64,000 nucleotides of DNA from Gammaproteobacteria bacterium (GTDB lineage: Bacteria; Pseudomonadota; Gammaproteobacteria; Eutrophobiales; Eutrophobiaceae). Location: contig CBDCTH010000012.1 in assembly GCA_965222155.1 (NCBI GenBank), positions 1,312,001 to 1,376,000 of the forward strand. Reading direction: 5' to 3'. Under the pieces are notes generated by a model, which did not search any database, was not told where the DNA came from, and saw only the letters and a list, made by a program, of their open reading frames with translations. The position numbers and the translations under genes are program-made. Positions 1 through 64,000 of the stretch are shown piece after piece (position 1 is the first letter of the stretch; each line of letters starts with the position of its first letter).

Positions 1-2
1 GG

Positions 3-1038
3 AAGAGTCCAACGAAGTCTGTACGAAAGCCCGCAACCCAACCGACAAGAGGCACAACAACCGAGCGCACTGGGACGCGTTGGTCCAGTGTGGCGCTGAC
101 ACTGGTGATAGTAGTAGGGGCCTTGCTGGGCGCTGGCGCCTGGTGGGGTTGGCAGGCATATCCTGAGTGGTTTGGGCAGGGTCCCGGAGGTTCTCCGCCG
201 GTAGTGAAGCAGGCAGCGCCGGTAGAGATAGAGACAGTGACACCGGATGCAACAGAGACCGGGGAACTGGAGCGTAAGCGACAGGAAGCTCTGGAGAGAG
301 AATTAGTTGGTGAAATGGTATCCATCCCCGGCGGCACGTTTCGCATGGGGGACTTGGGTGATAAAGGTGATGATGACGAGAGACCGGTGCACAGCGTGAC
401 GGTACCAGCTTTCAATATGGGAAAGTATGTAGTGACATTTACCCTGTGGGACACTTGTGTTGCGGACGGGGGCTGCGGTCGTTACCGGCCGGATGATGAG
501 GGTTGGGGCCGGGGCAATCGGCCGGTGATAAATGTCTCCTGGGACGATGCCCAGGGATACATTGACTGGTTGAATGACAAGACCGGCGGTAATTTCCGCT
601 TGCCGAGCGAGGCGGAGTGGGAGTACGCAGCCCGTGCCGGGAGCACCACGAAGTACCACTATGGCAACAGTGAGTCACAGCTGTGCCGGTATGCCAATCA
701 TGCAGACAGCAGCACGGATATGGACTGGCGGAACAAGGCCTGTTCTGACGGTGTCGGCATAGGCACTGCTGCGGTGGGTCGCTATCAGCCGAACAGTTAT
801 GGACTTTACGACATGCACGGCAACGTGTGGGAGTGGACAGAGGACTGCTGGAACGACAGTTACGCGGGGTCGCCGAGCGACGGCCGCGCCTGGGAACTGG
901 GGGACTGCGGCCGGCGTGTGGTTCGCGGCGGTTCCTGGGACTTCTTTCCGTGGGTACCTGCGTTCCGCCTTCCGTAACTGGTATACCCGCTCGGACCGCA
1001 GCAGCAACGTCGGCTTCCGCTTGGCCCAGGACAAGTAG
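3..1038 (+). CDS. DGR target: single-pass membrane protein with C-terminal FGE-sulfatase (CLec-fold) domain; 5'-partial, +1 frameshift at about 952-954
   Basis: Frame is open from nt 3. TM helix VALTLVIVVGALLGAGAWWGW. Motifs RPVINVSWDDA, RLPSEAEWEYAAR, GLYDMHGNVWEW, RVVRGGSW. The canonical end GFRLAQDK* (stop 1036-1038) is in a shifted frame; the unshifted ORF stops at 977. Confidence 0.93.
910..1029 (+). repeat. DGR variable repeat (VR)
   Basis: 120-nt copy of 2596-2714 with 18 substitutions at TR adenines and one inserted base. Confidence 0.96.
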
Positions 1039-1118
1039 GACGAAGGCGAGATACGATGCAGGTTGAGCAGGGCTGTCTGCCGGGATTCCCTTTAAACTTT
1101 TCCCTTTTTCCCTTTTCT

Positions 1119-1139
1119 GCCCGGCGCATAGCGCCGGGC
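1119..1139 (+). promoter_or_regulatory. GC-rich hairpin downstream of VR (DGR target-recognition hairpin and/or terminator)
   Basis: GCCCGGCGC-ATA-GCGCCGGGC, perfect 9-bp stem, followed by a T-rich run. Confidence 0.65.
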
Positions 1140-1167
1140 CGTTTTTATTATTTATAGGAGTCCCGTT

Positions 1168-1521
1168 ATGCAAACCACAGATACAAACTTACCCCAGGTC
1201 ATCGATGATTGTCATGAACTGCTCAAATGGCTGATACCGTTGCTGGACAAGTTCCCCCGCGCCCGGCGCTTCACTCTGGGGGAGCGCCTGGAATCCGGCC
1301 TGCTGGCCGTCCTTGAAGAGTGTATTGACGCCGCCTATAGCAAGCACAAGCGCACCCAACTCAGTGCCGCTAACCGGCGCCTGGCCTCCGTCCGGCACCT
1401 GTGGCGCCTGGCCTATGAACTGCGGGTGATACCCCGGAATCGTTACTATCATGGGAGTCAGCGACTGGTGGGCATCGGCATACAAATCGGCGCCTGGCAG
1501 AAATCACGGGCGGCGGGTTGA
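1168..1521 (+). CDS. avd: DGR accessory variability determinant (Avd, four-helix bundle)
   Basis: 117-aa basic helical protein with LLKWLIPLLDKFPRARRFTLGERLE; RBS present; directly upstream of the RT. Confidence 0.93.
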   Translation: MQTTDTNLPQVIDDCHELLKWLIPLLDKFPRARRFTLGERLESGLLAVLEECIDAAYSKHKRTQLSAANRRLASVRHLWRLAYELRVIPRNRYYHGSQRLVGIGIQIGAWQKSRAAG

Positions 1522-1524
1522 GAC

Positions 1525-2607
1525 ATGCACCGTATCGGGCGCATCTGGGAACAAGTGGTTACCATGGATAACCTCTATTCGGCATATTGCAAGGCCAGGA
1601 AGGGCAAACGTCGCAGGCCGGACGTGGCGCATTTCAGCCTGGAGCTGGAGCAGAACTTGCTGGTGCTTCAGCAGGAACTGATAACCGGCACATATACCCC
1701 TGGCGCCTACCGGCAGTTCACCGTCTATGAGCGCAAACCCCGGTTGATATCAGTCGCGCCGTTCCGGGACCGGGTGGTGCACCATGCCGTCATGCACGTC
1801 CTGGAACCCTTGCTGGACAAACGCTTCATCCCGGACACCTACGCCTGCCGCAAGGATAAGGGCGTGCACCGGGCGGTGGACCGTTATCAGCAGTTTGCCC
1901 GGGATAACGCTTACGTATTAAAACTGGATATTGCCCGCTATTTTCCCTCCATAGACCGGACCATACTGAAACAGCAACTGGCCCGGCGCATCAAGGATAA
2001 ATATGTCCTGGACTTGTTGCACAGGATTATCGACAACGGGCCCGAAACAGACGTGCCGGTCCGGTTTTTTCCCGGCGATGACCTGGTCGCCGTCAGCGAG
2101 CGACAGCGCGGGCTGCCCATCGGCAACCTGACCAGTCAGTTTTTCGCCAACCTGTACCTGGACGAGTTCGACCACTGGTTGAAAGAGTCCCAACGAGTGA
2201 AGGGCTATCTGCGTTACGTGGATGACCTCTACTTGCTGGACAATGATAAACAAAGGCTGTGGGCGCTACGGGACGTAGTCGCTGATAAACTGCAGGAAAT
2301 CAGGTTGATATTGCACGCTGACAAAACCCAAATTTATCGTACGACGGAACGCGTGGACGTGTTGGGTTACAGACTGTCCCGTTATCGGCGCTGGCTGCGC
2401 AATGACAACGGCTTCCGGTTCCGGCGCCGGTTAAGACACATGAGCAGTATGTATCGGGAAGGACAGATAGACTGGCCAACCCTGAATGCTTTGGTACAAA
2501 GCTGGATTGGGCATGCCCGTCATGCCGAGACGGAGGGGTTGCGGGAGGTGATATTCAGTCGGGTCAGTTTTTGCAGAGGAGCGGGCCAGAGCGAAGCCAG
2601 CGTGTGA
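1525..2607 (+). CDS. DGR reverse transcriptase
   Basis: 360 aa; KPRLISVAPFRDRVVHHA, LKLDIARYFPSI, GLPIGNLTSQFFANLYL, YVDD; no intron maturase or endonuclease domain. Confidence 0.96.
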   Translation: MHRIGRIWEQVVTMDNLYSAYCKARKGKRRRPDVAHFSLELEQNLLVLQQELITGTYTPGAYRQFTVYERKPRLISVAPFRDRVVHHAVMHVLEPLLDKRFIPDTYACRKDKGVHRAVDRYQQFARDNAYVLKLDIARYFPSIDRTILKQQLARRIKDKYVLDLLHRIIDNGPETDVPVRFFPGDDLVAVSERQRGLPIGNLTSQFFANLYLDEFDHWLKESQRVKGYLRYVDDLYLLDNDKQRLWALRDVVADKLQEIRLILHADKTQIYRTTERVDVLGYRLSRYRRWLRNDNGFRFRRRLRHMSSMYREGQIDWPTLNALVQSWIGHARHAETEGLREVIFSRVSFCRGAGQSEASV

Positions 2608-2714
2608 TTCGCGGCGGTTCCTGGAACAACAAACCGAGGAACCTGCGTTCCGCCAACCGTAACAGGAATACCCGCTCGAACCGCAACAACAACATCGGCT
2701 TCCGCTTGGCCCAG
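2596..2714 (+). repeat. DGR template repeat (TR)
   Basis: 119 nt containing 30 adenines and ten AAY codons; matches VR at all non-A positions. Confidence 0.96.
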
Positions 2715-3229
2715 TCCGCCCGTTGCCCGGAGTGGCCGTTTTCACGGAAACGGCCAGCGCGGCAGACGGGTGTCCATGAGCCTGCTTCCGGGTTGGGCAG
2801 GGAAGCCCGGGCAAATAGCGCTGTGAGGAAGATAAGGCCGAGGCGAGTAACGGGTGCGAAAGTCTCGGTGATGGGCTTTAAGCTTGGCGTAAATCACCGC
2901 ACCAGGCAGGAGGCTTCCCCCTGCTACCCGCAATATCTGTAATCAGGCGCGTCCAAGGGCATCGGGTGTTCCCGTTAAATCGCTGAGACGGCGATTATGA
3001 CGGTCAGATTTTCCCGGACTGTGTCCAATCCAGGGAAATGCAGGTCTTCTCAATCACCCAGCCCCCAAGTTATGCCTTGTTCATGTGGTTATATTGGGGT
3101 AACACGTTCATCTTCCCGGCTGCTTTTCTGTCGGCAGAGTCCGGAGAAAGGCTGGTATTGCGTATTTACAAAATATTTTGTACTAACCAATGGATGAATC
3201 TTGTAAATCGTCTAACGGTTAACATTTTT

Positions 3230-3781
3230 CTACTGTCTTCTCCTGGCACTACATAGTCGATGTTCCGCCTCATAGTAACCATCGATGAAATCGCCATCTA
3301 TGAAACGTTTCGCAACAGTGGCAGGGTCTCCCTGGACTTCAAGTGCGTCCAGAGCAGCCGCAAACATCTTTTCGATATCGGCTTTGATATTCCGGGTAAT
3401 TTTGAATTTGCTTCTCGAACGTGACAAAAGACATTTAGAGAAATGGTTATAGTAGTCAAAGACATCTCTGGACCATAAGAAAGTATCTTTACGCATCACA
3501 AGTAAGCGTAGTCGACGATCAAACTCATATAGCATTATGACTTCGTTGAAATGAGTTCCTTCCTCATAGGTACCTGAGATGGTGCCATCCTGTTCTTTCT
3601 TGCGGAATGGGTGCCAGTAGGCGCTCAGACGGTAGTAACTGATGGTTCTGAGTTGAGATAAGGCAAAGTCATTATTATCAATAATCAGGCCGCGATCTTT
3701 CAGTTGTTGCAGTTGTTGTTCAAACGTGAGAGGAGATTTCGTGTAGACTTCAACCACTGTGAGACCTCGGAGCGCAGACAA
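3230..3781 (-). pseudogene. Truncated/chimeric Abi family (AbiD/AbiF, Abi_2) protein
   Basis: N-terminus KSPLTFEQQLQQLKDRGL...ISYYRLSAY...LYEFDRRLR is typical of Abi_2; similarity ends after about 95 aa and the C-terminal HEPN part is missing. Confidence 0.8.
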
Positions 3782-3826
3782 AAAAAGCCGCCAAGGTTGC
3801 GCATTGTTAAGAGGCGTGACGGCTAT
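3779..3826 (-). ncRNA. abiF-like structured RNA upstream of the Abi gene
   Basis: Minus strand AGCCGTCA-cgcctcttaacaatgcgcaacct-TGGCGGCT-T7: 8-bp stem with one G-U pair, large loop and U-tract, immediately 5' of an Abi_2 gene. Confidence 0.6.
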
Positions 3827-4263
3827 GTTAGATACATTGTAGCGCTAGTGGATGGCAGATTCAAGAGAATTTTGATGTCTTCCTGTAAAACAGGTAAGGA
3901 ACTGTTCCTTTGTGTAATGACATAGTCAACTTCTTGAGTACCATCCAACACATTTGAGATACTTACAAGTACAAATCATAACTCGAATCATCGAGCATGC
4001 CGAGTTCGATTCAAGACATGATCAATTACTTTTGGCTGTTTACCTAAGAAAACTCTGACTTAATCTCAGAGTTTCCCTAAATACAAAAAGTATTATAACA
4101 ACAAGCCGCCATAGGCGTTCAGAATTTATTTGGGCAACCGGAACAAAGAGTGACGGGAAAAAGGGGAATTGAGTCGAAATTTGTTTGCTGAGGTTCACCT
4201 TGATCTTGACCAGCCACCAGACCGATTCGATCGCAATTTATACAGGGTATAATTGGAATGAAT

Positions 4264-4787
4264 TCATGGGGAGGGTGTCACGGTAGTCGCTATCTGGATT
4301 TCTGGCGGTAACCCCATAGAATCCGTCTCACCCAATATGTCTTCATTCAGCCGTGTTTCCAATGTCCTGATGTTTTCTATCAGCGATGAAAACGAAGGTT
4401 TGTCTCCGAACAACATGACTTTCATCAGGTTGTAATCGGTTTCCAGGCTTTTATGGAGTTCATCCTGGGGGATCAGCCTGATGCCGTCTGTTTCAATTTT
4501 ACCCAGTTTCATCCAGCCCCTGCGATAGAGCAATTGTGCATGTGATATGACGTTAGTGAACAGCACCCTATATAGACCTTGGAGAGTGAAGTCCCGCCCC
4601 TGAAAAGCAGACGCGGACGATCAGGCGCATCTGTATTGAACAGCACATCCAGTACATGGCAGGTTCAGAGGTCTTTTTCTATATATTCAGGCAGAGTACT
4701 CATTTTTTCAGCAGCAATCCTATATACATTGCGACGCTGATCGTCAGGCAAGTTAAGAAATGCGTTAATTTGCGGATTAATGCTCAT
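4264..4787 (-). pseudogene. AbiEii-type nucleotidyltransferase toxin, inactivated
   Basis: ATG at 4787 overlaps the antitoxin stop; reads ...YIEKDL*TCHVLDVLF...LLFRGGTSLSKVY (TGA at 4665-4667), then jumps to the C-terminal LIPQDELHKSLETDYNLM...PSF segment, implying an internal deletion. Confidence 0.8.
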
Positions 4788-5404
4788 GCCGCATCACCCT
4801 GCAGTTGCTTGATAATAGGAACCGCCCAGGACGGCAGCAGTGCAATGCCCTCCATGAGATCCCGTTTGACGTAATCGGGCAATTGACTGCGTAACCGCTC
4901 TGCGATCCTGTTCTGGGGATACGTGGCAATCCGGCGACCGAACCACAACAGGGCGTTAACGACCGGACAGCCAGGACGTCCGTACCACCGCATCAACCGT
5001 GTGCCTGCGTGCTTGAATTCAATGGTGGTCTGATTCACTTTGACATTACGGCTGGGACCGTCCGTCAGGTACATTGGTATGACCTGCACTGCATTGGTCA
5101 GTCCCAGATGGTTGGCTGCATACATACCGCCGTCGACTACACGGATACCGTCCCGGCGGGTAATAGCGGCCACGGCCTGATCCAGGTCGGGCGGCACAAC
5201 TTGTTTCGTTATAATGCACGTCTGTGGCCAGTCGTACAGGCCCCGTCCAACGCGTCGCAGGCGCCCGCGCGTCACCAGCCTGGACAAGGCCTGGTCCACC
5301 GCGGCCCGTGACCCCAGGTCCAGGAAGTCTTTAGGCGTGCAGACCCACTTGCCGCGGCCATGGCCTCGGACTCTATTCATTATTTTGTCGGACAAATGAT
5401 TCAT
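4784..5404 (-). CDS. DUF6088/AbiEi-like type IV antitoxin (wHTH)
   Basis: DFLDLGSRAAVDQALSRL...LRRVGRGLY, AANHLGLTNAV, YLTDGPSR motifs; upstream of the AbiEii remnant. Confidence 0.85.
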   Translation of the reverse strand: MNHLSDKIMNRVRGHGRGKWVCTPKDFLDLGSRAAVDQALSRLVTRGRLRRVGRGLYDWPQTCIITKQVVPPDLDQAVAAITRRDGIRVVDGGMYAANHLGLTNAVQVIPMYLTDGPSRNVKVNQTTIEFKHAGTRLMRWYGRPGCPVVNALLWFGRRIATYPQNRIAERLRSQLPDYVKRDLMEGIALLPSWAVPIIKQLQGDAA

Positions 5405-5459
5405 TCAACCAGTACCGTAACTATGACAGACAGCAATCATCTTAATCAGATATTATAGC

Positions 5460-5743
5460 CATAATATCTGACACTTTACAACTTGTTGAAACAGGCTAAA
5501 GGGGTCGACTTGCTGATTCATTCTGTTGCTATTGGCAGTCGCGAACTGGAAAAAGCCGCCCCGGATTATGTCAATTATTTCTACGAATATTTGGCCAGTC
5601 CGGAAACAGCTGCACACGTACTCAGCCAAACGAAACCTGGTTTGGCTGTTTTTTCGCATGTCTTGCTTTATAGTCAAGGAAACATCGCCCGCGCCACCGA
5701 ATCGGGAATAGTCGAGCGTACGACCCACAAGTACGCCACTTAG
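5460..5743 (+). pseudogene. C-terminal fragment of an RNase Z-like MBL-fold hydrolase
   Basis: AKGVDLLIHSV...AAHVLSQTKPGLAVFSH; no N-terminal HxHxDH region. Confidence 0.55.
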
Positions 5744-5990
5744 AACTCTGATTGTGTGATTTTCCCTGGGTAAAACAGTCCCTGCCAGCCTTAACATCAA
5801 TCGATGGTTGGCCGTCGTTGCAATAGTTCTTGCATTTTCGGCATCGTCATCGCCATTGCTGGTTTCCTGGAAGTAGCAAACATGACCATAAGGCTCGGCC
5901 AATAGTGTCTTACGTAACACTGGTAAGAGAATGATATACAGGTCTGAACTTCTGCTATAATTACATGGAAACTTACAAGGAAGTCGCAAC

Positions 5991-6275
5991 ATGGATATCG
6001 GGTTTATAGGGGACAAAGACAAATACCAGGAAGTTCGGAGGAAACACCGGATTCAGTTTTATGAGGTGGTATCCGCATTTGATGATCCGAACGGATATGA
6101 AGTTTTGCACCCGACAAGGCATGCAGGACGACGGATGTGGATAGGAGAAACAGCCGGCAGCAGGGTATTAACCTTGATATATTCAGACGAGGAGTTACCA
6201 CTGTACCGGTTAATCACTGCATTTGGTGCAGGAGGAAGATTACTGGATGAATACTACAACAGAAAAAGAATTTGA
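5991..6275 (+). CDS. BrnT-family toxin
   Basis: 94 aa; RKHRIQFYEVVSAFDDP...IGET...LTLIYS...RLITAF. Confidence 0.75.
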   Translation: MDIGFIGDKDKYQEVRRKHRIQFYEVVSAFDDPNGYEVLHPTRHAGRRMWIGETAGSRVLTLIYSDEELPLYRLITAFGAGGRLLDEYYNRKRI

Positions 6276-6414
6276 TTACCAGGCTTACCTGATAGAAAAT
6301 CCTCCGGCCCTGACTGACATTCAGCGCGGGCCGGAGGCGCGTGAGAAACGCCGGGAAGCCGCCTTGAAACGGATTTTGCAGGACAAGCAGTCAGAAGACC
6401 ACGATACGCAGTAA
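6247..6414 (+). CDS. Putative cognate antitoxin, apparently lacking a C-terminal DNA-binding domain
   Basis: Short ORF overlapping the toxin 3' end; assignment is positional. Confidence 0.45.
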   Translation: MNTTTEKEFDYQAYLIENPPALTDIQRGPEAREKRREAALKRILQDKQSEDHDTQ

Positions 6415-6571
6415 CATTGCGTCAGTGGAGCCGGCCCCGCACGGGTAAACTACAGGGAAGTAGTTTGTGGTCCCTCTCTAATGGCAATTTTACCCTGACC
6501 CCACATACGATTGTCCCTTCTTGAATTCTGTGGGTAAAATGGCGGGTATATCCAACCATTGCAGGTGTGTC

Positions 6572-7297
6572 ATGAAAACGCATCAATCAGCCAAACTTTT
6601 TGTCTTCTGCCTTTTGGTTATTCTCTACTGCGGCAATCCTGCCGCCAATGAAGCGGAACAGCCGGTATCCCTTGAACGGCAGGTTGAGGGACTCTGGTTG
6701 TATACCGGTTTGATTACCTCAAGTGGTGAAGACTTGCCACTGAATGGAATTTTCCTGTTCAGGAATGGCATTTTTGTACAATACGCCCAGTTCAAAGGTG
6801 AGCCGGGTCAGGTTCAGGGAGCGATGGCCCATGCAGGCCCTTACTCAGCAGGTGACAATTTCATCCATTTAGTGGCTGAACAAACCATCAGCACGGCACC
6901 ATCAAAAATTCCTCCACTCACGTACCCGGGTCTCACGGAACATGACGTTGATGTCAGACGCGTGAATGATGAACTGACTTTAATCTTCAAGGGGAGTGGA
7001 ACGGTACAAATCTTTGAGCTGGCCGGACCAGGTGAAGGTAAAGTGTATAAGCTGGAAAACGGGGCACTGGCCCTCGTTGACGACTATTTTATTCTAGTTA
7101 ACGGTGATGAAAATGGCGTTGATACCGGTTATGGCAGGTATGAATCGAAAAATGATGCCATCAGGCTCGACATAGCCTACTGGACATCAGCGAATAAATC
7201 TTCAGCTTCCAATACTAACCATACCAGTATGAACGCTACGTTTGATGGCCAGAACTTGACTCTGGAAGATGGTCGACGCTTTCAGGTCCTTCCCTGA
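6572..7297 (+). CDS. Hypothetical exported beta-rich protein
   Basis: Signal-peptide-like N-terminus from ATG 6572; no recognised family. Confidence 0.65.
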   Translation: MKTHQSAKLFVFCLLVILYCGNPAANEAEQPVSLERQVEGLWLYTGLITSSGEDLPLNGIFLFRNGIFVQYAQFKGEPGQVQGAMAHAGPYSAGDNFIHLVAEQTISTAPSKIPPLTYPGLTEHDVDVRRVNDELTLIFKGSGTVQIFELAGPGEGKVYKLENGALALVDDYFILVNGDENGVDTGYGRYESKNDAIRLDIAYWTSANKSSASNTNHTSMNATFDGQNLTLEDGRRFQVLP

Positions 7298-7353
7298 GTA
7301 TCAAGCCAAGTCCCGTAATTCGCCCGATACAATGCTGACGATGAGAGGCTGCA

Positions 7354-9153
7354 ATGTTCTATAAAATAACCGTGGCGGTGGTTTTTATGTTGCTTTTGGC
7401 GCCGCCGGCGCCAGCCCAGCACGAATTGGAAAAAAAGACGTGGAGGGAAATCGATTCAGCCCTCAAGCAAGGAATTAATACCGCTATCATTACAATTGGT
7501 TCGACTGAACAACATGGACCTCAACTGGCTCTGGCGGCCGACTCGGCCGCCGGCGACTGTCTGGCACGCGAGATTGCGGGACGGGTAGGGCAGGCCCTTA
7601 TTACGCCCAACATTCGACTCGGCATCGCCCCCCATCACATGAACTTCCCCGGTACAATCACCGTGCGCGCCCGGATACTTAAATCCCTCGTCTATGAATA
7701 CGTCCATAGTCTCGCATGGCATGGGTTTCGCCACATCGCCATTATCCCAACCCATGGCACTAACTTTGGTATGGCCGGGGAATTGGAAGCAGAACTTGGT
7801 AGACTCTATCCGCACACGAACATTTTTTCTTTTTCCGACGCCGAAGCCTACCTTGGGGCGCTTACCGATACTTCGAAACGTCTGGGTATCGATCTTGCAG
7901 AAGCAGGTTCTCACGCCGGCCTGGCAGAAACAGCAATGATGCTGGCCTGTCAACCGGAACTGGTTGATTTGGAGAACGCTGAACAGGGTTTTATGGGTAA
8001 TGCCTATGCGATGGGTGAAAAGCTCAACCGCGATGGTACTCATACAATCTCGCCGATAGGCGTCCTGGGAGATCCCCGGGGTGCGAGTGCCGAAGCAGGT
8101 AAAGAATATTTAAACAGCCTGGCTACGCTGCTTTCCACCTATGTCATGCAGCGGCGCAAGGGATGGATGCCAGGACTCCCGGGTAACCTGCCCTACGGCG
8201 GTCTGTCTGAGCCTGAAGGCAACCTGGCCGACGCCATCAAAGCGCGCCGGAGCGGAAACTTCGACACAGCCCGGCGACTGTTCAAGGAGAAACTGCGGGA
8301 ACAACCTGATGACCCCATGATACTTTTAGAAGTTGCCAGAACCGACACTCTTGAGAACAAGATTGCTAGCGCAAGGCAAAGTCTGGAGTCATTGCTTCTT
8401 AAAAGAACCAGCAATGAGACGTTAGAGAAAATTCACGACGAGTTGGCGCTGATTTCTGCATACCAGGGCAGGTTTTCTGAGGCCATAGAACACAAGCTTG
8501 AAGCTAAACGTCTTCGGGGTCTACGTAATGATGCGGAGGGTGAAGCGCATAAGCTTTTTTACGTCGCTTATTTTCAGGCGGAAACCGGTCGGGTCAACGA
8601 AGCACTCGACAGCTATCAGCAGGCACTGGAATTGGCGCGGGACACGAGTGATATAAATATTGATATTGAGCATTTAACCGGTTTGGCTATGATCAAATCA
8701 GGGCGGCTGCTCGATGCCGCCCAGCGTCTGCGGGTGATCGGTGACGCTGTTCGCGATCCTGAATACCAATCTCATATTCGTCGCTTCTATCACCTGAATG
8801 GCGAAATTCTTCTGCGACGCAACCGACCGGAAGATGCGGGCGTAAACTTTCGAGCTGCTTTAGAGATATATGACCATCCTTTATATCGTGAGAGTATGGC
8901 TCGAGCCAGATGGCAGGAAGGGGATTTAAAGGGTGCTGTTGCTGAACTGGAAACGTTGCTCGCCCTTACCGACCCCAGGTTGGACATTCCCATTCATTTT
9001 GTAAAGGCTCATTATCAACTGGGACAACTGCATGAACAGCTGGGTAATCGGGACCAGGCCCAGGATTGGTATCGCCGCTTTTTGCATTTCTGGGGGTCGA
9101 GTGATTTGGATCTTGAGGAAATCCAGGCGGCGCGAGAAAAAATTGCCGGGTAA
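7354..9153 (+). CDS. Creatininase-family amidohydrolase with signal peptide and C-terminal TPR repeats
   Basis: GSTEQHG, HHMNFPGT, HGTN, HAGLAET motifs; TPR-like helices in the last about 310 aa. Confidence 0.85.
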   Translation: MFYKITVAVVFMLLLAPPAPAQHELEKKTWREIDSALKQGINTAIITIGSTEQHGPQLALAADSAAGDCLAREIAGRVGQALITPNIRLGIAPHHMNFPGTITVRARILKSLVYEYVHSLAWHGFRHIAIIPTHGTNFGMAGELEAELGRLYPHTNIFSFSDAEAYLGALTDTSKRLGIDLAEAGSHAGLAETAMMLACQPELVDLENAEQGFMGNAYAMGEKLNRDGTHTISPIGVLGDPRGASAEAGKEYLNSLATLLSTYVMQRRKGWMPGLPGNLPYGGLSEPEGNLADAIKARRSGNFDTARRLFKEKLREQPDDPMILLEVARTDTLENKIASARQSLESLLLKRTSNETLEKIHDELALISAYQGRFSEAIEHKLEAKRLRGLRNDAEGEAHKLFYVAYFQAETGRVNEALDSYQQALELARDTSDINIDIEHLTGLAMIKSGRLLDAAQRLRVIGDAVRDPEYQSHIRRFYHLNGEILLRRNRPEDAGVNFRAALEIYDHPLYRESMARARWQEGDLKGAVAELETLLALTDPRLDIPIHFVKAHYQLGQLHEQLGNRDQAQDWYRRFLHFWGSSDLDLEEIQAAREKIAG

Positions 9154-9242
9154 TTTATTGATAGCTGGTCTGACTTGCGGGAGAAACCGCGATAAATCTT
9201 GCACCATCAATTACAAAAGCAAAAAACCACATTAAAAATTAT

Positions 9243-11195
9243 GTGGTTATTTTTGTTATTTTGCTGACAGGCAGTAGTAATCCTGTAGCGCAGGAGCAAA
9301 CTCGCGAGCAATCTGATAACAGTCCGGATCATGTACTGCCGGATAGTAGTATGTATGGATGGTCTACCTACGGCGGTTCTCCAGGAGGCGGTCAATATTC
9401 ACCACTCAGCCGGATTAATAGACATAACGTCGAAGGACTCAAGGTTGCCTGGGTATATCACAGTGGTGATGTATCGGACGGTACGGATGGTACTGCCGTC
9501 ACTCCTCTGGAGGTAAATCCCATTCTGGCCAATGGCAGGCTTTATATTTGCACGCCATTTAATCGTATCGTCGCGTTGGATGCGGGAACGGGAACCGAGG
9601 CGTGGAGCTATGATCCAGAAATAGATAAAGAGAATACTTATTCAAAAGGCAGTTATTGCAGGGGTGTGGCGTATTGGTCTGAATCTACAACAAATAATCA
9701 GGAAGACGCTTGCAATAAACGCGTGTTAAGCGGTATTGGTGACGGGCGTTTGATTGCAGTTGATGCGGATACGGGCAGGACCTGCAGTGACTTTGGAAAT
9801 AACGGTCAAATCGATTTAAATACGTTTGACTATCATGGTGAGGGCAGTATATCCCTGACTTCACCACCGGCAATTTACCAGGATGTTGTTATTGTTGGAT
9901 CTACAATCCTTGATGGCGAATGGGCGAACGCCCCGGATGGTATAGTCAGGGGATTTGATGTACGCAGCGGTCAGGAGTTATGGAGCTGGAACCCGATTCC
10001 GGAACAATTGCGTGACACTCTCGGAGGAGCAAATACATGGGCGCCGATATCAATTGACAGCAAACGCGGCTGGGTCTTTTTGCCGACCGGCAGCCCCAGC
10101 CATGATCCGTATGGATTAAACCGATCTGAAGCTATTCCTCATGGTAATGCTGTAGTGGTGTTGGACGCCCTGACGGGCGAGGAGATCTGGTCGTACCAGA
10201 CGCTGCACCACGATCTGTGGGATTACGATCTACCGTCTATGCCGGCCCTGGTTGAGCTGAACCACAATGGCAGTAAGGTGGAGGCTGTTCTGCAGGCGAC
10301 GAAAACCGGCTTCTTGTTTGTATTGGACAGGTCGACGGGACGGCCATTGTTCCCTGTGAAAGAAATGAAGGTTCCGCAATCGGACGTGGAGGGCGAGAAA
10401 TCTTCGCCTACTCAACCGGTTCCACAAGTGCCGCCACCGTTTACAGCGCAAACCATCATGGCAGATGATGCCTGGGGGCTGACATTCTGGGACAAAAAAC
10501 AGTGTCGCAACAAGATCCTGGCATTAAGAAATGAGGGTTTATTCACACCACCCGGTGTCCATGGCTCTGTGCTTTATCCTTCTGTTTCCGGAGGCAGTAA
10601 CTGGGGAGGAGTTGCCTATGATCCGGAATCCGGTCTGGCAGTTATTAACTCCACGAATATTCTGACGTCACAAAAACTGGTGCCCCGTAAAGAATTTGAG
10701 GCGTCAGGTGACTCACAAAATAAAGCCGGGCGCTCAATCGCCTTGATGCCCGGGACGCCGTTCGTATGGATACGGGAAACTCTGACATCCGGTTTCGGTA
10801 TCCCGTGTAATCCTCCTCCATGGGGTAATTTAACTGCAATCGATACTTCCACCGGGAAAATACATTGGCAAATTCCTTTCGGACGCAAACCGTTCGGATT
10901 CGGGTTGTTTCATACGCCGCGAAGCTGGGGTTCACCTAATCAAGGTGGACCGATCATTACCAAAGGAGGACTGATTTTTATCGGGGCAAGTCTTGATAAC
11001 CGGATCCGGGCATACGATCTTTACTCGGGTGAAGAATTATGGAGTGCGGAGCTTCCTGCACCCGCTAATGCCACGCCCATGACCTATTTTCATAGTGAGA
11101 GCAACCGGCAATTTATTGTTATTGCGGCGGGTGGTTACCCTACCTTTAAAACTGAATTGAGTGACGCTATCGTAGCTTTTACATTACCTGAATAA
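9243..11195 (+). CDS. PQQ-dependent dehydrogenase (glucose/quinate/shikimate family, lacking the multi-TM N-terminal anchor)
   Basis: YSPLSRINRHNV, CRGVAYW, HHDLWDYDLPS, PPWG, ATPMTY. Confidence 0.9.
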   Translation: MVIFVILLTGSSNPVAQEQTREQSDNSPDHVLPDSSMYGWSTYGGSPGGGQYSPLSRINRHNVEGLKVAWVYHSGDVSDGTDGTAVTPLEVNPILANGRLYICTPFNRIVALDAGTGTEAWSYDPEIDKENTYSKGSYCRGVAYWSESTTNNQEDACNKRVLSGIGDGRLIAVDADTGRTCSDFGNNGQIDLNTFDYHGEGSISLTSPPAIYQDVVIVGSTILDGEWANAPDGIVRGFDVRSGQELWSWNPIPEQLRDTLGGANTWAPISIDSKRGWVFLPTGSPSHDPYGLNRSEAIPHGNAVVVLDALTGEEIWSYQTLHHDLWDYDLPSMPALVELNHNGSKVEAVLQATKTGFLFVLDRSTGRPLFPVKEMKVPQSDVEGEKSSPTQPVPQVPPPFTAQTIMADDAWGLTFWDKKQCRNKILALRNEGLFTPPGVHGSVLYPSVSGGSNWGGVAYDPESGLAVINSTNILTSQKLVPRKEFEASGDSQNKAGRSIALMPGTPFVWIRETLTSGFGIPCNPPPWGNLTAIDTSTGKIHWQIPFGRKPFGFGLFHTPRSWGSPNQGGPIITKGGLIFIGASLDNRIRAYDLYSGEELWSAELPAPANATPMTYFHSESNRQFIVIAAGGYPTFKTELSDAIVAFTLPE

Positions 11196-11528
11196 TTATT
11201 ATCGTTCTCAAATCAGTCGGAGCGATTGCGATCCCGACCGCGACGATCGCAGCCATCCAGCCCCCGCCCGTTATGATTCGATCAACATCTCACGTGCGCG
11301 TTGCAGTTCGGCGAGCGCGTCTCGGGTAAGACCGGCCCGCGAGATAGTTGCTTCCCGAGCACTGTGTATGAGCTCCTCCGCCCTGCGCAATCTCCCCACC
11401 GCCAGCGGATGGAGATTCACGCCGTCGAGAACGATGATGGCGTCTTCCGTATGATATGAGCCAAATAATAGTTATAATCGGCTCATTTTTAAATGTATAA
11501 TGAGATGAATAGAGATTATAATCGGCTC

Positions 11529-12647
11529 ATGAAATATAACTGGCAGCAATCAGATTGGCCACGGTTTACCTATACGCTAGGGGAAGCGGAGGACATACTC
11601 TTTGAGTTTACTGAAAGGGTAGGCCGTATAAGTGGCCTGCTGGAAGGTCTGCCTGAAAACATCAAGACAGAAACCATGATCGACATAATGGTCTCTGAAG
11701 CGATTAAAACGTCGGAGATAGAAGGGGAATATTTAAGCCGTGAAGATGTCAGGTCTTCTATATGTAATCAGTTGGGTATTACCCAAACCCAGGAGCAAGT
11801 ACGTGATCAAAGGGCTAATGGAGCAGGTCAACTTATAATTACTATACGTAGGGACTATGCAAGAAGGCTTACAAAAAAAATGCTCATGGATTGGCATAAA
11901 ATGCTGATGCAAGGGAGTAAAGGCATCACTATTGGGAAATGGCGTACCCATGAAGAGCCAATGCAAGTGATCACCGGCCCAATGGGTAGAGAAAAGGTCC
12001 ATTTTGAAGCACCGCCTTCTGCCGTTGTCCCAGATGAAATGCAACGCTTTATTAATTGGTTCAATAAAACGACTCCCGGAGGCCCACAGGGAATCAACAA
12101 GCCACCGGTTAGAGCAGGTATTGCCCATCTCTATTTTGAGAGTATCCATCCGTTTGAAGATGGCAATGGCCGAATTGGCAGGGCCATTTCGGAAAAAGCC
12201 TTACTGCAAGGAATAGGGCGTCCTGCTTTATTCAGCTTGTCCAAGACCATAGAGGCTGAAAGAAGGGCTTATTATGATGCGTTAAAATCAGCGCAGCGAT
12301 CTAATGATATCACTGCATGGATAGAATATTTTATGCAAACGTGTTTGGATGCCCAGGTTCAGACTGAAGAACTTATTAATTTCACGCTCAAAAAAACCAG
12401 GTTCTTTGATTATTTTAGAGATCAGTTGAATGAACGCCAGTTACGAATTGTTCAACGTATGTTAAAAGAAGGGCCGCAAGGTTTTGAGGGAGGTATGAGC
12501 GCAAAAAAATATATCAGCATTACAAAAACCTCTAAGGCGACTGCGACCAGGGATTTACAGGACTTGGTAAAAAAGAGCGTCCTCAAGCCTAAGGGTGGTG
12601 GCCGTAGTAGCGCTTATGAAGTGAATTTGAATGTTGAAATACCTTAA
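11529..12647 (+). CDS. Fic family protein (DUF4172-Fic-wHTH)
   Basis: HPFEDGNGRIGR Fic motif; WQQSDWPRF N-terminus; ATATRDL HTH. Confidence 0.92.
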   Translation: MKYNWQQSDWPRFTYTLGEAEDILFEFTERVGRISGLLEGLPENIKTETMIDIMVSEAIKTSEIEGEYLSREDVRSSICNQLGITQTQEQVRDQRANGAGQLIITIRRDYARRLTKKMLMDWHKMLMQGSKGITIGKWRTHEEPMQVITGPMGREKVHFEAPPSAVVPDEMQRFINWFNKTTPGGPQGINKPPVRAGIAHLYFESIHPFEDGNGRIGRAISEKALLQGIGRPALFSLSKTIEAERRAYYDALKSAQRSNDITAWIEYFMQTCLDAQVQTEELINFTLKKTRFFDYFRDQLNERQLRIVQRMLKEGPQGFEGGMSAKKYISITKTSKATATRDLQDLVKKSVLKPKGGGRSSAYEVNLNVEIP

Positions 12648-12744
12648 TTAGAAGCAAGTTAAATACATGGTGCGGGTGGTCGTAACTTCTCAATAACCTC
12701 GTACATTTTCCTGGGAGCGAGGGCAAGATACCATCGTTCCGGGA

Positions 12745-12960
12745 GAAGACCCGACACTCGAACAAGCGATTCAAGACCGTGTTCAATGGGCGAGGTCAGT
12801 TCATGAGAGTGACGACATGCCCGCTTTTGAACGTTGCCAGTCCGGTATCCGTAGCCCATTTTATGAGCAAGGCAGATTGTCCGTCCCTTACGAACGTTGC
12901 CTCTGGGAATTTAACCAATGGTGGGCGGAACAATTAGGTGAGCGAATCTTGGAAGGATAG
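12745..12960 (+). pseudogene. C-terminal fragment of a Rieske ring-hydroxylating oxygenase alpha subunit
   Basis: Manual translation DDMPAFERCQSGIRSPFYEQGRLSVPYERCLWEFNQWW; no start codon or Rieske domain. Confidence 0.55.
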
Positions 12961-12980
12961 GAAAATCTATCCGCATCCTC

Positions 12981-13009
12981 TTGAAAACCGGATGTAATTA
13001 CATTATGCT
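12981..13009 (+). promoter_or_regulatory. sigma70 promoter with palindromic operator for the mazEF-like pair
   Basis: TTGAAA-17-TATGCT with the palindrome ATGTAATTACAT (12992-13003) in the spacer. Confidence 0.6.
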
Positions 13010-13044
13010 TACTTAAAGTCGTTTAATGTACAAGGATCAAAATC

Positions 13045-13299
13045 ATGGTTCACTTAGTTAAAATTGGTAATTCGCAGGGTATCAGGATTCCGAAACCACT
13101 CGTAGAACAAGCTCAGCTGGAAGGGAAAGAGCTTAAATTACAGGTAGTCAGCAACGGTCTCCTGGTTACTCCGAATAACAGGGCCAGAGAAGGCTGGAAA
13201 GAATCCATTGAGGCAGCAATAGCTACACATGGTGTTGAAGTAATAGATAATGCATGGTTGGATGCAACATTAACATCCGATGAAGAATTGGAATGGTAA
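13045..13299 (+). CDS. mazE: AbrB/MazE-family antitoxin
   Basis: LVKIGNSQGIRIPK. Confidence 0.9.
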   Translation: MVHLVKIGNSQGIRIPKPLVEQAQLEGKELKLQVVSNGLLVTPNNRAREGWKESIEAAIATHGVEVIDNAWLDATLTSDEELEW

Positions 13300-13622
13300 T
13301 GCCGGAAATTGCCCGCTTCCAGATCTGGCTCATAAAGCTTACTCCGACCCAGGGCAGAGAAATCGGTAAAACAAGGCCATGTATCGTGATTTCACCCAAT
13401 GAAATGGCTGCATTATCTACTGTGCTGGTAGCTCCAATGACAACAAAGGGGTTTCATTTATCCTGTCGAGTCAGGTGTGAATTTCAAGGGAAGGAAGGGA
13501 TGATCCTCCTGGATCAAATCAGGGCGGTTGATAAATCAAGATTAGTAAAAAAACTGGGTGTTATTGATGAGACTGCTCAGAAGGAGTCGTGTAGGCGCCT
13601 CCAGGAATTATTTGCGTACTGA
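13293..13622 (+). CDS. mazF: PemK/MazF-family toxin
   Basis: PTQGREIGKTRPCIVIS, LDQIRAVDKSRL. Confidence 0.92.
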   Translation: MVMPEIARFQIWLIKLTPTQGREIGKTRPCIVISPNEMAALSTVLVAPMTTKGFHLSCRVRCEFQGKEGMILLDQIRAVDKSRLVKKLGVIDETAQKESCRRLQELFAY

Positions 13623-13748
13623 ACTGGTGGTTTCAGGCCGTGACTGCCCATACCGATGGCATGGTTAACAGATTATACCGGAGACCTTGCTAACACTTTC
13701 GCCATGAAGGGATTACCTGTCAGGGAAGTTTGCGCTATACTCTCTCAT

Positions 13749-14102
13749 ATGGGTAAATGTAGCCGACTGATGCTGTTTATTACGCTATTCTCACTCGTCT
13801 TTCAGGTCCCCGCAGGCGTATTTGAATTTTGTTCCCAGACTTCCCGCGAGAACTCCCGGTTTGAAAACCAAAAAGACGTAACAAATATAACAGTGAATTG
13901 TCACCAGACCGAGGCCGACAAGAACAATTCAACTGAAATCTGCGTTGCCCAGCATTGCTGTATCGGCGCCGGCGTCTCCGCCATGTTCCAACTTGATGGC
14001 ACGGGGCCGAATACCAATAGTACGCTCATCGCTTACTTTGGTAACGCCTACCCTTATTCTCGTCTGGACAGTATTTTCCATCCCCCAAAACTTCTCCTGT
14101 AG
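13749..14102 (+). CDS. Small Cys/His exported protein (CopL/DUF2946-like)
   Basis: Hydrophobic N-terminus, CH...C...HCC, ends in HPPK; upstream of a multicopper oxidase. Confidence 0.5.
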   Translation: MGKCSRLMLFITLFSLVFQVPAGVFEFCSQTSRENSRFENQKDVTNITVNCHQTEADKNNSTEICVAQHCCIGAGVSAMFQLDGTGPNTNSTLIAYFGNAYPYSRLDSIFHPPKLLL

Positions 14103-14237
14103 CTCGTCTGTCTCAACAGAGAGTGCGGGCAGTTCTGTTTGATCCGGACGCGTACCCCTTGCGGGGGATATGCCAGGTCAATCCTGTATGGCCTTTGCGT
14201 AAAGGGTCAACCTGTCACATATACGGGGATATAATTT

Positions 14238-16259
14238 ATGCACAAGTTTTTGTTATCCGTACTGCTATGGCACATCCTGTCTGTGCCGTGCGGAAGTATG
14301 GCTGATATGGTCAGTCATGAGTTTGATATCGACTACCTGGATGTCAACGTTACCGGCAAACCGGTGCGTGCCATGGTGATCGATGGCAACATTCCCGGCC
14401 CGACGATACAGGCAAACCTGAATGACACGCTTAAAATTACCTTTAATAACCGGATGGACGTCGAGACTTCCATCCACTGGCATGGTGTTCTCCTGCCGAA
14501 CGATCAGGATGGCGTGCCGTACCTGACAACAGCGCCGATTGCAGCCGGAGGATCGTTAACCTTTGAATACCCCGTCACCCATTCCGGCACCTACTGGTAT
14601 CACGCCCACACCGGGTTACAGGAGCAGCGTGGACTTTATGGCGCGCTGGTATTTCACAACCCGGCAGAGACCTATCATTACGATACGGAACTGGTCCTGG
14701 TCTTGTCGGATTGGACCGATGAACACCCGGGAACGGTGCTGAGGAATCTCAAACGTGAAGCTGATTATTATGCGCTGAAAAAAAATACCGTCCAGTCCTG
14801 GCAGGGTGTGATGCAAAACGGCAGGCAGGCGCTGAAAAACAGGATCAATAGCGCCTTGATTCGTATGGGTCCCATGGACCTGTCCGACGTAGGTTATGAT
14901 GCGTTCCTGATCAATGGAAAACAAAGCCTGCATAATACTGAAATCAGACCGGGCGAGAGGGTCAGGCTCAGGATAATCAATGCTTCGGCTTCCAGTTATT
15001 TTCACGTCGAGTTCAGCGGTGGCGACATGACCCTGATAGAGGCGGACGGCGTGGCCGTCGTGGACAGAACCGTCGAGAGGTTGCGGCTGGCAACGGCTGA
15101 AACCTATGACGTAATCATTGAGATGCGCGCCGATAAACGTTATGAGCTGCGGGCAACGGCGGAAGACGGCTCAGGGTATGCCTCCTATTACCTGGGTTCG
15201 GGTGAACCGGTTCCCGTTCTCCCTGCGATAAAACCCAATCTTTACCTGGTGGGGCATGAAAGCCATAGTCGCAGGCGCGGTAAAACAGTTCACGCTGACC
15301 GGCATGGTTCCATGCACGGTACCAGCGAATATGCCGGTTTGAGGGCGAAAAACCCGACTTCTTTTGATGCGGAACGGAAAACCAGGGAAATAGCCCTGCG
15401 GTTAACCGGGAGCATGGATAGATATACCTGGTCGTTCGATGATAAAACCCTGACCGAGGTCGACAAGATCAGGATCAAAAAGGGTGAGGTTGTACGTTTC
15501 AAGTTAATCAATGAGACGATGATGCACCATCCCATCCATTTGCATGGTCATTTCTTCCGGGTACTGAATGGTGAGCATGATTACGCGCCGTTAAAACATA
15601 CGGTCAATGTGCCACCATTGGATACGGTCATTATTGAATTCGCCGCTGACGAGGAAAAGGACTGGTTTTTTCATTGTCACAACCTGTATCACATGAAGAG
15701 CGGCATGGCGCGGGTGGTGAGTTATTTGCCTGCCGGGGAAGATGATTATCGCAATTCAAGGTACTACCGGTATCACGTTGAAAACGACGATCCCTGGTAT
15801 CGCTTTGCGGATACGTCGTTTCAATCCGATATGATGGCCGGGCGGTTATGGGCGTACAACCGGCGCAATGGTGTTGAGGTGGCGTATGACTACGATTACG
15901 AGGATGAATACGATGTTGAGGTAAGTTACCTAAGACAAATAACGCGCTTCTTATCACTGTATGCAGGCGCCAACTTTGAACGGGACGAATCCGATACCGA
16001 CGACCTTGTAGTAGCGGGCGTAAACTACACGTTGCCGCTGTTAATTGATTCAGAGTTACGCATCGACAGCGACGGTCATTTCCGCTTGGAACTGGAAAGC
16101 GGTCTTCAATTGACGAACCGGCTTCGATTTGATTGGAACTGGAATACCGAAGATGAGTACCGGGTCCGGTTTTCCTATGAAATCAATAAGAAGATGGCCA
16201 TTACCGGCGGGTATGATTCAGATTTCAAGTCCGGGGCAGGGTTTGAGTATCGGTATTAA
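14238..16259 (+). CDS. copA: CopA-type multicopper oxidase with C-terminal beta-rich extension
   Basis: HWHG, WYHAH, HPIHLHGH, HCHNLYHM copper motifs. Confidence 0.9.
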   Translation: MHKFLLSVLLWHILSVPCGSMADMVSHEFDIDYLDVNVTGKPVRAMVIDGNIPGPTIQANLNDTLKITFNNRMDVETSIHWHGVLLPNDQDGVPYLTTAPIAAGGSLTFEYPVTHSGTYWYHAHTGLQEQRGLYGALVFHNPAETYHYDTELVLVLSDWTDEHPGTVLRNLKREADYYALKKNTVQSWQGVMQNGRQALKNRINSALIRMGPMDLSDVGYDAFLINGKQSLHNTEIRPGERVRLRIINASASSYFHVEFSGGDMTLIEADGVAVVDRTVERLRLATAETYDVIIEMRADKRYELRATAEDGSGYASYYLGSGEPVPVLPAIKPNLYLVGHESHSRRRGKTVHADRHGSMHGTSEYAGLRAKNPTSFDAERKTREIALRLTGSMDRYTWSFDDKTLTEVDKIRIKKGEVVRFKLINETMMHHPIHLHGHFFRVLNGEHDYAPLKHTVNVPPLDTVIIEFAADEEKDWFFHCHNLYHMKSGMARVVSYLPAGEDDYRNSRYYRYHVENDDPWYRFADTSFQSDMMAGRLWAYNRRNGVEVAYDYDYEDEYDVEVSYLRQITRFLSLYAGANFERDESDTDDLVVAGVNYTLPLLIDSELRIDSDGHFRLELESGLQLTNRLRFDWNWNTEDEYRVRFSYEINKKMAITGGYDSDFKSGAGFEYRY

Positions 16260-16348
16260 AATCAATTGAAGTCCGCGGTTCCTCCTTAAATCGAAGCGAA
16301 TCGAAGCGAATTGATAATCTGTAGCCGTATGACTACAATATTATTATC

Positions 16349-16636
16349 ATGGAGCTTCATAAAACGGACGTTTATGCCAGCTGGCTTGACGGCTTGCGGG
16401 ATATCCGTGCCAGGGCTCGTGTACAGGCACGGGCCGAACACTTAGCTGCTGGAAATTCGGGAGACGCAAGGCCTGTAAGCGAAGGTGTTTCAGAATTACG
16501 AATTGATTACGGCCCAGGTTATCGCGTGTACTACAAAAAACAAGGCCAAAGAATAATTGTTTTATTGGCAGGTGGTATCAAACGCGCACAAACCAGTGAC
16601 ATCAAGAGGGCCTTGAGTCTGGCTCAAAATTTGTAA
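16349..16636 (+). CDS. RelE/ParE-superfamily addiction-module toxin
   Basis: GVSELRIDYGPGYRVY. Confidence 0.9.
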   Translation: MELHKTDVYASWLDGLRDIRARARVQARAEHLAAGNSGDARPVSEGVSELRIDYGPGYRVYYKKQGQRIIVLLAGGIKRAQTSDIKRALSLAQNL

Positions 16637-16645
16637 GTATGCAAA

Positions 16646-16984
16646 ATGACTAAAACTGTTACTTCTCCTTACGACGTGGCCGAGCACCTTCGCACACCGG
16701 AGGAAATGGCTGCCTACCTGGATGCCTGCCTGGAGGAAGCGGACGGGGATGCTGCATTCATTGCGAAGGGACTGGGCGATATCGCTCGTGCCAAGGGTAT
16801 GTCCCAGGTGGCGTATGATGCAGGCTTATCCCGCGAAAGTCTTTACAAGGCACTTTCCGGGCAACGTTGTCCCACGTTTGACACAATCCTCAAGGTCGTT
16901 CGCGCATTGGGCTTGAAGCTGAACGCTGAAGCTGTACACCCAGCCAATTCAACTGTTCAGCAAACAGTGTCAACTGATCGCTGA
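16646..16984 (+). CDS. Addiction-module antidote protein (HTH)
   Basis: GLGDIARAKGMSQVA...GLSRESLYKALS...PTFDTILKV. Confidence 0.9.
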   Translation: MTKTVTSPYDVAEHLRTPEEMAAYLDACLEEADGDAAFIAKGLGDIARAKGMSQVAYDAGLSRESLYKALSGQRCPTFDTILKVVRALGLKLNAEAVHPANSTVQQTVSTDR

Positions 16985-16999
16985 ATTCTTCAAATTCAA

Positions 17000-17187
17000 C
17001 CGTATCCCATTCTGATTTATTCACGGGCTTTGCTTGATTTTCGGTGTTGTAAAAGCATCAGGACACCTTTTTCAAGCAGTCGCAGATATTTGTCTGCTTG
17101 AGATTTATCCCAGTTCTAATTTGTATGACGCCAAATTTGTGCTACATCCTGGTCGGTTATTGGAGTGAGTCTGTACCTGGTCTTCAT
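17000..17187 (-). pseudogene. ParE-like toxin remnant
   Basis: MKTRYRLTPITDQDVAQIWRHTN*NWDKSQADKYLRLLEK with internal stops. Confidence 0.65.
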
Positions 17188-17513
17188 ATCCGTCCCTAGT
17201 CAGAAATGGTTTAGTGGACTATAGCGAAGAACGGGGCACCTCAAGGTAGAAGTCATTTAAGAATCTGGACCGAAGATTAGGAGTGTCTCAATGCAGACAG
17301 TCACTATGCGAACAATAAATGTTCTATCTCTATGATGTAGTTGATTGTTGAATTGACTGACTTTAAATAAAAAAGTGTGCGTATTTAAGGGTAAAATCAG
17401 GAATAATCACTTCGTTAACTGACAAGGAGCTTCAACCGGACATTTTTCGCGGCGTTCTGAATTTGTCGGTGAATGAGGCATTACTCGCAAAACAATTTCA
17501 AACCGGAGAGTAA

Positions 17514-19349
17514 ATGACAAACTTCAAGGATAAAGCCAACCTTATCTGGGACGTGGCTGACCTGTTACGTGGTGATTACAAGCAGTCTGATTATGGTAAG
17601 GTCATCCTGCCAATGACGGTGTTACGGCGCTTGGACTGTGTGCTGGCGCCTAGTAAACAAAAAGTCCTTGCCTATCTGCCCAAAGCAGAAAAGTTCTCTG
17701 ACAGCGCCAAAGACCTCACATTGAATAAAATTGCCGGAGCAAACTTCCATAACCGCAGCCCGTTTGATTTTGCCAGGATCGTAGCTGACCCCAACCATGT
17801 TGCGGCCAATCTGCGTAACCACATCAATGGCTATTCGGCTTCGGCTCGGGAGATTATCGAGTATTTCAACTTTGATGATCAGATCGAACGTATGGATGAT
17901 CCCAAGGCCGATATTCTGTTTCAGGTGGTGAAGAAGTTTGCCGAGATTGATCTGGCCGATATGGACTCTATGCAAATGGGTTATGTGTTTGAAGACTTGA
18001 TCCGGCGCTTTGCGGAGCAGTCCAACGAGACAGCCGGAGAGCACTTCACCCCCCGCGAGGTGATCAAACTGATGGTGAACGTGCTGTTCAATGCCGACAG
18101 CGAATCACTGACCCAGGCCGGTATTGTCAAGACTCTCTACGATCCGGCCTGCGGCACCGGCGGCATGCTCTCCATCGGCGAACAACACCTCAAGGAGTTC
18201 AACCCTGACGCAAGACTTGAGGTATTCGGGCAGGAGATCAACCCGGAATCCTACGCCATCTGTAAATCCGACATGCTGATCAAGGGGCAAAACCCTGCCA
18301 ATATCAGGTTCGGCAATACCTTTACGGTAGATGGTCTGCGGGACGAACGGTTTGATTACATGCTCTCCAATCCACCCTTTGGCGTGGATTGGAAAAAAGC
18401 AAAAAAAATCATAGCCGACGAACACGACAACCTGGGTCATGCCGGACGTTTTGGCGCAGGGTTGCCGCGCATTAACGATGGTTCGTTGCTGTTCTTGCAG
18501 CACATGATCAACAAAATGAAACTCCCTCCACGGAATCCGGAAGAATCCGGCGGCAGTCGTATCGGGATTGTCTTTAACGGTTCTCCCCTGTTTACCGGCC
18601 AGGCCGGCAGCGGCGAGAGCAACATCCGCCAATGGATTATCGAAAACGACTGGTTGGAGGCGATTATCGCCCTACCGGATCAACTGTTTTACAATACCGG
18701 CATTTCCACCTATGTCTGGATACTGAACAATCATAAAAGCGCCGAGCGCAAAGGCAAGGTGCAATTGATCAATGCCACCGGCAGCAAGGACGAGGAACTG
18801 ATGCAATCCGGTGAACGCAATTTCAACCGCTTCTGGGAGAAAATGCCGCGCTCACTGGGTAACAAACGCAAACAGGTAGCGGAAAACGGCGAAGTAAAAG
18901 GTATAGGCTTTATCACCAAACTCTATGGGGATTTTGCAGAAAACGAGTTTGTGAAGATTTTGCCGAATGAATTTTTTGGCTACTGGCGCGTGGTGGTTGA
19001 GCGACCGCAAAAAGATGAAAACGACGCTGTCGTCACCGTGCGTGAAGGCTCACCCAAAGCGAATGCCAGCCTGCGAGACTACGAGAACATTCCGTTTTTG
19101 CGAAAAGACCCGGATGACGCGGATGGAAAATCGATCCCGCAGAGCATTGATGACTATTTCCAGCGCGAGGTCGAACCCCACTTGCCTGATGCCTGGATTG
19201 ACGAGAGCAAGACCAAAACGGGCTACGAGATTAACTTCACCAAATTCTTTTACGAGTTCAAACCCCTGCGCCCACTGGCCGAGATCAAGGCCGATATTCT
19301 GGCCCTGGAAGAAAGCAGCCTGGAACTGGAAAAGAAGGTGCTGCTGTAA
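17514..19349 (+). CDS. hsdM: Type I R-M methyltransferase subunit
   Basis: GEHFTPREV, DPACGTGG, NPPF. Confidence 0.96.
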   Translation: MTNFKDKANLIWDVADLLRGDYKQSDYGKVILPMTVLRRLDCVLAPSKQKVLAYLPKAEKFSDSAKDLTLNKIAGANFHNRSPFDFARIVADPNHVAANLRNHINGYSASAREIIEYFNFDDQIERMDDPKADILFQVVKKFAEIDLADMDSMQMGYVFEDLIRRFAEQSNETAGEHFTPREVIKLMVNVLFNADSESLTQAGIVKTLYDPACGTGGMLSIGEQHLKEFNPDARLEVFGQEINPESYAICKSDMLIKGQNPANIRFGNTFTVDGLRDERFDYMLSNPPFGVDWKKAKKIIADEHDNLGHAGRFGAGLPRINDGSLLFLQHMINKMKLPPRNPEESGGSRIGIVFNGSPLFTGQAGSGESNIRQWIIENDWLEAIIALPDQLFYNTGISTYVWILNNHKSAERKGKVQLINATGSKDEELMQSGERNFNRFWEKMPRSLGNKRKQVAENGEVKGIGFITKLYGDFAENEFVKILPNEFFGYWRVVVERPQKDENDAVVTVREGSPKANASLRDYENIPFLRKDPDDADGKSIPQSIDDYFQREVEPHLPDAWIDESKTKTGYEINFTKFFYEFKPLRPLAEIKADILALEESSLELEKKVLL

Positions 19350-20566
19350 TGGAACGCTACGAAGCGTATAAAGACAGTGGGGTTGAGTGGGTCGGAGAGA
19401 TTCCACAGGAGTGGCGCGTCTCGACAATCGGTCGCATTGGGCAACTTGGAAGGGGGAGAGTTATTAGTAATGTTGAAATTAATGAAAACCCAGGCAACTA
19501 TCCCGTTTATAGTTCACAGACAAAAGATGGTGGAGTTATGGGTTATTTGGGCGTATATGATTTTGAGGGGGAGTATGTCTTGTGGACGACTGACGGAGCA
19601 AACGCGGGAACGGTTACAAGACGTGTTGGGCAGTTTAACTGCACAAATGTTTGTGGAACTTTACAACCTAAGAACTGGAATGAAATAGATCTTAGATTTT
19701 TGCCATATTTTTTGAACCTTGGTACTAGATTTTCAGTTAGGCTAGATATTAACCCAAAATTAATGAACGGTATGATGGCGAAGGTCCCTTTGGTCCTTCC
19801 ACCCAAAGACGAACAAACCGCCATCGCCAACTTTCTTGACCGCAAGACGGCAGAGATTGATGCGCTGATCGCCCAAAAAGAGCGTTTGTTGGAACTGTAC
19901 GAGGAAGAAAAAACCGTCATTATCAACCACGCCGTCACCAAAGGCCTCGACCCCAACGCGGAACTCAAAGACAGTGGGGTAGAGTGGCTAAGCAAAATTC
20001 CCGTTGGATGGGAGGTTAAGAAGCTAAAGTATACGGCATATCTAAAAAGCGGGAATAATTTAACTTCTGATCAAATTAAAGAAGACGGGGTATATCCAGT
20101 GTATGGAGGAAATGGACTTCGTGGCTATTACCATGGATTTACCCACGAGGGTGAATTCGTTTTAATAGGTCGCCAAGGTGCTCTTTGCGGAAATATTAAT
20201 TACCCAACTAATAAGTTTTGGGCTACTGAGCATGCTGTTGTAGTTGAACCACTATCAGAGTACAAATTTGTATGGATGGGTGAATTATTACGCATTATGA
20301 ATCTGAATCAGTACTCCGTTGCTGCCGCGCAGCCAGGACTTTCGGTTGAGGCGATTTGTAATCTATTCATTCCGTGGCTTTTACTAGAAGAACAGGAATC
20401 CATTGTCGAATACATCGAAGCTGAAACCGCCCGCATCGACGCCAAAATCGCCAAAACCCAGCGCATCATTGAACTTCAAAAGGAATACAGAACCGCGTTG
20501 ATTTCCGAGGTGGTCACAGGCAAGATTAAAGTACCGGAATCATCAACCCAGGAGGCATCCGCATGA
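19349..20566 (+). CDS. hsdS: Type I R-M specificity subunit
   Basis: Two KDSGVEW...IP repeats, two TRDs, ends ALISEVVTGKIKV. Confidence 0.95.
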   Translation: MERYEAYKDSGVEWVGEIPQEWRVSTIGRIGQLGRGRVISNVEINENPGNYPVYSSQTKDGGVMGYLGVYDFEGEYVLWTTDGANAGTVTRRVGQFNCTNVCGTLQPKNWNEIDLRFLPYFLNLGTRFSVRLDINPKLMNGMMAKVPLVLPPKDEQTAIANFLDRKTAEIDALIAQKERLLELYEEEKTVIINHAVTKGLDPNAELKDSGVEWLSKIPVGWEVKKLKYTAYLKSGNNLTSDQIKEDGVYPVYGGNGLRGYYHGFTHEGEFVLIGRQGALCGNINYPTNKFWATEHAVVVEPLSEYKFVWMGELLRIMNLNQYSVAAAQPGLSVEAICNLFIPWLLLEEQESIVEYIEAETARIDAKIAKTQRIIELQKEYRTALISEVVTGKIKVPESSTQEASA

Positions 20567-22245
20567 GCGATTTTATGCTAATGGAACCTGCCAACCAGAC
20601 TTTTTCCGAGCTGTTAAGTAACGGAGTTAAGTATACTGTGCCGCGCTTCCAGCGGGATTACTCGTGGGAGCAGGAACAGTGGGAAGACTTATGGGTGGAT
20701 ATCGAAGGTCTGGACAAGGAAGGCTTTCACTATATGGGCTATATCGTATTACAACGTAAAAACCAGCAGGATTTTGAAGTGATAGATGGTCAACAACGCC
20801 TGGTTACACTTTCTTTGTTGGTGTTGGCTACGATGCAACATATCCAGCGTTTAATCGACAACAATGAAGACGCTGATAACAATCAGGAACGCTTGCAAGA
20901 AATTACCGGACGCTATATTGGTTCGAAAGATATCGTTTCATTAAGAGTGAGCAGCAGGCTGACGCTAAATCGCAATAATGGACGTTTCTACAAAGATATC
21001 TGTTCCAACCTGCGCCCGCCCCTGGGCCGAGGCATTACCGCAACCAACAACCTGCTGAGACGGGCATTCAAATTTTTCTGCGATAAAAACGTAGGGAACA
21101 GTGGCGAGGAAATCGGTGAGTTTATTAACAGGTTTTCATCCAGGTTGATTTTTACAAAAATCGTAGTGCAAGACAGCCTGAATGCTTACAAGGTATTTGA
21201 AACCTTAAATGCCAGGGGAGTACAGCTTTCCACACCTGACCTGTTGAAAAACTATATTTTTTCGGTGGTCACCCAAAATGATGACGTGCCCGATGAAACG
21301 CTGGATGAACTTGATGAAACATGGTCAGGCATCCTGACCCAACTGGGCGAAAACGATTTCACTGATTTTGTCCGTTACCAGCATAATTCTCATCGACCCC
21401 TGGTAAGCAAGAAGGAGTTGTTTAAATCAGTCAGACAGCTTTACATCACCCCTGCACAGGCGCATGGCTATCTGAGCTCATTAACGGAGGCGGTTCCCGT
21501 CTATGCGTCTTTATCCAACCCCTATGATGAGTGGTGGCAACAAGAAGACGGTCAATACCGGGATGCCGTTCATTTCCTGGATGGCTTGAAGCTGTTTGGT
21601 ATCCGGCAGCCCTATACGATATTAATGGCGGCATTTCTTCGGAATTTCTCGCCGGAAGAGTTTATTAAAACGCTGAAATATCTTTATGTCCTGTCAATTC
21701 GTTACAACGTGATTTGCAGTTATTCGCCAAGCGAACAGGAAAAACGTTATAACAGCATAGCCATAAGGATAGCCGAGGGGGAATTTCAGCGCGCCAGCCA
21801 CATTAAGAACAGCCCTGATTACCAGGCGCTTTACCCTGCTGATGAGGTGTTTAAAAATGCCTTTGAATACTACAAAATGCCAAGCCGCCGCTCATCCAAA
21901 AAAATCCGTTTTTTGTTGGCGGAGATAGAGAATAACGCAGGGCGTAACGTGAGATACCTGGATACGACGCTTGAGCATGTCTGTCCTTACAATCCGGACC
22001 AGGAGTGGTATCAGCATTTTGGTGAGGGCGCCAATGACATTGCTGACCGGCTGGGCAATATGGTGTTGCTTGAACAGGATGACCTGAAACAGGCTGACTT
22101 TGCTACCAAGAAAGCGCACTACCTGAATACGTCTTTCAGGCTGGCCAAAAAAGTGGCTGAATATGATCACTGGGACCTGGCAAACCTGAACCATTATCAA
22201 TCCTGGCTTGCTGATCAGGCGGTAAGAACTTGGCGGGTTGATTAA
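20563..22245 (+). CDS. DUF262 + DUF1524 (GmrSD-like) protein
   Basis: VPRFQRDYSW, IDGQQR, FETLNARG; C-terminal LEHVCP...LGNMVLL. Confidence 0.88.
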   Translation: MSDFMLMEPANQTFSELLSNGVKYTVPRFQRDYSWEQEQWEDLWVDIEGLDKEGFHYMGYIVLQRKNQQDFEVIDGQQRLVTLSLLVLATMQHIQRLIDNNEDADNNQERLQEITGRYIGSKDIVSLRVSSRLTLNRNNGRFYKDICSNLRPPLGRGITATNNLLRRAFKFFCDKNVGNSGEEIGEFINRFSSRLIFTKIVVQDSLNAYKVFETLNARGVQLSTPDLLKNYIFSVVTQNDDVPDETLDELDETWSGILTQLGENDFTDFVRYQHNSHRPLVSKKELFKSVRQLYITPAQAHGYLSSLTEAVPVYASLSNPYDEWWQQEDGQYRDAVHFLDGLKLFGIRQPYTILMAAFLRNFSPEEFIKTLKYLYVLSIRYNVICSYSPSEQEKRYNSIAIRIAEGEFQRASHIKNSPDYQALYPADEVFKNAFEYYKMPSRRSSKKIRFLLAEIENNAGRNVRYLDTTLEHVCPYNPDQEWYQHFGEGANDIADRLGNMVLLEQDDLKQADFATKKAHYLNTSFRLAKKVAEYDHWDLANLNHYQSWLADQAVRTWRVD

Positions 22246-25200
22246 TGGACGCCACGTCCGAAAACACCTTTGAAACCGCTATAATTGAAAGCCTGGTAAC
22301 TTCCGGGGGTTATGTCGAAGGCGAAGCCGGCGCTTACAGCCCGGAGCTGGGCATGTTCAAGACAGAGGTGTTGCAGTTCTTACAGACGACCCAGACCAGA
22401 CAGTGGGACAAGCTGGCGGCGATTCATGGCGAGGATGTATCCAACCGCGTCATCGCGCGGCTGTATAAAGAGATGGATTTGCGCGGGGCGCTGGACGTGG
22501 TCCGCAATGGTTTTGTCGATTACGGTGTGCGTTTCAAGATGGCTTTTTTCAAGCCGGAATCGGGCTTGAACCCGGATACGCTGACGCTGTATGAGCAGAA
22601 CCGGCTCAAGGTGGTTCGGCAGGTATATTTCAGTCAGAAAAACGGGAAGTCGATTGATTTAGTTTTGTCGCTGAATGGTTTGCCGGTGGCAACGCTGGAG
22701 TTGAAGAATCGCTTTACAGGGCAAAGGGCAGCCGATGCCAAAAAACAGTACGCCGACACCCGCGATAATAAAGAGTTATTGTTTGCCTTCAAAAAACGCG
22801 CCCTGGTACATTTTGCAGTGGATGATGAAGCCGTCTTTATGGCCACGCGCATTGACGGCAGCAAAACTTATTGGTTGCCGTTTAACAAAGGCCATCGTCA
22901 TGGCGCGGGTAATGCGCCTAACCCGGCAGGTTATCGTAGCGATTACTTATGGCGCGACGTTCTCACTAAAGATAGCTGGTTGGAAATCATCGGACGCTTT
23001 ATCCACTTGCAAGTGGAAGAGTTTAAGATTGAAGGGCGTCTCCGCAAAAAAGAGAACCTGATTTTCCCGCGTTACCACCAGTTGGATGTCGTGCGGAAAA
23101 TTACTCGTCATGCGCAAGAGCATGGCGCGGGGAGCAACTACCTGGTCCAGCACTCAGCCGGTTCCGGCAAAAGCAATTCCATCGCCTGGCTCTCTTATCG
23201 CTTATCCGGGCTGCACAATGCCGATAATCAGCGGATTTTTGACGGTGTAATAGTGGTGACAGACCGGCGGGTGCTGGATTCCCAACTGCAAGATACCATC
23301 TACCAGTTTGAACATAAATCAGGCGTAGTGCAACGCATTGACAAAGACTCACAGCAATTGGCCGATGCCATTAGCGGCGGGGCAAATATCATTATTACGA
23401 CGCTACAGAAATTCTCCTTTATCGTTGAAAAGGTAGGCGATCTTCCGGACCGCAACTATGCGGTGATCATTGATGAGGCCCATAGCTCACAAGGCGGCGA
23501 GGCCAGTAAAAAGATGAAGCAGGTGTTGGGTAATGCCAATGCGTCAGAAGAGCATGACGATGGTTCATCGGAAGCGCAAGAACCGTATCCGGGATACGCT
23601 GAGGAGGATGAAGACGAGGAGATAGATTCCCAGGATATGGTCAGTGACTATATTGAACAATCCGCCGCCAGTCGCGGGCCGCAGTCCAACTTGTCCTTTT
23701 TTGCCTTTACTGCGACACCAAAATACAAAACGCTGGCGGTGTTCGGTTACCAGGATGCCCAGGGAAAGCCGCAACCGTTCCACCTCTACTCAATGCGGCA
23801 GGCGATTGAAGAAGGCTTTATCCTGGATGTATTGCAGAATTACACCACCTATCAACTCTTTTTCAATCTGTGCAAGGCAATAGAAGACGACCCCCAGCTT
23901 AACAAGAAGAAAGCCGTACAGGCGATGGGGCGTTTTATCTCGCTGCATCCGCATAACCTGGCTCAGAAGACAAAAATCATCGTCGAACATTTTCGGCAGG
24001 TAGTCGCCGGCAAGATTGGTGGAAAAGCCAAGGCAATGCTGGTAACCGGTTCACGCCTTCACGCAAAACGTTACTTTGAAGAGCTTAAAAGCTACATCAA
24101 CGAAAATGGCTACGAAAAACACATCAAAATTCTGGTGGCCTTTTCCGGCAAGGTGGCGGATGACAACTTTCCGGAAGGCGTTACGGAACCGCAGTTGACG
24201 GGCTATGGTGAAAAAGAACTGCCACAGAAATTTGCTGAAGATGATTACAAAATTCTGATTGCCGCGGATAAATTCCAGACCGGTTTTGACCAGCCTTTAC
24301 TGCACACCATGTACGTGGACAAACCATTGTCTGGTGTCAGGGCGGTACAAACCCTGTCACGCCTGAACCGAACAGCGCCGGGAAAAGAGGACACTTTTAT
24401 TCTGGATTTCGTAAACGACAGGCAGACGATTCTGGACTCGTTCCAGCCTTATTATGAAATAACCACCGTCACCGATGAACCGGAGCCCAACCACCTGTAT
24501 GACCTGAAAAGCAAACTTGACGAGCAACAAATTTACCTGGATGCGGAGGTCGACGCGCTGGCCAGGGTGTACTTCAATCCGACGACACGAATGACCGCAC
24601 GCGCACAGGCCCAGTTGTACCGCCATATCGACCCGGCGGTGGATCGTTACAAAAATATTGATACGGAAGAGGAAAAGGAAGCGTTCAAAAAGAGTTTGCG
24701 TACCTGGACCAATTTGTATGCCTTTATGGCACAGATCATGCCCTTTCGTGAAGTTGAGTTTGAGAAGTTCTATGCCTATGCAAAATTGCTTCTGACCAAG
24801 CTGCCGAAGCGCGATTTATCGGAAAGCATGAAGCTGACTGATGAGGTAGCCCTGGAATACTATCGCCTGCAAAAAATCAAAGAGGGCTCTATCGACCTGG
24901 TAACTGGCGAAGATGGCGAACTGGATGGTTTGACAGAAGCCGGCATCAAACGCGGCAAAGAAGATAAAGCGGCCTTATCGGAAATCATCTATGTATTAAA
25001 TGACCGTTTCGGCACCGAGTTTGAGGAAGCCGACCGGCTTTTCTTTGAGCAAATAGAAACGGAGTTAATGCAAGATACCACGCTACAGACTCAAGCCAGG
25101 GTCAATAAACTGGATACCTTCAAATACGCATTTGAAGAAATGTTCATCGATAAGCTGATTGACAGAATGGATCAGAATCAAGAGATCTTCGAAAAGATTA

Positions 25201-25283
25201 TTGAAGACCAATCGTTTGGTGAGCTTGTGAGGGAACTGATGATGAAAAAAATATTTGATCAATTAAATGCCGAGGTGGAATGA
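22245..25283 (+). CDS. hsdR: Type I R-M restriction subunit
   Basis: ELKN nuclease motif, QHSAGSGKS, DEAH, FTATPK, TGFDQP. Confidence 0.96.
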   Translation: MDATSENTFETAIIESLVTSGGYVEGEAGAYSPELGMFKTEVLQFLQTTQTRQWDKLAAIHGEDVSNRVIARLYKEMDLRGALDVVRNGFVDYGVRFKMAFFKPESGLNPDTLTLYEQNRLKVVRQVYFSQKNGKSIDLVLSLNGLPVATLELKNRFTGQRAADAKKQYADTRDNKELLFAFKKRALVHFAVDDEAVFMATRIDGSKTYWLPFNKGHRHGAGNAPNPAGYRSDYLWRDVLTKDSWLEIIGRFIHLQVEEFKIEGRLRKKENLIFPRYHQLDVVRKITRHAQEHGAGSNYLVQHSAGSGKSNSIAWLSYRLSGLHNADNQRIFDGVIVVTDRRVLDSQLQDTIYQFEHKSGVVQRIDKDSQQLADAISGGANIIITTLQKFSFIVEKVGDLPDRNYAVIIDEAHSSQGGEASKKMKQVLGNANASEEHDDGSSEAQEPYPGYAEEDEDEEIDSQDMVSDYIEQSAASRGPQSNLSFFAFTATPKYKTLAVFGYQDAQGKPQPFHLYSMRQAIEEGFILDVLQNYTTYQLFFNLCKAIEDDPQLNKKKAVQAMGRFISLHPHNLAQKTKIIVEHFRQVVAGKIGGKAKAMLVTGSRLHAKRYFEELKSYINENGYEKHIKILVAFSGKVADDNFPEGVTEPQLTGYGEKELPQKFAEDDYKILIAADKFQTGFDQPLLHTMYVDKPLSGVRAVQTLSRLNRTAPGKEDTFILDFVNDRQTILDSFQPYYEITTVTDEPEPNHLYDLKSKLDEQQIYLDAEVDALARVYFNPTTRMTARAQAQLYRHIDPAVDRYKNIDTEEEKEAFKKSLRTWTNLYAFMAQIMPFREVEFEKFYAYAKLLLTKLPKRDLSESMKLTDEVALEYYRLQKIKEGSIDLVTGEDGELDGLTEAGIKRGKEDKAALSEIIYVLNDRFGTEFEEADRLFFEQIETELMQDTTLQTQARVNKLDTFKYAFEEMFIDKLIDRMDQNQEIFEKIIEDQSFGELVRELMMKKIFDQLNAEVE

Positions 25284-25501
25284 GATGAGGCAATCGGGCA
25301 ATTTTTCTGTTGCGCTCTAACATTGCTGATGAGTCCGGCGTTTGAGGGCTAAGGGAGAATTGTGACGAAATCATTGTTACTGGTTGCTATAGGAGTTGCC
25401 ATTGGTGGAAGGGCGGGAAAGTCTGTTCGTCGGATAGCTGGAAGATCAAACGAAGAAGAATAACTAAAGGCATCCCTGGATAGAGGCGAGACGCTTCAGC
25501 C

Positions 25502-25785
25502 ATGAAGAAGACTGGCACAGCATTTGAACTCAGCGCCACCGATCTTGTCGGCTATCTGAATTGCCGACATTTATCCGACCTTGACCGCGCTGTGGCCGTA
25601 GAGGCGCTCGCCAAACCAAAGGTATGGGACCAGCTTCTCCAGGTTCTATGGGAACGCGGTTCCATTCATGAACAGAATTATGTCACCCATCTGGAGCGGT
25701 CCGGTCTGGAAGTTGTGCGCATTGATAGTGTCGATATCACGGAAGAAGCAGTGAAAGAAACGCTTACGGCAATGAAGCAAGGTGC
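25502..25785 (+). pseudogene. N-terminal fragment of a TM0106-family RecB-like nuclease/helicase
   Basis: LSATDLVGYLNCRHL...ERGSIHE; cut off where the 97-bp repeat begins. Confidence 0.7.
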
Positions 25786-25882
25786 CAGGATAGGGTCGGA
25801 CCTGCCTAACTACTTGTTCCAGTTCAGTTTATGTGCCATATACGCCTATTATTTCTCCTTAAAACCCCCTTTTTGCCATCAA
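25786..25882. repeat. 97-bp direct repeat, copy 1
   Basis: 91/97 identical to 27124-27220. Confidence 0.92.
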
Positions 25883-26038
25883 AATAAAGGTGGTAACATC
25901 CCCATGCCAGTTTGATGACATTACTCTCCTGATTCGCTGTGGTCTGCTTGTGCAACGTCTGATACTTCCTCCTTAAAGTCCTTTTGTGGCGTATGAAAAT
26001 CGCTGTTTAAGCCTATTGAAAGCACGTCTTTTGTAACA

Positions 26039-26126
26039 GTTTCCCTTTATTATCAGTAGGCTCTGTCAGGCTGGACTGGTCTGTTTCCCTTTATTATCAG
26101 TAGGCTCTGTCAGGCTGGACTGGTCT
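26039..26126. repeat. Perfect 2 x 44-bp tandem duplication
   Basis: GTTTCCCTTTATTATCAGTAGGCTCTGTCAGGCTGGACTGGTCT occurs twice. Confidence 0.92.
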
Positions 26127-26164
26127 CCCTATACTGTTCCTATACTGGTTGTTTAACTTTACCG

Positions 26165-27049
26165 TTATTCAGAGATTTCAATTACCTGTTTCTTTAAATA
26201 TAAATACAAAGCGCTATGGTCGAGTTCACTGAATGAATGTTCACACATGCCCTCATACAATTTCGTTATGACCGATAAAAGAGGTAATTGAATACCACAA
26301 TCCAGCGCAAGCTCATTTGCAGCGATAAGATCTTTTAACTGCGATTTTGCATGCCCTCCAGGATTATAATCATGATTTACCATTCTCAACCCATGTTGTC
26401 GAAGTATGGATGAATCCGCAAACCCACCAAATAGTGCAGTACGGACTACAGAAGCATTTGCGCCACTTTTTTCCGCCAGAATTAATGCCTCTGATACAGC
26501 TCCGATCGTAATGCCAACAATAAGTTGATTGGCTGTTTTAGCAATCTGACCGCACCCTGTCGGACCTATATGGGTTAGTGTGCCCATTGCTTCGAATACA
26601 GGGCGTGCGTATTCAATATCCTCCTTAAAACCTCCTGCCATAATTGTCAATTTCCCTTCAGCGGCACCGTGCTCTCCCCCTGAAACAGGCGCATCAATAT
26701 ACCTTGTCTTCCATCGCTTCAACCTTTCAGATTGTAATCTCGCACTGGTGACGGGTATAGAACTCATAACAACTACAAGATGATCCTGCCCTAAAGATAA
26801 AGGATTGACGTCAACATCTGTGCCAAATAACAAGGAATCACAAACGGTAGCATTAGAAACCATTAAGATGACAACACTAGATTCTTTCACTGCTTGTTCC
26901 GGAGATGTACATACATGAGCACCATATTTTTCCAACTGGCTGGCTTTTTCCGGGGTCCTGTTCCACACATGAACGGAGTGTCTGGCTTTGCAGAGATTAC
27001 GGGCCATGTGTCCGCCCATTATCCCCGTGCCAATAACTGAAATATTCAT
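26165..27049 (-). CDS. NAD(P)-dependent beta-hydroxyacid dehydrogenase (3-hydroxyisobutyrate/tartronate semialdehyde reductase family)
   Basis: IGTGIMG, DAPVSGG, GQIAKTANQ, KDL. Confidence 0.9.
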   Translation of the reverse strand: MNISVIGTGIMGGHMARNLCKARHSVHVWNRTPEKASQLEKYGAHVCTSPEQAVKESSVVILMVSNATVCDSLLFGTDVDVNPLSLGQDHLVVVMSSIPVTSARLQSERLKRWKTRYIDAPVSGGEHGAAEGKLTIMAGGFKEDIEYARPVFEAMGTLTHIGPTGCGQIAKTANQLIVGITIGAVSEALILAEKSGANASVVRTALFGGFADSSILRQHGLRMVNHDYNPGGHAKSQLKDLIAANELALDCGIQLPLLSVITKLYEGMCEHSFSELDHSALYLYLKKQVIEISE

Positions 27050-27123
27050 AAAATATAATAAGAGAATCTCTGATTAAGTCTCCATAATATGAGATCATAG
27101 ACAAAAGTAAACCATGAGGGCCA

Positions 27124-27220
27124 CAGGATAGGATCGAACCTGCCTAACTACTTGTTCCGGTTCAGTTTATGTACCATATACGCCTGTTATTTCTCCTTAA
27201 AACCCCCTTTTTGCTATCAA
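27124..27220. repeat. 97-bp direct repeat, copy 2
   Basis: 91/97 identical to 25786-25882. Confidence 0.92.
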
Positions 27221-27240
27221 CATCAAAAGAATATCGCGTT

Positions 27241-28197
27241 TTACGCGACGTAGTAGCTTCCGGCCAATGCCAGGATGACACTGACAATCAGACCTGCTAA
27301 AGCCTTGAACGCATCAAGGCCGATCAGTTTAGCCGCATCTTTGAGACTACGGTTCCCCAGTTGTATCGTCATGGCAATCTCCCGTCCCGCAAGCAGGCCC
27401 AGGAACACCCATGTCGTGCTCATCGGCATGTGGCTCCATTCCTTGAAGACCAGGAGTATCAAGCCGTAGACGAAGTCAACGATGGTGGCCGAACGAACGT
27501 CGCCGGTCATCGTTTTTCTGGTAACTATTTGCTGGATGTGGCCGCCGCGTTGATAATAAATGTAGCCCTGCATCAACAACAGCAACACGATTGAAGCGAC
27601 CAGCCAGCCAAAATCAATCTGGCGCGGCGCGAAAACGTATATATTTGCCAAATCCTGGATTAACCACTGGCTCCAAAGAAAGGCTGTAGACGTCCATTGC
27701 AACACGACCCAGTGGAATGCGGTTGCTTCCCTGGATGTCGCGGTGCCATTCAGGTAAATGGTCAGTTTCCGTATGGCCCAATAGAGGAGGATCGCAACGA
27801 TGAAGGCGACGAAGTAGCCGGATAGCGACTTGACCAGCATAGCTTGAATGTTGCCCGGCGCGAAAACGCTCAGAATCAGGAAAGTCGTACTGACCGGGAC
27901 CCCGAAACGGGTCAGCATGAGGAGTGTTAATGGCGCCAGGACATGCAGCCAGTTCACGCCTCCTTCCGGTGTGGGAAAAGCTGTCAGACGACCGTAAGCT
28001 ACATCGCCGCTATTGACAATCCATCCGTACACCAGGACCGCAACGAGGATACTGCTGGAGAAGAGCCAGAGGGCCCACCAGGGGCGTTGCCTATTGGAGG
28101 CAAGGAAAGTGCCCAGCGTCTGGATCGAATCGTTGGACACTACCGAAAAAGCTGCCAGGGCAAAGCCCAGAATCATCAGTATCTCTGCAAGTGGCAT
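27241..28197 (-). CDS. Conserved multi-pass membrane protein (possibly PiT/permease-like)
   Basis: Many TM helices; duplicated NDSIQT/QDLAN and PVSTT/PMSTT motifs. Confidence 0.7.
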   Translation of the reverse strand: MPLAEILMILGFALAAFSVVSNDSIQTLGTFLASNRQRPWWALWLFSSSILVAVLVYGWIVNSGDVAYGRLTAFPTPEGGVNWLHVLAPLTLLMLTRFGVPVSTTFLILSVFAPGNIQAMLVKSLSGYFVAFIVAILLYWAIRKLTIYLNGTATSREATAFHWVVLQWTSTAFLWSQWLIQDLANIYVFAPRQIDFGWLVASIVLLLLMQGYIYYQRGGHIQQIVTRKTMTGDVRSATIVDFVYGLILLVFKEWSHMPMSTTWVFLGLLAGREIAMTIQLGNRSLKDAAKLIGLDAFKALAGLIVSVILALAGSYYVA

Positions 28198-28516
28198 CGT
28201 ATCGTCCCAGGGTTAGCCCGGATAATGCACCGGATTATTTGTCATAAATGGAAAGTTACTTAGTTACTCAGGCATCCTGCCGTCAAAAAATGTGAGCATA
28301 ATACCAGTAAAACTACTACATACTACAGTAACAACAGCCGGCTCAAGTCCACCACCTGGCGGAGACAGTGATCCTGGTCCTGATTTTCAACCATAGGAAA
28401 TAAATAATGGCACTACATAACGCGTCTGGAATCGCCACGTTTGGCTACCGGGGCGCTCCCGGCGAATTGCAGCAGAAACTCGACACCGCAAAGGTCGAGG
28501 TCCTGCGGGGGGTCGC

Positions 28517-29227
28517 GTGATGGACATCGCAGTCTTCGTGACGATCTGGAGCATTGCAATGAGCCCGGCGGATCTGCATGGCCGCCTGCTGGGTGAACCC
28601 CTCGACTTCCTGATGAGCGTCGGCGACGTGAAGGCTGTCGAGGTTTATCTGCCCGAACCGGGTAATGTGCCGTTAATGGACGACGTACCGGCACCTGCGC
28701 TGATCGTGCAGATCGATCTGGACTCGCCTGCTGCCGCTGCCGCCCTGGTCGGGTCGGGTGAATTCAAGCGGTTGTTCACGAATGCAGAGTCTTATCCGGC
28801 CCCGGTCGAGAAGATCAATCTCGAGACCCTTGAGGTCGTCCACTACGACCTGCCCGGTCACGAATCTCCGCTGCCCCGGACCGCACCCCTGTCCTTCGTG
28901 GTGCGCTATTACGGTCCGGTGGCCGACGCGGCTGACTTCATCGACTTCTACACGAAGAACCACCCGCCGCTGCTGGCAAAATTTCCCGGCATCCGCAACG
29001 TGCTGTGCTATCTGCCGCTGAACTGGCAATCGATGAAGGAGATTATGGACGACTATATGTTCCTGGGCAACGAAGTAGTCTTCGACGATCTGGACGCACT
29101 CAACCAGGCCCTGGCCTCGGACGTAATGCCGGAGGTGCAAGCAGACGGCGAACACTTTACCGCATACGGCTACAACACCCACCATGCCATGCAGCGGCGT
29201 CGGGTTTACGCCCGCGGCGACCGATAG
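28517..29227 (+). CDS. EthD-family protein
   Basis: FIDFYTKNHPPLLAKFPGIR...EVVFDDLDALNQALAS. Confidence 0.7.
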   Translation: MMDIAVFVTIWSIAMSPADLHGRLLGEPLDFLMSVGDVKAVEVYLPEPGNVPLMDDVPAPALIVQIDLDSPAAAAALVGSGEFKRLFTNAESYPAPVEKINLETLEVVHYDLPGHESPLPRTAPLSFVVRYYGPVADAADFIDFYTKNHPPLLAKFPGIRNVLCYLPLNWQSMKEIMDDYMFLGNEVVFDDLDALNQALASDVMPEVQADGEHFTAYGYNTHHAMQRRRVYARGDR

Positions 29228-29262
29228 AACCGCCACAACGCGCCGTCAAACCAGCAAACTGA

Positions 29263-31837
29263 TTATCTCTCTTTTGCAAGCACCACTTCCTCTCTCACCA
29301 TAGCTTCTATCAACTCCGCTTCCTCTGCCGTGATATCGCCATTGCCAACATGCTGATCGAGTATCCGTCTCAAATCAGTAGGAGTGAGCCTGTCTTGCCG
29401 AATCAACAACTCAAACAGCATTTGCGCAGTCAGGTTCGCGGATGTGGACGAAGCACCGGAATAAACACTCACCGCTAACTGACTGTCTTCGCTCCCTGTA
29501 ACCGACTGGATCTCCTCAGGCGCCGGTGAAGCTACATTTGACACATCATCCTCTCCCACTATAGGGTCACTATCCTGGAGCTCTGATCTGATTTCTTCCA
29601 GGACGGGCATATGTGCTGCGCTCCTGTTCCTGCGCGCACGATGATACTGATGAAGCACATACACAACTGGAGCACCAACCCCGATAAGACCGGCCAGCCA
29701 GGGAAATATTTGAATAGCGAATAACTGACCGAAGGTCAGGTTCTCCTCGCCTGCCTCTATCCTTTCCAGGTATTCCGTCAGATTGAAACCAGCAGGCGGT
29801 CCCCCACAGACGTTCGCCACGGCCAGCGGCCAGAAACATGCCCCCCCTTGGCCAAACCCGGTGGAAAGGGGTCCGATAATATTCGCGGAAATCTGTCCGA
29901 GTGTCAGAGTGAGGGACAGGATATTGATAATTACATTACGTAAAGAGCCCAAGGCAATAACCATTGTCCGGAGCAGCCGGTTGGGGATTGCGCGAAACTG
30001 TCTCAGCCATGGAATCAGATTTTGTTCATTCACTCTTTTATTGACGAAATGTACAAATAATGATGCTGATATAAGCTGGATGAGCATGCCTATGGCAGTA
30101 TAGCCGACGACAGCAGCTGCAGCCTGAGTAGGAGTCAAATTGTCATCTTCAATAGCGTTTTGAAAGACCAGATAAATAGCGACCTCGGCGTTTGTAAGAA
30201 ATGATGCAATGTAGGTAATTACATTACCAAAATGGGTGTACAACATGGAAATGAATAATCCTGAGCGGGTTTCACTCCAACCCAGCCTGTCCTGCAAAAT
30301 TCGTCTGGATATCTGGGGGGAAAAGGTAAACTGACCCAGATAAATGAAGATGTCCATAATTACCCTGATTATAATGGTAGCAATACGGGCAGGGTTCCAG
30401 GGTTGAAGCCATAAACTTGGGGACAGGCTGCCCTGTGTAACTGAAGCTTGCAAGTAGGCAGAAATGCCGGTTGCCCCGATCATTTCAGGAAGGGATACGT
30501 TCCAGTCTATACCCCTGGGTGGTCCCTTCGGCAGGTCATCAGAAGTGACCCGCGCACGGTCTTCCACCGACGGGGGATGATTCCTGAAATAGCAATTCAG
30601 TAACTATGTTGCGGGTTTACCAAAAAAAATGTCACACAGTAACATGATACATCTGGATATACCGCCAAGAAGGTTGGTTAAGAGATCCAGGGGCAGACCC
30701 ACGCCAATTATCGAGGATCCTAGCATTATGGTTGCCAACAAATTCCCTAACCCGGGCAGACTTAATGTGCCGTGATCTGCCGTTTGTATGTGGTCGACAC
30801 GGTTCGTGTAGGCGTTATGGAGAGCTAATACGGCCGGGAAATAATTTGCCATGAACTCATCAGGATCATTCTCGAATTCAGAATCCGAATCTGAATCCAA
30901 ATCCGAACCAAGAATTTCATCAGGTAAACCGGGTGCTTCGTCCTCAATGATCACCCCCATGTGTTGGATTTCGATGCTGCTTTCAGAAGGCGCTGAAAGA
31001 TCCGAATTTCCAACGAGATTGATCATTTCCAAGGAAGCCGTTTCCAGAGCAGGCATGCCATGCTCGTATTCGTTCTCCGGCTTGTCGTCCTTATTGTTTT
31101 TATCCTTCTTTCCCTTCATCTGCACGGGTGCAGTGTCACAAACGGAAGCAGCTTTGACCTGCGTGGGTTCGGCGGCTACCTGATCTAACAAGGGTTGCGC
31201 GGACTCGCCACTCAACACCGCTTGTGCGACCGCATCCGCCTGTTGTTCATATTGATCCCCTGCCACTCCGATTCCGTCCGGTAACGGCATCCTGTCTCCT
31301 AAGGCCGCCTGCTGCACCCCGTGGGCAGCTTCATGGGCCTGGGTATACAAATTCGGGGAACCCGCTATTGCCATCCGTCCTCCACACGTATACGCCTCTG
31401 CCTCTAAGGCTTCCAGCGCCAACCCTGCAACAGGCCCGGTATGCTCGCGCATCCCCCGGATATCATGGCGGCCAAAGGCCTGTTGCAGGGCATCCAGGTG
31501 AGTCAGGGGCCGGCCCGGATCCTGCAGTCCCTGTGTCGCAATCTCATGGGTCTTCCTATCCAGACCTTCCGCGTACAGTTGCCCGGCCCAGTGCAGGAAG
31601 GCGCGATTACCCAACTGCCGCCTCCCCCCGCATCGATACTGTCCATGAATTGCAGCGGCGAGCTACCCATTTTTATCCCTCTGCAGCTACCGTGTGCAGG
31701 GCAGCGTCTGTATCGTTAGCACCAGTCGGATCAGCTCCACATATGGCACCCTGGTTACCCTGGCTTGCCAAGGTTTGGTTAACCCCACGCCCAGAGTCTT
31801 GCCCAGCTTGTTTCGGGTAGATTGTAGTCTTGTTCAT
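29263..31837 (-). pseudogene. Split DUF4157 (eCIS-core-like) protein with hydrophobic C-terminal domain (ORFs 30604-31614 and 29263-30567)
   Basis: AEAYT...AHEAAHGVQQ...YEQQADAVA motif. The two ORFs are in the same frame separated by one TAG; the probable 5' part from ATG 31837 needs two frameshifts at G runs. Confidence 0.7.
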
Positions 31838-32265
31838 ATCAGATAATTAGTTGTTTATGTGTTATTTATTCCCGAGGTGATATATGAATTTACGACTGAA
31901 AAGCGGAACCAGAACAGCAGTAAATAAAACGAGTTTGAATGCCAGAAACAATGAGAGTGCGGGAACGACTAAATTTTGTACCACTGCCCCGGGAAACAAC
32001 TCGGGTACGACCCGGCCGCTTTGATCTTGCCTTGTCCTTGAGCTTGGTTGAGCTTTCGCCCCCGGACTGATTTTTAGACGTGATTTACCGACTATACATG
32101 GGATATATAGTTCGCTGTTTGGATAATTACAAGAAATAATTTACCGAGGCTCTCCGCCATAGGTATTACAAAAATCTAGCAGTCTCCACCATAATTGGAA
32201 CTCATCAGGGAAAACAGGGGGCACGTGCCACCGATAACCCGCCACTCTTCGTTGGCAAGCGCCGC

Positions 32266-33390
32266 TTAGCCAAGCCGACTATATTGACGCATGATTGACA
32301 CTAGTTTCTCTTGATCAATTGCAGCCAGAGTGTAGCCGGGCGGTTTGACCGTCGGCACTGATTCCGCTGCGATCATGGCATTGATAATGGCTTCCTCCAC
32401 TGACTGCGCGGCTGCTGCGAAGACGTCATCACAATAATGATCATTGATAAAATCAAGTTGATAGCTACCGGGATGTGGCCCTGCCATACCTGGGAACTCA
32501 ATTTTGTTGGCAACGGAAAACGCCAGGATGATGTCACCGGAGTAGTGACCGCCGGGTGACCCGGTGCGGGCAATCCCCATTGCCCCGCGCTTGGCCAGAC
32601 GCTGAAGTTGTATGGGTAACATAGGTGCGTCTGTAGCAATGATGACGATGATGGAACCCTGCTCATGACCTGTGATCTCGGAGATAATGGCATTTTCCGT
32701 GAGGTGTTTTCCCACCGGCACGCCACATATAGTGCATTCCCGGCGTGAGCCAAAATTTGACTGCACCAGTGCCGCTACGGTGTAAGCGCGGCCCTCTCTA
32801 TCTATCTGTCTGGATGCCGTTCCGGTGCCGCCCTTGAACTCATAGGTCATCATGCCGGCCCCGCCGCCGACATTGCCTTCAGCCACGGGGCCGGTAGCAG
32901 CGCCATTCAATGCCTCGAAAACGTGGCGCTCCTCTACGTGCAGACCGCAGATATCATTGGTCAGACCATCGTAGGTCTCGGCGATCACGGGCATGGCCCA
33001 GGCATGATCATCGATGAACCGGTCAGGGTCGTTTTCTATCATCCATTTCACCGTTGCGTGATGAGCCATGCCGATCGAATGGGAATTGGTGATGCAAACG
33101 GGACTCATGAAGTACCCGGCATCGTTGATCCAGTGTGTGCCGGTCATCTCACCATTGCCATTGAGGTTGAAATGACCGGCCCAGACGGGCAGGTTCTGCT
33201 CCAGCCGGCCCCTTGGCAGGATCGCGGTGACGCCCGTGAGCACAGGCCCGTTGCCAACTGTCAAGTCACCGCTGCCTTTTTTAATGGTACAGAAACCCAC
33301 TTCGACACCAGGAACATCGGTGATGGCATTGTAGCGGCCGGGCGTGCCGTCAAAGGGAAGACCCAGGTCCCGCGCTCTCTTATTACTCAT
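32266..33390 (-). CDS. DmpA-like aminopeptidase (peptidase S58/P1)
   Basis: NAITDVPGVEVG, NGNGEMTG, EGNVGGGAGM, GSIIVIIATDAP. Confidence 0.92.
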   Translation of the reverse strand: MSNKRARDLGLPFDGTPGRYNAITDVPGVEVGFCTIKKGSGDLTVGNGPVLTGVTAILPRGRLEQNLPVWAGHFNLNGNGEMTGTHWINDAGYFMSPVCITNSHSIGMAHHATVKWMIENDPDRFIDDHAWAMPVIAETYDGLTNDICGLHVEERHVFEALNGAATGPVAEGNVGGGAGMMTYEFKGGTGTASRQIDREGRAYTVAALVQSNFGSRRECTICGVPVGKHLTENAIISEITGHEQGSIIVIIATDAPMLPIQLQRLAKRGAMGIARTGSPGGHYSGDIILAFSVANKIEFPGMAGPHPGSYQLDFINDHYCDDVFAAAAQSVEEAIINAMIAAESVPTVKPPGYTLAAIDQEKLVSIMRQYSRLG

Positions 33391-34534
33391 GGCTGTATCT
33401 CTTCGCCGCCGGAATAAAACACAAAAAGCTGATCATAACACTGAGTGCGACCAGTATATTAAGGGCGGAAAAATCATTGGCGCTGATAACCAGCCCCGCA
33501 AGCGTGGGACCTAGCGAAGCACCCAGAGCATGAAAAGCCGGCACCACCGCAATACCCCGGCCTGACCCGTCGACAGCCGAGACCACGGCATACTGGTAGG
33601 CCAGGGAATAATTCCAGGCAAAGTTATAAATACCGACAGCCAGGATATAGACTACGAGATGTGAGGATAATGTCAGCAGTACCGCAGTGATCACCGTCCC
33701 GACTGTCGCTATCAGCAGGGGTTGCAGGCGGCCATGGCGATCCCCCTGCCAGGACGCGGCGAGTGAACCGGCAATTCCCACTGCCACGCCGACGGCCAGG
33801 CTGTTACCGATGGTTTGCGGCGTATACCCGGCAGCATTTCCCATACGCTCAATGAAGGCCCAGAAACAACCCACGTTGAAAAAGAAAAAGAAACACCCGG
33901 CCAGTGCGTAAAGGACTTTTGACTGGACAAAGACAGCGAAGGGTTTATTGATGACCTGTGCTTTGCCGGAACGGGGCAACAGTTTTATGACGGCAAGGCC
34001 AATCAGATCCATAACGATCAGAAAGATCAACATTGCATCAAGACCGCCGGACTCGATGAGACTCGGCAACAGTAACAGCCCAAGCACCTGGAAACTCACC
34101 TGTGTTGCAATGGAATAACCGAAAATCCGATCCGGTTTGCTGTTATCAGAGAGAATCGTCAGCGCCAGCGAATAGGTAGCGCTCCCACCCAGGCCGATCA
34201 GAACTACAGCACCGAGAAAGAGAATAAAGTTGTCCTGCAGCAGCAGGGCGCTGATATTGCCAATCAGCATGACTGCCACCGTGCCGGTCGACAATCGTAT
34301 CCAGTCGAATTTCCTTACCAGGAATATTGCCAGCAGGGAGCTGATAGCGGCAGCGGCCATCATTACACCCGCCAGAATCCCGAGCCGGCTTTCCACCAGT
34401 CGCAAGTCTTCAGCCGCGGCGCCGATAAACAGAGGAAGCAGCAGAAAACAACTGGCGCCTACGACGCACAGCAAAATGCCGGTGGCCACGGTTCGTCCTG
34501 AATCAAGTACCTCAGTTACTGTTTGATCAGCCAT
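33383..34534 (-). CDS. MFS transporter
   Basis: About 12 TM helices; overlaps the peptidase start. Confidence 0.85.
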   Translation of the reverse strand: MADQTVTEVLDSGRTVATGILLCVVGASCFLLLPLFIGAAAEDLRLVESRLGILAGVMMAAAAISSLLAIFLVRKFDWIRLSTGTVAVMLIGNISALLLQDNFILFLGAVVLIGLGGSATYSLALTILSDNSKPDRIFGYSIATQVSFQVLGLLLLPSLIESGGLDAMLIFLIVMDLIGLAVIKLLPRSGKAQVINKPFAVFVQSKVLYALAGCFFFFFNVGCFWAFIERMGNAAGYTPQTIGNSLAVGVAVGIAGSLAASWQGDRHGRLQPLLIATVGTVITAVLLTLSSHLVVYILAVGIYNFAWNYSLAYQYAVVSAVDGSGRGIAVVPAFHALGASLGPTLAGLVISANDFSALNILVALSVMISFLCFIPAAKRYSHE

Positions 34535-34771
34535 ACAGTAATTTTAATGGCATAAGGGAAATCCCTGCACAGGTTATATAATCCGTAGTCTCTACTGTCC
34601 AGGAAATTTGTGCCAGGCACAAGCAATGATGTGCAGGTTTACGTTGTTTGCAGGAACCGCAGCCTGGTTTTTGGGAAAGGACCACAACATTATAAATATG
34701 TAAATACTTGATGCATGAGCACAGTATGTATATACTCACGTATATACAAAATAAATTCGGCGGAAGTTTCC

Positions 34772-35014
34772 ATGCATGAGCAAATTACAAAAGTATTCAA
34801 AAGCGGCAACAGCCAGGCTGTGAGGCTGCCCCGTGATTTTCGGTTGGATAGTGATGAAGTACTGATTAGAAAAGAAGGGAAAAACATCGTTATCTCACCG
34901 TTACCGACATCATGGAAAGGCTTTATGGACGATACTTCCCCATTATCTGATGATTTTTCCACTGAAGGTGCGCAACTGCCTAATGATATGCCGCGTACTG
35001 TATTGAAGGATTAA
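34772..35014 (+). CDS. vapB: VapB (AbrB-type) antitoxin
   Basis: KVFKSGNSQAVRLPRDFR; upstream TTGATG-17-TATACT promoter with two GTATATAC boxes. Confidence 0.9.
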   Translation: MHEQITKVFKSGNSQAVRLPRDFRLDSDEVLIRKEGKNIVISPLPTSWKGFMDDTSPLSDDFSTEGAQLPNDMPRTVLKD

Positions 35015-35016
35015 AC

Positions 35017-35427
35017 ATGCTTAAATATTTATTGGATACGGATACTTCCATTGCCATCATGAATGATTCCCCCGTCCACGTTCGGCGACAATTGATAAAA
35101 AACAGTATGGACGAGGTGGGTATCTCGGCAATCAGTTTGTATGAGTTGCAATACGGCGTGAGCAAATCAAAAAAACGAAAACAAAACACGTACACATTGA
35201 ATAATTTTCTTGAATATATTCAAGTAATGGAGTGGACAAAGGAATGTGCAAGTACAGCGGGAAACCTGCGCGCTGAGCTTGAAAAAAGCGGCAATCTGAT
35301 TGGTCCGTATGATCTACTGATAGCGGCGCATGCCAAGACCCTGAGGACAACGCTTGTTACGCATAACGTGAAAGAATTTATACGCGTCGGTGGCCTCAAG
35401 ATAAAGGATTGGGTGGGAAGTCGTTAG
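35017..35427 (+). CDS. vapC: VapC PIN-domain toxin
   Basis: YLLDTD, ELQYG, IGPYDLLIAAHA, LVTHNVKEF. Confidence 0.93.
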   Translation: MLKYLLDTDTSIAIMNDSPVHVRRQLIKNSMDEVGISAISLYELQYGVSKSKKRKQNTYTLNNFLEYIQVMEWTKECASTAGNLRAELEKSGNLIGPYDLLIAAHAKTLRTTLVTHNVKEFIRVGGLKIKDWVGSR

Positions 35428-35577
35428 GGTGACTACGTTCTTTCCTGAAATTTGTAACGGCTAGCTCTCCGCCACGTAATCACGTGTCCTGAACGGACAC
35501 TCTGGTACCGTTTTAAGGGGGCAGGTCAGTCTCACCAATTTTGTGGTTTAGATTGGTCCAGTATTACGAGGGGGAGG

Positions 35578-36405
35578 TCACATGTAGGTTTGAAGGAAAC
35601 GTGTGATTCCTGTTACATAGACATCTTTGCTGAATAAATACCCGCTATTATGATCCCCGGAAATAGAGAGAAACATTTTCGGTTCCCGCGCGAATTTAAA
35701 CAAGCGTTGTCCGAATCTGACCGGTATCAACTCATCTTGAGGGCTATGGATAATTAAGACCGGGCAGTTGAACGAGGTAATTTGTTTATCTACAGGATAA
35801 TGTATCCGTGAAATCCAGGAAACCGGCAAGTAGGGATAATAATATTTTCCCAGCTCTTTAATGGATGTAAATGTGGATTCCAGTATTACCGCTGCGGGCA
35901 TGATCTTTGCGGCTAATGAAGCGGCTACTGCACCGCCCAGGGAACGACCGAATACGATAATCTCATCCGGGTGTAACTGGCGTTCATCAACCAGATAATC
36001 CCAGGCGGCCATTGCGTCCTGGTATGTCCCGTGCTCGGAAGGTCGCCCATCACTGTTACCGTATCCGCGGTAATCGATAATGAAAACTGATAAACCGATG
36101 TCATAAAATATGGAAATTGATTCAATACGATGAGAAATATTCCCGGCATTACCATGAAAAAACAGCAGGGTTGCTTTCGCATCTGGATTATGTACATACC
36201 AACCGTGGATTTTTATTTTATCATCCGTGACCAGGTAAACGTCCTCATAATCCAAACCGATGGTTGCGGGCGTGTCGCCAATCCTTTTGCCAGGAAAAAA
36301 GATCATTTTTTCCTGGAATACAAAGAGCAGGGCCATAAAGCCAAGACAAAGTATTAAGACGATAAGAACAAGGGAACTCAGCATACGATTTAAAAGCGGC
36401 ATCAA
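35578..36405 (-). CDS. Membrane-anchored alpha/beta hydrolase
   Basis: FFHGNAGN, DYRGYG, GRSLG. Confidence 0.9.
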   Translation of the reverse strand: MMPLLNRMLSSLVLIVLILCLGFMALLFVFQEKMIFFPGKRIGDTPATIGLDYEDVYLVTDDKIKIHGWYVHNPDAKATLLFFHGNAGNISHRIESISIFYDIGLSVFIIDYRGYGNSDGRPSEHGTYQDAMAAWDYLVDERQLHPDEIIVFGRSLGGAVAASLAAKIMPAAVILESTFTSIKELGKYYYPYLPVSWISRIHYPVDKQITSFNCPVLIIHSPQDELIPVRFGQRLFKFAREPKMFLSISGDHNSGYLFSKDVYVTGITRFLQTYM

Positions 36406-36503
36406 GAAAGTAAAAAACTGGGAAGTCCGGATATGGTACGTTAATCAGTTGACCTTTTACCAAGCTGTGTGTAGGCCAATTGAAGGGGAGGGGGTCAAAG
36501 TCT

Positions 36504-36881
36504 TTATCTCCCGATAAAATTTTCCAATCTTGCGAAATCGTTGTCCGCGGTTTCCAGGCCCACTTTGTGATATTGTGCGCAAGCCGCGATGACCAAATCG
36601 CTGGCAGGTACCGTGATACCTTGCTCACGGGCTTGGCGGGCGAGGTCATATGCTGTGTGCCATACGCCATCAGTTATCGGAAGTTCCGGGAGTACCTTGG
36701 CGAAATCCCGCAAAACCTTTTTCTCCTGATTGCCGCCGGCGCCATTCCACAGTTCCAGTTGAATAAGCGGGCACCAGCAAGCCTCGCCTGATTGCAACGC
36801 ATTCTCGACCCTGGACCGAACCGCGGGGTCGCCCTGGGGGCGAAGCAAATGGATCCAGGATGAACTATCGATAAGGATCAA
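36504..36881 (-). CDS. vapC: VapC PIN-domain toxin
   Basis: ILIDSSSWI, DLVIAACA, TADNDF. Confidence 0.88.
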   Translation of the reverse strand: MILIDSSSWIHLLRPQGDPAVRSRVENALQSGEACWCPLIQLELWNGAGGNQEKKVLRDFAKVLPELPITDGVWHTAYDLARQAREQGITVPASDLVIAACAQYHKVGLETADNDFARLENFIGR

Positions 36882-36886
36882 GGAAC

Positions 36887-37090
36887 TCAGCCCAGGCGGC
36901 GCTGCTCTTGCAACATTTCGACGGTTATCAATGCCTCGCAGGTGCCGGCATGTTTTATGAGTTGCGCCATGCGTTTACGCCGGTTGAAATCAGTAATGGC
37001 TGTCACCACTGCCTCACGTTTGGTTTTTGCATTGGTAAAACGCATCGTATCTGCCAGTTCCTTGTCAGGAATATCAATAGTAGTTTTCAT
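36887..37090 (-). CDS. vapB: VapB-family antitoxin
   Basis: MKTTIDIPD...KTKREAV. Confidence 0.85.
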   Translation of the reverse strand: MKTTIDIPDKELADTMRFTNAKTKREAVVTAITDFNRRKRMAQLIKHAGTCEALITVEMLQEQRRLG

Positions 37091-37355
37091 GATGCAATAT
37101 TAGAGTAATTAAGATGCTATATCAATAAAAATTATAATATAAAAATTATAATATTATTTCAGATTGATAATAATCCCATCAGGTAAGCATAATCTGCTGC
37201 CGTTCCGCCTGCGTTTATGAACATGTCAAACGTATGACTGGCCTTCCAATCTCCGCTAGTCACAAACTTCAGACTGGGGATGAATTGCTAAGCGCCGAAT
37301 GGAACAGTTACAGGAAGCAGGCCAGTTGCCGTATCTTGGGGCCGGTCACAGGGTA

Positions 37356-40067
37356 TCATCTCGCCATCCTTGATAATGTTTTTCTGCTTCTGATACCCAG
37401 TTTAGTGAAGATATTTTTTAAGTGAAATTTAACGGTATTTTCAGTACATCCACAGAGTCTGGCGATTTCCTTATTCGAATAACCACCACAAACATAATCC
37501 GCAATTTCCTGCTCTCTGATAGTTAATATTTTTGAGGAACGACTTTTACGTTTGTTATCTTCCCTGTCAATGATATGGATGAGGTCAATTAAAAAAGAGC
37601 GTTTCAGGCGGTTTATCGGGAACAGTTGACTGTCAGAAAGTGCCCTTTGCAATATATCCTGTTGTTCATCACTAAATTCAATGAAGGGTCGTTTAAATCC
37701 TTCAAACATCGCGAGAGAAACTGCCTCATTCAGCTTTGTTAATGCCTGTTTATATTTACCTGACTTGTAATAGGCCAGCGTTATTATATACAGTAATGAA
37801 ATCAAGCTCCGACGACTATTGTTACGTTTAGCATTATTCAGTAGAGGCTCAATGATTTCTATTGCATCATCAGGAGCGTTATTTTTTATATGGTAGTACG
37901 CCAGGGTTAAACCCGCTTCATCTACAATTCGGTGGTTTATAAATTCCTTTTCCATGTCGGTTTCCATTAATTCATGCAGGTGTAGCCTTGTAATATTCCA
38001 TTTTGCTTTAAGCAGTTTGTTCTCCTTTATCAGTAGACGGATGTAACGCATCATGGTGAACAACCTGAGGCGCCGTATGTTACGGCGCTTGCCCGTAAGG
38101 GAGGCGTTTCGTAAAATCGTTGCTGTATTATTCGTGCTTTCAAGGACTTGTGCGATGTTAGCAGCCGTCATATAGGCGGAAAGATAAACATCAAACCAAG
38201 CTTCAGATTGTTCTATTCTGGGAAAAGCAACCTTCAAGTACTCTTTGGCCTGTCCAAAATCATTTTTCTCGTAGCAAACCTCAGTCAAGTGGGCCGCAGC
38301 TATCGCAGCCATATCACTGTCTATTCCAAAATTTTCGGTCGCCAGTTGATAGCCTTCATTATAGAGTTGCTCAGCATCATGTAGTCTTCCTTGCGCCAGA
38401 CAGATTTTACCCAGGTGAAAGTACATGTAATTTTCACCATATATTGATCGTAATTCTTTAAAATGAAAGATTGAACTTTCGCCTGCACGATAGGCCTTAT
38501 CGAAACTGCTGTTGTCAAAGTATGCATAACATAGAAAATTGAATAAGATTGCTTGTAGAAAGTGGTCTTTTTTACTAACTCCTTTCAATACGGCTTCCAT
38601 CTTCGCAATATGTAGAGGTGTTTGTGGCCTGTCTTCCAGTGCAGCGAGAAAAAAATCAACGACACTGGCTTCAACAATGAAAGAGGGTGATAAAGGACTG
38701 CCATTTACAACTGTAAAATTCTGTGTGTCTTCACGGTAGAATTTATACAATTCTACCGCTTCAGACGTATTGCCGGATTTTGCTATGAGTAATAAGTAAC
38801 CCAGGTAAGTGCTGGGATAGTTGCGTAATACATCATCAGGCAGGCGTTCCAATATCTTTATCAGTGTTGAGATCCTTCCATCCAATATATAATGCCAACC
38901 ACCCGCACGTTCCGTCACTGAAGCCAGGAAGTTCGGATCACGGCTTGCTATTGCATGCCTCAAGGCCTCTGCAGTGTTATTTCTATCCAGGTACCAATTT
39001 GCCATGGAACGATGAAGCGAACTTGCATCAATCCTGCTTTCTTTTTTAAAACGATCGAGGAGGAATTCATATAACAGATGATGATATCGGTACCAGTTGC
39101 GATTCTCATCGAGCGGAATGACTAAATCACGCTGAAATAAATCATTCATTATTTTCCAGCCACCATTTGTCAGGCAAAGTGCGTTGATTACATCTCCATT
39201 CAGTTCATTAACAATAGATGTTCTTAACATTACCTCCTGAGTTGTTGCTGGCAGGTTGCTGAAAATTTCCGTCATCAGAAAAGTCGTAAAATCGCTTGAT
39301 TGATTAATAAAACTGTCGATTTGAATATCAGAATTTTTGCTGAGCCAGGTTTTCGAAAACTCTATGGCCGCCGGCCATCCTTCGGTTTTTTCGTGCAGTA
39401 ATTTGATTAATTCATCTGTGAATTCAGCCTGCCCGGATAAGTTTAGATAATCATGGGTTTCAGCTTGTGTTAACGCAAGATCATCGCTGGTTAACTCAAA
39501 GTAAGAGCCTGAAAGCTGTAAGCGGCCTTTCAATGACGTCGGAGATTCCCTGCTGGTAATCACAAAATGTGTATTTTGGAATGTTGATTCAATGATCATC
39601 TGTAGAAGTTTCTGCGAATTTTTCTCAACAAGCAGATGATGATCATCAAGCAGGAAATATACCGATGTCTCAAGTCCGGATAGACTGTTAACAATAAGGT
39701 TGAAGGCTTGATTTTCTTCCAGTCCGTGAAAACCATGAAATGCGGCGTCCAGAATTTCCCTGGATATAAGGCCGGTGTTATCAAGTGATGCAATGAAATA
39801 GGCCAGAAACTGAACCGGGTCATCTCCCGTGTTATCCAGTGTAAGCCAACCGCAGTTTATTGAACGGTTCTGTAAGCCTGCATGATACTGTGATAGCAAG
39901 GTCGTTTTGCCATAACCTGCCGGCGCATGAATAATGATCAGATGTGTATCGCTGTGTTGCGACAGTTTTGCCAGCAATGCTTCCCGATTGATTGCTGATT
40001 CTGAGTATCGAAGTGGCCGCATCCGGTTCAGGAGCAGACGTTCACCCTCAGCTTTCATGTATATCAC
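37356..40067 (-). CDS. MalT-like ATP-dependent LuxR-family regulator
   Basis: APAGYGKTT, TEGWPA, WYRYHHL, C-terminal GYSNKEIA...TVKFHLKNIF. Confidence 0.93.
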   Translation of the reverse strand: MIYMKAEGERLLLNRMRPLRYSESAINREALLAKLSQHSDTHLIIIHAPAGYGKTTLLSQYHAGLQNRSINCGWLTLDNTGDDPVQFLAYFIASLDNTGLISREILDAAFHGFHGLEENQAFNLIVNSLSGLETSVYFLLDDHHLLVEKNSQKLLQMIIESTFQNTHFVITSRESPTSLKGRLQLSGSYFELTSDDLALTQAETHDYLNLSGQAEFTDELIKLLHEKTEGWPAAIEFSKTWLSKNSDIQIDSFINQSSDFTTFLMTEIFSNLPATTQEVMLRTSIVNELNGDVINALCLTNGGWKIMNDLFQRDLVIPLDENRNWYRYHHLLYEFLLDRFKKESRIDASSLHRSMANWYLDRNNTAEALRHAIASRDPNFLASVTERAGGWHYILDGRISTLIKILERLPDDVLRNYPSTYLGYLLLIAKSGNTSEAVELYKFYREDTQNFTVVNGSPLSPSFIVEASVVDFFLAALEDRPQTPLHIAKMEAVLKGVSKKDHFLQAILFNFLCYAYFDNSSFDKAYRAGESSIFHFKELRSIYGENYMYFHLGKICLAQGRLHDAEQLYNEGYQLATENFGIDSDMAAIAAAHLTEVCYEKNDFGQAKEYLKVAFPRIEQSEAWFDVYLSAYMTAANIAQVLESTNNTATILRNASLTGKRRNIRRLRLFTMMRYIRLLIKENKLLKAKWNITRLHLHELMETDMEKEFINHRIVDEAGLTLAYYHIKNNAPDDAIEIIEPLLNNAKRNNSRRSLISLLYIITLAYYKSGKYKQALTKLNEAVSLAMFEGFKRPFIEFSDEQQDILQRALSDSQLFPINRLKRSFLIDLIHIIDREDNKRKSRSSKILTIREQEIADYVCGGYSNKEIARLCGCTENTVKFHLKNIFTKLGIRSRKTLSRMAR

Positions 40068-40158
40068 TCCCTTGCGTTATCACCACGATGCATGATACGA
40101 AAGGCAACGAGGGTGTAAAAGTAATGGAAGTAAGTTGCATAGTTCGTATCTTAACTGA

Positions 40159-40230
40159 ACCTACCCGTTTATGACAATAAACCTACTCATGTTTAATTTT
40201 ATACCTACTAGATAAACCTCTGAGTCTACT
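40159..40230. promoter_or_regulatory. Phased CTAC boxes in the divergent promoter
   Basis: ACCTAC at 40159, 40181 and 40203; GTCTAC at 40224. Confidence 0.5.
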
Positions 40231-40308
40231 CTCTTAACTAATTGATTAAATGTGACTTTTAACTAACATAGGACTCTGGTTTATTTTTTCCTGGGGGATT
40301 TTGTCATA

Positions 40309-41853
40309 GTGAGAATTGGTGTAGATGTTGGAGGGACCAACACCGATGCTGTGCTGATGGCTGATACAAAAGTGCGTGCGACGCACAAAGCACCCACCAG
40401 TGCGAACATTAGCGATGGTATTGTCAATGCCATCACTAATGTGTTGATGGTCTCACGGGTGTCAGTGCATGACATCCAGGCTGTTATGATCGGCACGACA
40501 CAATTTACCAACGCCTTTATTGAACGGCGTGACTTGTTACCGGTCGGGGTGATACGTCTTGCCTTACCGGCCACCCGTGGTTTGCCCCCCCTGATAGATT
40601 GGCCATCAGATGTCGCCGGTGTGATTGGTCAACACGCCTACCTTGTGAAAGGTGGCTATGAATTCGATGGCCGACCTATTTCCCCACTGGATGAACAAGC
40701 CGTTGCCTATGCCGCCAGAGACCTTAAACGAAAAGGGGTACGGGCGGTCGCGATCAGCGGGGTTTTTTCTCCGGTCAATTCTGACATGGAAGAGCGTGCT
40801 GCCGAAATCGTACATGATGAAATGCCGGATGCATCCATCACCTTGTCCTCACGCATCGGTCGGATCAGTTTGTTAGAACGGGAAAATGCCGCCATTATCA
40901 ACGCCAGCCTGACTGATTTGTCGTTGCAGGTGGTTGATGCATTCAGAAAGGCGCTCTCCCAATTACAGATTAACGCGCGTTTCTATATCAGTCAGAATGA
41001 TGGCACGCTGATGACGGCGGAGCATGTGGAAAAATACCCCGTCTTGACCTTTGCCTCCGGCCCCACCAACAGTATACGCGGCGCGGCGTATTTGTCTGGT
41101 GTCAAAGATGCGCTAGTGGCGGACATCGGGGGCACGACGACGGATATTGGCATGCTGGTGAAAGGTTTTCCGCGAGAATCCTCTGTTACCGTGGATATCG
41201 GCGGTGTGCGAACTAACTTTAGAATGCCGGATATCCTGGCCATAGGCCTGGGCGGCGGCAGCCTGGTGTCGAAAGGCACTCCTGTGAGTATTGGGCCGCA
41301 GTCCGTTGGTTATCAATTGACAGAGAAAGCACTGGTCTTCGGCGGGGATACGCTAACGACCACCGACATAGCGGTGGCGGCGGGTTATGCTGACATCGGC
41401 CAACCAGAGAACGTAGAGACCATATCGTCATCCCTGACTAAATCTGCCGTGGACCGCATTCATGCCATTCTGGAGGATGGCATTGATCGGATTAAAACCA
41501 GTGCTGATCCCATCCCTTTGATCCTGGTCGGTGGCGGATCAATTTTGATCAAGCGCGACATCGCTGGCACTTCTGAACTGATTGTCCCCGAACACGCTGC
41601 CGTGGCGAATGCCATCGGGGCGTCAATCGCACAGGTGGGGGGCGAAGTCGATAAGATTTATTCCTACGAGAATCTCGGTCGTGATGCCTCAATAGCAGAT
41701 GCCAGACAGCAGGCGATTGATGCGGCAGTGGAAGCAGGTGCAGATGAAAACACCGTTGAAATGATAGATTTTGAAGAAATACCTCTCTCTTATATACCAG
41801 GTAATGCTGTTCGTTTACGTGTGAAGACGGCGGGAGAGTTAGCTCTATGTTGA
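40309..41853 (+). CDS. Hydantoinase/oxoprolinase-family protein
   Basis: IGVDVGGTNTD, SGPTNS, DIGGTTTD. Confidence 0.92.
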   Translation: MRIGVDVGGTNTDAVLMADTKVRATHKAPTSANISDGIVNAITNVLMVSRVSVHDIQAVMIGTTQFTNAFIERRDLLPVGVIRLALPATRGLPPLIDWPSDVAGVIGQHAYLVKGGYEFDGRPISPLDEQAVAYAARDLKRKGVRAVAISGVFSPVNSDMEERAAEIVHDEMPDASITLSSRIGRISLLERENAAIINASLTDLSLQVVDAFRKALSQLQINARFYISQNDGTLMTAEHVEKYPVLTFASGPTNSIRGAAYLSGVKDALVADIGGTTTDIGMLVKGFPRESSVTVDIGGVRTNFRMPDILAIGLGGGSLVSKGTPVSIGPQSVGYQLTEKALVFGGDTLTTTDIAVAAGYADIGQPENVETISSSLTKSAVDRIHAILEDGIDRIKTSADPIPLILVGGGSILIKRDIAGTSELIVPEHAAVANAIGASIAQVGGEVDKIYSYENLGRDASIADARQQAIDAAVEAGADENTVEMIDFEEIPLSYIPGNAVRLRVKTAGELALC

Positions 41854-42977
41854 ATCCCCAGACACGTGCTGCAGAACGCCTGACTATCAGCATGAAAGAT
41901 CTTACCGATCTCGCCCAGGGTGCCGCATTCCTGGGAACCGGCGGTGGTGGTGACCCCTATATTGGCAGGCTCATGGCTGAGCAGGCGATACGGGAATTTG
42001 GTATGCCGGAGATCATCCAGGTCGATGAACTGGACGATGAGGCGGTAATATTTACTGCGGCCATGGTGGGTGCCCCGACTGTCATGATGGAAAAGGGGAC
42101 CGCGGGTGAGGATATCGATCTTTCCATCAAACGTCTTGCCGAGGTCATTGGCAAACAACCTTTTGCAATTTCTCCCATTGAGATAGGTGGCGTTAATTCC
42201 ATGTTACCTGTGGTGGCGGCAGCACGCCTCGGCTTGCCTTTGGTGGACTGTGACGGCATGGGACGTGCCTTCCCGGAGATACAGATGGTGACCTTTAATG
42301 TCTATGGAGTGTCCGCTACACCGGCTGTGATCGTCAATGAACATCTCGAAACCGTAATAGTAGAAACCAGCCATCCGAAACGGGCGGAGGATATTATTCG
42401 AGTGGCTGCAATCCAGATGGGCTTAAGTGTATTAATGAGTGCCTACCCGATGACTGGCAGACAAATAAAGGACTATGGCGTTAGAGGCACCTTAAGTTTG
42501 GCCCTGAATATCGGACGTGCGATCCGCGCAGGTCATGACAAAGGTGAACCAATTGAATCCTTGCTGAGTTATCTACGCAGCACCGATTACTACAATCATT
42601 GCAAGGTGCTATTTGACGGAAAAATAACGGATTTAAGACGGGAAACGATGAAAGGTTTTGCAATGGGGCATTGCGAAATCAGTCACCAGGAAGATAAAAA
42701 TAAACGTCTCCATATCCAGTTCCAGAACGAAATTCTGCTGGCACAAGAGAACGGGCGGACGTTGGCGATTGTCCCCGATCTGATCTGTGTGGTTGATCGT
42801 GAAACTGCCCAGCCCATCACCGTTGAAGCCTTGAAGTTTGGTCAACGCGTCAAGGTGATCGGCACCAGTGCTGCACCGATCATGCGTACTCCTGAGGCAC
42901 TGGCTGTGTTTGGACCGGAAAACTTTGGGATCGGGGAAGCATTTCAAAGAATCGAGGATATTCACGACGATATCTGA
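41847..42977 (+). CDS. DUF917 family protein
   Basis: LGTGGGGDP, EIGGVN, DGMGRAFPE, FQNE, VPDLI. Confidence 0.9.
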   Translation: MLNPQTRAAERLTISMKDLTDLAQGAAFLGTGGGGDPYIGRLMAEQAIREFGMPEIIQVDELDDEAVIFTAAMVGAPTVMMEKGTAGEDIDLSIKRLAEVIGKQPFAISPIEIGGVNSMLPVVAAARLGLPLVDCDGMGRAFPEIQMVTFNVYGVSATPAVIVNEHLETVIVETSHPKRAEDIIRVAAIQMGLSVLMSAYPMTGRQIKDYGVRGTLSLALNIGRAIRAGHDKGEPIESLLSYLRSTDYYNHCKVLFDGKITDLRRETMKGFAMGHCEISHQEDKNKRLHIQFQNEILLAQENGRTLAIVPDLICVVDRETAQPITVEALKFGQRVKVIGTSAAPIMRTPEALAVFGPENFGIGEAFQRIEDIHDDI

Positions 42978-43018
42978 ATGAAAACAATGCAGTTGTATTA
43001 TGAGTTGTAGGTAAATGA

Positions 43019-45241
43019 ATGAAAACTCTGGAGGGTGAGAAAATGAGGGTTAAACATATCGTAATAAGCAGTATTAAATTAATTGTGTTACTGGGAATTT
43101 TTTTGCATCCAGCCCATGCACAAGTACAACTTGAAGAAATTGTCGTTACTGCGGAAAAGCGCGAACAGTCATTGCAGGATGTTCCGGCTGCTGTGACCGC
43201 ATTCAGCGAACATTATATTAACGAAGCCAGGATCGAGAATACTACCGACCTCGTCGGTCATATTCCCGGCCTGCATCTGGCTCCATTTACCCGAATACAG
43301 GCATTGCCCGCACTGCGTGGTGCTCATTCCGGTGAAGATGGCCCGGGACTGGATCAGCCGGTAGTCATGTTTGTTGATGATGTATATAAGGGCCGTGTAA
43401 CCGATTGGGATTTGGCCCTGTTTGATCTCGAACGAATCGAAGTCTTACGCGGGCCACAGGGAACCCTGTTTGGTCGCAATGTGGTAGGGGGGATCATCAA
43501 TGTAGTGACCAAAAAGCCGACGGAAGATACGCGAATTGTTATTGAGGGTGGCTCTGGCCGCTTCGATCTGGTGGATGTTAAAGGGGTGGTCAGTGGAGCC
43601 TTGCTGGAAGATAACGGTCTGTTCGGATCACTTGCTTTCTCCAGTAAGACTCAGGACGGCTATACATATAACAAGGCTACCGGGAAACATGTTGACAGCA
43701 TTGATAAACAAAGCGCCAAGGCCCAGCTTCGGTTTGCACCGGAAGGTAACTTGGAAGTCCTCTTGCAGGCAGATTTGTTGCGCGATACGGGTTATGGTCA
43801 CCACCGTGATTATCTGGCTGCTGCACCTGCATCTGCTGAGTTTGGTGGTTTTATACCGGATAGTAGTCCGGATACAACCAATCAACCCAATGATGGCGGG
43901 GTTGACCGGACTGCCTGGGGCACATCCCTGGTAGTGGATTGGGATGCGGGCTTTGCCCAGATTAAATCCATCTCGGCGTATTATGAGGATGAAGCCACGT
44001 TGGATCCAACCGATATCTTCGGCTCACCCTTGACTGACCTGTTTGTAGAAAATCAGAACTTTGATGTGGATCAGTTTTCTCAGGAGATCCGTATCTCCGG
44101 TGATGAGGCCTTTAATGGCAGATTGAATTGGGTCGTTGGCATGTATTACCTGAATATTGAGCATTTCCGTAACCGTACATTTAGTATGGACCTCCCACTG
44201 GGTAGCTTTCTCGGAGACTTGTTTCCTGGAGCTGCTGACCCACAAAGCTTCGCTGCCATCATGAATGTGGAAACGGATAGTATTTCAGGTTTTTTTCAGG
44301 GCACCTATTCACTTACAGACAATATTCGATTAACGGCAGGTGGCCGATATACCCATGACGAAAAAGATGGAAGTCTGACCCAACAGGGTGGAGCATTCAT
44401 TTTTACGATCGGTACTGACTTTACGGTGCCTCTTTCTGCCTCTTTTTCCAAGTTTACACCCCGCGTGACACTTGAATTTGATCTGAATGAAGACATCATG
44501 TTCTATGCCACCTATTCCGAAGGGTTCAAAAGTGGCGGATTTGTACAGTTTGGAAGTGGTCAGGTTGTACCCGAGGATTTCAATGTGCCGCTCAACCCGG
44601 AGACCGTGGAAAACTATGAATTCGGTGTGCGTTCGAGCTGGTTCGATAATCGCGTGACTGCCAATATTACCGGTTACATTGCGGACTACACGGATCTGCA
44701 GGTGTCACAACTTGTCGGCACGACGTTTGTCGTCACCAATTCAGGTAAAGCCGACGCGGAAGGAGTCGATGTTGAACTTAATATGGCGATTACGGATGGC
44801 CTGACTGCCTGGTTAAACTATAACTATTTCAATGGTGAGTTTGGCGCGGGTCCTTTCACCGGTAATGAAATGGTTACACCGCCGCACGCTTTTACCATAG
44901 GCAGCGCGTACAGCTTCCAACTGGGAGACAAAGGTGACCTCAGGCTTCGATTTGACCTGCAACATAAGGACAAATACTTTCAGGATCCGGCAAACGAACC
45001 CGGGATTCAAAATGATTTGGACAGTATAGTTAATGCAAGCATTACATGGGCATTGCCGACAAACTGGGAGTTAATATTGTGGGGCAAAAACCTCACTGAT
45101 GAACGTGCATTTAACTATTTGAACGATTCCAGTCCATTTATGTTAAGTGGTGCACAATTGGGTGCAGGCCAAATTTCATATGCAGCAAACTATATTCCGC
45201 CGCTAACCTGGGGGATCAGTGCACGCTATACATTTGAATGA
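43019..45241 (+). CDS. TonB-dependent receptor
   Basis: LEEIVVTAEKRE TonB box, IEVLRGPQGTLFGRN, ends YTFE. Confidence 0.95.
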   Translation: MKTLEGEKMRVKHIVISSIKLIVLLGIFLHPAHAQVQLEEIVVTAEKREQSLQDVPAAVTAFSEHYINEARIENTTDLVGHIPGLHLAPFTRIQALPALRGAHSGEDGPGLDQPVVMFVDDVYKGRVTDWDLALFDLERIEVLRGPQGTLFGRNVVGGIINVVTKKPTEDTRIVIEGGSGRFDLVDVKGVVSGALLEDNGLFGSLAFSSKTQDGYTYNKATGKHVDSIDKQSAKAQLRFAPEGNLEVLLQADLLRDTGYGHHRDYLAAAPASAEFGGFIPDSSPDTTNQPNDGGVDRTAWGTSLVVDWDAGFAQIKSISAYYEDEATLDPTDIFGSPLTDLFVENQNFDVDQFSQEIRISGDEAFNGRLNWVVGMYYLNIEHFRNRTFSMDLPLGSFLGDLFPGAADPQSFAAIMNVETDSISGFFQGTYSLTDNIRLTAGGRYTHDEKDGSLTQQGGAFIFTIGTDFTVPLSASFSKFTPRVTLEFDLNEDIMFYATYSEGFKSGGFVQFGSGQVVPEDFNVPLNPETVENYEFGVRSSWFDNRVTANITGYIADYTDLQVSQLVGTTFVVTNSGKADAEGVDVELNMAITDGLTAWLNYNYFNGEFGAGPFTGNEMVTPPHAFTIGSAYSFQLGDKGDLRLRFDLQHKDKYFQDPANEPGIQNDLDSIVNASITWALPTNWELILWGKNLTDERAFNYLNDSSPFMLSGAQLGAGQISYAANYIPPLTWGISARYTFE

Positions 45242-46989
45242 AGGTAAAGTTATCAGTAATGGAACTGAAACACATCTGTATCGGCAAGACCCGGGAGCTG
45301 GATATACGGGGGCAAAAGGTCAGGACTGCTTTTATAAAAGAAGCTGCATCCGCTCCGGTACAAGTAAACGAACAGGGTTTGGAGGGCAATGATGTAGCTG
45401 TTCACACCGACGCTGTGTATGCCATTGCGCCTGAACATTACGATTACTGGGCAGAACAACTCGATGCAGATGTAAACGACTGGTCTCCAGGATTTTTTGC
45501 AGAAAATTTGTCCATTGCCGGACTGGATGAGTCCCGGTTTCAGGTCGGCGATATCCTGTCCGTTGGTCAGGAGGTGCGCTTGAGAGTATCCGGACCGCGC
45601 GTGCCCTGTTTCAAACTTTGCTGGCGAATGGGACAACCGGAAAGCTTTATCCGGGAATTTGCCCTGTCCGGTAAAAGCGGTGTCTATTTTAACGTGGAAC
45701 GGCCAGGGAAGATTCAGGCTGGTGATGAAGTGATCATCACCAGCAAGGCATCAAACAGTGTGGCCATCAATGATATTGTCGAATATATATTCGGGAGAAC
45801 CATCGATGAAGCCATGTTGCAGCACATCCTTGCTTTACCGGGGCTCAGTGAAACTTCTGCCTTACTGCTGCGTAATAAACTATTTCAAATTCAGGACCAG
45901 GAACGTACTTTTTCAAACCGTTGGCAGGGCTGGCGGGAATTCAAAGTAGATGAAATCATCAGGGAAACCGATGAGATAAAGTCTTTTATACTGACCTCCC
46001 AGGATGAGCAACCGTTGGCGCCCTATCGAGCAGGGCAATTCTTGACCGTACAATTACCGGATAATACTGAATCCCCGTTGATACGCGTCTGGAGTCTATC
46101 GGACTATGAGAACAAACCCGATCATTATCGGCTGAGTATCAAGAAAGAGCCTCAAGGGACGGGTTCTGTTTTTATGCATGAGCGAATTAACCCGGGCTCC
46201 AGCTTATTGATTAAACCGCCGCTGGGCCGGTTTGTGCTGGACCGCAGTGGATTCAAACCGATACTTCTCATTGCAGGCGGCATCGGGATCACACCGCTGT
46301 TGGCGATGCTCAAGGCACATATCACGCGTGGAGAAACTCGGCCGCCACTCTATTTTATCCATTGTTGTCGAAATCGGGCCGCACAGCCATTTCGTTCCGA
46401 ACTCGATCAAATCGCAATAGCACACGATATACCCATGCTCCATGTGTACGACCAGCCGACAGCGGTTGACAGGAAGGAGAGCGATTATCAGGCAGAAGGC
46501 TTTTTGAATATGGCACATATTAATGCTTTAACAGAAGGTTGCCATATCATTCATGGAGGTAAACGGATCAATATGCCTTTGGTTGAATTTGATATCTATA
46601 TGTGTGGGCCGTCGATATTTCGGGATATTCTGTATAAGGAGTTAACAAGCGCTGGCGCCAACCCTGAACGAATATTCCAGGAATCATTTTTGACCAATAG
46701 CGGCAGTCAACAGTATGGGCAAATAAATCATGCCACCGTCGTATTTTCAAAAGCACGTAAGACCGTTCAATGGACGGCAGGAGAAGATCTCACACTTCTG
46801 GAACTTGCTGAATCAGCAGGATTGTCTCCCGGTAATGCCTGTCGAATGGGTGTGTGCCAGAGTTGCAGTGTCGGACTGGAAGAAGGAACAGTCCATTATG
46901 ATTTCAGATTGACCCATCAACCTGGAGAGAATCAGGTCTTGCTCTGTAGCGCCAAACCTGCTTCCGGGCGAGTCGTATTGGCATTATGA
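45238..46989 (+). CDS. MOSC + FAD/NAD oxidoreductase + 2Fe-2S fusion
   Basis: PRVPCFK MOSC motif, RVWSLS, AGGIGITP, CRMGVCQSC...C. Confidence 0.92.
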   Translation: MKVKLSVMELKHICIGKTRELDIRGQKVRTAFIKEAASAPVQVNEQGLEGNDVAVHTDAVYAIAPEHYDYWAEQLDADVNDWSPGFFAENLSIAGLDESRFQVGDILSVGQEVRLRVSGPRVPCFKLCWRMGQPESFIREFALSGKSGVYFNVERPGKIQAGDEVIITSKASNSVAINDIVEYIFGRTIDEAMLQHILALPGLSETSALLLRNKLFQIQDQERTFSNRWQGWREFKVDEIIRETDEIKSFILTSQDEQPLAPYRAGQFLTVQLPDNTESPLIRVWSLSDYENKPDHYRLSIKKEPQGTGSVFMHERINPGSSLLIKPPLGRFVLDRSGFKPILLIAGGIGITPLLAMLKAHITRGETRPPLYFIHCCRNRAAQPFRSELDQIAIAHDIPMLHVYDQPTAVDRKESDYQAEGFLNMAHINALTEGCHIIHGGKRINMPLVEFDIYMCGPSIFRDILYKELTSAGANPERIFQESFLTNSGSQQYGQINHATVVFSKARKTVQWTAGEDLTLLELAESAGLSPGNACRMGVCQSCSVGLEEGTVHYDFRLTHQPGENQVLLCSAKPASGRVVLAL

Positions 46990-47010
46990 GATATAGCTGG
47001 TTGCGTCCAC

Positions 47011-47907
47011 ATGCCCACCAGGAATAACCAGGCAAAGACCAATCCGGTCTGGTTGAACATGAACCAGGCTGAATTGGATAAAGCCTATCAACAAAGCAAC
47101 TATGCTTCCAATCTGGAAGAAGTCATAGCCAGGTATACATCCGGTAGCGAAGCAGCGCGTCAACAATTGGGCGAGCCAAGGACCTATAAATACGGAAACA
47201 AAACTATTGAGACACTGGATGTTTTCCCGGCATCAGGAACTAAAGCGCCAATCATTATTTTCATTCACGGTGGCGCCTGGCGTCTTGGCCGTGCCGGTGA
47301 TTATGCGTTTCCTGCACCCTTATTTACCGAAGCGGGGGCACATTGGATTACTCCTGATTTCGATTCGGTTCTCGATGTAAACAGTAATCTGATGGTGCTG
47401 GCTTCTCAGGTCAGAAATGCGGTTGCCTGGGTGTATCAGAATGCAGAACTCTTTAACGGTGATAAAAGCAGAATATATGTTTGCGGTCATTCCTCCGGCG
47501 CTCATCTGGCTGCCGTGTGTATGACAACCGACTGGAAATCCGAATTTAACCTGCCGCAGGACTTTCTGAAAGGCGGTCTTTGTTGTAGCGGCATGTTTGA
47601 TTTGAAACCGGTACGGTTATCATCGCGCAGTGAATATCTGAATATTACTGATGAGATAGAACAACAGTTAAGCCCACAACGCCAGTTACATCACCTGCAT
47701 GCCCCGTTGTTGATCAGTCACGGTACCGATGAATCACCGGAATTCATTCGACAGTCTCATGATTTTGCCAAAGCGATCGATAAGCTGGGAAAACCGTTGC
47801 ACTATACGATAGGCATCGATTTGAATCACTTTGAAATACTTGAAACGCTGGCCAATAAAACAGGACTTCTGGGCAGTGCACTCTTGTCATTTATGCAGTT
47901 ACGGTAA
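47011..47907 (+). CDS. Arylformamidase-like alpha/beta hydrolase
   Basis: FIHGGAW, GHSSGAH, NHF. Confidence 0.85.
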   Translation: MPTRNNQAKTNPVWLNMNQAELDKAYQQSNYASNLEEVIARYTSGSEAARQQLGEPRTYKYGNKTIETLDVFPASGTKAPIIIFIHGGAWRLGRAGDYAFPAPLFTEAGAHWITPDFDSVLDVNSNLMVLASQVRNAVAWVYQNAELFNGDKSRIYVCGHSSGAHLAAVCMTTDWKSEFNLPQDFLKGGLCCSGMFDLKPVRLSSRSEYLNITDEIEQQLSPQRQLHHLHAPLLISHGTDESPEFIRQSHDFAKAIDKLGKPLHYTIGIDLNHFEILETLANKTGLLGSALLSFMQLR

Positions 47908-47983
47908 ATAGTTGGGGTCAGAGTTTCGGTCTTGTATGATGCTGATTTAAGAAAATTTTGCCTTCACGATTTCTCGGCATACA

Positions 47984-49435
47984 TTATTGAATCAGCGGTG
48001 CGGTGCGCGGCCAGGGCGCCGCCACTTCAAGCTGTGCAGCTAATTGCAGCAGGGTTGCCTCATCCCCGAAACGGCCGGCAAATTGCATACCTAACGGCAG
48101 GTTATCCGCCGTCCGCTGTAACGGCAACGATAGCGCCGGTTGCCCGGTCATATTGAATAACGGCGTGAACGGGCAGTAATCAAACAGGTGTTTGGACCAG
48201 CTCTGTGCATCGAATGATGCATCGTTCGCATTTATAAATCCGACAGGCAATGCAGGTCTGGCCATGGTCGGTGTCAGCAGCAGGTCATATTCTTCAAAAA
48301 ATGCGCCGACGGTACGACAGATGTGATTGGCCGCCCCCTGGGCCCGCAACAATTCTCCCGCCGATAATTCCTTTCCACGCCGATAACAGGCAAGTGTTGT
48401 TGCCTCAAGGGTTGTTTCATCCGGTGTCCTGCCGGTCATATTGGCAAAGAAGTCAATAAATACGGGTAGATTTGCAGCCCAGTACACAACGGTTGCCCCG
48501 AAGAATTCCTGCCAGTCAAATACAGGAGTGGCTTCGGTTATTTCATGGCCTGCTTGCGCGCAGACTGCCGCGGTTTTTTCCACTGCGGATTTTAACTCGG
48601 CATCCACTTCCGAACCGGACCAGGACGTGGAAGTATACGCGATCTTAAGAGGTTGAGGCGGCTTCCTTATCTGCTGCAGGTACGGCACGTGAGGCGATGC
48701 GATGATAAAAGGATCGCCCGCACTGTGTCCGTGTACGGCATCCAGTAATGCCGCCGCATCACGTACGCTGCGCGTGACCGCGAAATCCACAGCCAGCCCG
48801 CTTAATGGTTCTCCGGTATCGGGGCCTGGAGATACCCTGCCGCGCGTCGGTTTCAGGCCTACCAGTCCGCAGCAGGCTGCAGGTATCCGTATGGAACCTC
48901 CTCCGTCATTTGCATGGGCCAGCGGCACAATACCGGCGGCAACGGCCGCGGAACTGGCGCCGCTGGACCCCCCGGGCATGCGTTGCAGGTCCCAGGGATT
49001 GCGGCTGGGACCGTTTATTATGGGTTCGGTCGTTATGCAATAGCCGAATTCTGGTGTAGCGGTACGACCCATAGTCTGCAGGCCGGCGTCCCGAAAACGT
49101 TTCATCAACTCGGTATCGTGATTAAACCTGACACCCTGCCCAAGGCGGCTGCCGAACTCATTCAACACCCCTTTTGCGTGCAGAGCCAGGTCTTTTATGA
49201 GGAAAGGAACGCCTTGAAACGGGGCGTCCGGAGAGCGATTGGCTGAAAGCGGCGCGGGGAATTGTTCAATAATGGAATTAATTTGCGGGTTGACACTGTC
49301 TATTGCCTGTCCGGCGCAATCAATCACTTCAGCCGCGCTTACTTCCCGGTTGCGAATAAGCTCCGCCAACCCCAAACCGTCATAGTTTACGTATTCGTTT
49401 AACTTCATCGGTATCTGCACTGTATTACGCAACAA
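47984..49435 (-). CDS. Amidase-signature family enzyme
   Basis: GVPFLIKD, PGGSSGAS, DGGGSIRIPA. Confidence 0.93.
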   Translation of the reverse strand: MLRNTVQIPMKLNEYVNYDGLGLAELIRNREVSAAEVIDCAGQAIDSVNPQINSIIEQFPAPLSANRSPDAPFQGVPFLIKDLALHAKGVLNEFGSRLGQGVRFNHDTELMKRFRDAGLQTMGRTATPEFGYCITTEPIINGPSRNPWDLQRMPGGSSGASSAAVAAGIVPLAHANDGGGSIRIPAACCGLVGLKPTRGRVSPGPDTGEPLSGLAVDFAVTRSVRDAAALLDAVHGHSAGDPFIIASPHVPYLQQIRKPPQPLKIAYTSTSWSGSEVDAELKSAVEKTAAVCAQAGHEITEATPVFDWQEFFGATVVYWAANLPVFIDFFANMTGRTPDETTLEATTLACYRRGKELSAGELLRAQGAANHICRTVGAFFEEYDLLLTPTMARPALPVGFINANDASFDAQSWSKHLFDYCPFTPLFNMTGQPALSLPLQRTADNLPLGMQFAGRFGDEATLLQLAAQLEVAAPWPRTAPLIQ

Positions 49436-49501
49436 GGTTGCAAAGATGTATTCTGTAAAATAAACCGCTCAGATGCAACTATCCATCGAGTTGAGACCGG
49501 G

Positions 49502-50824
49502 CTATGCATGCTTCCAGGACGCGGGCGCCATGTCGTACGTTTCCTGTTTGACCATTGCCAGGCATAGCGCCAGCAGCAGCGCCGCGGGAAATACCAGCGC
49601 GGCTGCGCTGAGCGGGACGTTGAAGTGTTCCACGAGTCTTGCCGGGATGGGCATCAGCAGCGCGCCGATCACAAATGATACACAGGTCAACAAGCCGAAT
49701 GCGGTGCCGGCCATTGCCTTTTCACAAAACCGGGTCGTCATCGTATAACACATGGGGCTGACACCGGTAAAAAAACCGACGGACAGGAACAGAAAATAGG
49801 CCATGGCAGTGGAGAGTTCGCTCATCAGGGTAAACAGCAGTAAAGCGATGACATCGCACACTAAAAAAATGATGCAGGTAAACTTGAAACTGCGCACATA
49901 ATCCGAAAATACGTGGACCAGGAGAGCGCCTATCCCGAAACCGAACCAGATGGTGGAATTTATATTGCTTGCTCCTGTCGGGTCAAAACCCTTGAAGATG
50001 AGCAGTTTGATCCCCCAGATGATCCCGACCCCCAACATCATACCGAATGTCAGTCCGCTAATCAGCGTGACCTGCCAGAACAAGGGTTGGACGGACAGGA
50101 CCTTCAGATCCCGGAACAGGCCGCCCCAGAAAGGCGAGTGCGTAACCGATTTTACCGGTTTACCCTGTCCATCGTCGGGTTCACGCACCAGCATGGCGAA
50201 GGCTATCAGCAATAGAAATCCTATGAACGCCTCCAGCAGCATAATGTCCTGCCAGACCAGCGCCAGTATCAGGTAGCCCACCGCGGCCTGACCCAGGGTA
50301 TTCGCCGTAGCCGCCACAGTCTGCGCAATGCCGAAAACCAGGCCGAAATGTTTGATGTCGAACCAGTATCTCGTCAGGTAGGCGAGGCCCGGGTAGCCGA
50401 AAGCGCCGCCTATCCCCATTAACGCCTGGCCGATGACGATGACCGTTGCATTGCCGGCCAGACCGAAAATCAACGCCCCTGAGGCAACGGTTGCAATGCC
50501 GGCGCTTAACATTGTACGGGCGCCATAGCGGTCAAGCAGTCCACCGGCCGGGATTGTCATGACCGCATAGGTGATCGCGTACACCGCCCCCAGTTCTCCG
50601 ACTTGTGAAAGAGTCAGCGACAGCGATTCGGCGATACTGGCATTCAGTACCGCGTAACTGCTTTGGGTCTGAAACTTGTAGACGACGTAGGTGACGCTAA
50701 ACCCCCAGATGACCCAGGCCAACGGGCGCCTGAGGCTCTGTTGTCCAGTGCTTTGTTGGGTGGATGTGCTCATTTTTAATCTGAAGGTTCGATCCGGACC
50801 GGCATTATTTGCACTACCTGACAT
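49502..50824 (-). CDS. MFS transporter
   Basis: GGLLDRYGAR motif A; about 12 TM helices. Confidence 0.9.
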   Translation of the reverse strand: MSGSANNAGPDRTFRLKMSTSTQQSTGQQSLRRPLAWVIWGFSVTYVVYKFQTQSSYAVLNASIAESLSLTLSQVGELGAVYAITYAVMTIPAGGLLDRYGARTMLSAGIATVASGALIFGLAGNATVIVIGQALMGIGGAFGYPGLAYLTRYWFDIKHFGLVFGIAQTVAATANTLGQAAVGYLILALVWQDIMLLEAFIGFLLLIAFAMLVREPDDGQGKPVKSVTHSPFWGGLFRDLKVLSVQPLFWQVTLISGLTFGMMLGVGIIWGIKLLIFKGFDPTGASNINSTIWFGFGIGALLVHVFSDYVRSFKFTCIIFLVCDVIALLLFTLMSELSTAMAYFLFLSVGFFTGVSPMCYTMTTRFCEKAMAGTAFGLLTCVSFVIGALLMPIPARLVEHFNVPLSAAALVFPAALLLALCLAMVKQETYDMAPASWKHA

Positions 50825-50919
50825 TGCGCCGAAAACTCAGGTTAACGTAATTAGCAACCAGATGTCTATCTATTAGCCCAGCAAACCAGGGCGAACGCAT
50901 ACTTTAGAATCCGGGTTAT

Positions 50920-51140
50920 CGTCATTCCGGCGCAGGCCGAGTAGTGGCACATAGCCTGCCCCTGCAGGCTGTAAGCAGGGGGATGTGCCGTCAACGGAGC
51001 GTAGGATGCAAATCCAGTCGAAAAAGACGGTTCCTTATGGTAGAAGGTTGGTTTGTTAACTGGATTCCGGCCTGCGCCGGAATGACGCACTGAGTTATAC
51101 AGCTGGTTTTCTATTCTTGACGGCCTGCGCCGGAATGACG
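50920..51140. repeat. Cluster of REP-like palindromes (CGTCATTCCGGCGCAGGCCG type)
   Basis: One forward copy at 50920 and inverted copies at 51059-51087 and 51121-51140. Confidence 0.8.
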
Positions 51141-51172
51141 AGATCAGGGCAAGCGCATACTTTTTTATATCT

Positions 51173-51274
51173 AGGGAACCTCTATTTATTCACAAATTGA
51201 TATATTAGCGGTCAATGATTTCAATAAGTTAGCGACCCTATGTATCGAAAAATGTCTATTATTAGAGGTTCCCT
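51173..51274. mobile_element. MITE-like element
   Basis: 102 bp non-coding; 12-bp perfect terminal inverted repeats AGGGAACCTCTA. Confidence 0.65.
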
Positions 51275-51368
51275 CTATTATAAGGACTGTCCAAATAGAA
51301 TCTGCGCCCGTCTCCTATCACTCCACCCGGTCTGCTTGAGTGTCCCCCGCATACTGTTCTTGTGTGGA

Positions 51369-51392
51369 GGGGACAGATTTAAATCTGTCCCC
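51369..51392. repeat. Perfect 24-bp palindrome
   Basis: GGGGACAGATTTAAATCTGTCCCC. Confidence 0.8.
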
Positions 51393-51742
51393 GGGAAATA
51401 AGGGAGCATGTTTCCCCAGGAGGGCGTCTCGCCCTCCACGAGGGCAGGATGCCCCAGCTCCCGGGAGTTGGCGGGAACTGCTGGTAAACTCATGATTTTC
51501 TCCTCAAGTTGGGGCTAATACTGCGATGATCCCCACAACATCCTTAAGTTCCCTGCTTAGGACAAAAAGTATGATCTTGCCCTGCCCAGCAAACTTCAAT
51601 TGAATCATGTTTTTGAGTGCCAGCAACATTTTTATAGTATTTTATTCGCTTAATCTTGAGTTGGGCGAATTGTGCATCCACTTATCTCAATCTAATCCGT
51701 ATGACGTAGTACCAGGTACTATGGTTTGACAGAGAACGAATT

Positions 51743-52528
51743 ATGCTAAAAGATAAAGTTGTCTTTATCACCGGCGGCGCAAGGGGCATCGGCTACGGCA
51801 TTGCCCTTGCCGCACTTGAAGCCGGTGCGCGGGTCGCCATTGGCGACCTGGATGAACAAACGGTATTTGCCGCGCGGGATACTCTGCTCATTGAATCAGC
51901 CGCCGTCGATGAGGCAGTATTCGCTACGGTCGTTGATGTGGCGGATGAACCATCGGTCGAAACAGCATTGGCTGCGACACAAGCGTATTTTGGTTTCCTC
52001 AATGGATTGGTCAATAACGCAGGAGTCATTCGTCTGGGAGAAAATCTCGGAGCGAGTGTGAACGACTGGCAGGTACAAATGGAGGTCAATGTCATCGGTA
52101 CGCACAACTGCTGCCGGGCGTTCGCAAAGATGCTTATCGACGCGGCACAACCCGGGGCAATCGTTAATATTGCCTCCAATTGCGGCAAAGTCGGCTATCC
52201 GAATATGGCCGGATATAATGCCAGCAAGGCTGCGGTTATCAATCTGACCCGCTCGCTGTCGGCGGAACTGAGTGACCATAAAATTAATGTCAACGCGATT
52301 TGTCCCGGCGGTGTCTATACGCCCATGCTGATGGAGGTCGCTGAAGCCATCGGCGAACGCATCGATGAGCAGGCGGAGGAACTGGTCAAGACGATGGTGC
52401 CGGCACAGTTAGGCCGGCATATCGAACCCCTGGAGGTCGGGCGGGTAGCCGCATTTCTTTTGTCCGATCATGCCACCGTTATCCGCGGGCAGTCGATCAA
52501 TGCCGATGGCGGGGATACGCCCTACTAG
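51743..52528 (+). CDS. Short-chain dehydrogenase/reductase
   Basis: TGGARGIG, NNAG, YNASK. Confidence 0.95.
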   Translation: MLKDKVVFITGGARGIGYGIALAALEAGARVAIGDLDEQTVFAARDTLLIESAAVDEAVFATVVDVADEPSVETALAATQAYFGFLNGLVNNAGVIRLGENLGASVNDWQVQMEVNVIGTHNCCRAFAKMLIDAAQPGAIVNIASNCGKVGYPNMAGYNASKAAVINLTRSLSAELSDHKINVNAICPGGVYTPMLMEVAEAIGERIDEQAEELVKTMVPAQLGRHIEPLEVGRVAAFLLSDHATVIRGQSINADGGDTPY

Positions 52529-52819
52529 TACTCTTTCCAGGTGATATTATCATGTTCAGAGCCAAGCAGCGGCTTCAAGACAAGGCGCAGTCCGCAGAGA
52601 ATGGCCCGCCCTTGTCAAGGACTGCAACGCCGGATTGGAGCCGCTGCTTGGCTCCTTGCGGGCGGGCCGGGAAGCGGTCGCCCGCGCTGTTGCGCCTCTT
52701 GGCAAGGGCTGGCCATTACCGGCGAGGCGCGCCTGGCGCTCAACCGCTTCCCGACCCGCTGAATATGACAATATCACCTGGAAAGAGTACTAGACACTGG
52801 TCACTGGTTGTCAGGATGC

Positions 52820-53094
52820 TTCAGGTAACTGTTCTCGTCGGTGTCATCGGTATCATGGGCCAGGATGCTGCAACGGCTCTCAACCCACCGAATATCGCCG
52901 GGCTGGAAGTGCGCGATCCGGAATTAATCGTTCCTGAATACGTAGAACTGCTGAGACCGGACGTTGACCTCATCGTGCTGTTGACCCACCAGGGCAAAGT
53001 CGGACGTGATTTCGGACAGGCGCTTGTAGATTATTTCAAGTCGCGTAACATCGTTGATGTTCCTGTAAGAGGCCGCTTGTTGCCCGGGAGTTAG
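52820..53094 (+). pseudogene. Internally deleted remnant of a 5'-nucleotidase-like metallophosphoesterase
   Basis: VGVIGIM...LRPDVDLIVLLTHQG fused to the C-terminal ALVDYFK...GRL. Confidence 0.5.
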
Positions 53095-53096
53095 CG

Positions 53097-54608
53097 TTGA
53101 ACCAATATCCACTTACCATTTTGACCCCGTTGCTCCTGGTATTACTGAATGCCTGTTCAGTTTCACCGGATGCAGGGCAGGCGAAAACTGAGGTATCGTT
53201 AAAACCGAATTTCATCGTGGTGCTGACCGACGATCAGGGCTATAACGACGTTGGCGTATACGGCTCTCCGGATATCAGGACTCCCGTACTGGACCGGATG
53301 GCGGCGGAGGGCATCAGGTTCACCAGCTTTTATGCCCAGCCGGTCTGCGCTCCGTCCAGGGCGGCGCTTCTTACCGGTTCCTACCCGATAAGAGTGGCGG
53401 AGCCGGGCAACAGGAAAAATCCGAATACTGTTTTACATGCGCGTGAAGTTACGATTGCCGAGGCCTTAAAGGCTGCCGGCTATGCGACCGCGGTGATAGG
53501 CAAATGGCACATGGCAGGGGATGGCGATGAACCCTGGGATTACGCTCCGCCACCGCAACCACCGGGTCGTCCGGGGGGGAAGGGGCCGTTCAAGGCAGAA
53601 CTCATGCCCAATGCCCAGGGCTTTGATTACTTTTACGGCACGCCCATGTTCCACGGCTACACCCGGGACGTTGACCTGGCGCGCTTTATCCCTGAGATGA
53701 TGCGCAACGGCGAGGTCATAGAAAGCCCTGCAAACGTTGACCTTATGACCCGGAGATACACGGATGAAACCATTGGATTTATCCGTAACAATCGCGACAA
53801 GCCGTTTTTAATTTATCTTGCCCATCACATGCCCCATTTACCGTTAGGTGCATCGTCCGGCTTTAAAGGTAAATCTGAACGCGGTCTTTACGGGGATGCC
53901 GTGGAGGAACTGGACTGGAGTATGGGAGAAATATTCAAGGAACTGGAGCGCTTGCAACTGGATGATAAAACACTCGTCGTATTTCTTTCCGATAACGGCC
54001 CCGAGGTCGGTCACAATGAAAAATATACGGGTAGCGCCGCGCCCTTCAGAGGCATGAAATACTCCAACTGGGAGGGGGGTATACGGATACCCGCCATCAT
54101 GCGTTGGCCGGGAAAAATTCCAGAATCAACAGTCAACGATGCTCTGGCAACGTCAATGGATTTGTATCCCACCCTGGTAGCGCTGGCGGGCTCGCAATTA
54201 CCGGAGGGAATTACAATCGATGGAAAAGATATCAGCCCAATACTGTTTAATCGCCCGGGCGCGAAAAGCCCGCACACTCATTTCTTCTACTATTCCCTGA
54301 CACAGTTGCAGGCGGTGAGGGCCGGACGCTGGAAACTCGTCTTCCCCAGACAGGCCAATTCGCCTTATACCTTGTGGCTTGGTCGCTATACAGATACGGT
54401 CGAAAAGACCATGTTGTTTGATCTTCAGCAAGACCCGGGTGAGCAGATTGATTTGGCCGATAAACATCCTGACATTGTCGTGAAGCTGATGCAGGATGCG
54501 GACAAGGCCAGGGCGGAGTTAGGGGATTACAACCGGATTGGATCCGGCGCACGGTTTTTTGATGAGGGTAAAAAAAGACCTGTTACGTTCTTTCCGGATG
54601 CCAGGTAA
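53097..54608 (+). CDS. Cys-type arylsulfatase, probable lipoprotein
   Basis: [26 protein letters not shown]; lipobox-like LNAC. Confidence 0.93.
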
Positions 54609-54626
54609 TAAGTTTACGGACTCTTT

Positions 54627-56462
54627 ATGACTGGGTTTGACTATAAGACCGCCCTGGAGAAAATGACCCACCATCCGGGCGTTTATCAGATGCTCGATGT
54701 TGACGGCGCCCTGATTTACGTGGGCAAGGCAAAGGATTTGAAAAAGCGGGTCGGCAGTTACTTCGGCAGGAAACCGGATTCGGCCAAAACCAGGGCGCTC
54801 GTCAAGCAAATCCAGGTCATCAATATTACGGTGACGCGTACTGAAGCGGAAGCCTTGCTGCTGGAAAGCAACCTGATAAAACAACACAAGCCCCGCTACA
54901 ACGTGGTCCTGCGTGACGATAAGAGCTATCCGTATTTATACCTGTCCGCTGAGGACAAATACCCCAGGCTGAGTTTTTATCGCGGGGCAAAGTCGGGAGC
55001 AGGGCAGTATTTCGGGCCTTACCCCAGCGCAAAATCCGCCCGGCGTACCTTGAACCTCACCCAGAAATTATTCAGGATCAGGCAGTGCGACGATACGTTC
55101 TTTAAAAATCGTTCCAGACCCTGCCTGCAGTACCAGATTAAGCGCTGCACTGCGCCCTGTGTGGGACTGGTCGAAGATGAGACTTACCGGGAAGACGTGA
55201 AACACACAGTCATGTTTCTGGAAGGCCGTAATGAGGAGGTGATCAAGGAATTGACCGCACCCATGCAAGAGGCCGCCGATGCGCTGGATTACGAGCGCGC
55301 CGCCCAGTACCGGGACCAGATAGTCAACCTGAGAAAGATACAGGAAAGCCAGTATATTACCGCGCCCAGAGGAGAACTGGACATTGTAGCCTGTTATATG
55401 GAGGGCGGGTTTGCCTGTGTGCAGATTTTCTTTGTTCGCGGCGGGCTCAATTTAGGCAACAAGGCGTTTTTCCCGGTGCATACCGTGGAGTTGGACGAAG
55501 CCCAGGTTCTCAATGCATTTATGGCCCAGTATTACCTGAGTGATTCCCGTAACAGGCAAGTCCCCGTGGAAATCCTGGTCAGTCACCGGATAGCCGATGC
55601 GGAAACGCTGATGGGCTTGCTCAGTGAACGAAGAGGAAAATCCGTAAGAATAAAACACCGCCACAGGAGCGAGCGAAGAAAATGGATAGAAATGGGATTG
55701 AACAATGCCGAGATAGCATTAAAAACCCGGCTTTCCTCGAAAGAAAAATACGCTTCCCGGTTTGAAAATTTACAGGCGGTATTACAATTGAATGAGACTG
55801 TCGAACGAATTGAGTGTTTTGATGTCAGTCATATTAGTGGCGAGGCGACGGTTGCCTCGTGTGTCGTATTTAACCATGAGGGCGCGGTAAAGGCCGATTA
55901 CCGGAAATTCAATATCAAAGACGTGCCGGCGGGAGATGATTATGCAGCAATGGCCCAGGCCTTTGAACGGCGCTATACCCGGGTGAAAAAAACCGAGGGG
56001 AAACTGCCTGAACTGATACTGATAGATGGAGGAAAAGGCCAGCTTGGCAGTATCAAAGCCCTGGTTGAGGAACTGCAACTGGATGAAGTTGTCATACTGG
56101 GTGTAGCCAAGGGCAGGGCGCGTAAACCGGGCCTGGAGAAACTGGTCTTTTCCGACGGGAAAAGTGAACTAAGCCTGGCGGCAAATTCGCCTGCCTTGCA
56201 CTTGATCCAGGAAGTACGGGACGAGGCGCATCGTTTTGCCGTTACCGGACACCGACGGCAAAGAAATCAAAAGAGAAATAAATCGATCCTGGAACAGGTA
56301 GAGGGCATTGGAGCAAAACGCCGGCGGGAGTTGATCAGGTACTTTGGCGGTCTGCAGGGCGTCGCAAGAGCAGGTGTGGAAGAACTTGCCAGAGTGCCCG
56401 GAATCAATAACAATCTGGCAGAGAAAATATATAATTCATTACATGATGAATATACCAAATAG
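54627..56462 (+). CDS. uvrC: Excinuclease ABC subunit C
   Basis: GVY...YVGKAK GIY-YIG, IECFDVSH, LIDGGKGQ, RDEAHRFA, HhH. Confidence 0.98.
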   Translation: MTGFDYKTALEKMTHHPGVYQMLDVDGALIYVGKAKDLKKRVGSYFGRKPDSAKTRALVKQIQVINITVTRTEAEALLLESNLIKQHKPRYNVVLRDDKSYPYLYLSAEDKYPRLSFYRGAKSGAGQYFGPYPSAKSARRTLNLTQKLFRIRQCDDTFFKNRSRPCLQYQIKRCTAPCVGLVEDETYREDVKHTVMFLEGRNEEVIKELTAPMQEAADALDYERAAQYRDQIVNLRKIQESQYITAPRGELDIVACYMEGGFACVQIFFVRGGLNLGNKAFFPVHTVELDEAQVLNAFMAQYYLSDSRNRQVPVEILVSHRIADAETLMGLLSERRGKSVRIKHRHRSERRKWIEMGLNNAEIALKTRLSSKEKYASRFENLQAVLQLNETVERIECFDVSHISGEATVASCVVFNHEGAVKADYRKFNIKDVPAGDDYAAMAQAFERRYTRVKKTEGKLPELILIDGGKGQLGSIKALVEELQLDEVVILGVAKGRARKPGLEKLVFSDGKSELSLAANSPALHLIQEVRDEAHRFAVTGHRRQRNQKRNKSILEQVEGIGAKRRRELIRYFGGLQGVARAGVEELARVPGINNNLAEKIYNSLHDEYTK

Positions 56463-57009
56463 CTTGACCTTTTTTCGCATGGCGTTGATACCTGTTTTTG
56501 TGTTGGTGTTCTACCTGCCGTTCGATTGGAGTAACCAGGTGGCCTGTATTATCTTTGTAATTGCGGCTATCACTGATCTGCTTGACGGTTATTTCGCCCG
56601 AAAATTGCAACAGACGTCCAAATTAGGCGCGTTTCTTGATCCGGTGGCGGATAAGCTGATGGTGGCAGTCGCACTGGTTCTGCTGGTTGAACGCAATCCT
56701 GGCCCGCTTTTATCATTACCGGCGGCCGTGATCATCTGTCGCGAGATTACCGTATCGGCCCTGCGTGAGTGGATGGCGGAACTCGGCGCCCGCAGCAGGG
56801 TTGCCGTATCCATCTACGGCAAGATAAAAACCATCGCCCAGATGGTTGCCTTGCCGATGCTGATCTATGCTGCCCCGATATACGCCATACCTGTCTATGG
56901 GTTGGGCCTGGTGCTGTTGTACCTTGCCGCGGGACTGACCTTGATTTCCATGTATCAGTACCTTGTCAGCGCCTGGCCAAAACTAAAAGAAAATATTGAA
57001 AAACAATGA
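56443..57009 (+). CDS. pgsA: CDP-diacylglycerol--glycerol-3-phosphate 3-phosphatidyltransferase
   Basis: NIPNSLT, TDLLDGYFAR...GAFLDPVADK; synteny with uvrC and the tRNAs. Confidence 0.97.
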   Translation: MMNIPNSLTFFRMALIPVFVLVFYLPFDWSNQVACIIFVIAAITDLLDGYFARKLQQTSKLGAFLDPVADKLMVAVALVLLVERNPGPLLSLPAAVIICREITVSALREWMAELGARSRVAVSIYGKIKTIAQMVALPMLIYAAPIYAIPVYGLGLVLLYLAAGLTLISMYQYLVSAWPKLKENIEKQ

Positions 57010-57037
57010 GATACGATGCATTCTAAACAGGTTAGCC

Positions 57038-57065
57038 TTGACATCGTATGAAATATGATTACAAT
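57038..57065 (+). promoter_or_regulatory. sigma70 promoter of the tRNA operon
   Basis: TTGACA-16-TACAAT followed by GCGG. Confidence 0.75.
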
Positions 57066-57093
57066 GCGGTACTCGTTTTAAGGAATGGTTACT

Positions 57094-57169
<76 letters not shown>

Positions 57170-57284
57170 AATATATACCCCTGAGTAGGGGTAACCCCTG
57201 GAGCAAATCCGGGGCAGGCCCTTGTGGTTGCCTATTAATCCCGAGTTCAGCCTCGGGGTTTTCATTTTACAAGGGTATAACTCT

Positions 57285-57358
57285 GGCTGGGTGGCAGAGT
57301 GGTTATGCAGCGGCCTGCAAAGCCGTCGACGCCGGTTCGATTCCGACTCCAGCCTCCA
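57285..57358 (+). tRNA. tRNA-Cys(GCA)
   Basis: 74-nt cloverleaf, loop CTGCAAA, CCA end. Confidence 0.97.
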
Positions 57359-57373
57359 TTTTTTTACTTTCCC

Positions 57374-57460
57374 GCCCGGGTGGTGGAATTGGTAGACACA
57401 AGGGACTTAAAATCCCTCGGGGGTAACTCCGTGCCGGTTCGAGTCCGGCCCCGGGCACCA
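57374..57460 (+). tRNA. tRNA-Leu(TAA)
   Basis: 87 nt with long variable arm, loop CTTAAAA, CCA end. Confidence 0.97.
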
Positions 57461-57655
57461 TATCACCTCGAGGGCTGCTCAAGTCCTGCAATCAAACGCA
57501 AGCAAGTCGTCCGCATCACCTGAGGCCGTAACGAGGTCAAAGCCGCCCTCATTCATCGCCTCAAATTATTGGAAACTTCAAAACAGTTATACATCACCGG
57601 CAGATTAACCCATTGTTATTGCCGGAAATTACGTTAGTAAAATCGTCGACAAAAC

Positions 57656-58270
57656 TCAACGAGCAGGGGATAGGGAACATTGCCCGCGCTCCGGGTTTGG
57701 TTCGACTTCGGGCAGGTCCAGGATGCGCTTCAATTCGTCGGCGCCGCCTACGTAGCGGCCGTCCAGCCAGATCTGCGGTACGGTGACCGGAGTTTTAGGA
57801 CCGATGATCGGCTTTACTCTTCCCAGCATTTCATAGAGTGGTCGAGGGTCTTTGACGACGTCGTGATACTGGTAGTCAACTCCCGCCTGGTCCAGGTATC
57901 CCTTGGCGCGGACGCAGTGGGGGCAGGTGGCCTTGCCGAAAACGTGATTGCCTCGTATCGGAATAGCGCTGACTGCTTCTTCAATGACTGACTGGGTCAG
58001 TACGCCCCGGTTCAATGCGGCGCCTTGAGAAACAATTTTGCCGTTTACCAGTACTATCGGGGCATGCCAGCCGCCCTTGGGCAGGGGTTTCCACCATTCA
58101 GTGAGCCAGTCGCGCATGTCAAGCTCGACTTGTATACCGGCCAGGTCCGTATCAATACAGTCCTGGATGATATCTTTGGTCAAGGCGCACTCCCCACAGG
58201 GGATACTGACTTTGAACGGCCCCCAGGCGCCAGCCCAGCGGAACACAGTAATATTTATCGGGTTGTGCAT
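57656..58270 (-). CDS. Two-domain glutaredoxin-like protein
   Basis: CGEC and CPHC motifs; TVPQIWLDGRYVGG. Confidence 0.85.
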   Translation of the reverse strand: MHNPINITVFRWAGAWGPFKVSIPCGECALTKDIIQDCIDTDLAGIQVELDMRDWLTEWWKPLPKGGWHAPIVLVNGKIVSQGAALNRGVLTQSVIEEAVSAIPIRGNHVFGKATCPHCVRAKGYLDQAGVDYQYHDVVKDPRPLYEMLGRVKPIIGPKTPVTVPQIWLDGRYVGGADELKRILDLPEVEPNPERGQCSLSPAR

Positions 58271-58302
58271 AAATTACTCCCGATCGTTATTTTGATTATA
58301 TC

Positions 58303-59571
58303 TTAAAACGGTTTGGGGCCTCCAGTAGCCCAATCGAGCAGTTCTGCCGTGTGGACAAACGGGACCCCGGTAAATTGCCGGAGGTGCATCATGCAGCCCA
58401 GGTTGCCGCTGGCGATGACGTTGACATTTGCCTGCTCTATATGGGCTGCTTTTCTCATGCCCAGTTCGCCTGCAATTTCCGGTTGCAGGAGATTATAGGT
58501 GCCGGCCGAGCCACAACACATATACTTTTCCGGTAATTCCTGTACGGAGAACCCGGCTTGTTTTAATAAATCCAGTGGTTGCGCGTCTATCTTCTGCCCG
58601 TGTTGCATGGAACAGGGACTCTGGTAGGCGACCCGGATATGCTTCAACTCATCATTCACGGCGGCGGCAGGCTGGTCGGATAAAAACTCGGCGATATCGC
58701 GGCTCATCCCGCTGATTCTTTCAGCGTCCGCCGCCAGAGCCCCATCATGACGGAACAGGTGGCCGTAATCTTTCAGCATGGTTCCGCAGCCGGAGGCATT
58801 GACAATCAACGCTTCCAGTCCGAGTTCATCAGTGTGTTTTATCCAGTCAATAATGTTTTGCCTGAAGCGCTTTTCCGCCAGGGCCGTCTTGCCCAGGTGA
58901 TGCTCAAGCGCGCCACAGCAGGCAGGCTCTGACAGAAGATGGACGCGGTAGCCTTGCCGTTCAAGCAGGCGGATACTTGCCGAATTGATATTGTTTCCTA
59001 GCACTTGCTGGACGCAGCCGGCGATAAGCCCGACGGCTTTTCCTGTCTTGTGTTGTTCTTTTGCCTGTGGTTTTGTACTTGTTCGCACTACCGGGGAACG
59101 AAGCTTCAGGGCGTTGCGTAACCGCTTAGGCAGCAGTTGTCTGATGGGTGACAGCATACCGGACAGGAATAACAGTAACCAAAAGCGGTTTGGGTGGGGC
59201 AGGGTAAAGGCAAGCAGGCGCCGAAAAAGCCTGTCCTGGAGGGGACGCTTGAATTTCTTCTCGATATAACCGCGCCCGGCGTCTATCAGGTGCATGTAGT
59301 TCACCCCGGAGGGGCAGGTTGTCATACAGGACAGGCAGGACAGGCACCTGTCTATGTGTTTTACCACTTTCGGCGATGGAGTAGCTTCATGTTCAAGCAT
59401 ATTTTTCAGCAGGTAGATACGTCCGCGCGGCCCGTCCAGTTCGTCACCGAGCAATTTGAACGTGGGGCAGGTGGAGTTACAAAAACCGCAGTGCACACAT
59501 TTGCGCAGGATGCTGTTGGCTTCATCCAGGGCGGGGTTCGTCAATTGTGCTGCCGTAAATTCAGTGCGCAT
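58303..59571 (-). CDS. glcF: Glycolate oxidase Fe-S subunit
   Basis: CVHCGFCNSTCP, CLSCLSCMTTCP, CCG motifs. Confidence 0.95.
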   Translation of the reverse strand: MRTEFTAAQLTNPALDEANSILRKCVHCGFCNSTCPTFKLLGDELDGPRGRIYLLKNMLEHEATPSPKVVKHIDRCLSCLSCMTTCPSGVNYMHLIDAGRGYIEKKFKRPLQDRLFRRLLAFTLPHPNRFWLLLFLSGMLSPIRQLLPKRLRNALKLRSPVVRTSTKPQAKEQHKTGKAVGLIAGCVQQVLGNNINSASIRLLERQGYRVHLLSEPACCGALEHHLGKTALAEKRFRQNIIDWIKHTDELGLEALIVNASGCGTMLKDYGHLFRHDGALAADAERISGMSRDIAEFLSDQPAAAVNDELKHIRVAYQSPCSMQHGQKIDAQPLDLLKQAGFSVQELPEKYMCCGSAGTYNLLQPEIAGELGMRKAAHIEQANVNVIASGNLGCMMHLRQFTGVPFVHTAELLDWATGGPKPF

Positions 59572-59603
59572 GATTAATCAGCCGAAAATAAGGAACAGGC
59601 TGC

Positions 59604-60923
59604 TCACTGGATTTCCGTCTTTTGGTTCGTTGACGGCACATCCGTTTCCTTGTCGGTCTGCGCCGGAATGACGGTAGCGGACGCAGGAATGTCGGAATGA
59701 CGGTGATAGAGCCTGCCCGGGTTGAGAATATCAGCCGGGTCAAAACTGTCTTTTATCTTCTCATTAAGACGTTTGATGGACTCATTGGCGAAAGAATAAA
59801 TGCCGGCATTCTCTTTCATGGTTGGGGGGGTGCGATACAAGGTTGTACTGCCGCTGATAGCGCTGACCTCCCGCCTTATGGCATTCAGTTTGTCTTCCCC
59901 CGCAGTCTGGCAGATGCCCACCCATAGCCAGCTTCCCGCGGCGTCCAGGTACCAGATGCACCCCTGAAGTTGGTCAAGATAACCGGTCAGTGCCGGGGTA
60001 GACGCCGGGGGAATGGATATTCTCACGATGGCTGGGGTGCGCTGAATATCATGTAAAGGCGTCACGTCGCGGATCCAGGACCAGATGGTAACCGACTCTG
60101 CCTGGTCCAGTACGCTGTTTTCAAACCCCTCCGGCAGTCTTTCCTGTATTGCCCGCAGGCGTTCATTCACCGACAGTTTCGTTCCTTCCAGTCTTATCAA
60201 GGCCAGTGACCCGCCGGGAAATGGCATATCACTTTGCTCAATTGCGGTTAATGCCGGCTCGGGCAGGTAAGCCAGGCCTGAAGTTTCGAAAGGGGTGGAG
60301 ATAATGTCCGTCAATAATACCATGGCTTGTTCGGTGGACAGTCCCCATACGGCAAGGCTCATCGATGTGGGCGGTGCAGGCAGAACCTTGAAAATCACCT
60401 CGGTTACAACGGATAAGGTTCCCCAGGAACCGGCAATCAGTTTACTCATGTCATAGCCGCTGACGTTTTTTATTACCTTGCCGCCGGATTTCCAGATCTC
60501 GGCGCGCCCGTTGATCGCCCTGAGGCCCAGGATATGGTCCCGGGCGCTGCCGGCCTTGAAGCGGCGCGGCCCCGCCAGGTTACCGATAAAAGTCCCACCT
60601 ATGGTGCCTTCGTCTTCCCTCCCGTACATCCTGTTTAATGCCGGGGGTTCGAATGCGAGATGCTGGCGGTGTTCCACCAGCGCCTCGACTATTTCACGGA
60701 GAGGTGTTCCCGGTAGCGCCCGCACGACCAGTTCTTCAGGGTGATATTCCAGGATACCGCTGAGTTTCTCCAGGGACATGGGGCAGTCCGCGTTGACCGC
60801 CATACCAAAACCATGTTTTGTATTTTTTCCCTGAATGGCAATGGTCCTGCCGTCAGCGGCAGCCCATTGCACCAGTTCCTGCGCCTGCTGTTCCGATTCC
60901 GGTGAAAACCGCTCGTTTGTCAT
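59604..60923 (-). CDS. glcE: Glycolate oxidase FAD subunit with a repeat-derived C-terminal tail
   Basis: GGKVIKNVSGYD, GSWGTL, FDPADILNPGR; lies between glcD and glcF. Confidence 0.92.
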   Translation of the reverse strand: MTNERFSPESEQQAQELVQWAAADGRTIAIQGKNTKHGFGMAVNADCPMSLEKLSGILEYHPEELVVRALPGTPLREIVEALVEHRQHLAFEPPALNRMYGREDEGTIGGTFIGNLAGPRRFKAGSARDHILGLRAINGRAEIWKSGGKVIKNVSGYDMSKLIAGSWGTLSVVTEVIFKVLPAPPTSMSLAVWGLSTEQAMVLLTDIISTPFETSGLAYLPEPALTAIEQSDMPFPGGSLALIRLEGTKLSVNERLRAIQERLPEGFENSVLDQAESVTIWSWIRDVTPLHDIQRTPAIVRISIPPASTPALTGYLDQLQGCIWYLDAAGSWLWVGICQTAGEDKLNAIRREVSAISGSTTLYRTPPTMKENAGIYSFANESIKRLNEKIKDSFDPADILNPGRLYHRHSDIPASATVIPAQTDKETDVPSTNQKTEIQ

Positions 60924-60925
60924 AT

Positions 60926-61059
60926 TATCCGCAGATTACGCAGATGAACGCAGATGAAAGAAATGTTTTTTTCACCGGATTTCCGTTATTTGATGTGAAA
61001 TGCCTATTACCATGAGTTCGATTCGGAATGAATATCATCATCTGCGTAATCTGCGGATA
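60926..61059. repeat. 134-bp intergenic element with perfect 22-bp terminal inverted repeats
   Basis: TATCCGCAGATTACGCAGATGA ... TCATCTGCGTAATCTGCGGATA. Confidence 0.85.
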
Positions 61060-61073
61060 TAACCTGTGGATAA

Positions 61074-62564
61074 TCAAAACCTGGGGATGTCGGGGAAGGG
61101 GATATTGCCTTTATGCACGTGCAGTTTACCCAGTTCCGCGCAGCGATGCAGGACAGGGAATACCTTGCCGGGGTTCAGCCGGCCTTCCGGGTCAAAGGCG
61201 CATTTGATCCGCTGCTGTTGCTGCAAGTCCTGTTCATTGAACATGGTGTGCATGAGGTCCCTTTTTTCAACGCCGATACCATGTTCACCGGACAGGACGC
61301 CACCGACTTCAACACACAGACGCAGGATATCAGCGCCGAATTCTTCAGCTTTTTCCAGTTCTTCAGGAACATTGGCGTCAAACAGGATCAATGGGTGTAA
61401 ATTACCGTCACCGGCATGAAACACATTGGCCACGCACAAACCGTATTGTTCCGACATCTCCCGCATCCTGGATAACACATGGGAGAGTTCGCGGCGGGGT
61501 ATTGTGCCATCCATGCAATAATAATCAGGCGAAATATCCCCCAGGGCCGGAAAGGCCGCTTTTCTACCGGCCCAGATACGTGTTCGTTCTTCTTCCGACT
61601 CGCTGACTCTGATAAAGCTGGCATGACAATCTTCGGCAATGCCCCGGACTTGTTCGATTAACTCGGTCACTTCTCCTTCAGGCCCGTCCAACTCCGTAAG
61701 CACCAGGGCAGGGCAGTCTACGGGATAACCTGCATGGCAAAAGTCCTCTGCCGCCTTGATGGCAAACTCATCCATCATTTCTATGCCGGCGGGGATGATG
61801 CCGCCGCTGATAATCCTGGCGACACATTCTCCCGCGGTTTCATTACTCGGAAATCCGAGCAGCATCGCCCTGGCCGTTTGCGGTTCTTGTATAATTCGCA
61901 CCGTCACTTCCGTGATTACCCCGAGCAATCCCTCCGAACCGGTAATAATGCCCAACAGGTCATAACCGGCCGGGTCAAGGTACTTTCCTCCGATGCGCAG
62001 TATCTCTCCTGCCATGGTGACCATCTCAAGCCCCATCACGTTATTCGTGGTCAAACCATATTTAAGGCAATGGACGCCGCCCGAATTTTCGCTGACGTTC
62101 CCGCCGATGGTGCAGACAATCTGGCTGGATGGGTCTGGTGCGTAGTAGAATCCCTTGTGTTTGACGGCTTCGGTGATCGCCAGGTTGGTTACCCCCGATT
62201 GGGCGACCACGCAACGGTTGGCGAAATCGATATCGAGAATTTTATTAAATTTACCCAGTCCGAGTACGATCCCGTCGGCCAGGGGCAGGGCGCCGCCGGA
62301 TAAAGAGGTGCCGGCGCCTCTGGGCACTACTTTTATATTCAACCGGCTGCACAGTTTCAACACGGCAGCGACTTGTGCAGTCGTTTCGGGTAACACAACC
62401 AGCATGGGAGCCTGCCGGTACGCTGTCAGGGCATCGGTTTCATAGACGCGCAATGACGCATCATCGTCGATCACGCACTCCTCTGGAACTATTTCCCGGA
62501 GTTGCTTTATCAGGGCAGGTCTGTTAGCCAAGGCAGCTTTATCGATAGGAGACAGTTGTTGCAT
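61074..62564 (-). CDS. glcD: Glycolate oxidase subunit D
   Basis: PRGAGTSLSGG, APDPSS, HAGDGNLHP, GEHGIG. Confidence 0.96.
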   Translation of the reverse strand: MQQLSPIDKAALANRPALIKQLREIVPEECVIDDDASLRVYETDALTAYRQAPMLVVLPETTAQVAAVLKLCSRLNIKVVPRGAGTSLSGGALPLADGIVLGLGKFNKILDIDFANRCVVAQSGVTNLAITEAVKHKGFYYAPDPSSQIVCTIGGNVSENSGGVHCLKYGLTTNNVMGLEMVTMAGEILRIGGKYLDPAGYDLLGIITGSEGLLGVITEVTVRIIQEPQTARAMLLGFPSNETAGECVARIISGGIIPAGIEMMDEFAIKAAEDFCHAGYPVDCPALVLTELDGPEGEVTELIEQVRGIAEDCHASFIRVSESEEERTRIWAGRKAAFPALGDISPDYYCMDGTIPRRELSHVLSRMREMSEQYGLCVANVFHAGDGNLHPLILFDANVPEELEKAEEFGADILRLCVEVGGVLSGEHGIGVEKRDLMHTMFNEQDLQQQQRIKCAFDPEGRLNPGKVFPVLHRCAELGKLHVHKGNIPFPDIPRF

Positions 62565-64000
62565 TTAACGCCACTCACTCTCACGCAGTTCTATTCTACG
62601 GATCTTGCCGCTCACGGTCTTGGGCAAGTTGTCGACGAAATCAATTTTGCGCGGGTACTTGTAGGGCGCCGTTACCTGTTTTACGTGCTCCTGTAGTGTC
62701 AGTTTCAATTGCGCGGACGTGCTGAACCCCGGCGCCAGGACCACAAAGGCCTTGACCACCTCGCCACGGGTTTTATCTGGGCTGGAGACCACGGCTGACT
62801 CGGCAACGGCCGGATGTTCAATCAGGGCGCTTTCCACCTCAAAAGGGCCGATCCGGTATCCGGCTGACAGAATCACATCATCGGCCCGGCTGACAAACCA
62901 GAAGTAACCGTCCACATCCCGGTAGGCGCGATCGCCGGTCACGTACCAGTCGCCCCGCCTCGTGGCGGCAGTACGTTCGGGATCATTGCGATACTCACGG
63001 AAAAACCCCTGGGGTGGTTGTGGCTCGATACGCACGGCAATATCTCCTTCCTTATCTGCTTCGGCAATGTTGCCTTCATTATCAATGATCTGCAGGTCAA
63101 TACCCGGTGCCGGTTTGCCCATGGAACCGGCCTTGGGCTCTATACAGGGAAAGCTGGCGCAGAGTATCACTGACTCGGTCTGCCCGTAACCGTCCCGGAT
63201 CGTCAGGCCGGTTGCCTTCTTCCAGGTGTCGATGATTTCGGGATTGAGCGGTTCACCGGCTCCGGTGCAGTGTCGAAGCGCCTTGAATTCGTAACGGTTG
63301 AGATCTTCCAGAACCAGCATGCGATAGATGGTCGGCGCCCCGCAAAAAGTGGTAATCGGATACTTTGCCAGAAGTTCCAGGGTCTGTTGCGGACTGAAAC
63401 CGGTAGTGTGATGGATAAATAATGTAGTCCCGCATAACCATGGGCCGAAGTAACTGCTGTAGGCAGCCTTGCCCCAGCCGGTATCACTGACGTTCCAGTG
63501 CAGGTCATCCGGCTTCAGGTCCAGCCACAGTTCACCGGTTATCCGGTGACCGATGGCATAGTTGTGGGAATGGATGCACATCTTGGGGTAGCCTGTCGTG
63601 CCGGAGGTGAAGTAACAGATGGCTTCATCCTCAGCGCCCGTATCAACGGTTTTGAACGCAGGGCTTGCGGCGGCCACGGCCTGCTCATAATCGATCCAAC
63701 CGTCCCGCCGGCTGTCCGTGACAATGCGCACCGCCAGGGTAGGGCAGTTTCCCATCACTGCATCCACCTTGGCCGCATTGGCGCTGTCGGTAACCACACA
63801 GGTGGCCGCGGCAGCGTTTATCCTGTATTCCAGGTCTTTTTCTGAAAGTTGTACGGTACCCGGTGATATCACTGCACCCATTCGCAAGGTAGCAGTGAAT
63901 GTCTCCCACCAGGGAATTACCCTGGGCAGCATGACGATGACCGTATCGCCCGTCCTGACACCGGCCTCTGTCAGGACATTACATAATCGCCTCGATGCCT
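62565..64000 (-). CDS. Medium-chain acyl-CoA synthetase (5'-partial)
   Basis: YFTSGTTGYPK, GYGQTE, PKTVSGK. Confidence 0.93.
   Translation of the reverse strand, partial: ASRRLCNVLTEAGVRTGDTVIVMLPRVIPWWETFTATLRMGAVISPGTVQLSEKDLEYRINAAAATCVVTDSANAAKVDAVMGNCPTLAVRIVTDSRRDGWIDYEQAVAAASPAFKTVDTGAEDEAICYFTSGTTGYPKMCIHSHNYAIGHRITGELWLDLKPDDLHWNVSDTGWGKAAYSSYFGPWLCGTTLFIHHTTGFSPQQTLELLAKYPITTFCGAPTIYRMLVLEDLNRYEFKALRHCTGAGEPLNPEIIDTWKKATGLTIRDGYGQTESVILCASFPCIEPKAGSMGKPAPGIDLQIIDNEGNIAEADKEGDIAVRIEPQPPQGFFREYRNDPERTAATRRGDWYVTGDRAYRDVDGYFWFVSRADDVILSAGYRIGPFEVESALIEHPAVAESAVVSSPDKTRGEVVKAFVVLAPGFSTSAQLKLTLQEHVKQVTAPYKYPRKIDFVDNLPKTVSGKIRRIELRESEWR

Follow-up and report, generated by a model that had tools for sequence, protein, structure and literature searches.

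Organization of the locus

The window, that is, the whole stretch of 64,000 nucleotides that was analysed, opens inside a gene for a membrane kinase and continues with avd, a reverse transcriptase (RT) gene, a template repeat (TR) and a conserved structured RNA, all on the + strand. The kinase gene, called target C below, encodes a Ser/Thr kinase, a transmembrane (TM) helix and an FGE-sulfatase/CLec domain, in this order. Its 3' two-thirds occupy positions 1..977 (the ORF 3..977 is open at its 5' end), and the gene starts at L001:19094, 906 nt upstream of window base 1. Target C closes an operon-like run of same-strand genes for FHA, PP2C-phosphatase, MotA/ExbB and trypsin-FHA proteins.

The gene avd (accessory variability determinant; 1168..1521) encodes an intact protein of 117 aa. 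It matches the Pfam family bAvd (4.4e-17), the NCBIfam equivalog NF033474 DivGenRetAVD (92.5 bits, for a cut-off of 80) and PHROG 3206, 'Avd protein of DGR' (1.2e-20). The accessory protein encoded beside the RT of DGRs is either Avd or HRDC. The RT gene (1525..2607) is also intact and encodes 360 aa, with matches to RVT_1 (5.8e-23) and phrog_1423 (1.1e-118).

In RTs of the DGR clade, [LIV]GxxxSQ replaces the motif of group II introns, and the maturase/endonuclease extension is absent. In the RT described here, the corresponding motif is IGNLTSQ (residue 199), and YVDD is found at residue 231. Its closest solved structure is 8ub7_A, a reverse transcriptase of 328 aa (E 4.5e-49), compared with E 8.9e-20 for the best structure of a group II intron RT, and with the group II RT/maturase model it reaches 136.9 bits, under the cut-off of 300. 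By its motif, structural relative and profile matches, the enzyme is classified as a DGR-type RT and not as one of the group II intron kind. The two reading frames are intact, with the SQ motif and YVDD, as the original prediction had stated. The genome of 4.55 Mb contains one DGR-type RT and one avd; other RT-like matches are 24–25% identical.

Template repeat and variable regions

The TR (2596..2714; 119 nt) shares its first 12 nt with the end of the RT gene and aligns with the variable region (VR) of target C, VR_c (910..1029; 120 nt). A global alignment of the two confirms the 18 substitutions originally reported, all of them at TR adenines (18 of the 30 A in 119 nt); there are 10 A>T and 8 A>G changes. 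For substitutions scattered randomly along the 119 positions, the chance that all 18 hit an A would be (30/119)^18, or ~2e-11. Read in the frame of the target, the TR has the ten AAY codons already noted and a single AAA codon; of its 30 adenines, 29 are in codon positions 1–2. The original prediction also claimed that there is no non-adenine drift between the repeats. This stands for the substitutions, none of which is at a non-adenine position in the formal alignment, and fails for a 1-nt insertion that makes VR_c one nucleotide longer than the TR (see below).

A search of the genome with the TR revealed matches in two more kinases of the same build, 9.5 and 16 kb upstream (targets A and B, with VR_a and VR_b), and a remote match, VR_d, 870 kb away. 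VR_a differs from the TR by 17 mismatches, 16 of them at adenines, the only other change being T>G; in VR_b the figures are 19 of 20, with a single G>T. VR_d is a 3' remnant truncated by an IS, with 21 of its 27 mismatches at TR adenines and six elsewhere. With at least three full targets plus a remnant, the element goes beyond the single target implied by the original prediction.

A further candidate, VR_e (C12:1018332-1018450), was rejected as a current target: it has 44 mismatches, only 24 of them at adenines, and six fall in the last 21 nt. It is probably a drifted paralogue that is no longer a target. The protein that ends with VR_e is TIGR00375-like/FGE and has 519 aa.

The A-free, IMH-like 3' end of the TR and VR marks the 3' limit of mutagenesis in DGRs, and directional cues separate the VR from the TR. 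At this locus, the last 20 nt of the repeat (columns 100–119) are the same in the TR, VR_a, VR_b and VR_c. The only adenine of this block, in column 118, is unchanged in all three VRs, and the last altered adenine in the comparison is in column 99. Beyond column 119, the TR and VR sequences are wholly unlike. No IMH/IMH* difference was seen within the repeat when the TR was compared with VR_a, VR_b and VR_c.

Target kinases

All three full targets have the kinase motifs (the G-loop GAGGFG, VAIK, HRDIK and DFG), with Pkinase E-values of 7.2e-32, 1e-31 and, for target C, 4.3e-35 (on L001:19094-19999). There is one TM helix between the kinase and the CLec domain in each of the three; in target C a hydropathy scan places the single hydrophobic helix at aa 327–353. 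In targets A and B (2.8e-59 and 5.6e-60), the FGE-sulfatase domain extends to the C-terminus. In target C it is found on window positions 3–977 (1.2e-53) and covers only model positions 3–223 of 255. Among the PDB relatives of the C-terminal domain of target A are FGE, PvdO and the variable protein of Treponema, 2y3c (3.8e-12). The VR of a DGR typically ends a ligand-binding domain of CLec fold (or Ig fold), and the family and structure matches agree with the CLec/FGE fold first proposed.

From the simple hydropathy scan, the kinase is predicted to be cytoplasmic and the FGE/CLec domain, the last ~40 codons of which form the VR, extracytoplasmic. Target C had been described as a host envelope protein. 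It can now be specified as a transmembrane Ser/Thr receptor kinase, the 5' half of whose gene lies upstream of the window.

A frameshift in VR_c as assembled

The insertion in VR_c (951..954) is either T951 or one of the G residues 952–954, its placement being ambiguous. It shifts the frame by +1, and the spacing of the repeats across it is 1686 instead of 1685. As a consequence, the frame of target C stops early, at the TAA 975–977. The missing C-terminus is present out of frame (953..1038), ending in ...GFRLAQDK with a stop at 1036–1038, and the ORF 799..1038 in the +1 frame encodes the C-terminal sequence common to the paralogues A and B. The target C copy is broken as assembled.

Three public runs (X1, X2 and X3) bear on this base. 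The data are contigs, not reads, mapped to the stretch at 85% likeness. Every contig over positions 951–956 is one base shorter than the window: five contigs in X1 (177.2/177.1 depth units), seven in X2 (257.5/257.5) and one in X3 (14.6/14.6), although, since paralogous VRs, and possibly VRs of related organisms, co-map, the absence of the extra base is assigned to locus C with less than certainty. The consensus of mixed reads would be expected to fail precisely at a heterogeneous VR. We consider the extra base somewhat likelier to be a consensus artefact, or a minority allele of a heterogeneous VR, than to be fixed.

A real and fixed insertion, with targets A and B functional, has somewhat less than an even chance. 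It would be a retrohoming error, an indel arising during cDNA synthesis or integration, that switched off target C; another retrohoming event could then restore the gene. VR indels that cause frameshifts are described across DGR lineages in PMC5758913. The assembly is otherwise clean, with 50 non-overlapping ORFs of at least 100 aa in the window, two of which, of 1012 and 903 aa, have complete sets of domains, so that a random consensus error exactly within the VR would be a coincidence. It is the contigs of the three runs, all without the extra base, that weigh against fixation.

Evidence for recent diversification

Between VR_a and VR_b there are differences at 23 of the 119 positions, 21 of them at TR adenines; both VRs are embedded in identical flanks (563 nt before and 72 nt after) within a stretch of 754 nt that is otherwise the same. 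Divergence limited to the VR amid identical flanks indicates that diversification came after a recent duplication.

The public runs point in the same direction. Contigs of X1 over positions 1111–3000 are identical to the window, and in runs X1–X3 contigs with identical avd, RT and TR bear VR variants that are absent from the assembly. In X1, G at position 942 accounts for 147.3 of 177.1 depth units and A at position 947 for 129.9 of 177.1; at least ~100 units must carry a combination found in none of the VRs of the assembly. All 11 of the listed variant places within the VR are templated by TR adenines. Paralogous VRs, and possibly also those of related organisms, co-map in these data, so this polymorphism belongs to locus C with less than full certainty.

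One congener (G018) has the same avd, RT and TR arrangement, with an RT 80% identical and a TR 90% identical to those of the window; within G018, VR and TR differ at 14 positions, 13 of them adenines. Another congener (G015) retains only RT residues 23–181, beside several VR-like repeats; its matches to the TR of G018 are 73–80% identical, and no intact TR was seen among them. DGR decay does occur in this genus, as the remains in G015 indicate. This raises the alternative of a recent fossil, in which the VR differences record past retrohoming, diversification has now ceased and target C is a true pseudogene. The frameshift does sit in the VR nearest to the RT, and VR_d is an IS-truncated remnant with six non-adenine mismatches. 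The intact avd, RT, TR and structured RNA argue in the opposite direction, as do the near absence of non-adenine substitutions (none in VR_c, one each in VR_a and VR_b), the confinement of the VR_a/VR_b divergence to the VR and the additional variants in the runs. We regard the fossil as improbable. From the sequences compared, this is a real and probably active cellular DGR with several targets, and the recent activity put forward in the original prediction is supported.

Structured RNA and other non-coding motifs

A conserved structured RNA, Spacer-like, is predicted directly 3' of the TR (2715..~2867, + strand). RNAalifold applied to six aligned loci gives 45 predicted pairs, of which 21 show compensatory changes. 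The predicted fold includes a 10-bp stem with a tetraloop (2733..2756), similar to an Avd-binding stem-loop. The block 2777–2789 can pair with 2578–2588, upstream of the TR, in a predicted cPRT-Stop-like duplex; the partner blocks are present in all four loci tested, with one G-C to A-U swap. Folded as a single sequence, the TR and its flank are no more stable than shuffled sequences (z -0.31), and the evidence for the structure is thus the comparative fold of just six related sequences. By analogy with the Bordetella phage DGR RNA described in bioRxiv 10.1101/2023.10.23.563531, the RNA may provide Avd-binding and Stop functions. Rfam at gathering thresholds found no family over positions 1–3000.

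Between target C and avd there is a terminator-like motif, a 9-bp all-GC hairpin followed by a T-run (1119..1149, + strand); the hairpin recurs downstream of VR_a and VR_b. We looked for a cruciform 3' of the VR like that of BPP-1, but the sole strong hairpin (1119–1139) lies ~90 nt past the VR and is this terminator-like one, which we do not take for a target-recognition element. A promoter scan of positions 900–3300 gave no sigma-70-like site on the + strand, and one site overall against 1.3 expected.

Genomic context and distribution

The DGR lies in a variable island with Abi, toxin–antitoxin, type I R-M, GmrSD and transposase fragments. Its RT was found in just two of the 22 other species of the genus searched. 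The nearest RTs outside the genus (55–58%) are in MAGs of another phylum; the MAGs that hold the nearest outside RTs are of Nitrospira and Pseudomonadales. Horizontal transfer is likely, given this patchy presence within the genus and the relatives in another phylum. Such features would suit a DGR that, like the one of BPP-1, varies a phage receptor-binding protein and is carried by a prophage or some other mobile element. The gene content speaks strongly against it.

The 38 kb upstream and the 61 kb downstream, ~100 kb in all, yielded no capsid, tail, terminase, portal, lysis or integrase family. Pfam gave no phage family among 57 ORFs and 31 further ORFs, and a PHROG search gave no match for 24 of 25 otherwise unassigned ORFs. 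The one weak match (E ~1e-4, tape-measure-like; L001:18174-18998) falls within the operon of FHA and kinase genes. The targets are kinases, and one VR is 870 kb off; according to PMC5758913, remote VRs occur almost only in non-phage DGRs. A phage origin of this kind is very improbable. The cellular DGR proposed from the lack of phage genes downstream is consistent with these results, and inspection of the upstream contig for prophage genes leads to the same view.

Comparison with known systems

The locus resembles the DGR of Bordetella phage BPP-1, whose RT-Avd-RNA particle is described in bioRxiv 10.1101/2023.10.23.563531, in its Avd and an RT with I-G-x-x-x-S-Q, in substitutions confined to adenines between TR and VR and in the position of the VR at the C-terminus of a CLec domain. 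These adenine-only changes, Avd and the DGR-type RT support the signature of BPP-1-type retrohoming recognized in the original prediction. The BPP-1 order is mtd-avd-TR-brt, in which the TR and Spacer precede brt. Here, by contrast, the TR follows the RT, the context is chromosomal, there are several targets including a remote one, and the CLec domain is of the FGE-sulfatase and not of the Mtd type. The structure 8ub7_A has I181, G182 and Q187, the residues named for bRT in bioRxiv 10.1101/2023.10.23.563531. From this numbering, 8ub7 would be the BPP-1 enzyme; the PDB entry is titled simply 'Reverse transcriptase'.

As in Treponema denticola TvpA (2y3c), the variable domain is a CLec of the FGE-sulfatase type. 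TvpA is a lipoprotein devoid of a kinase domain, unlike the targets described here. In T. denticola, one TR serves multiple remote targets, as reported in PMC5758913.

In cyanobacterial DGRs, VR-bearing CLec domains are found at the C-terminus of Hanks-type kinases, and a role in tuning regulatory or signalling pathways was proposed (Vallota-Eastman et al. 2020, PMC7517822). The present system shares the kinase N-terminal to the CLec/VR, and the paralogues and remote targets in one genome. It differs from the cyanobacterial proteins as described in that report, most of them predicted to be cytosolic, by the TM helix between kinase and CLec in all three targets and by the location of target C within an FHA/PP2C operon.

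Thiohalocapsa sp. PB-PSB1 has nine DGR loci and 15 targets, mostly with conflict-system domains such as NACHT, CHAT and TIR; loci that are incomplete and targets that are remote undergo diversification in trans, the loci are remodelled by transposons, and natural populations show diversification (Dore et al. 2024, PMC10907252). Like the DGRs of that organism, the element described here is cellular and has several CLec targets; some of the many targets in PB-PSB1 also have TM and Pkinase domains. In contrast to the system as reported there, it has one RT/TR and kinase targets only. The published work cited here already includes kinase–CLec targets, cellular DGRs with multiple or remote targets, and VR indels that cause frameshifts. 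A large DGR catalogue of ~31,000 entries, mentioned in bioRxiv 10.1101/2023.10.23.563531, may list this element or one nearly identical to it.

Proposed mechanism and significance

We consider it highly probable that the locus is a complete chromosomal DGR, in the order target-avd-RT-TR-structured RNA, that varies at least three kinase targets and was recently active. By analogy with BPP-1, RT and Avd would bind a transcript that runs from the 3' part of the RT gene through the TR and the structured segment of ~150 nt; reverse transcription would misincorporate nucleotides opposite template adenines, and the cDNA would take the place of the homologous VR (119 nt) with which the target genes end. 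The targets are paralogous single-pass membrane Ser/Thr kinases whose varied part would form the ligand-binding tips. Most likely, the product is a small repertoire of receptor kinases, with tips varied by the element, that feeds phospho-Ser/Thr signalling. The operon of target C holds both readers (FHA) and an eraser (PP2C) of phospho-signals.

To our knowledge, DGRs are the only natural systems of targeted protein hypermutation in prokaryotes. The present locus is a tidy case for the question of what cellular, non-phage DGRs do, and in its VR_a/VR_b pair, where the flanks are the same, diversification can be read straight from the genome. To the kinase–CLec targets of DGRs already in print, the locus contributes one more example and a wiring diagram open to testing; the picture itself is unchanged. 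A more far-reaching model, which we think rather unlikely, is that one DGR continually rewrites the TM receptor-kinase repertoire, with periplasmic lectin tips that feed a shared FHA/PP2C/protease operon for phospho-signalling and VR frameshifts, as retrohoming errors, that act as reversible on/off switches of individual receptors. If true, it would represent antigen-receptor-like adaptive sensing outside cyanobacteria and multicellular sulfur bacteria, the groups from which targets of this sort had been described.

Template and variable repeats

Formal alignment of the template repeat (TR; 2596–2714, 119 nt) with the variable region of target C (VR_c; 910–1029, 120 nt) gives 18 substitutions, all 18 at TR adenines (10 A>T and 8 A>G). 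Adenines occupy 30 of the 119 TR positions, which puts the chance of such a distribution at about 2e-11. Read in the frame of the target, TR contains ten AAY codons and one AAA, and 29 of its 30 adenines lie at codon positions 1–2. The original prediction had given the same numbers of substitutions, adenines and AAY codons, which are confirmed. Its claim of no non-adenine drift holds for substitutions, but a one-base indel was overlooked: VR_c carries one additional base at 951–954 relative to TR. The repeat finder returns two blocks (910–941/2596–2627 and 953–1029/2638–2714), with spacings of 1686 and 1685, i.e. one base apart.

The avd and reverse transcriptase genes

The avd gene (1168–1521) matches Pfam bAvd, the PHROG family 'Avd protein of DGR' and the NCBIfam DGR-Avd equivalog, the last at 92.5 bits (cut-off 80). 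The reverse transcriptase (RT; 1525–2607, 360 aa) has the motifs IGNLTSQ and YVDD. Among solved structures, 8ub7_A is closest to it (E 4.5e-49), against 8.9e-20 for the best group II intron RT, and on the group II RT/maturase model it scores 136.9 bits, far under the cut-off of 300; the assignment to the diversity-generating retroelement (DGR) rather than the group II type stands. The PDB title of 8ub7_A is only 'Reverse transcriptase'; we take the chain to be the Bordetella phage bRT because it has I181, G182 and Q187, the bRT residues named in a cryo-EM preprint (bioRxiv 10.1101/2023.10.23.563531).

The source genome contains a single DGR-type RT and a single avd. It also has four stretches that resemble an RT (contig C12 around 32706, 1282706 and 2850047; contig C1 around 17552), with 24–25% identity to the DGR RT; three of these four give the same alignment statistics, as a repeated element would, possibly group II introns. 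The one of the four that lies in the upstream locus L002 (L002 8958–9371) is fragmented and surrounded by transposase fragments.

Variable receptor kinases

A genome-wide TR search for remote variable regions gave four matches besides VR_c, all on C12. VR_a (1296678–1296796; 17 mismatches to TR, 16 at adenines) and VR_b (1303364–1303482; 20 mismatches, 19 at adenines) close the genes of targets A (897 aa) and B (854 aa), both with Pkinase and FGE-sulfatase domains (Pfam). The target C ORF starts 906 nt before the first base of the window (the window being C12:1312001–1376000) and also encodes a protein kinase domain. All three full targets have the kinase motifs (G-loop, VAIK, HRD, DFG) and, in a hydropathy scan, one hydrophobic helix at about aa 325–353, between the kinase and the lectin-like domain. 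That scan, the only basis for a topology, suggests that the kinase would be cytoplasmic and the variable domain extracytoplasmic. For target A, the C-terminal domain has matches to PvdO, to formylglycine-generating enzymes and to 2y3c, a variable protein of Treponema denticola. The FGE/CLec fold originally proposed is thus borne out by domain matches, but the host protein is a kinase whose 5' part lies upstream of the window, and there is more than one target.

VR_d (443888–444006; 27 mismatches, 21 at adenines) is a remnant 870 kb away: no more than the final ~50 codons of its target gene are left, severed by an insertion sequence with an IS240-type DDE transposase. The transposase lies immediately upstream on the minus strand (5206–5766 in L003, C12:438001–450000), and it and VR_d fall within L003 5206–6015. 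More transposase fragments lie nearby (L003 3320–4769). VR_e (1018332–1018450; 44 mismatches, 24 at adenines) was rejected as a current target: it is a drifted look-alike with six mismatches in the last 21 nt, though its gene is intact (519 aa).

Common to the three full targets is a pyrimidine-rich stretch ending in an identical 9-bp GC hairpin, ~90 nt after the VR (4806–4915 and 11492–11601 in L001, the stretch carrying targets A and B; 1039–1149 in the window). A T-run follows the hairpin only in the copy preceding avd.

Frameshift in VR_c as assembled

The indel in VR_c shifts the target C ORF to a stop at TAA 975–977, and the Pfam FGE-sulfatase match on ORF 3–977 therefore ends at model position 223 of 255; the conserved C-terminus runs on in the +1 frame, to 1038. 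In three public sequencing runs, one base of the window is missing from all contigs over 951–956 (X1, 177.2 of 177.1 depth units; X2, 257.5 of 257.5; X3, 14.6 of 14.6), although these contigs cannot be assigned to locus C. The additional base is slightly more likely than not an artefact or a minority allele. The rest of the window seems cleanly assembled (50 non-overlapping ORFs of at least 100 aa, many long with complete domains), and it would take coincidence for a random error to fall precisely inside the VR, unless the heterogeneity of the VR produced it. A real, fixed frameshift has somewhat short of an even chance: VR indels that shift the frame are reported across DGR lineages (PMC5758913), but the same unassigned contigs speak against it.

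Evidence of activity

The flanks of VR_a and VR_b are identical over 563 nt before and 72 nt after, while the VRs themselves show 23 differences over 119 positions, 21 of them at TR-adenine sites. At least one of the two, or both, was therefore rewritten after a recent duplication or conversion, and this pair is the strongest internal evidence for DGR activity. In the congeneric genome G018, VR and TR differ at 14 positions, 13 of them adenines.

The public runs were analysed as contigs only, mapped at 85% likeness, so that paralogues map together and so, perhaps, do relatives, the runs being metagenome-like. Over 1111–3000, X1 contigs match the window exactly. Within the VR, 147.3 of the 177.1 depth units in X1 have G942 and 129.9 have A947, so that a combination absent from VR_a to VR_d is present in at least about 100 units. 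The stretch 951–956 is crossed by five distinct contigs in X1 and seven in X2, where this genome offers at most three or four loci, and X3 adds a further, different variant. Each of the 11 variant places listed within the VR is TR-adenine-templated; 160 further differences lie beyond those listed, and contigs drop rare variants.

Structured RNA around TR

About 150 nt 3' of TR (2715 to about 2867) are conserved in G018, three Nitrospira MAG loci and one Pseudomonadales MAG locus. RNAalifold on six sequences predicts 45 pairs, 21 with compensatory changes, the clearest element being a 10-bp stem with a tetraloop (2733–2756). Upstream of TR, 2578–2588 can pair with 2777–2789; equivalent partner blocks are present in all four loci tested, one base pair having changed from G-C to A-U. 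A single-sequence fold of TR plus flank was no more stable than shuffles. We infer a function for these RNA elements in this locus.

Genomic neighbourhood

Targets B and C are separated by a plus-strand series of genes: FHA protein, MotA/ExbB-like protein, FHA protein, PP2C phosphatase, FHA-bearing trypsin-like protease, FHA protein and one ORF without assignment. By gene content, these and target C form a predicted Ser/Thr phospho-signalling operon. Further upstream, L002 carries a transhydrogenase, transposase fragments, an RT fragment, AbiEii and HipA.

The genes 3' of TR are, in order, an Abi_2 gene directly downstream of the DGR (3230–3781, minus), preceded by an Rfam abiF RNA motif (3786–3823, minus; 40.2 bits, gathering score 37); a DUF6088/AbiEi-like gene (4784–5404, minus) with a small unassigned partner ORF (4264–4566, minus); and a BrnT-like toxin (5991–6275, below the Pfam cut-off), whose antitoxin could be the overlapping 63-aa ORF 6223–6414. 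Farther downstream come a defence/addiction cluster (11493–25283: Fic/DOC with DUF4172, MazF/PemK toxin, HI1420-type antidote and type I R-M genes HsdM, HsdS and HsdR), PIN toxins and ordinary metabolic genes. GmrSD endonuclease sits between HsdS and HsdR. A 336-aa ORF (30604–31614, minus) weakly matches eCIS_core (PF13699, 3.8e-06); three ORFs flanking it (27241–30567) have no Pfam or PHROG family. Three consecutive tRNA genes lie at 57094–57457.

The proposed non-phage context holds with the upstream stretch included: a Pfam scan of 57 + 31 ORFs found no phage structural, packaging, lysis or integrase family. Among 25 otherwise unassigned ORFs, 24 have no PHROG and one has matches of the coiled-coil kind (E about 1e-4). 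Remote targets are reported almost exclusively in non-phage DGRs (PMC5758913), so the remote VR favours a cellular element.

Distribution and comparison with published systems

The DGR RT was found in two of 22 other species of the genus searched, one copy being truncated. The module is also present in G018, whose RT is 80% identical. Because the RT is patchy in the genus and its nearest outside relatives (52–58% identity) are in MAGs of other lineages, the DGR was likely acquired horizontally. The second congener, G015, retains only RT residues 23–181 (79% identical) at G015:C6:112001–130000, with several VR-like repeats, among them a truncated, identical pair. No intact TR was seen at this locus, which appears to be a decayed form of the same element. 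G018 has four further TR-like matches ~2.5 Mb from its RT (G018:C2:4151102–4157488); one, 95% identical over TR positions 21–119, may represent another TR, or else a VR with hardly any diversification.

Kinase–CLec variable proteins are described as the commonest multidomain DGR targets in cyanobacteria (PMC7517822), and the combination also occurs here. Shared with Thiohalocapsa PB-PSB1, for which CLec targets with Pkinase and TM, trans-acting/remote targets and transposon-reshaped loci are described (PMC10907252), are TM and Pkinase CLec targets, a remote VR and an IS-cut locus. Among the findings of Wu et al. are a class of kinase-containing targets, several targets in about 15% of DGRs and frameshifting VR indels (PMC5758913). 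Kinase–CLec, multiple and remote targets and frameshifting indels are all already published. Somewhat particular here are the three uniform single-pass receptor kinases, the position of one of them in an FHA/PP2C operon, and the VR_a/VR_b pair, whose duplicated flanks give clean evidence of diversification.
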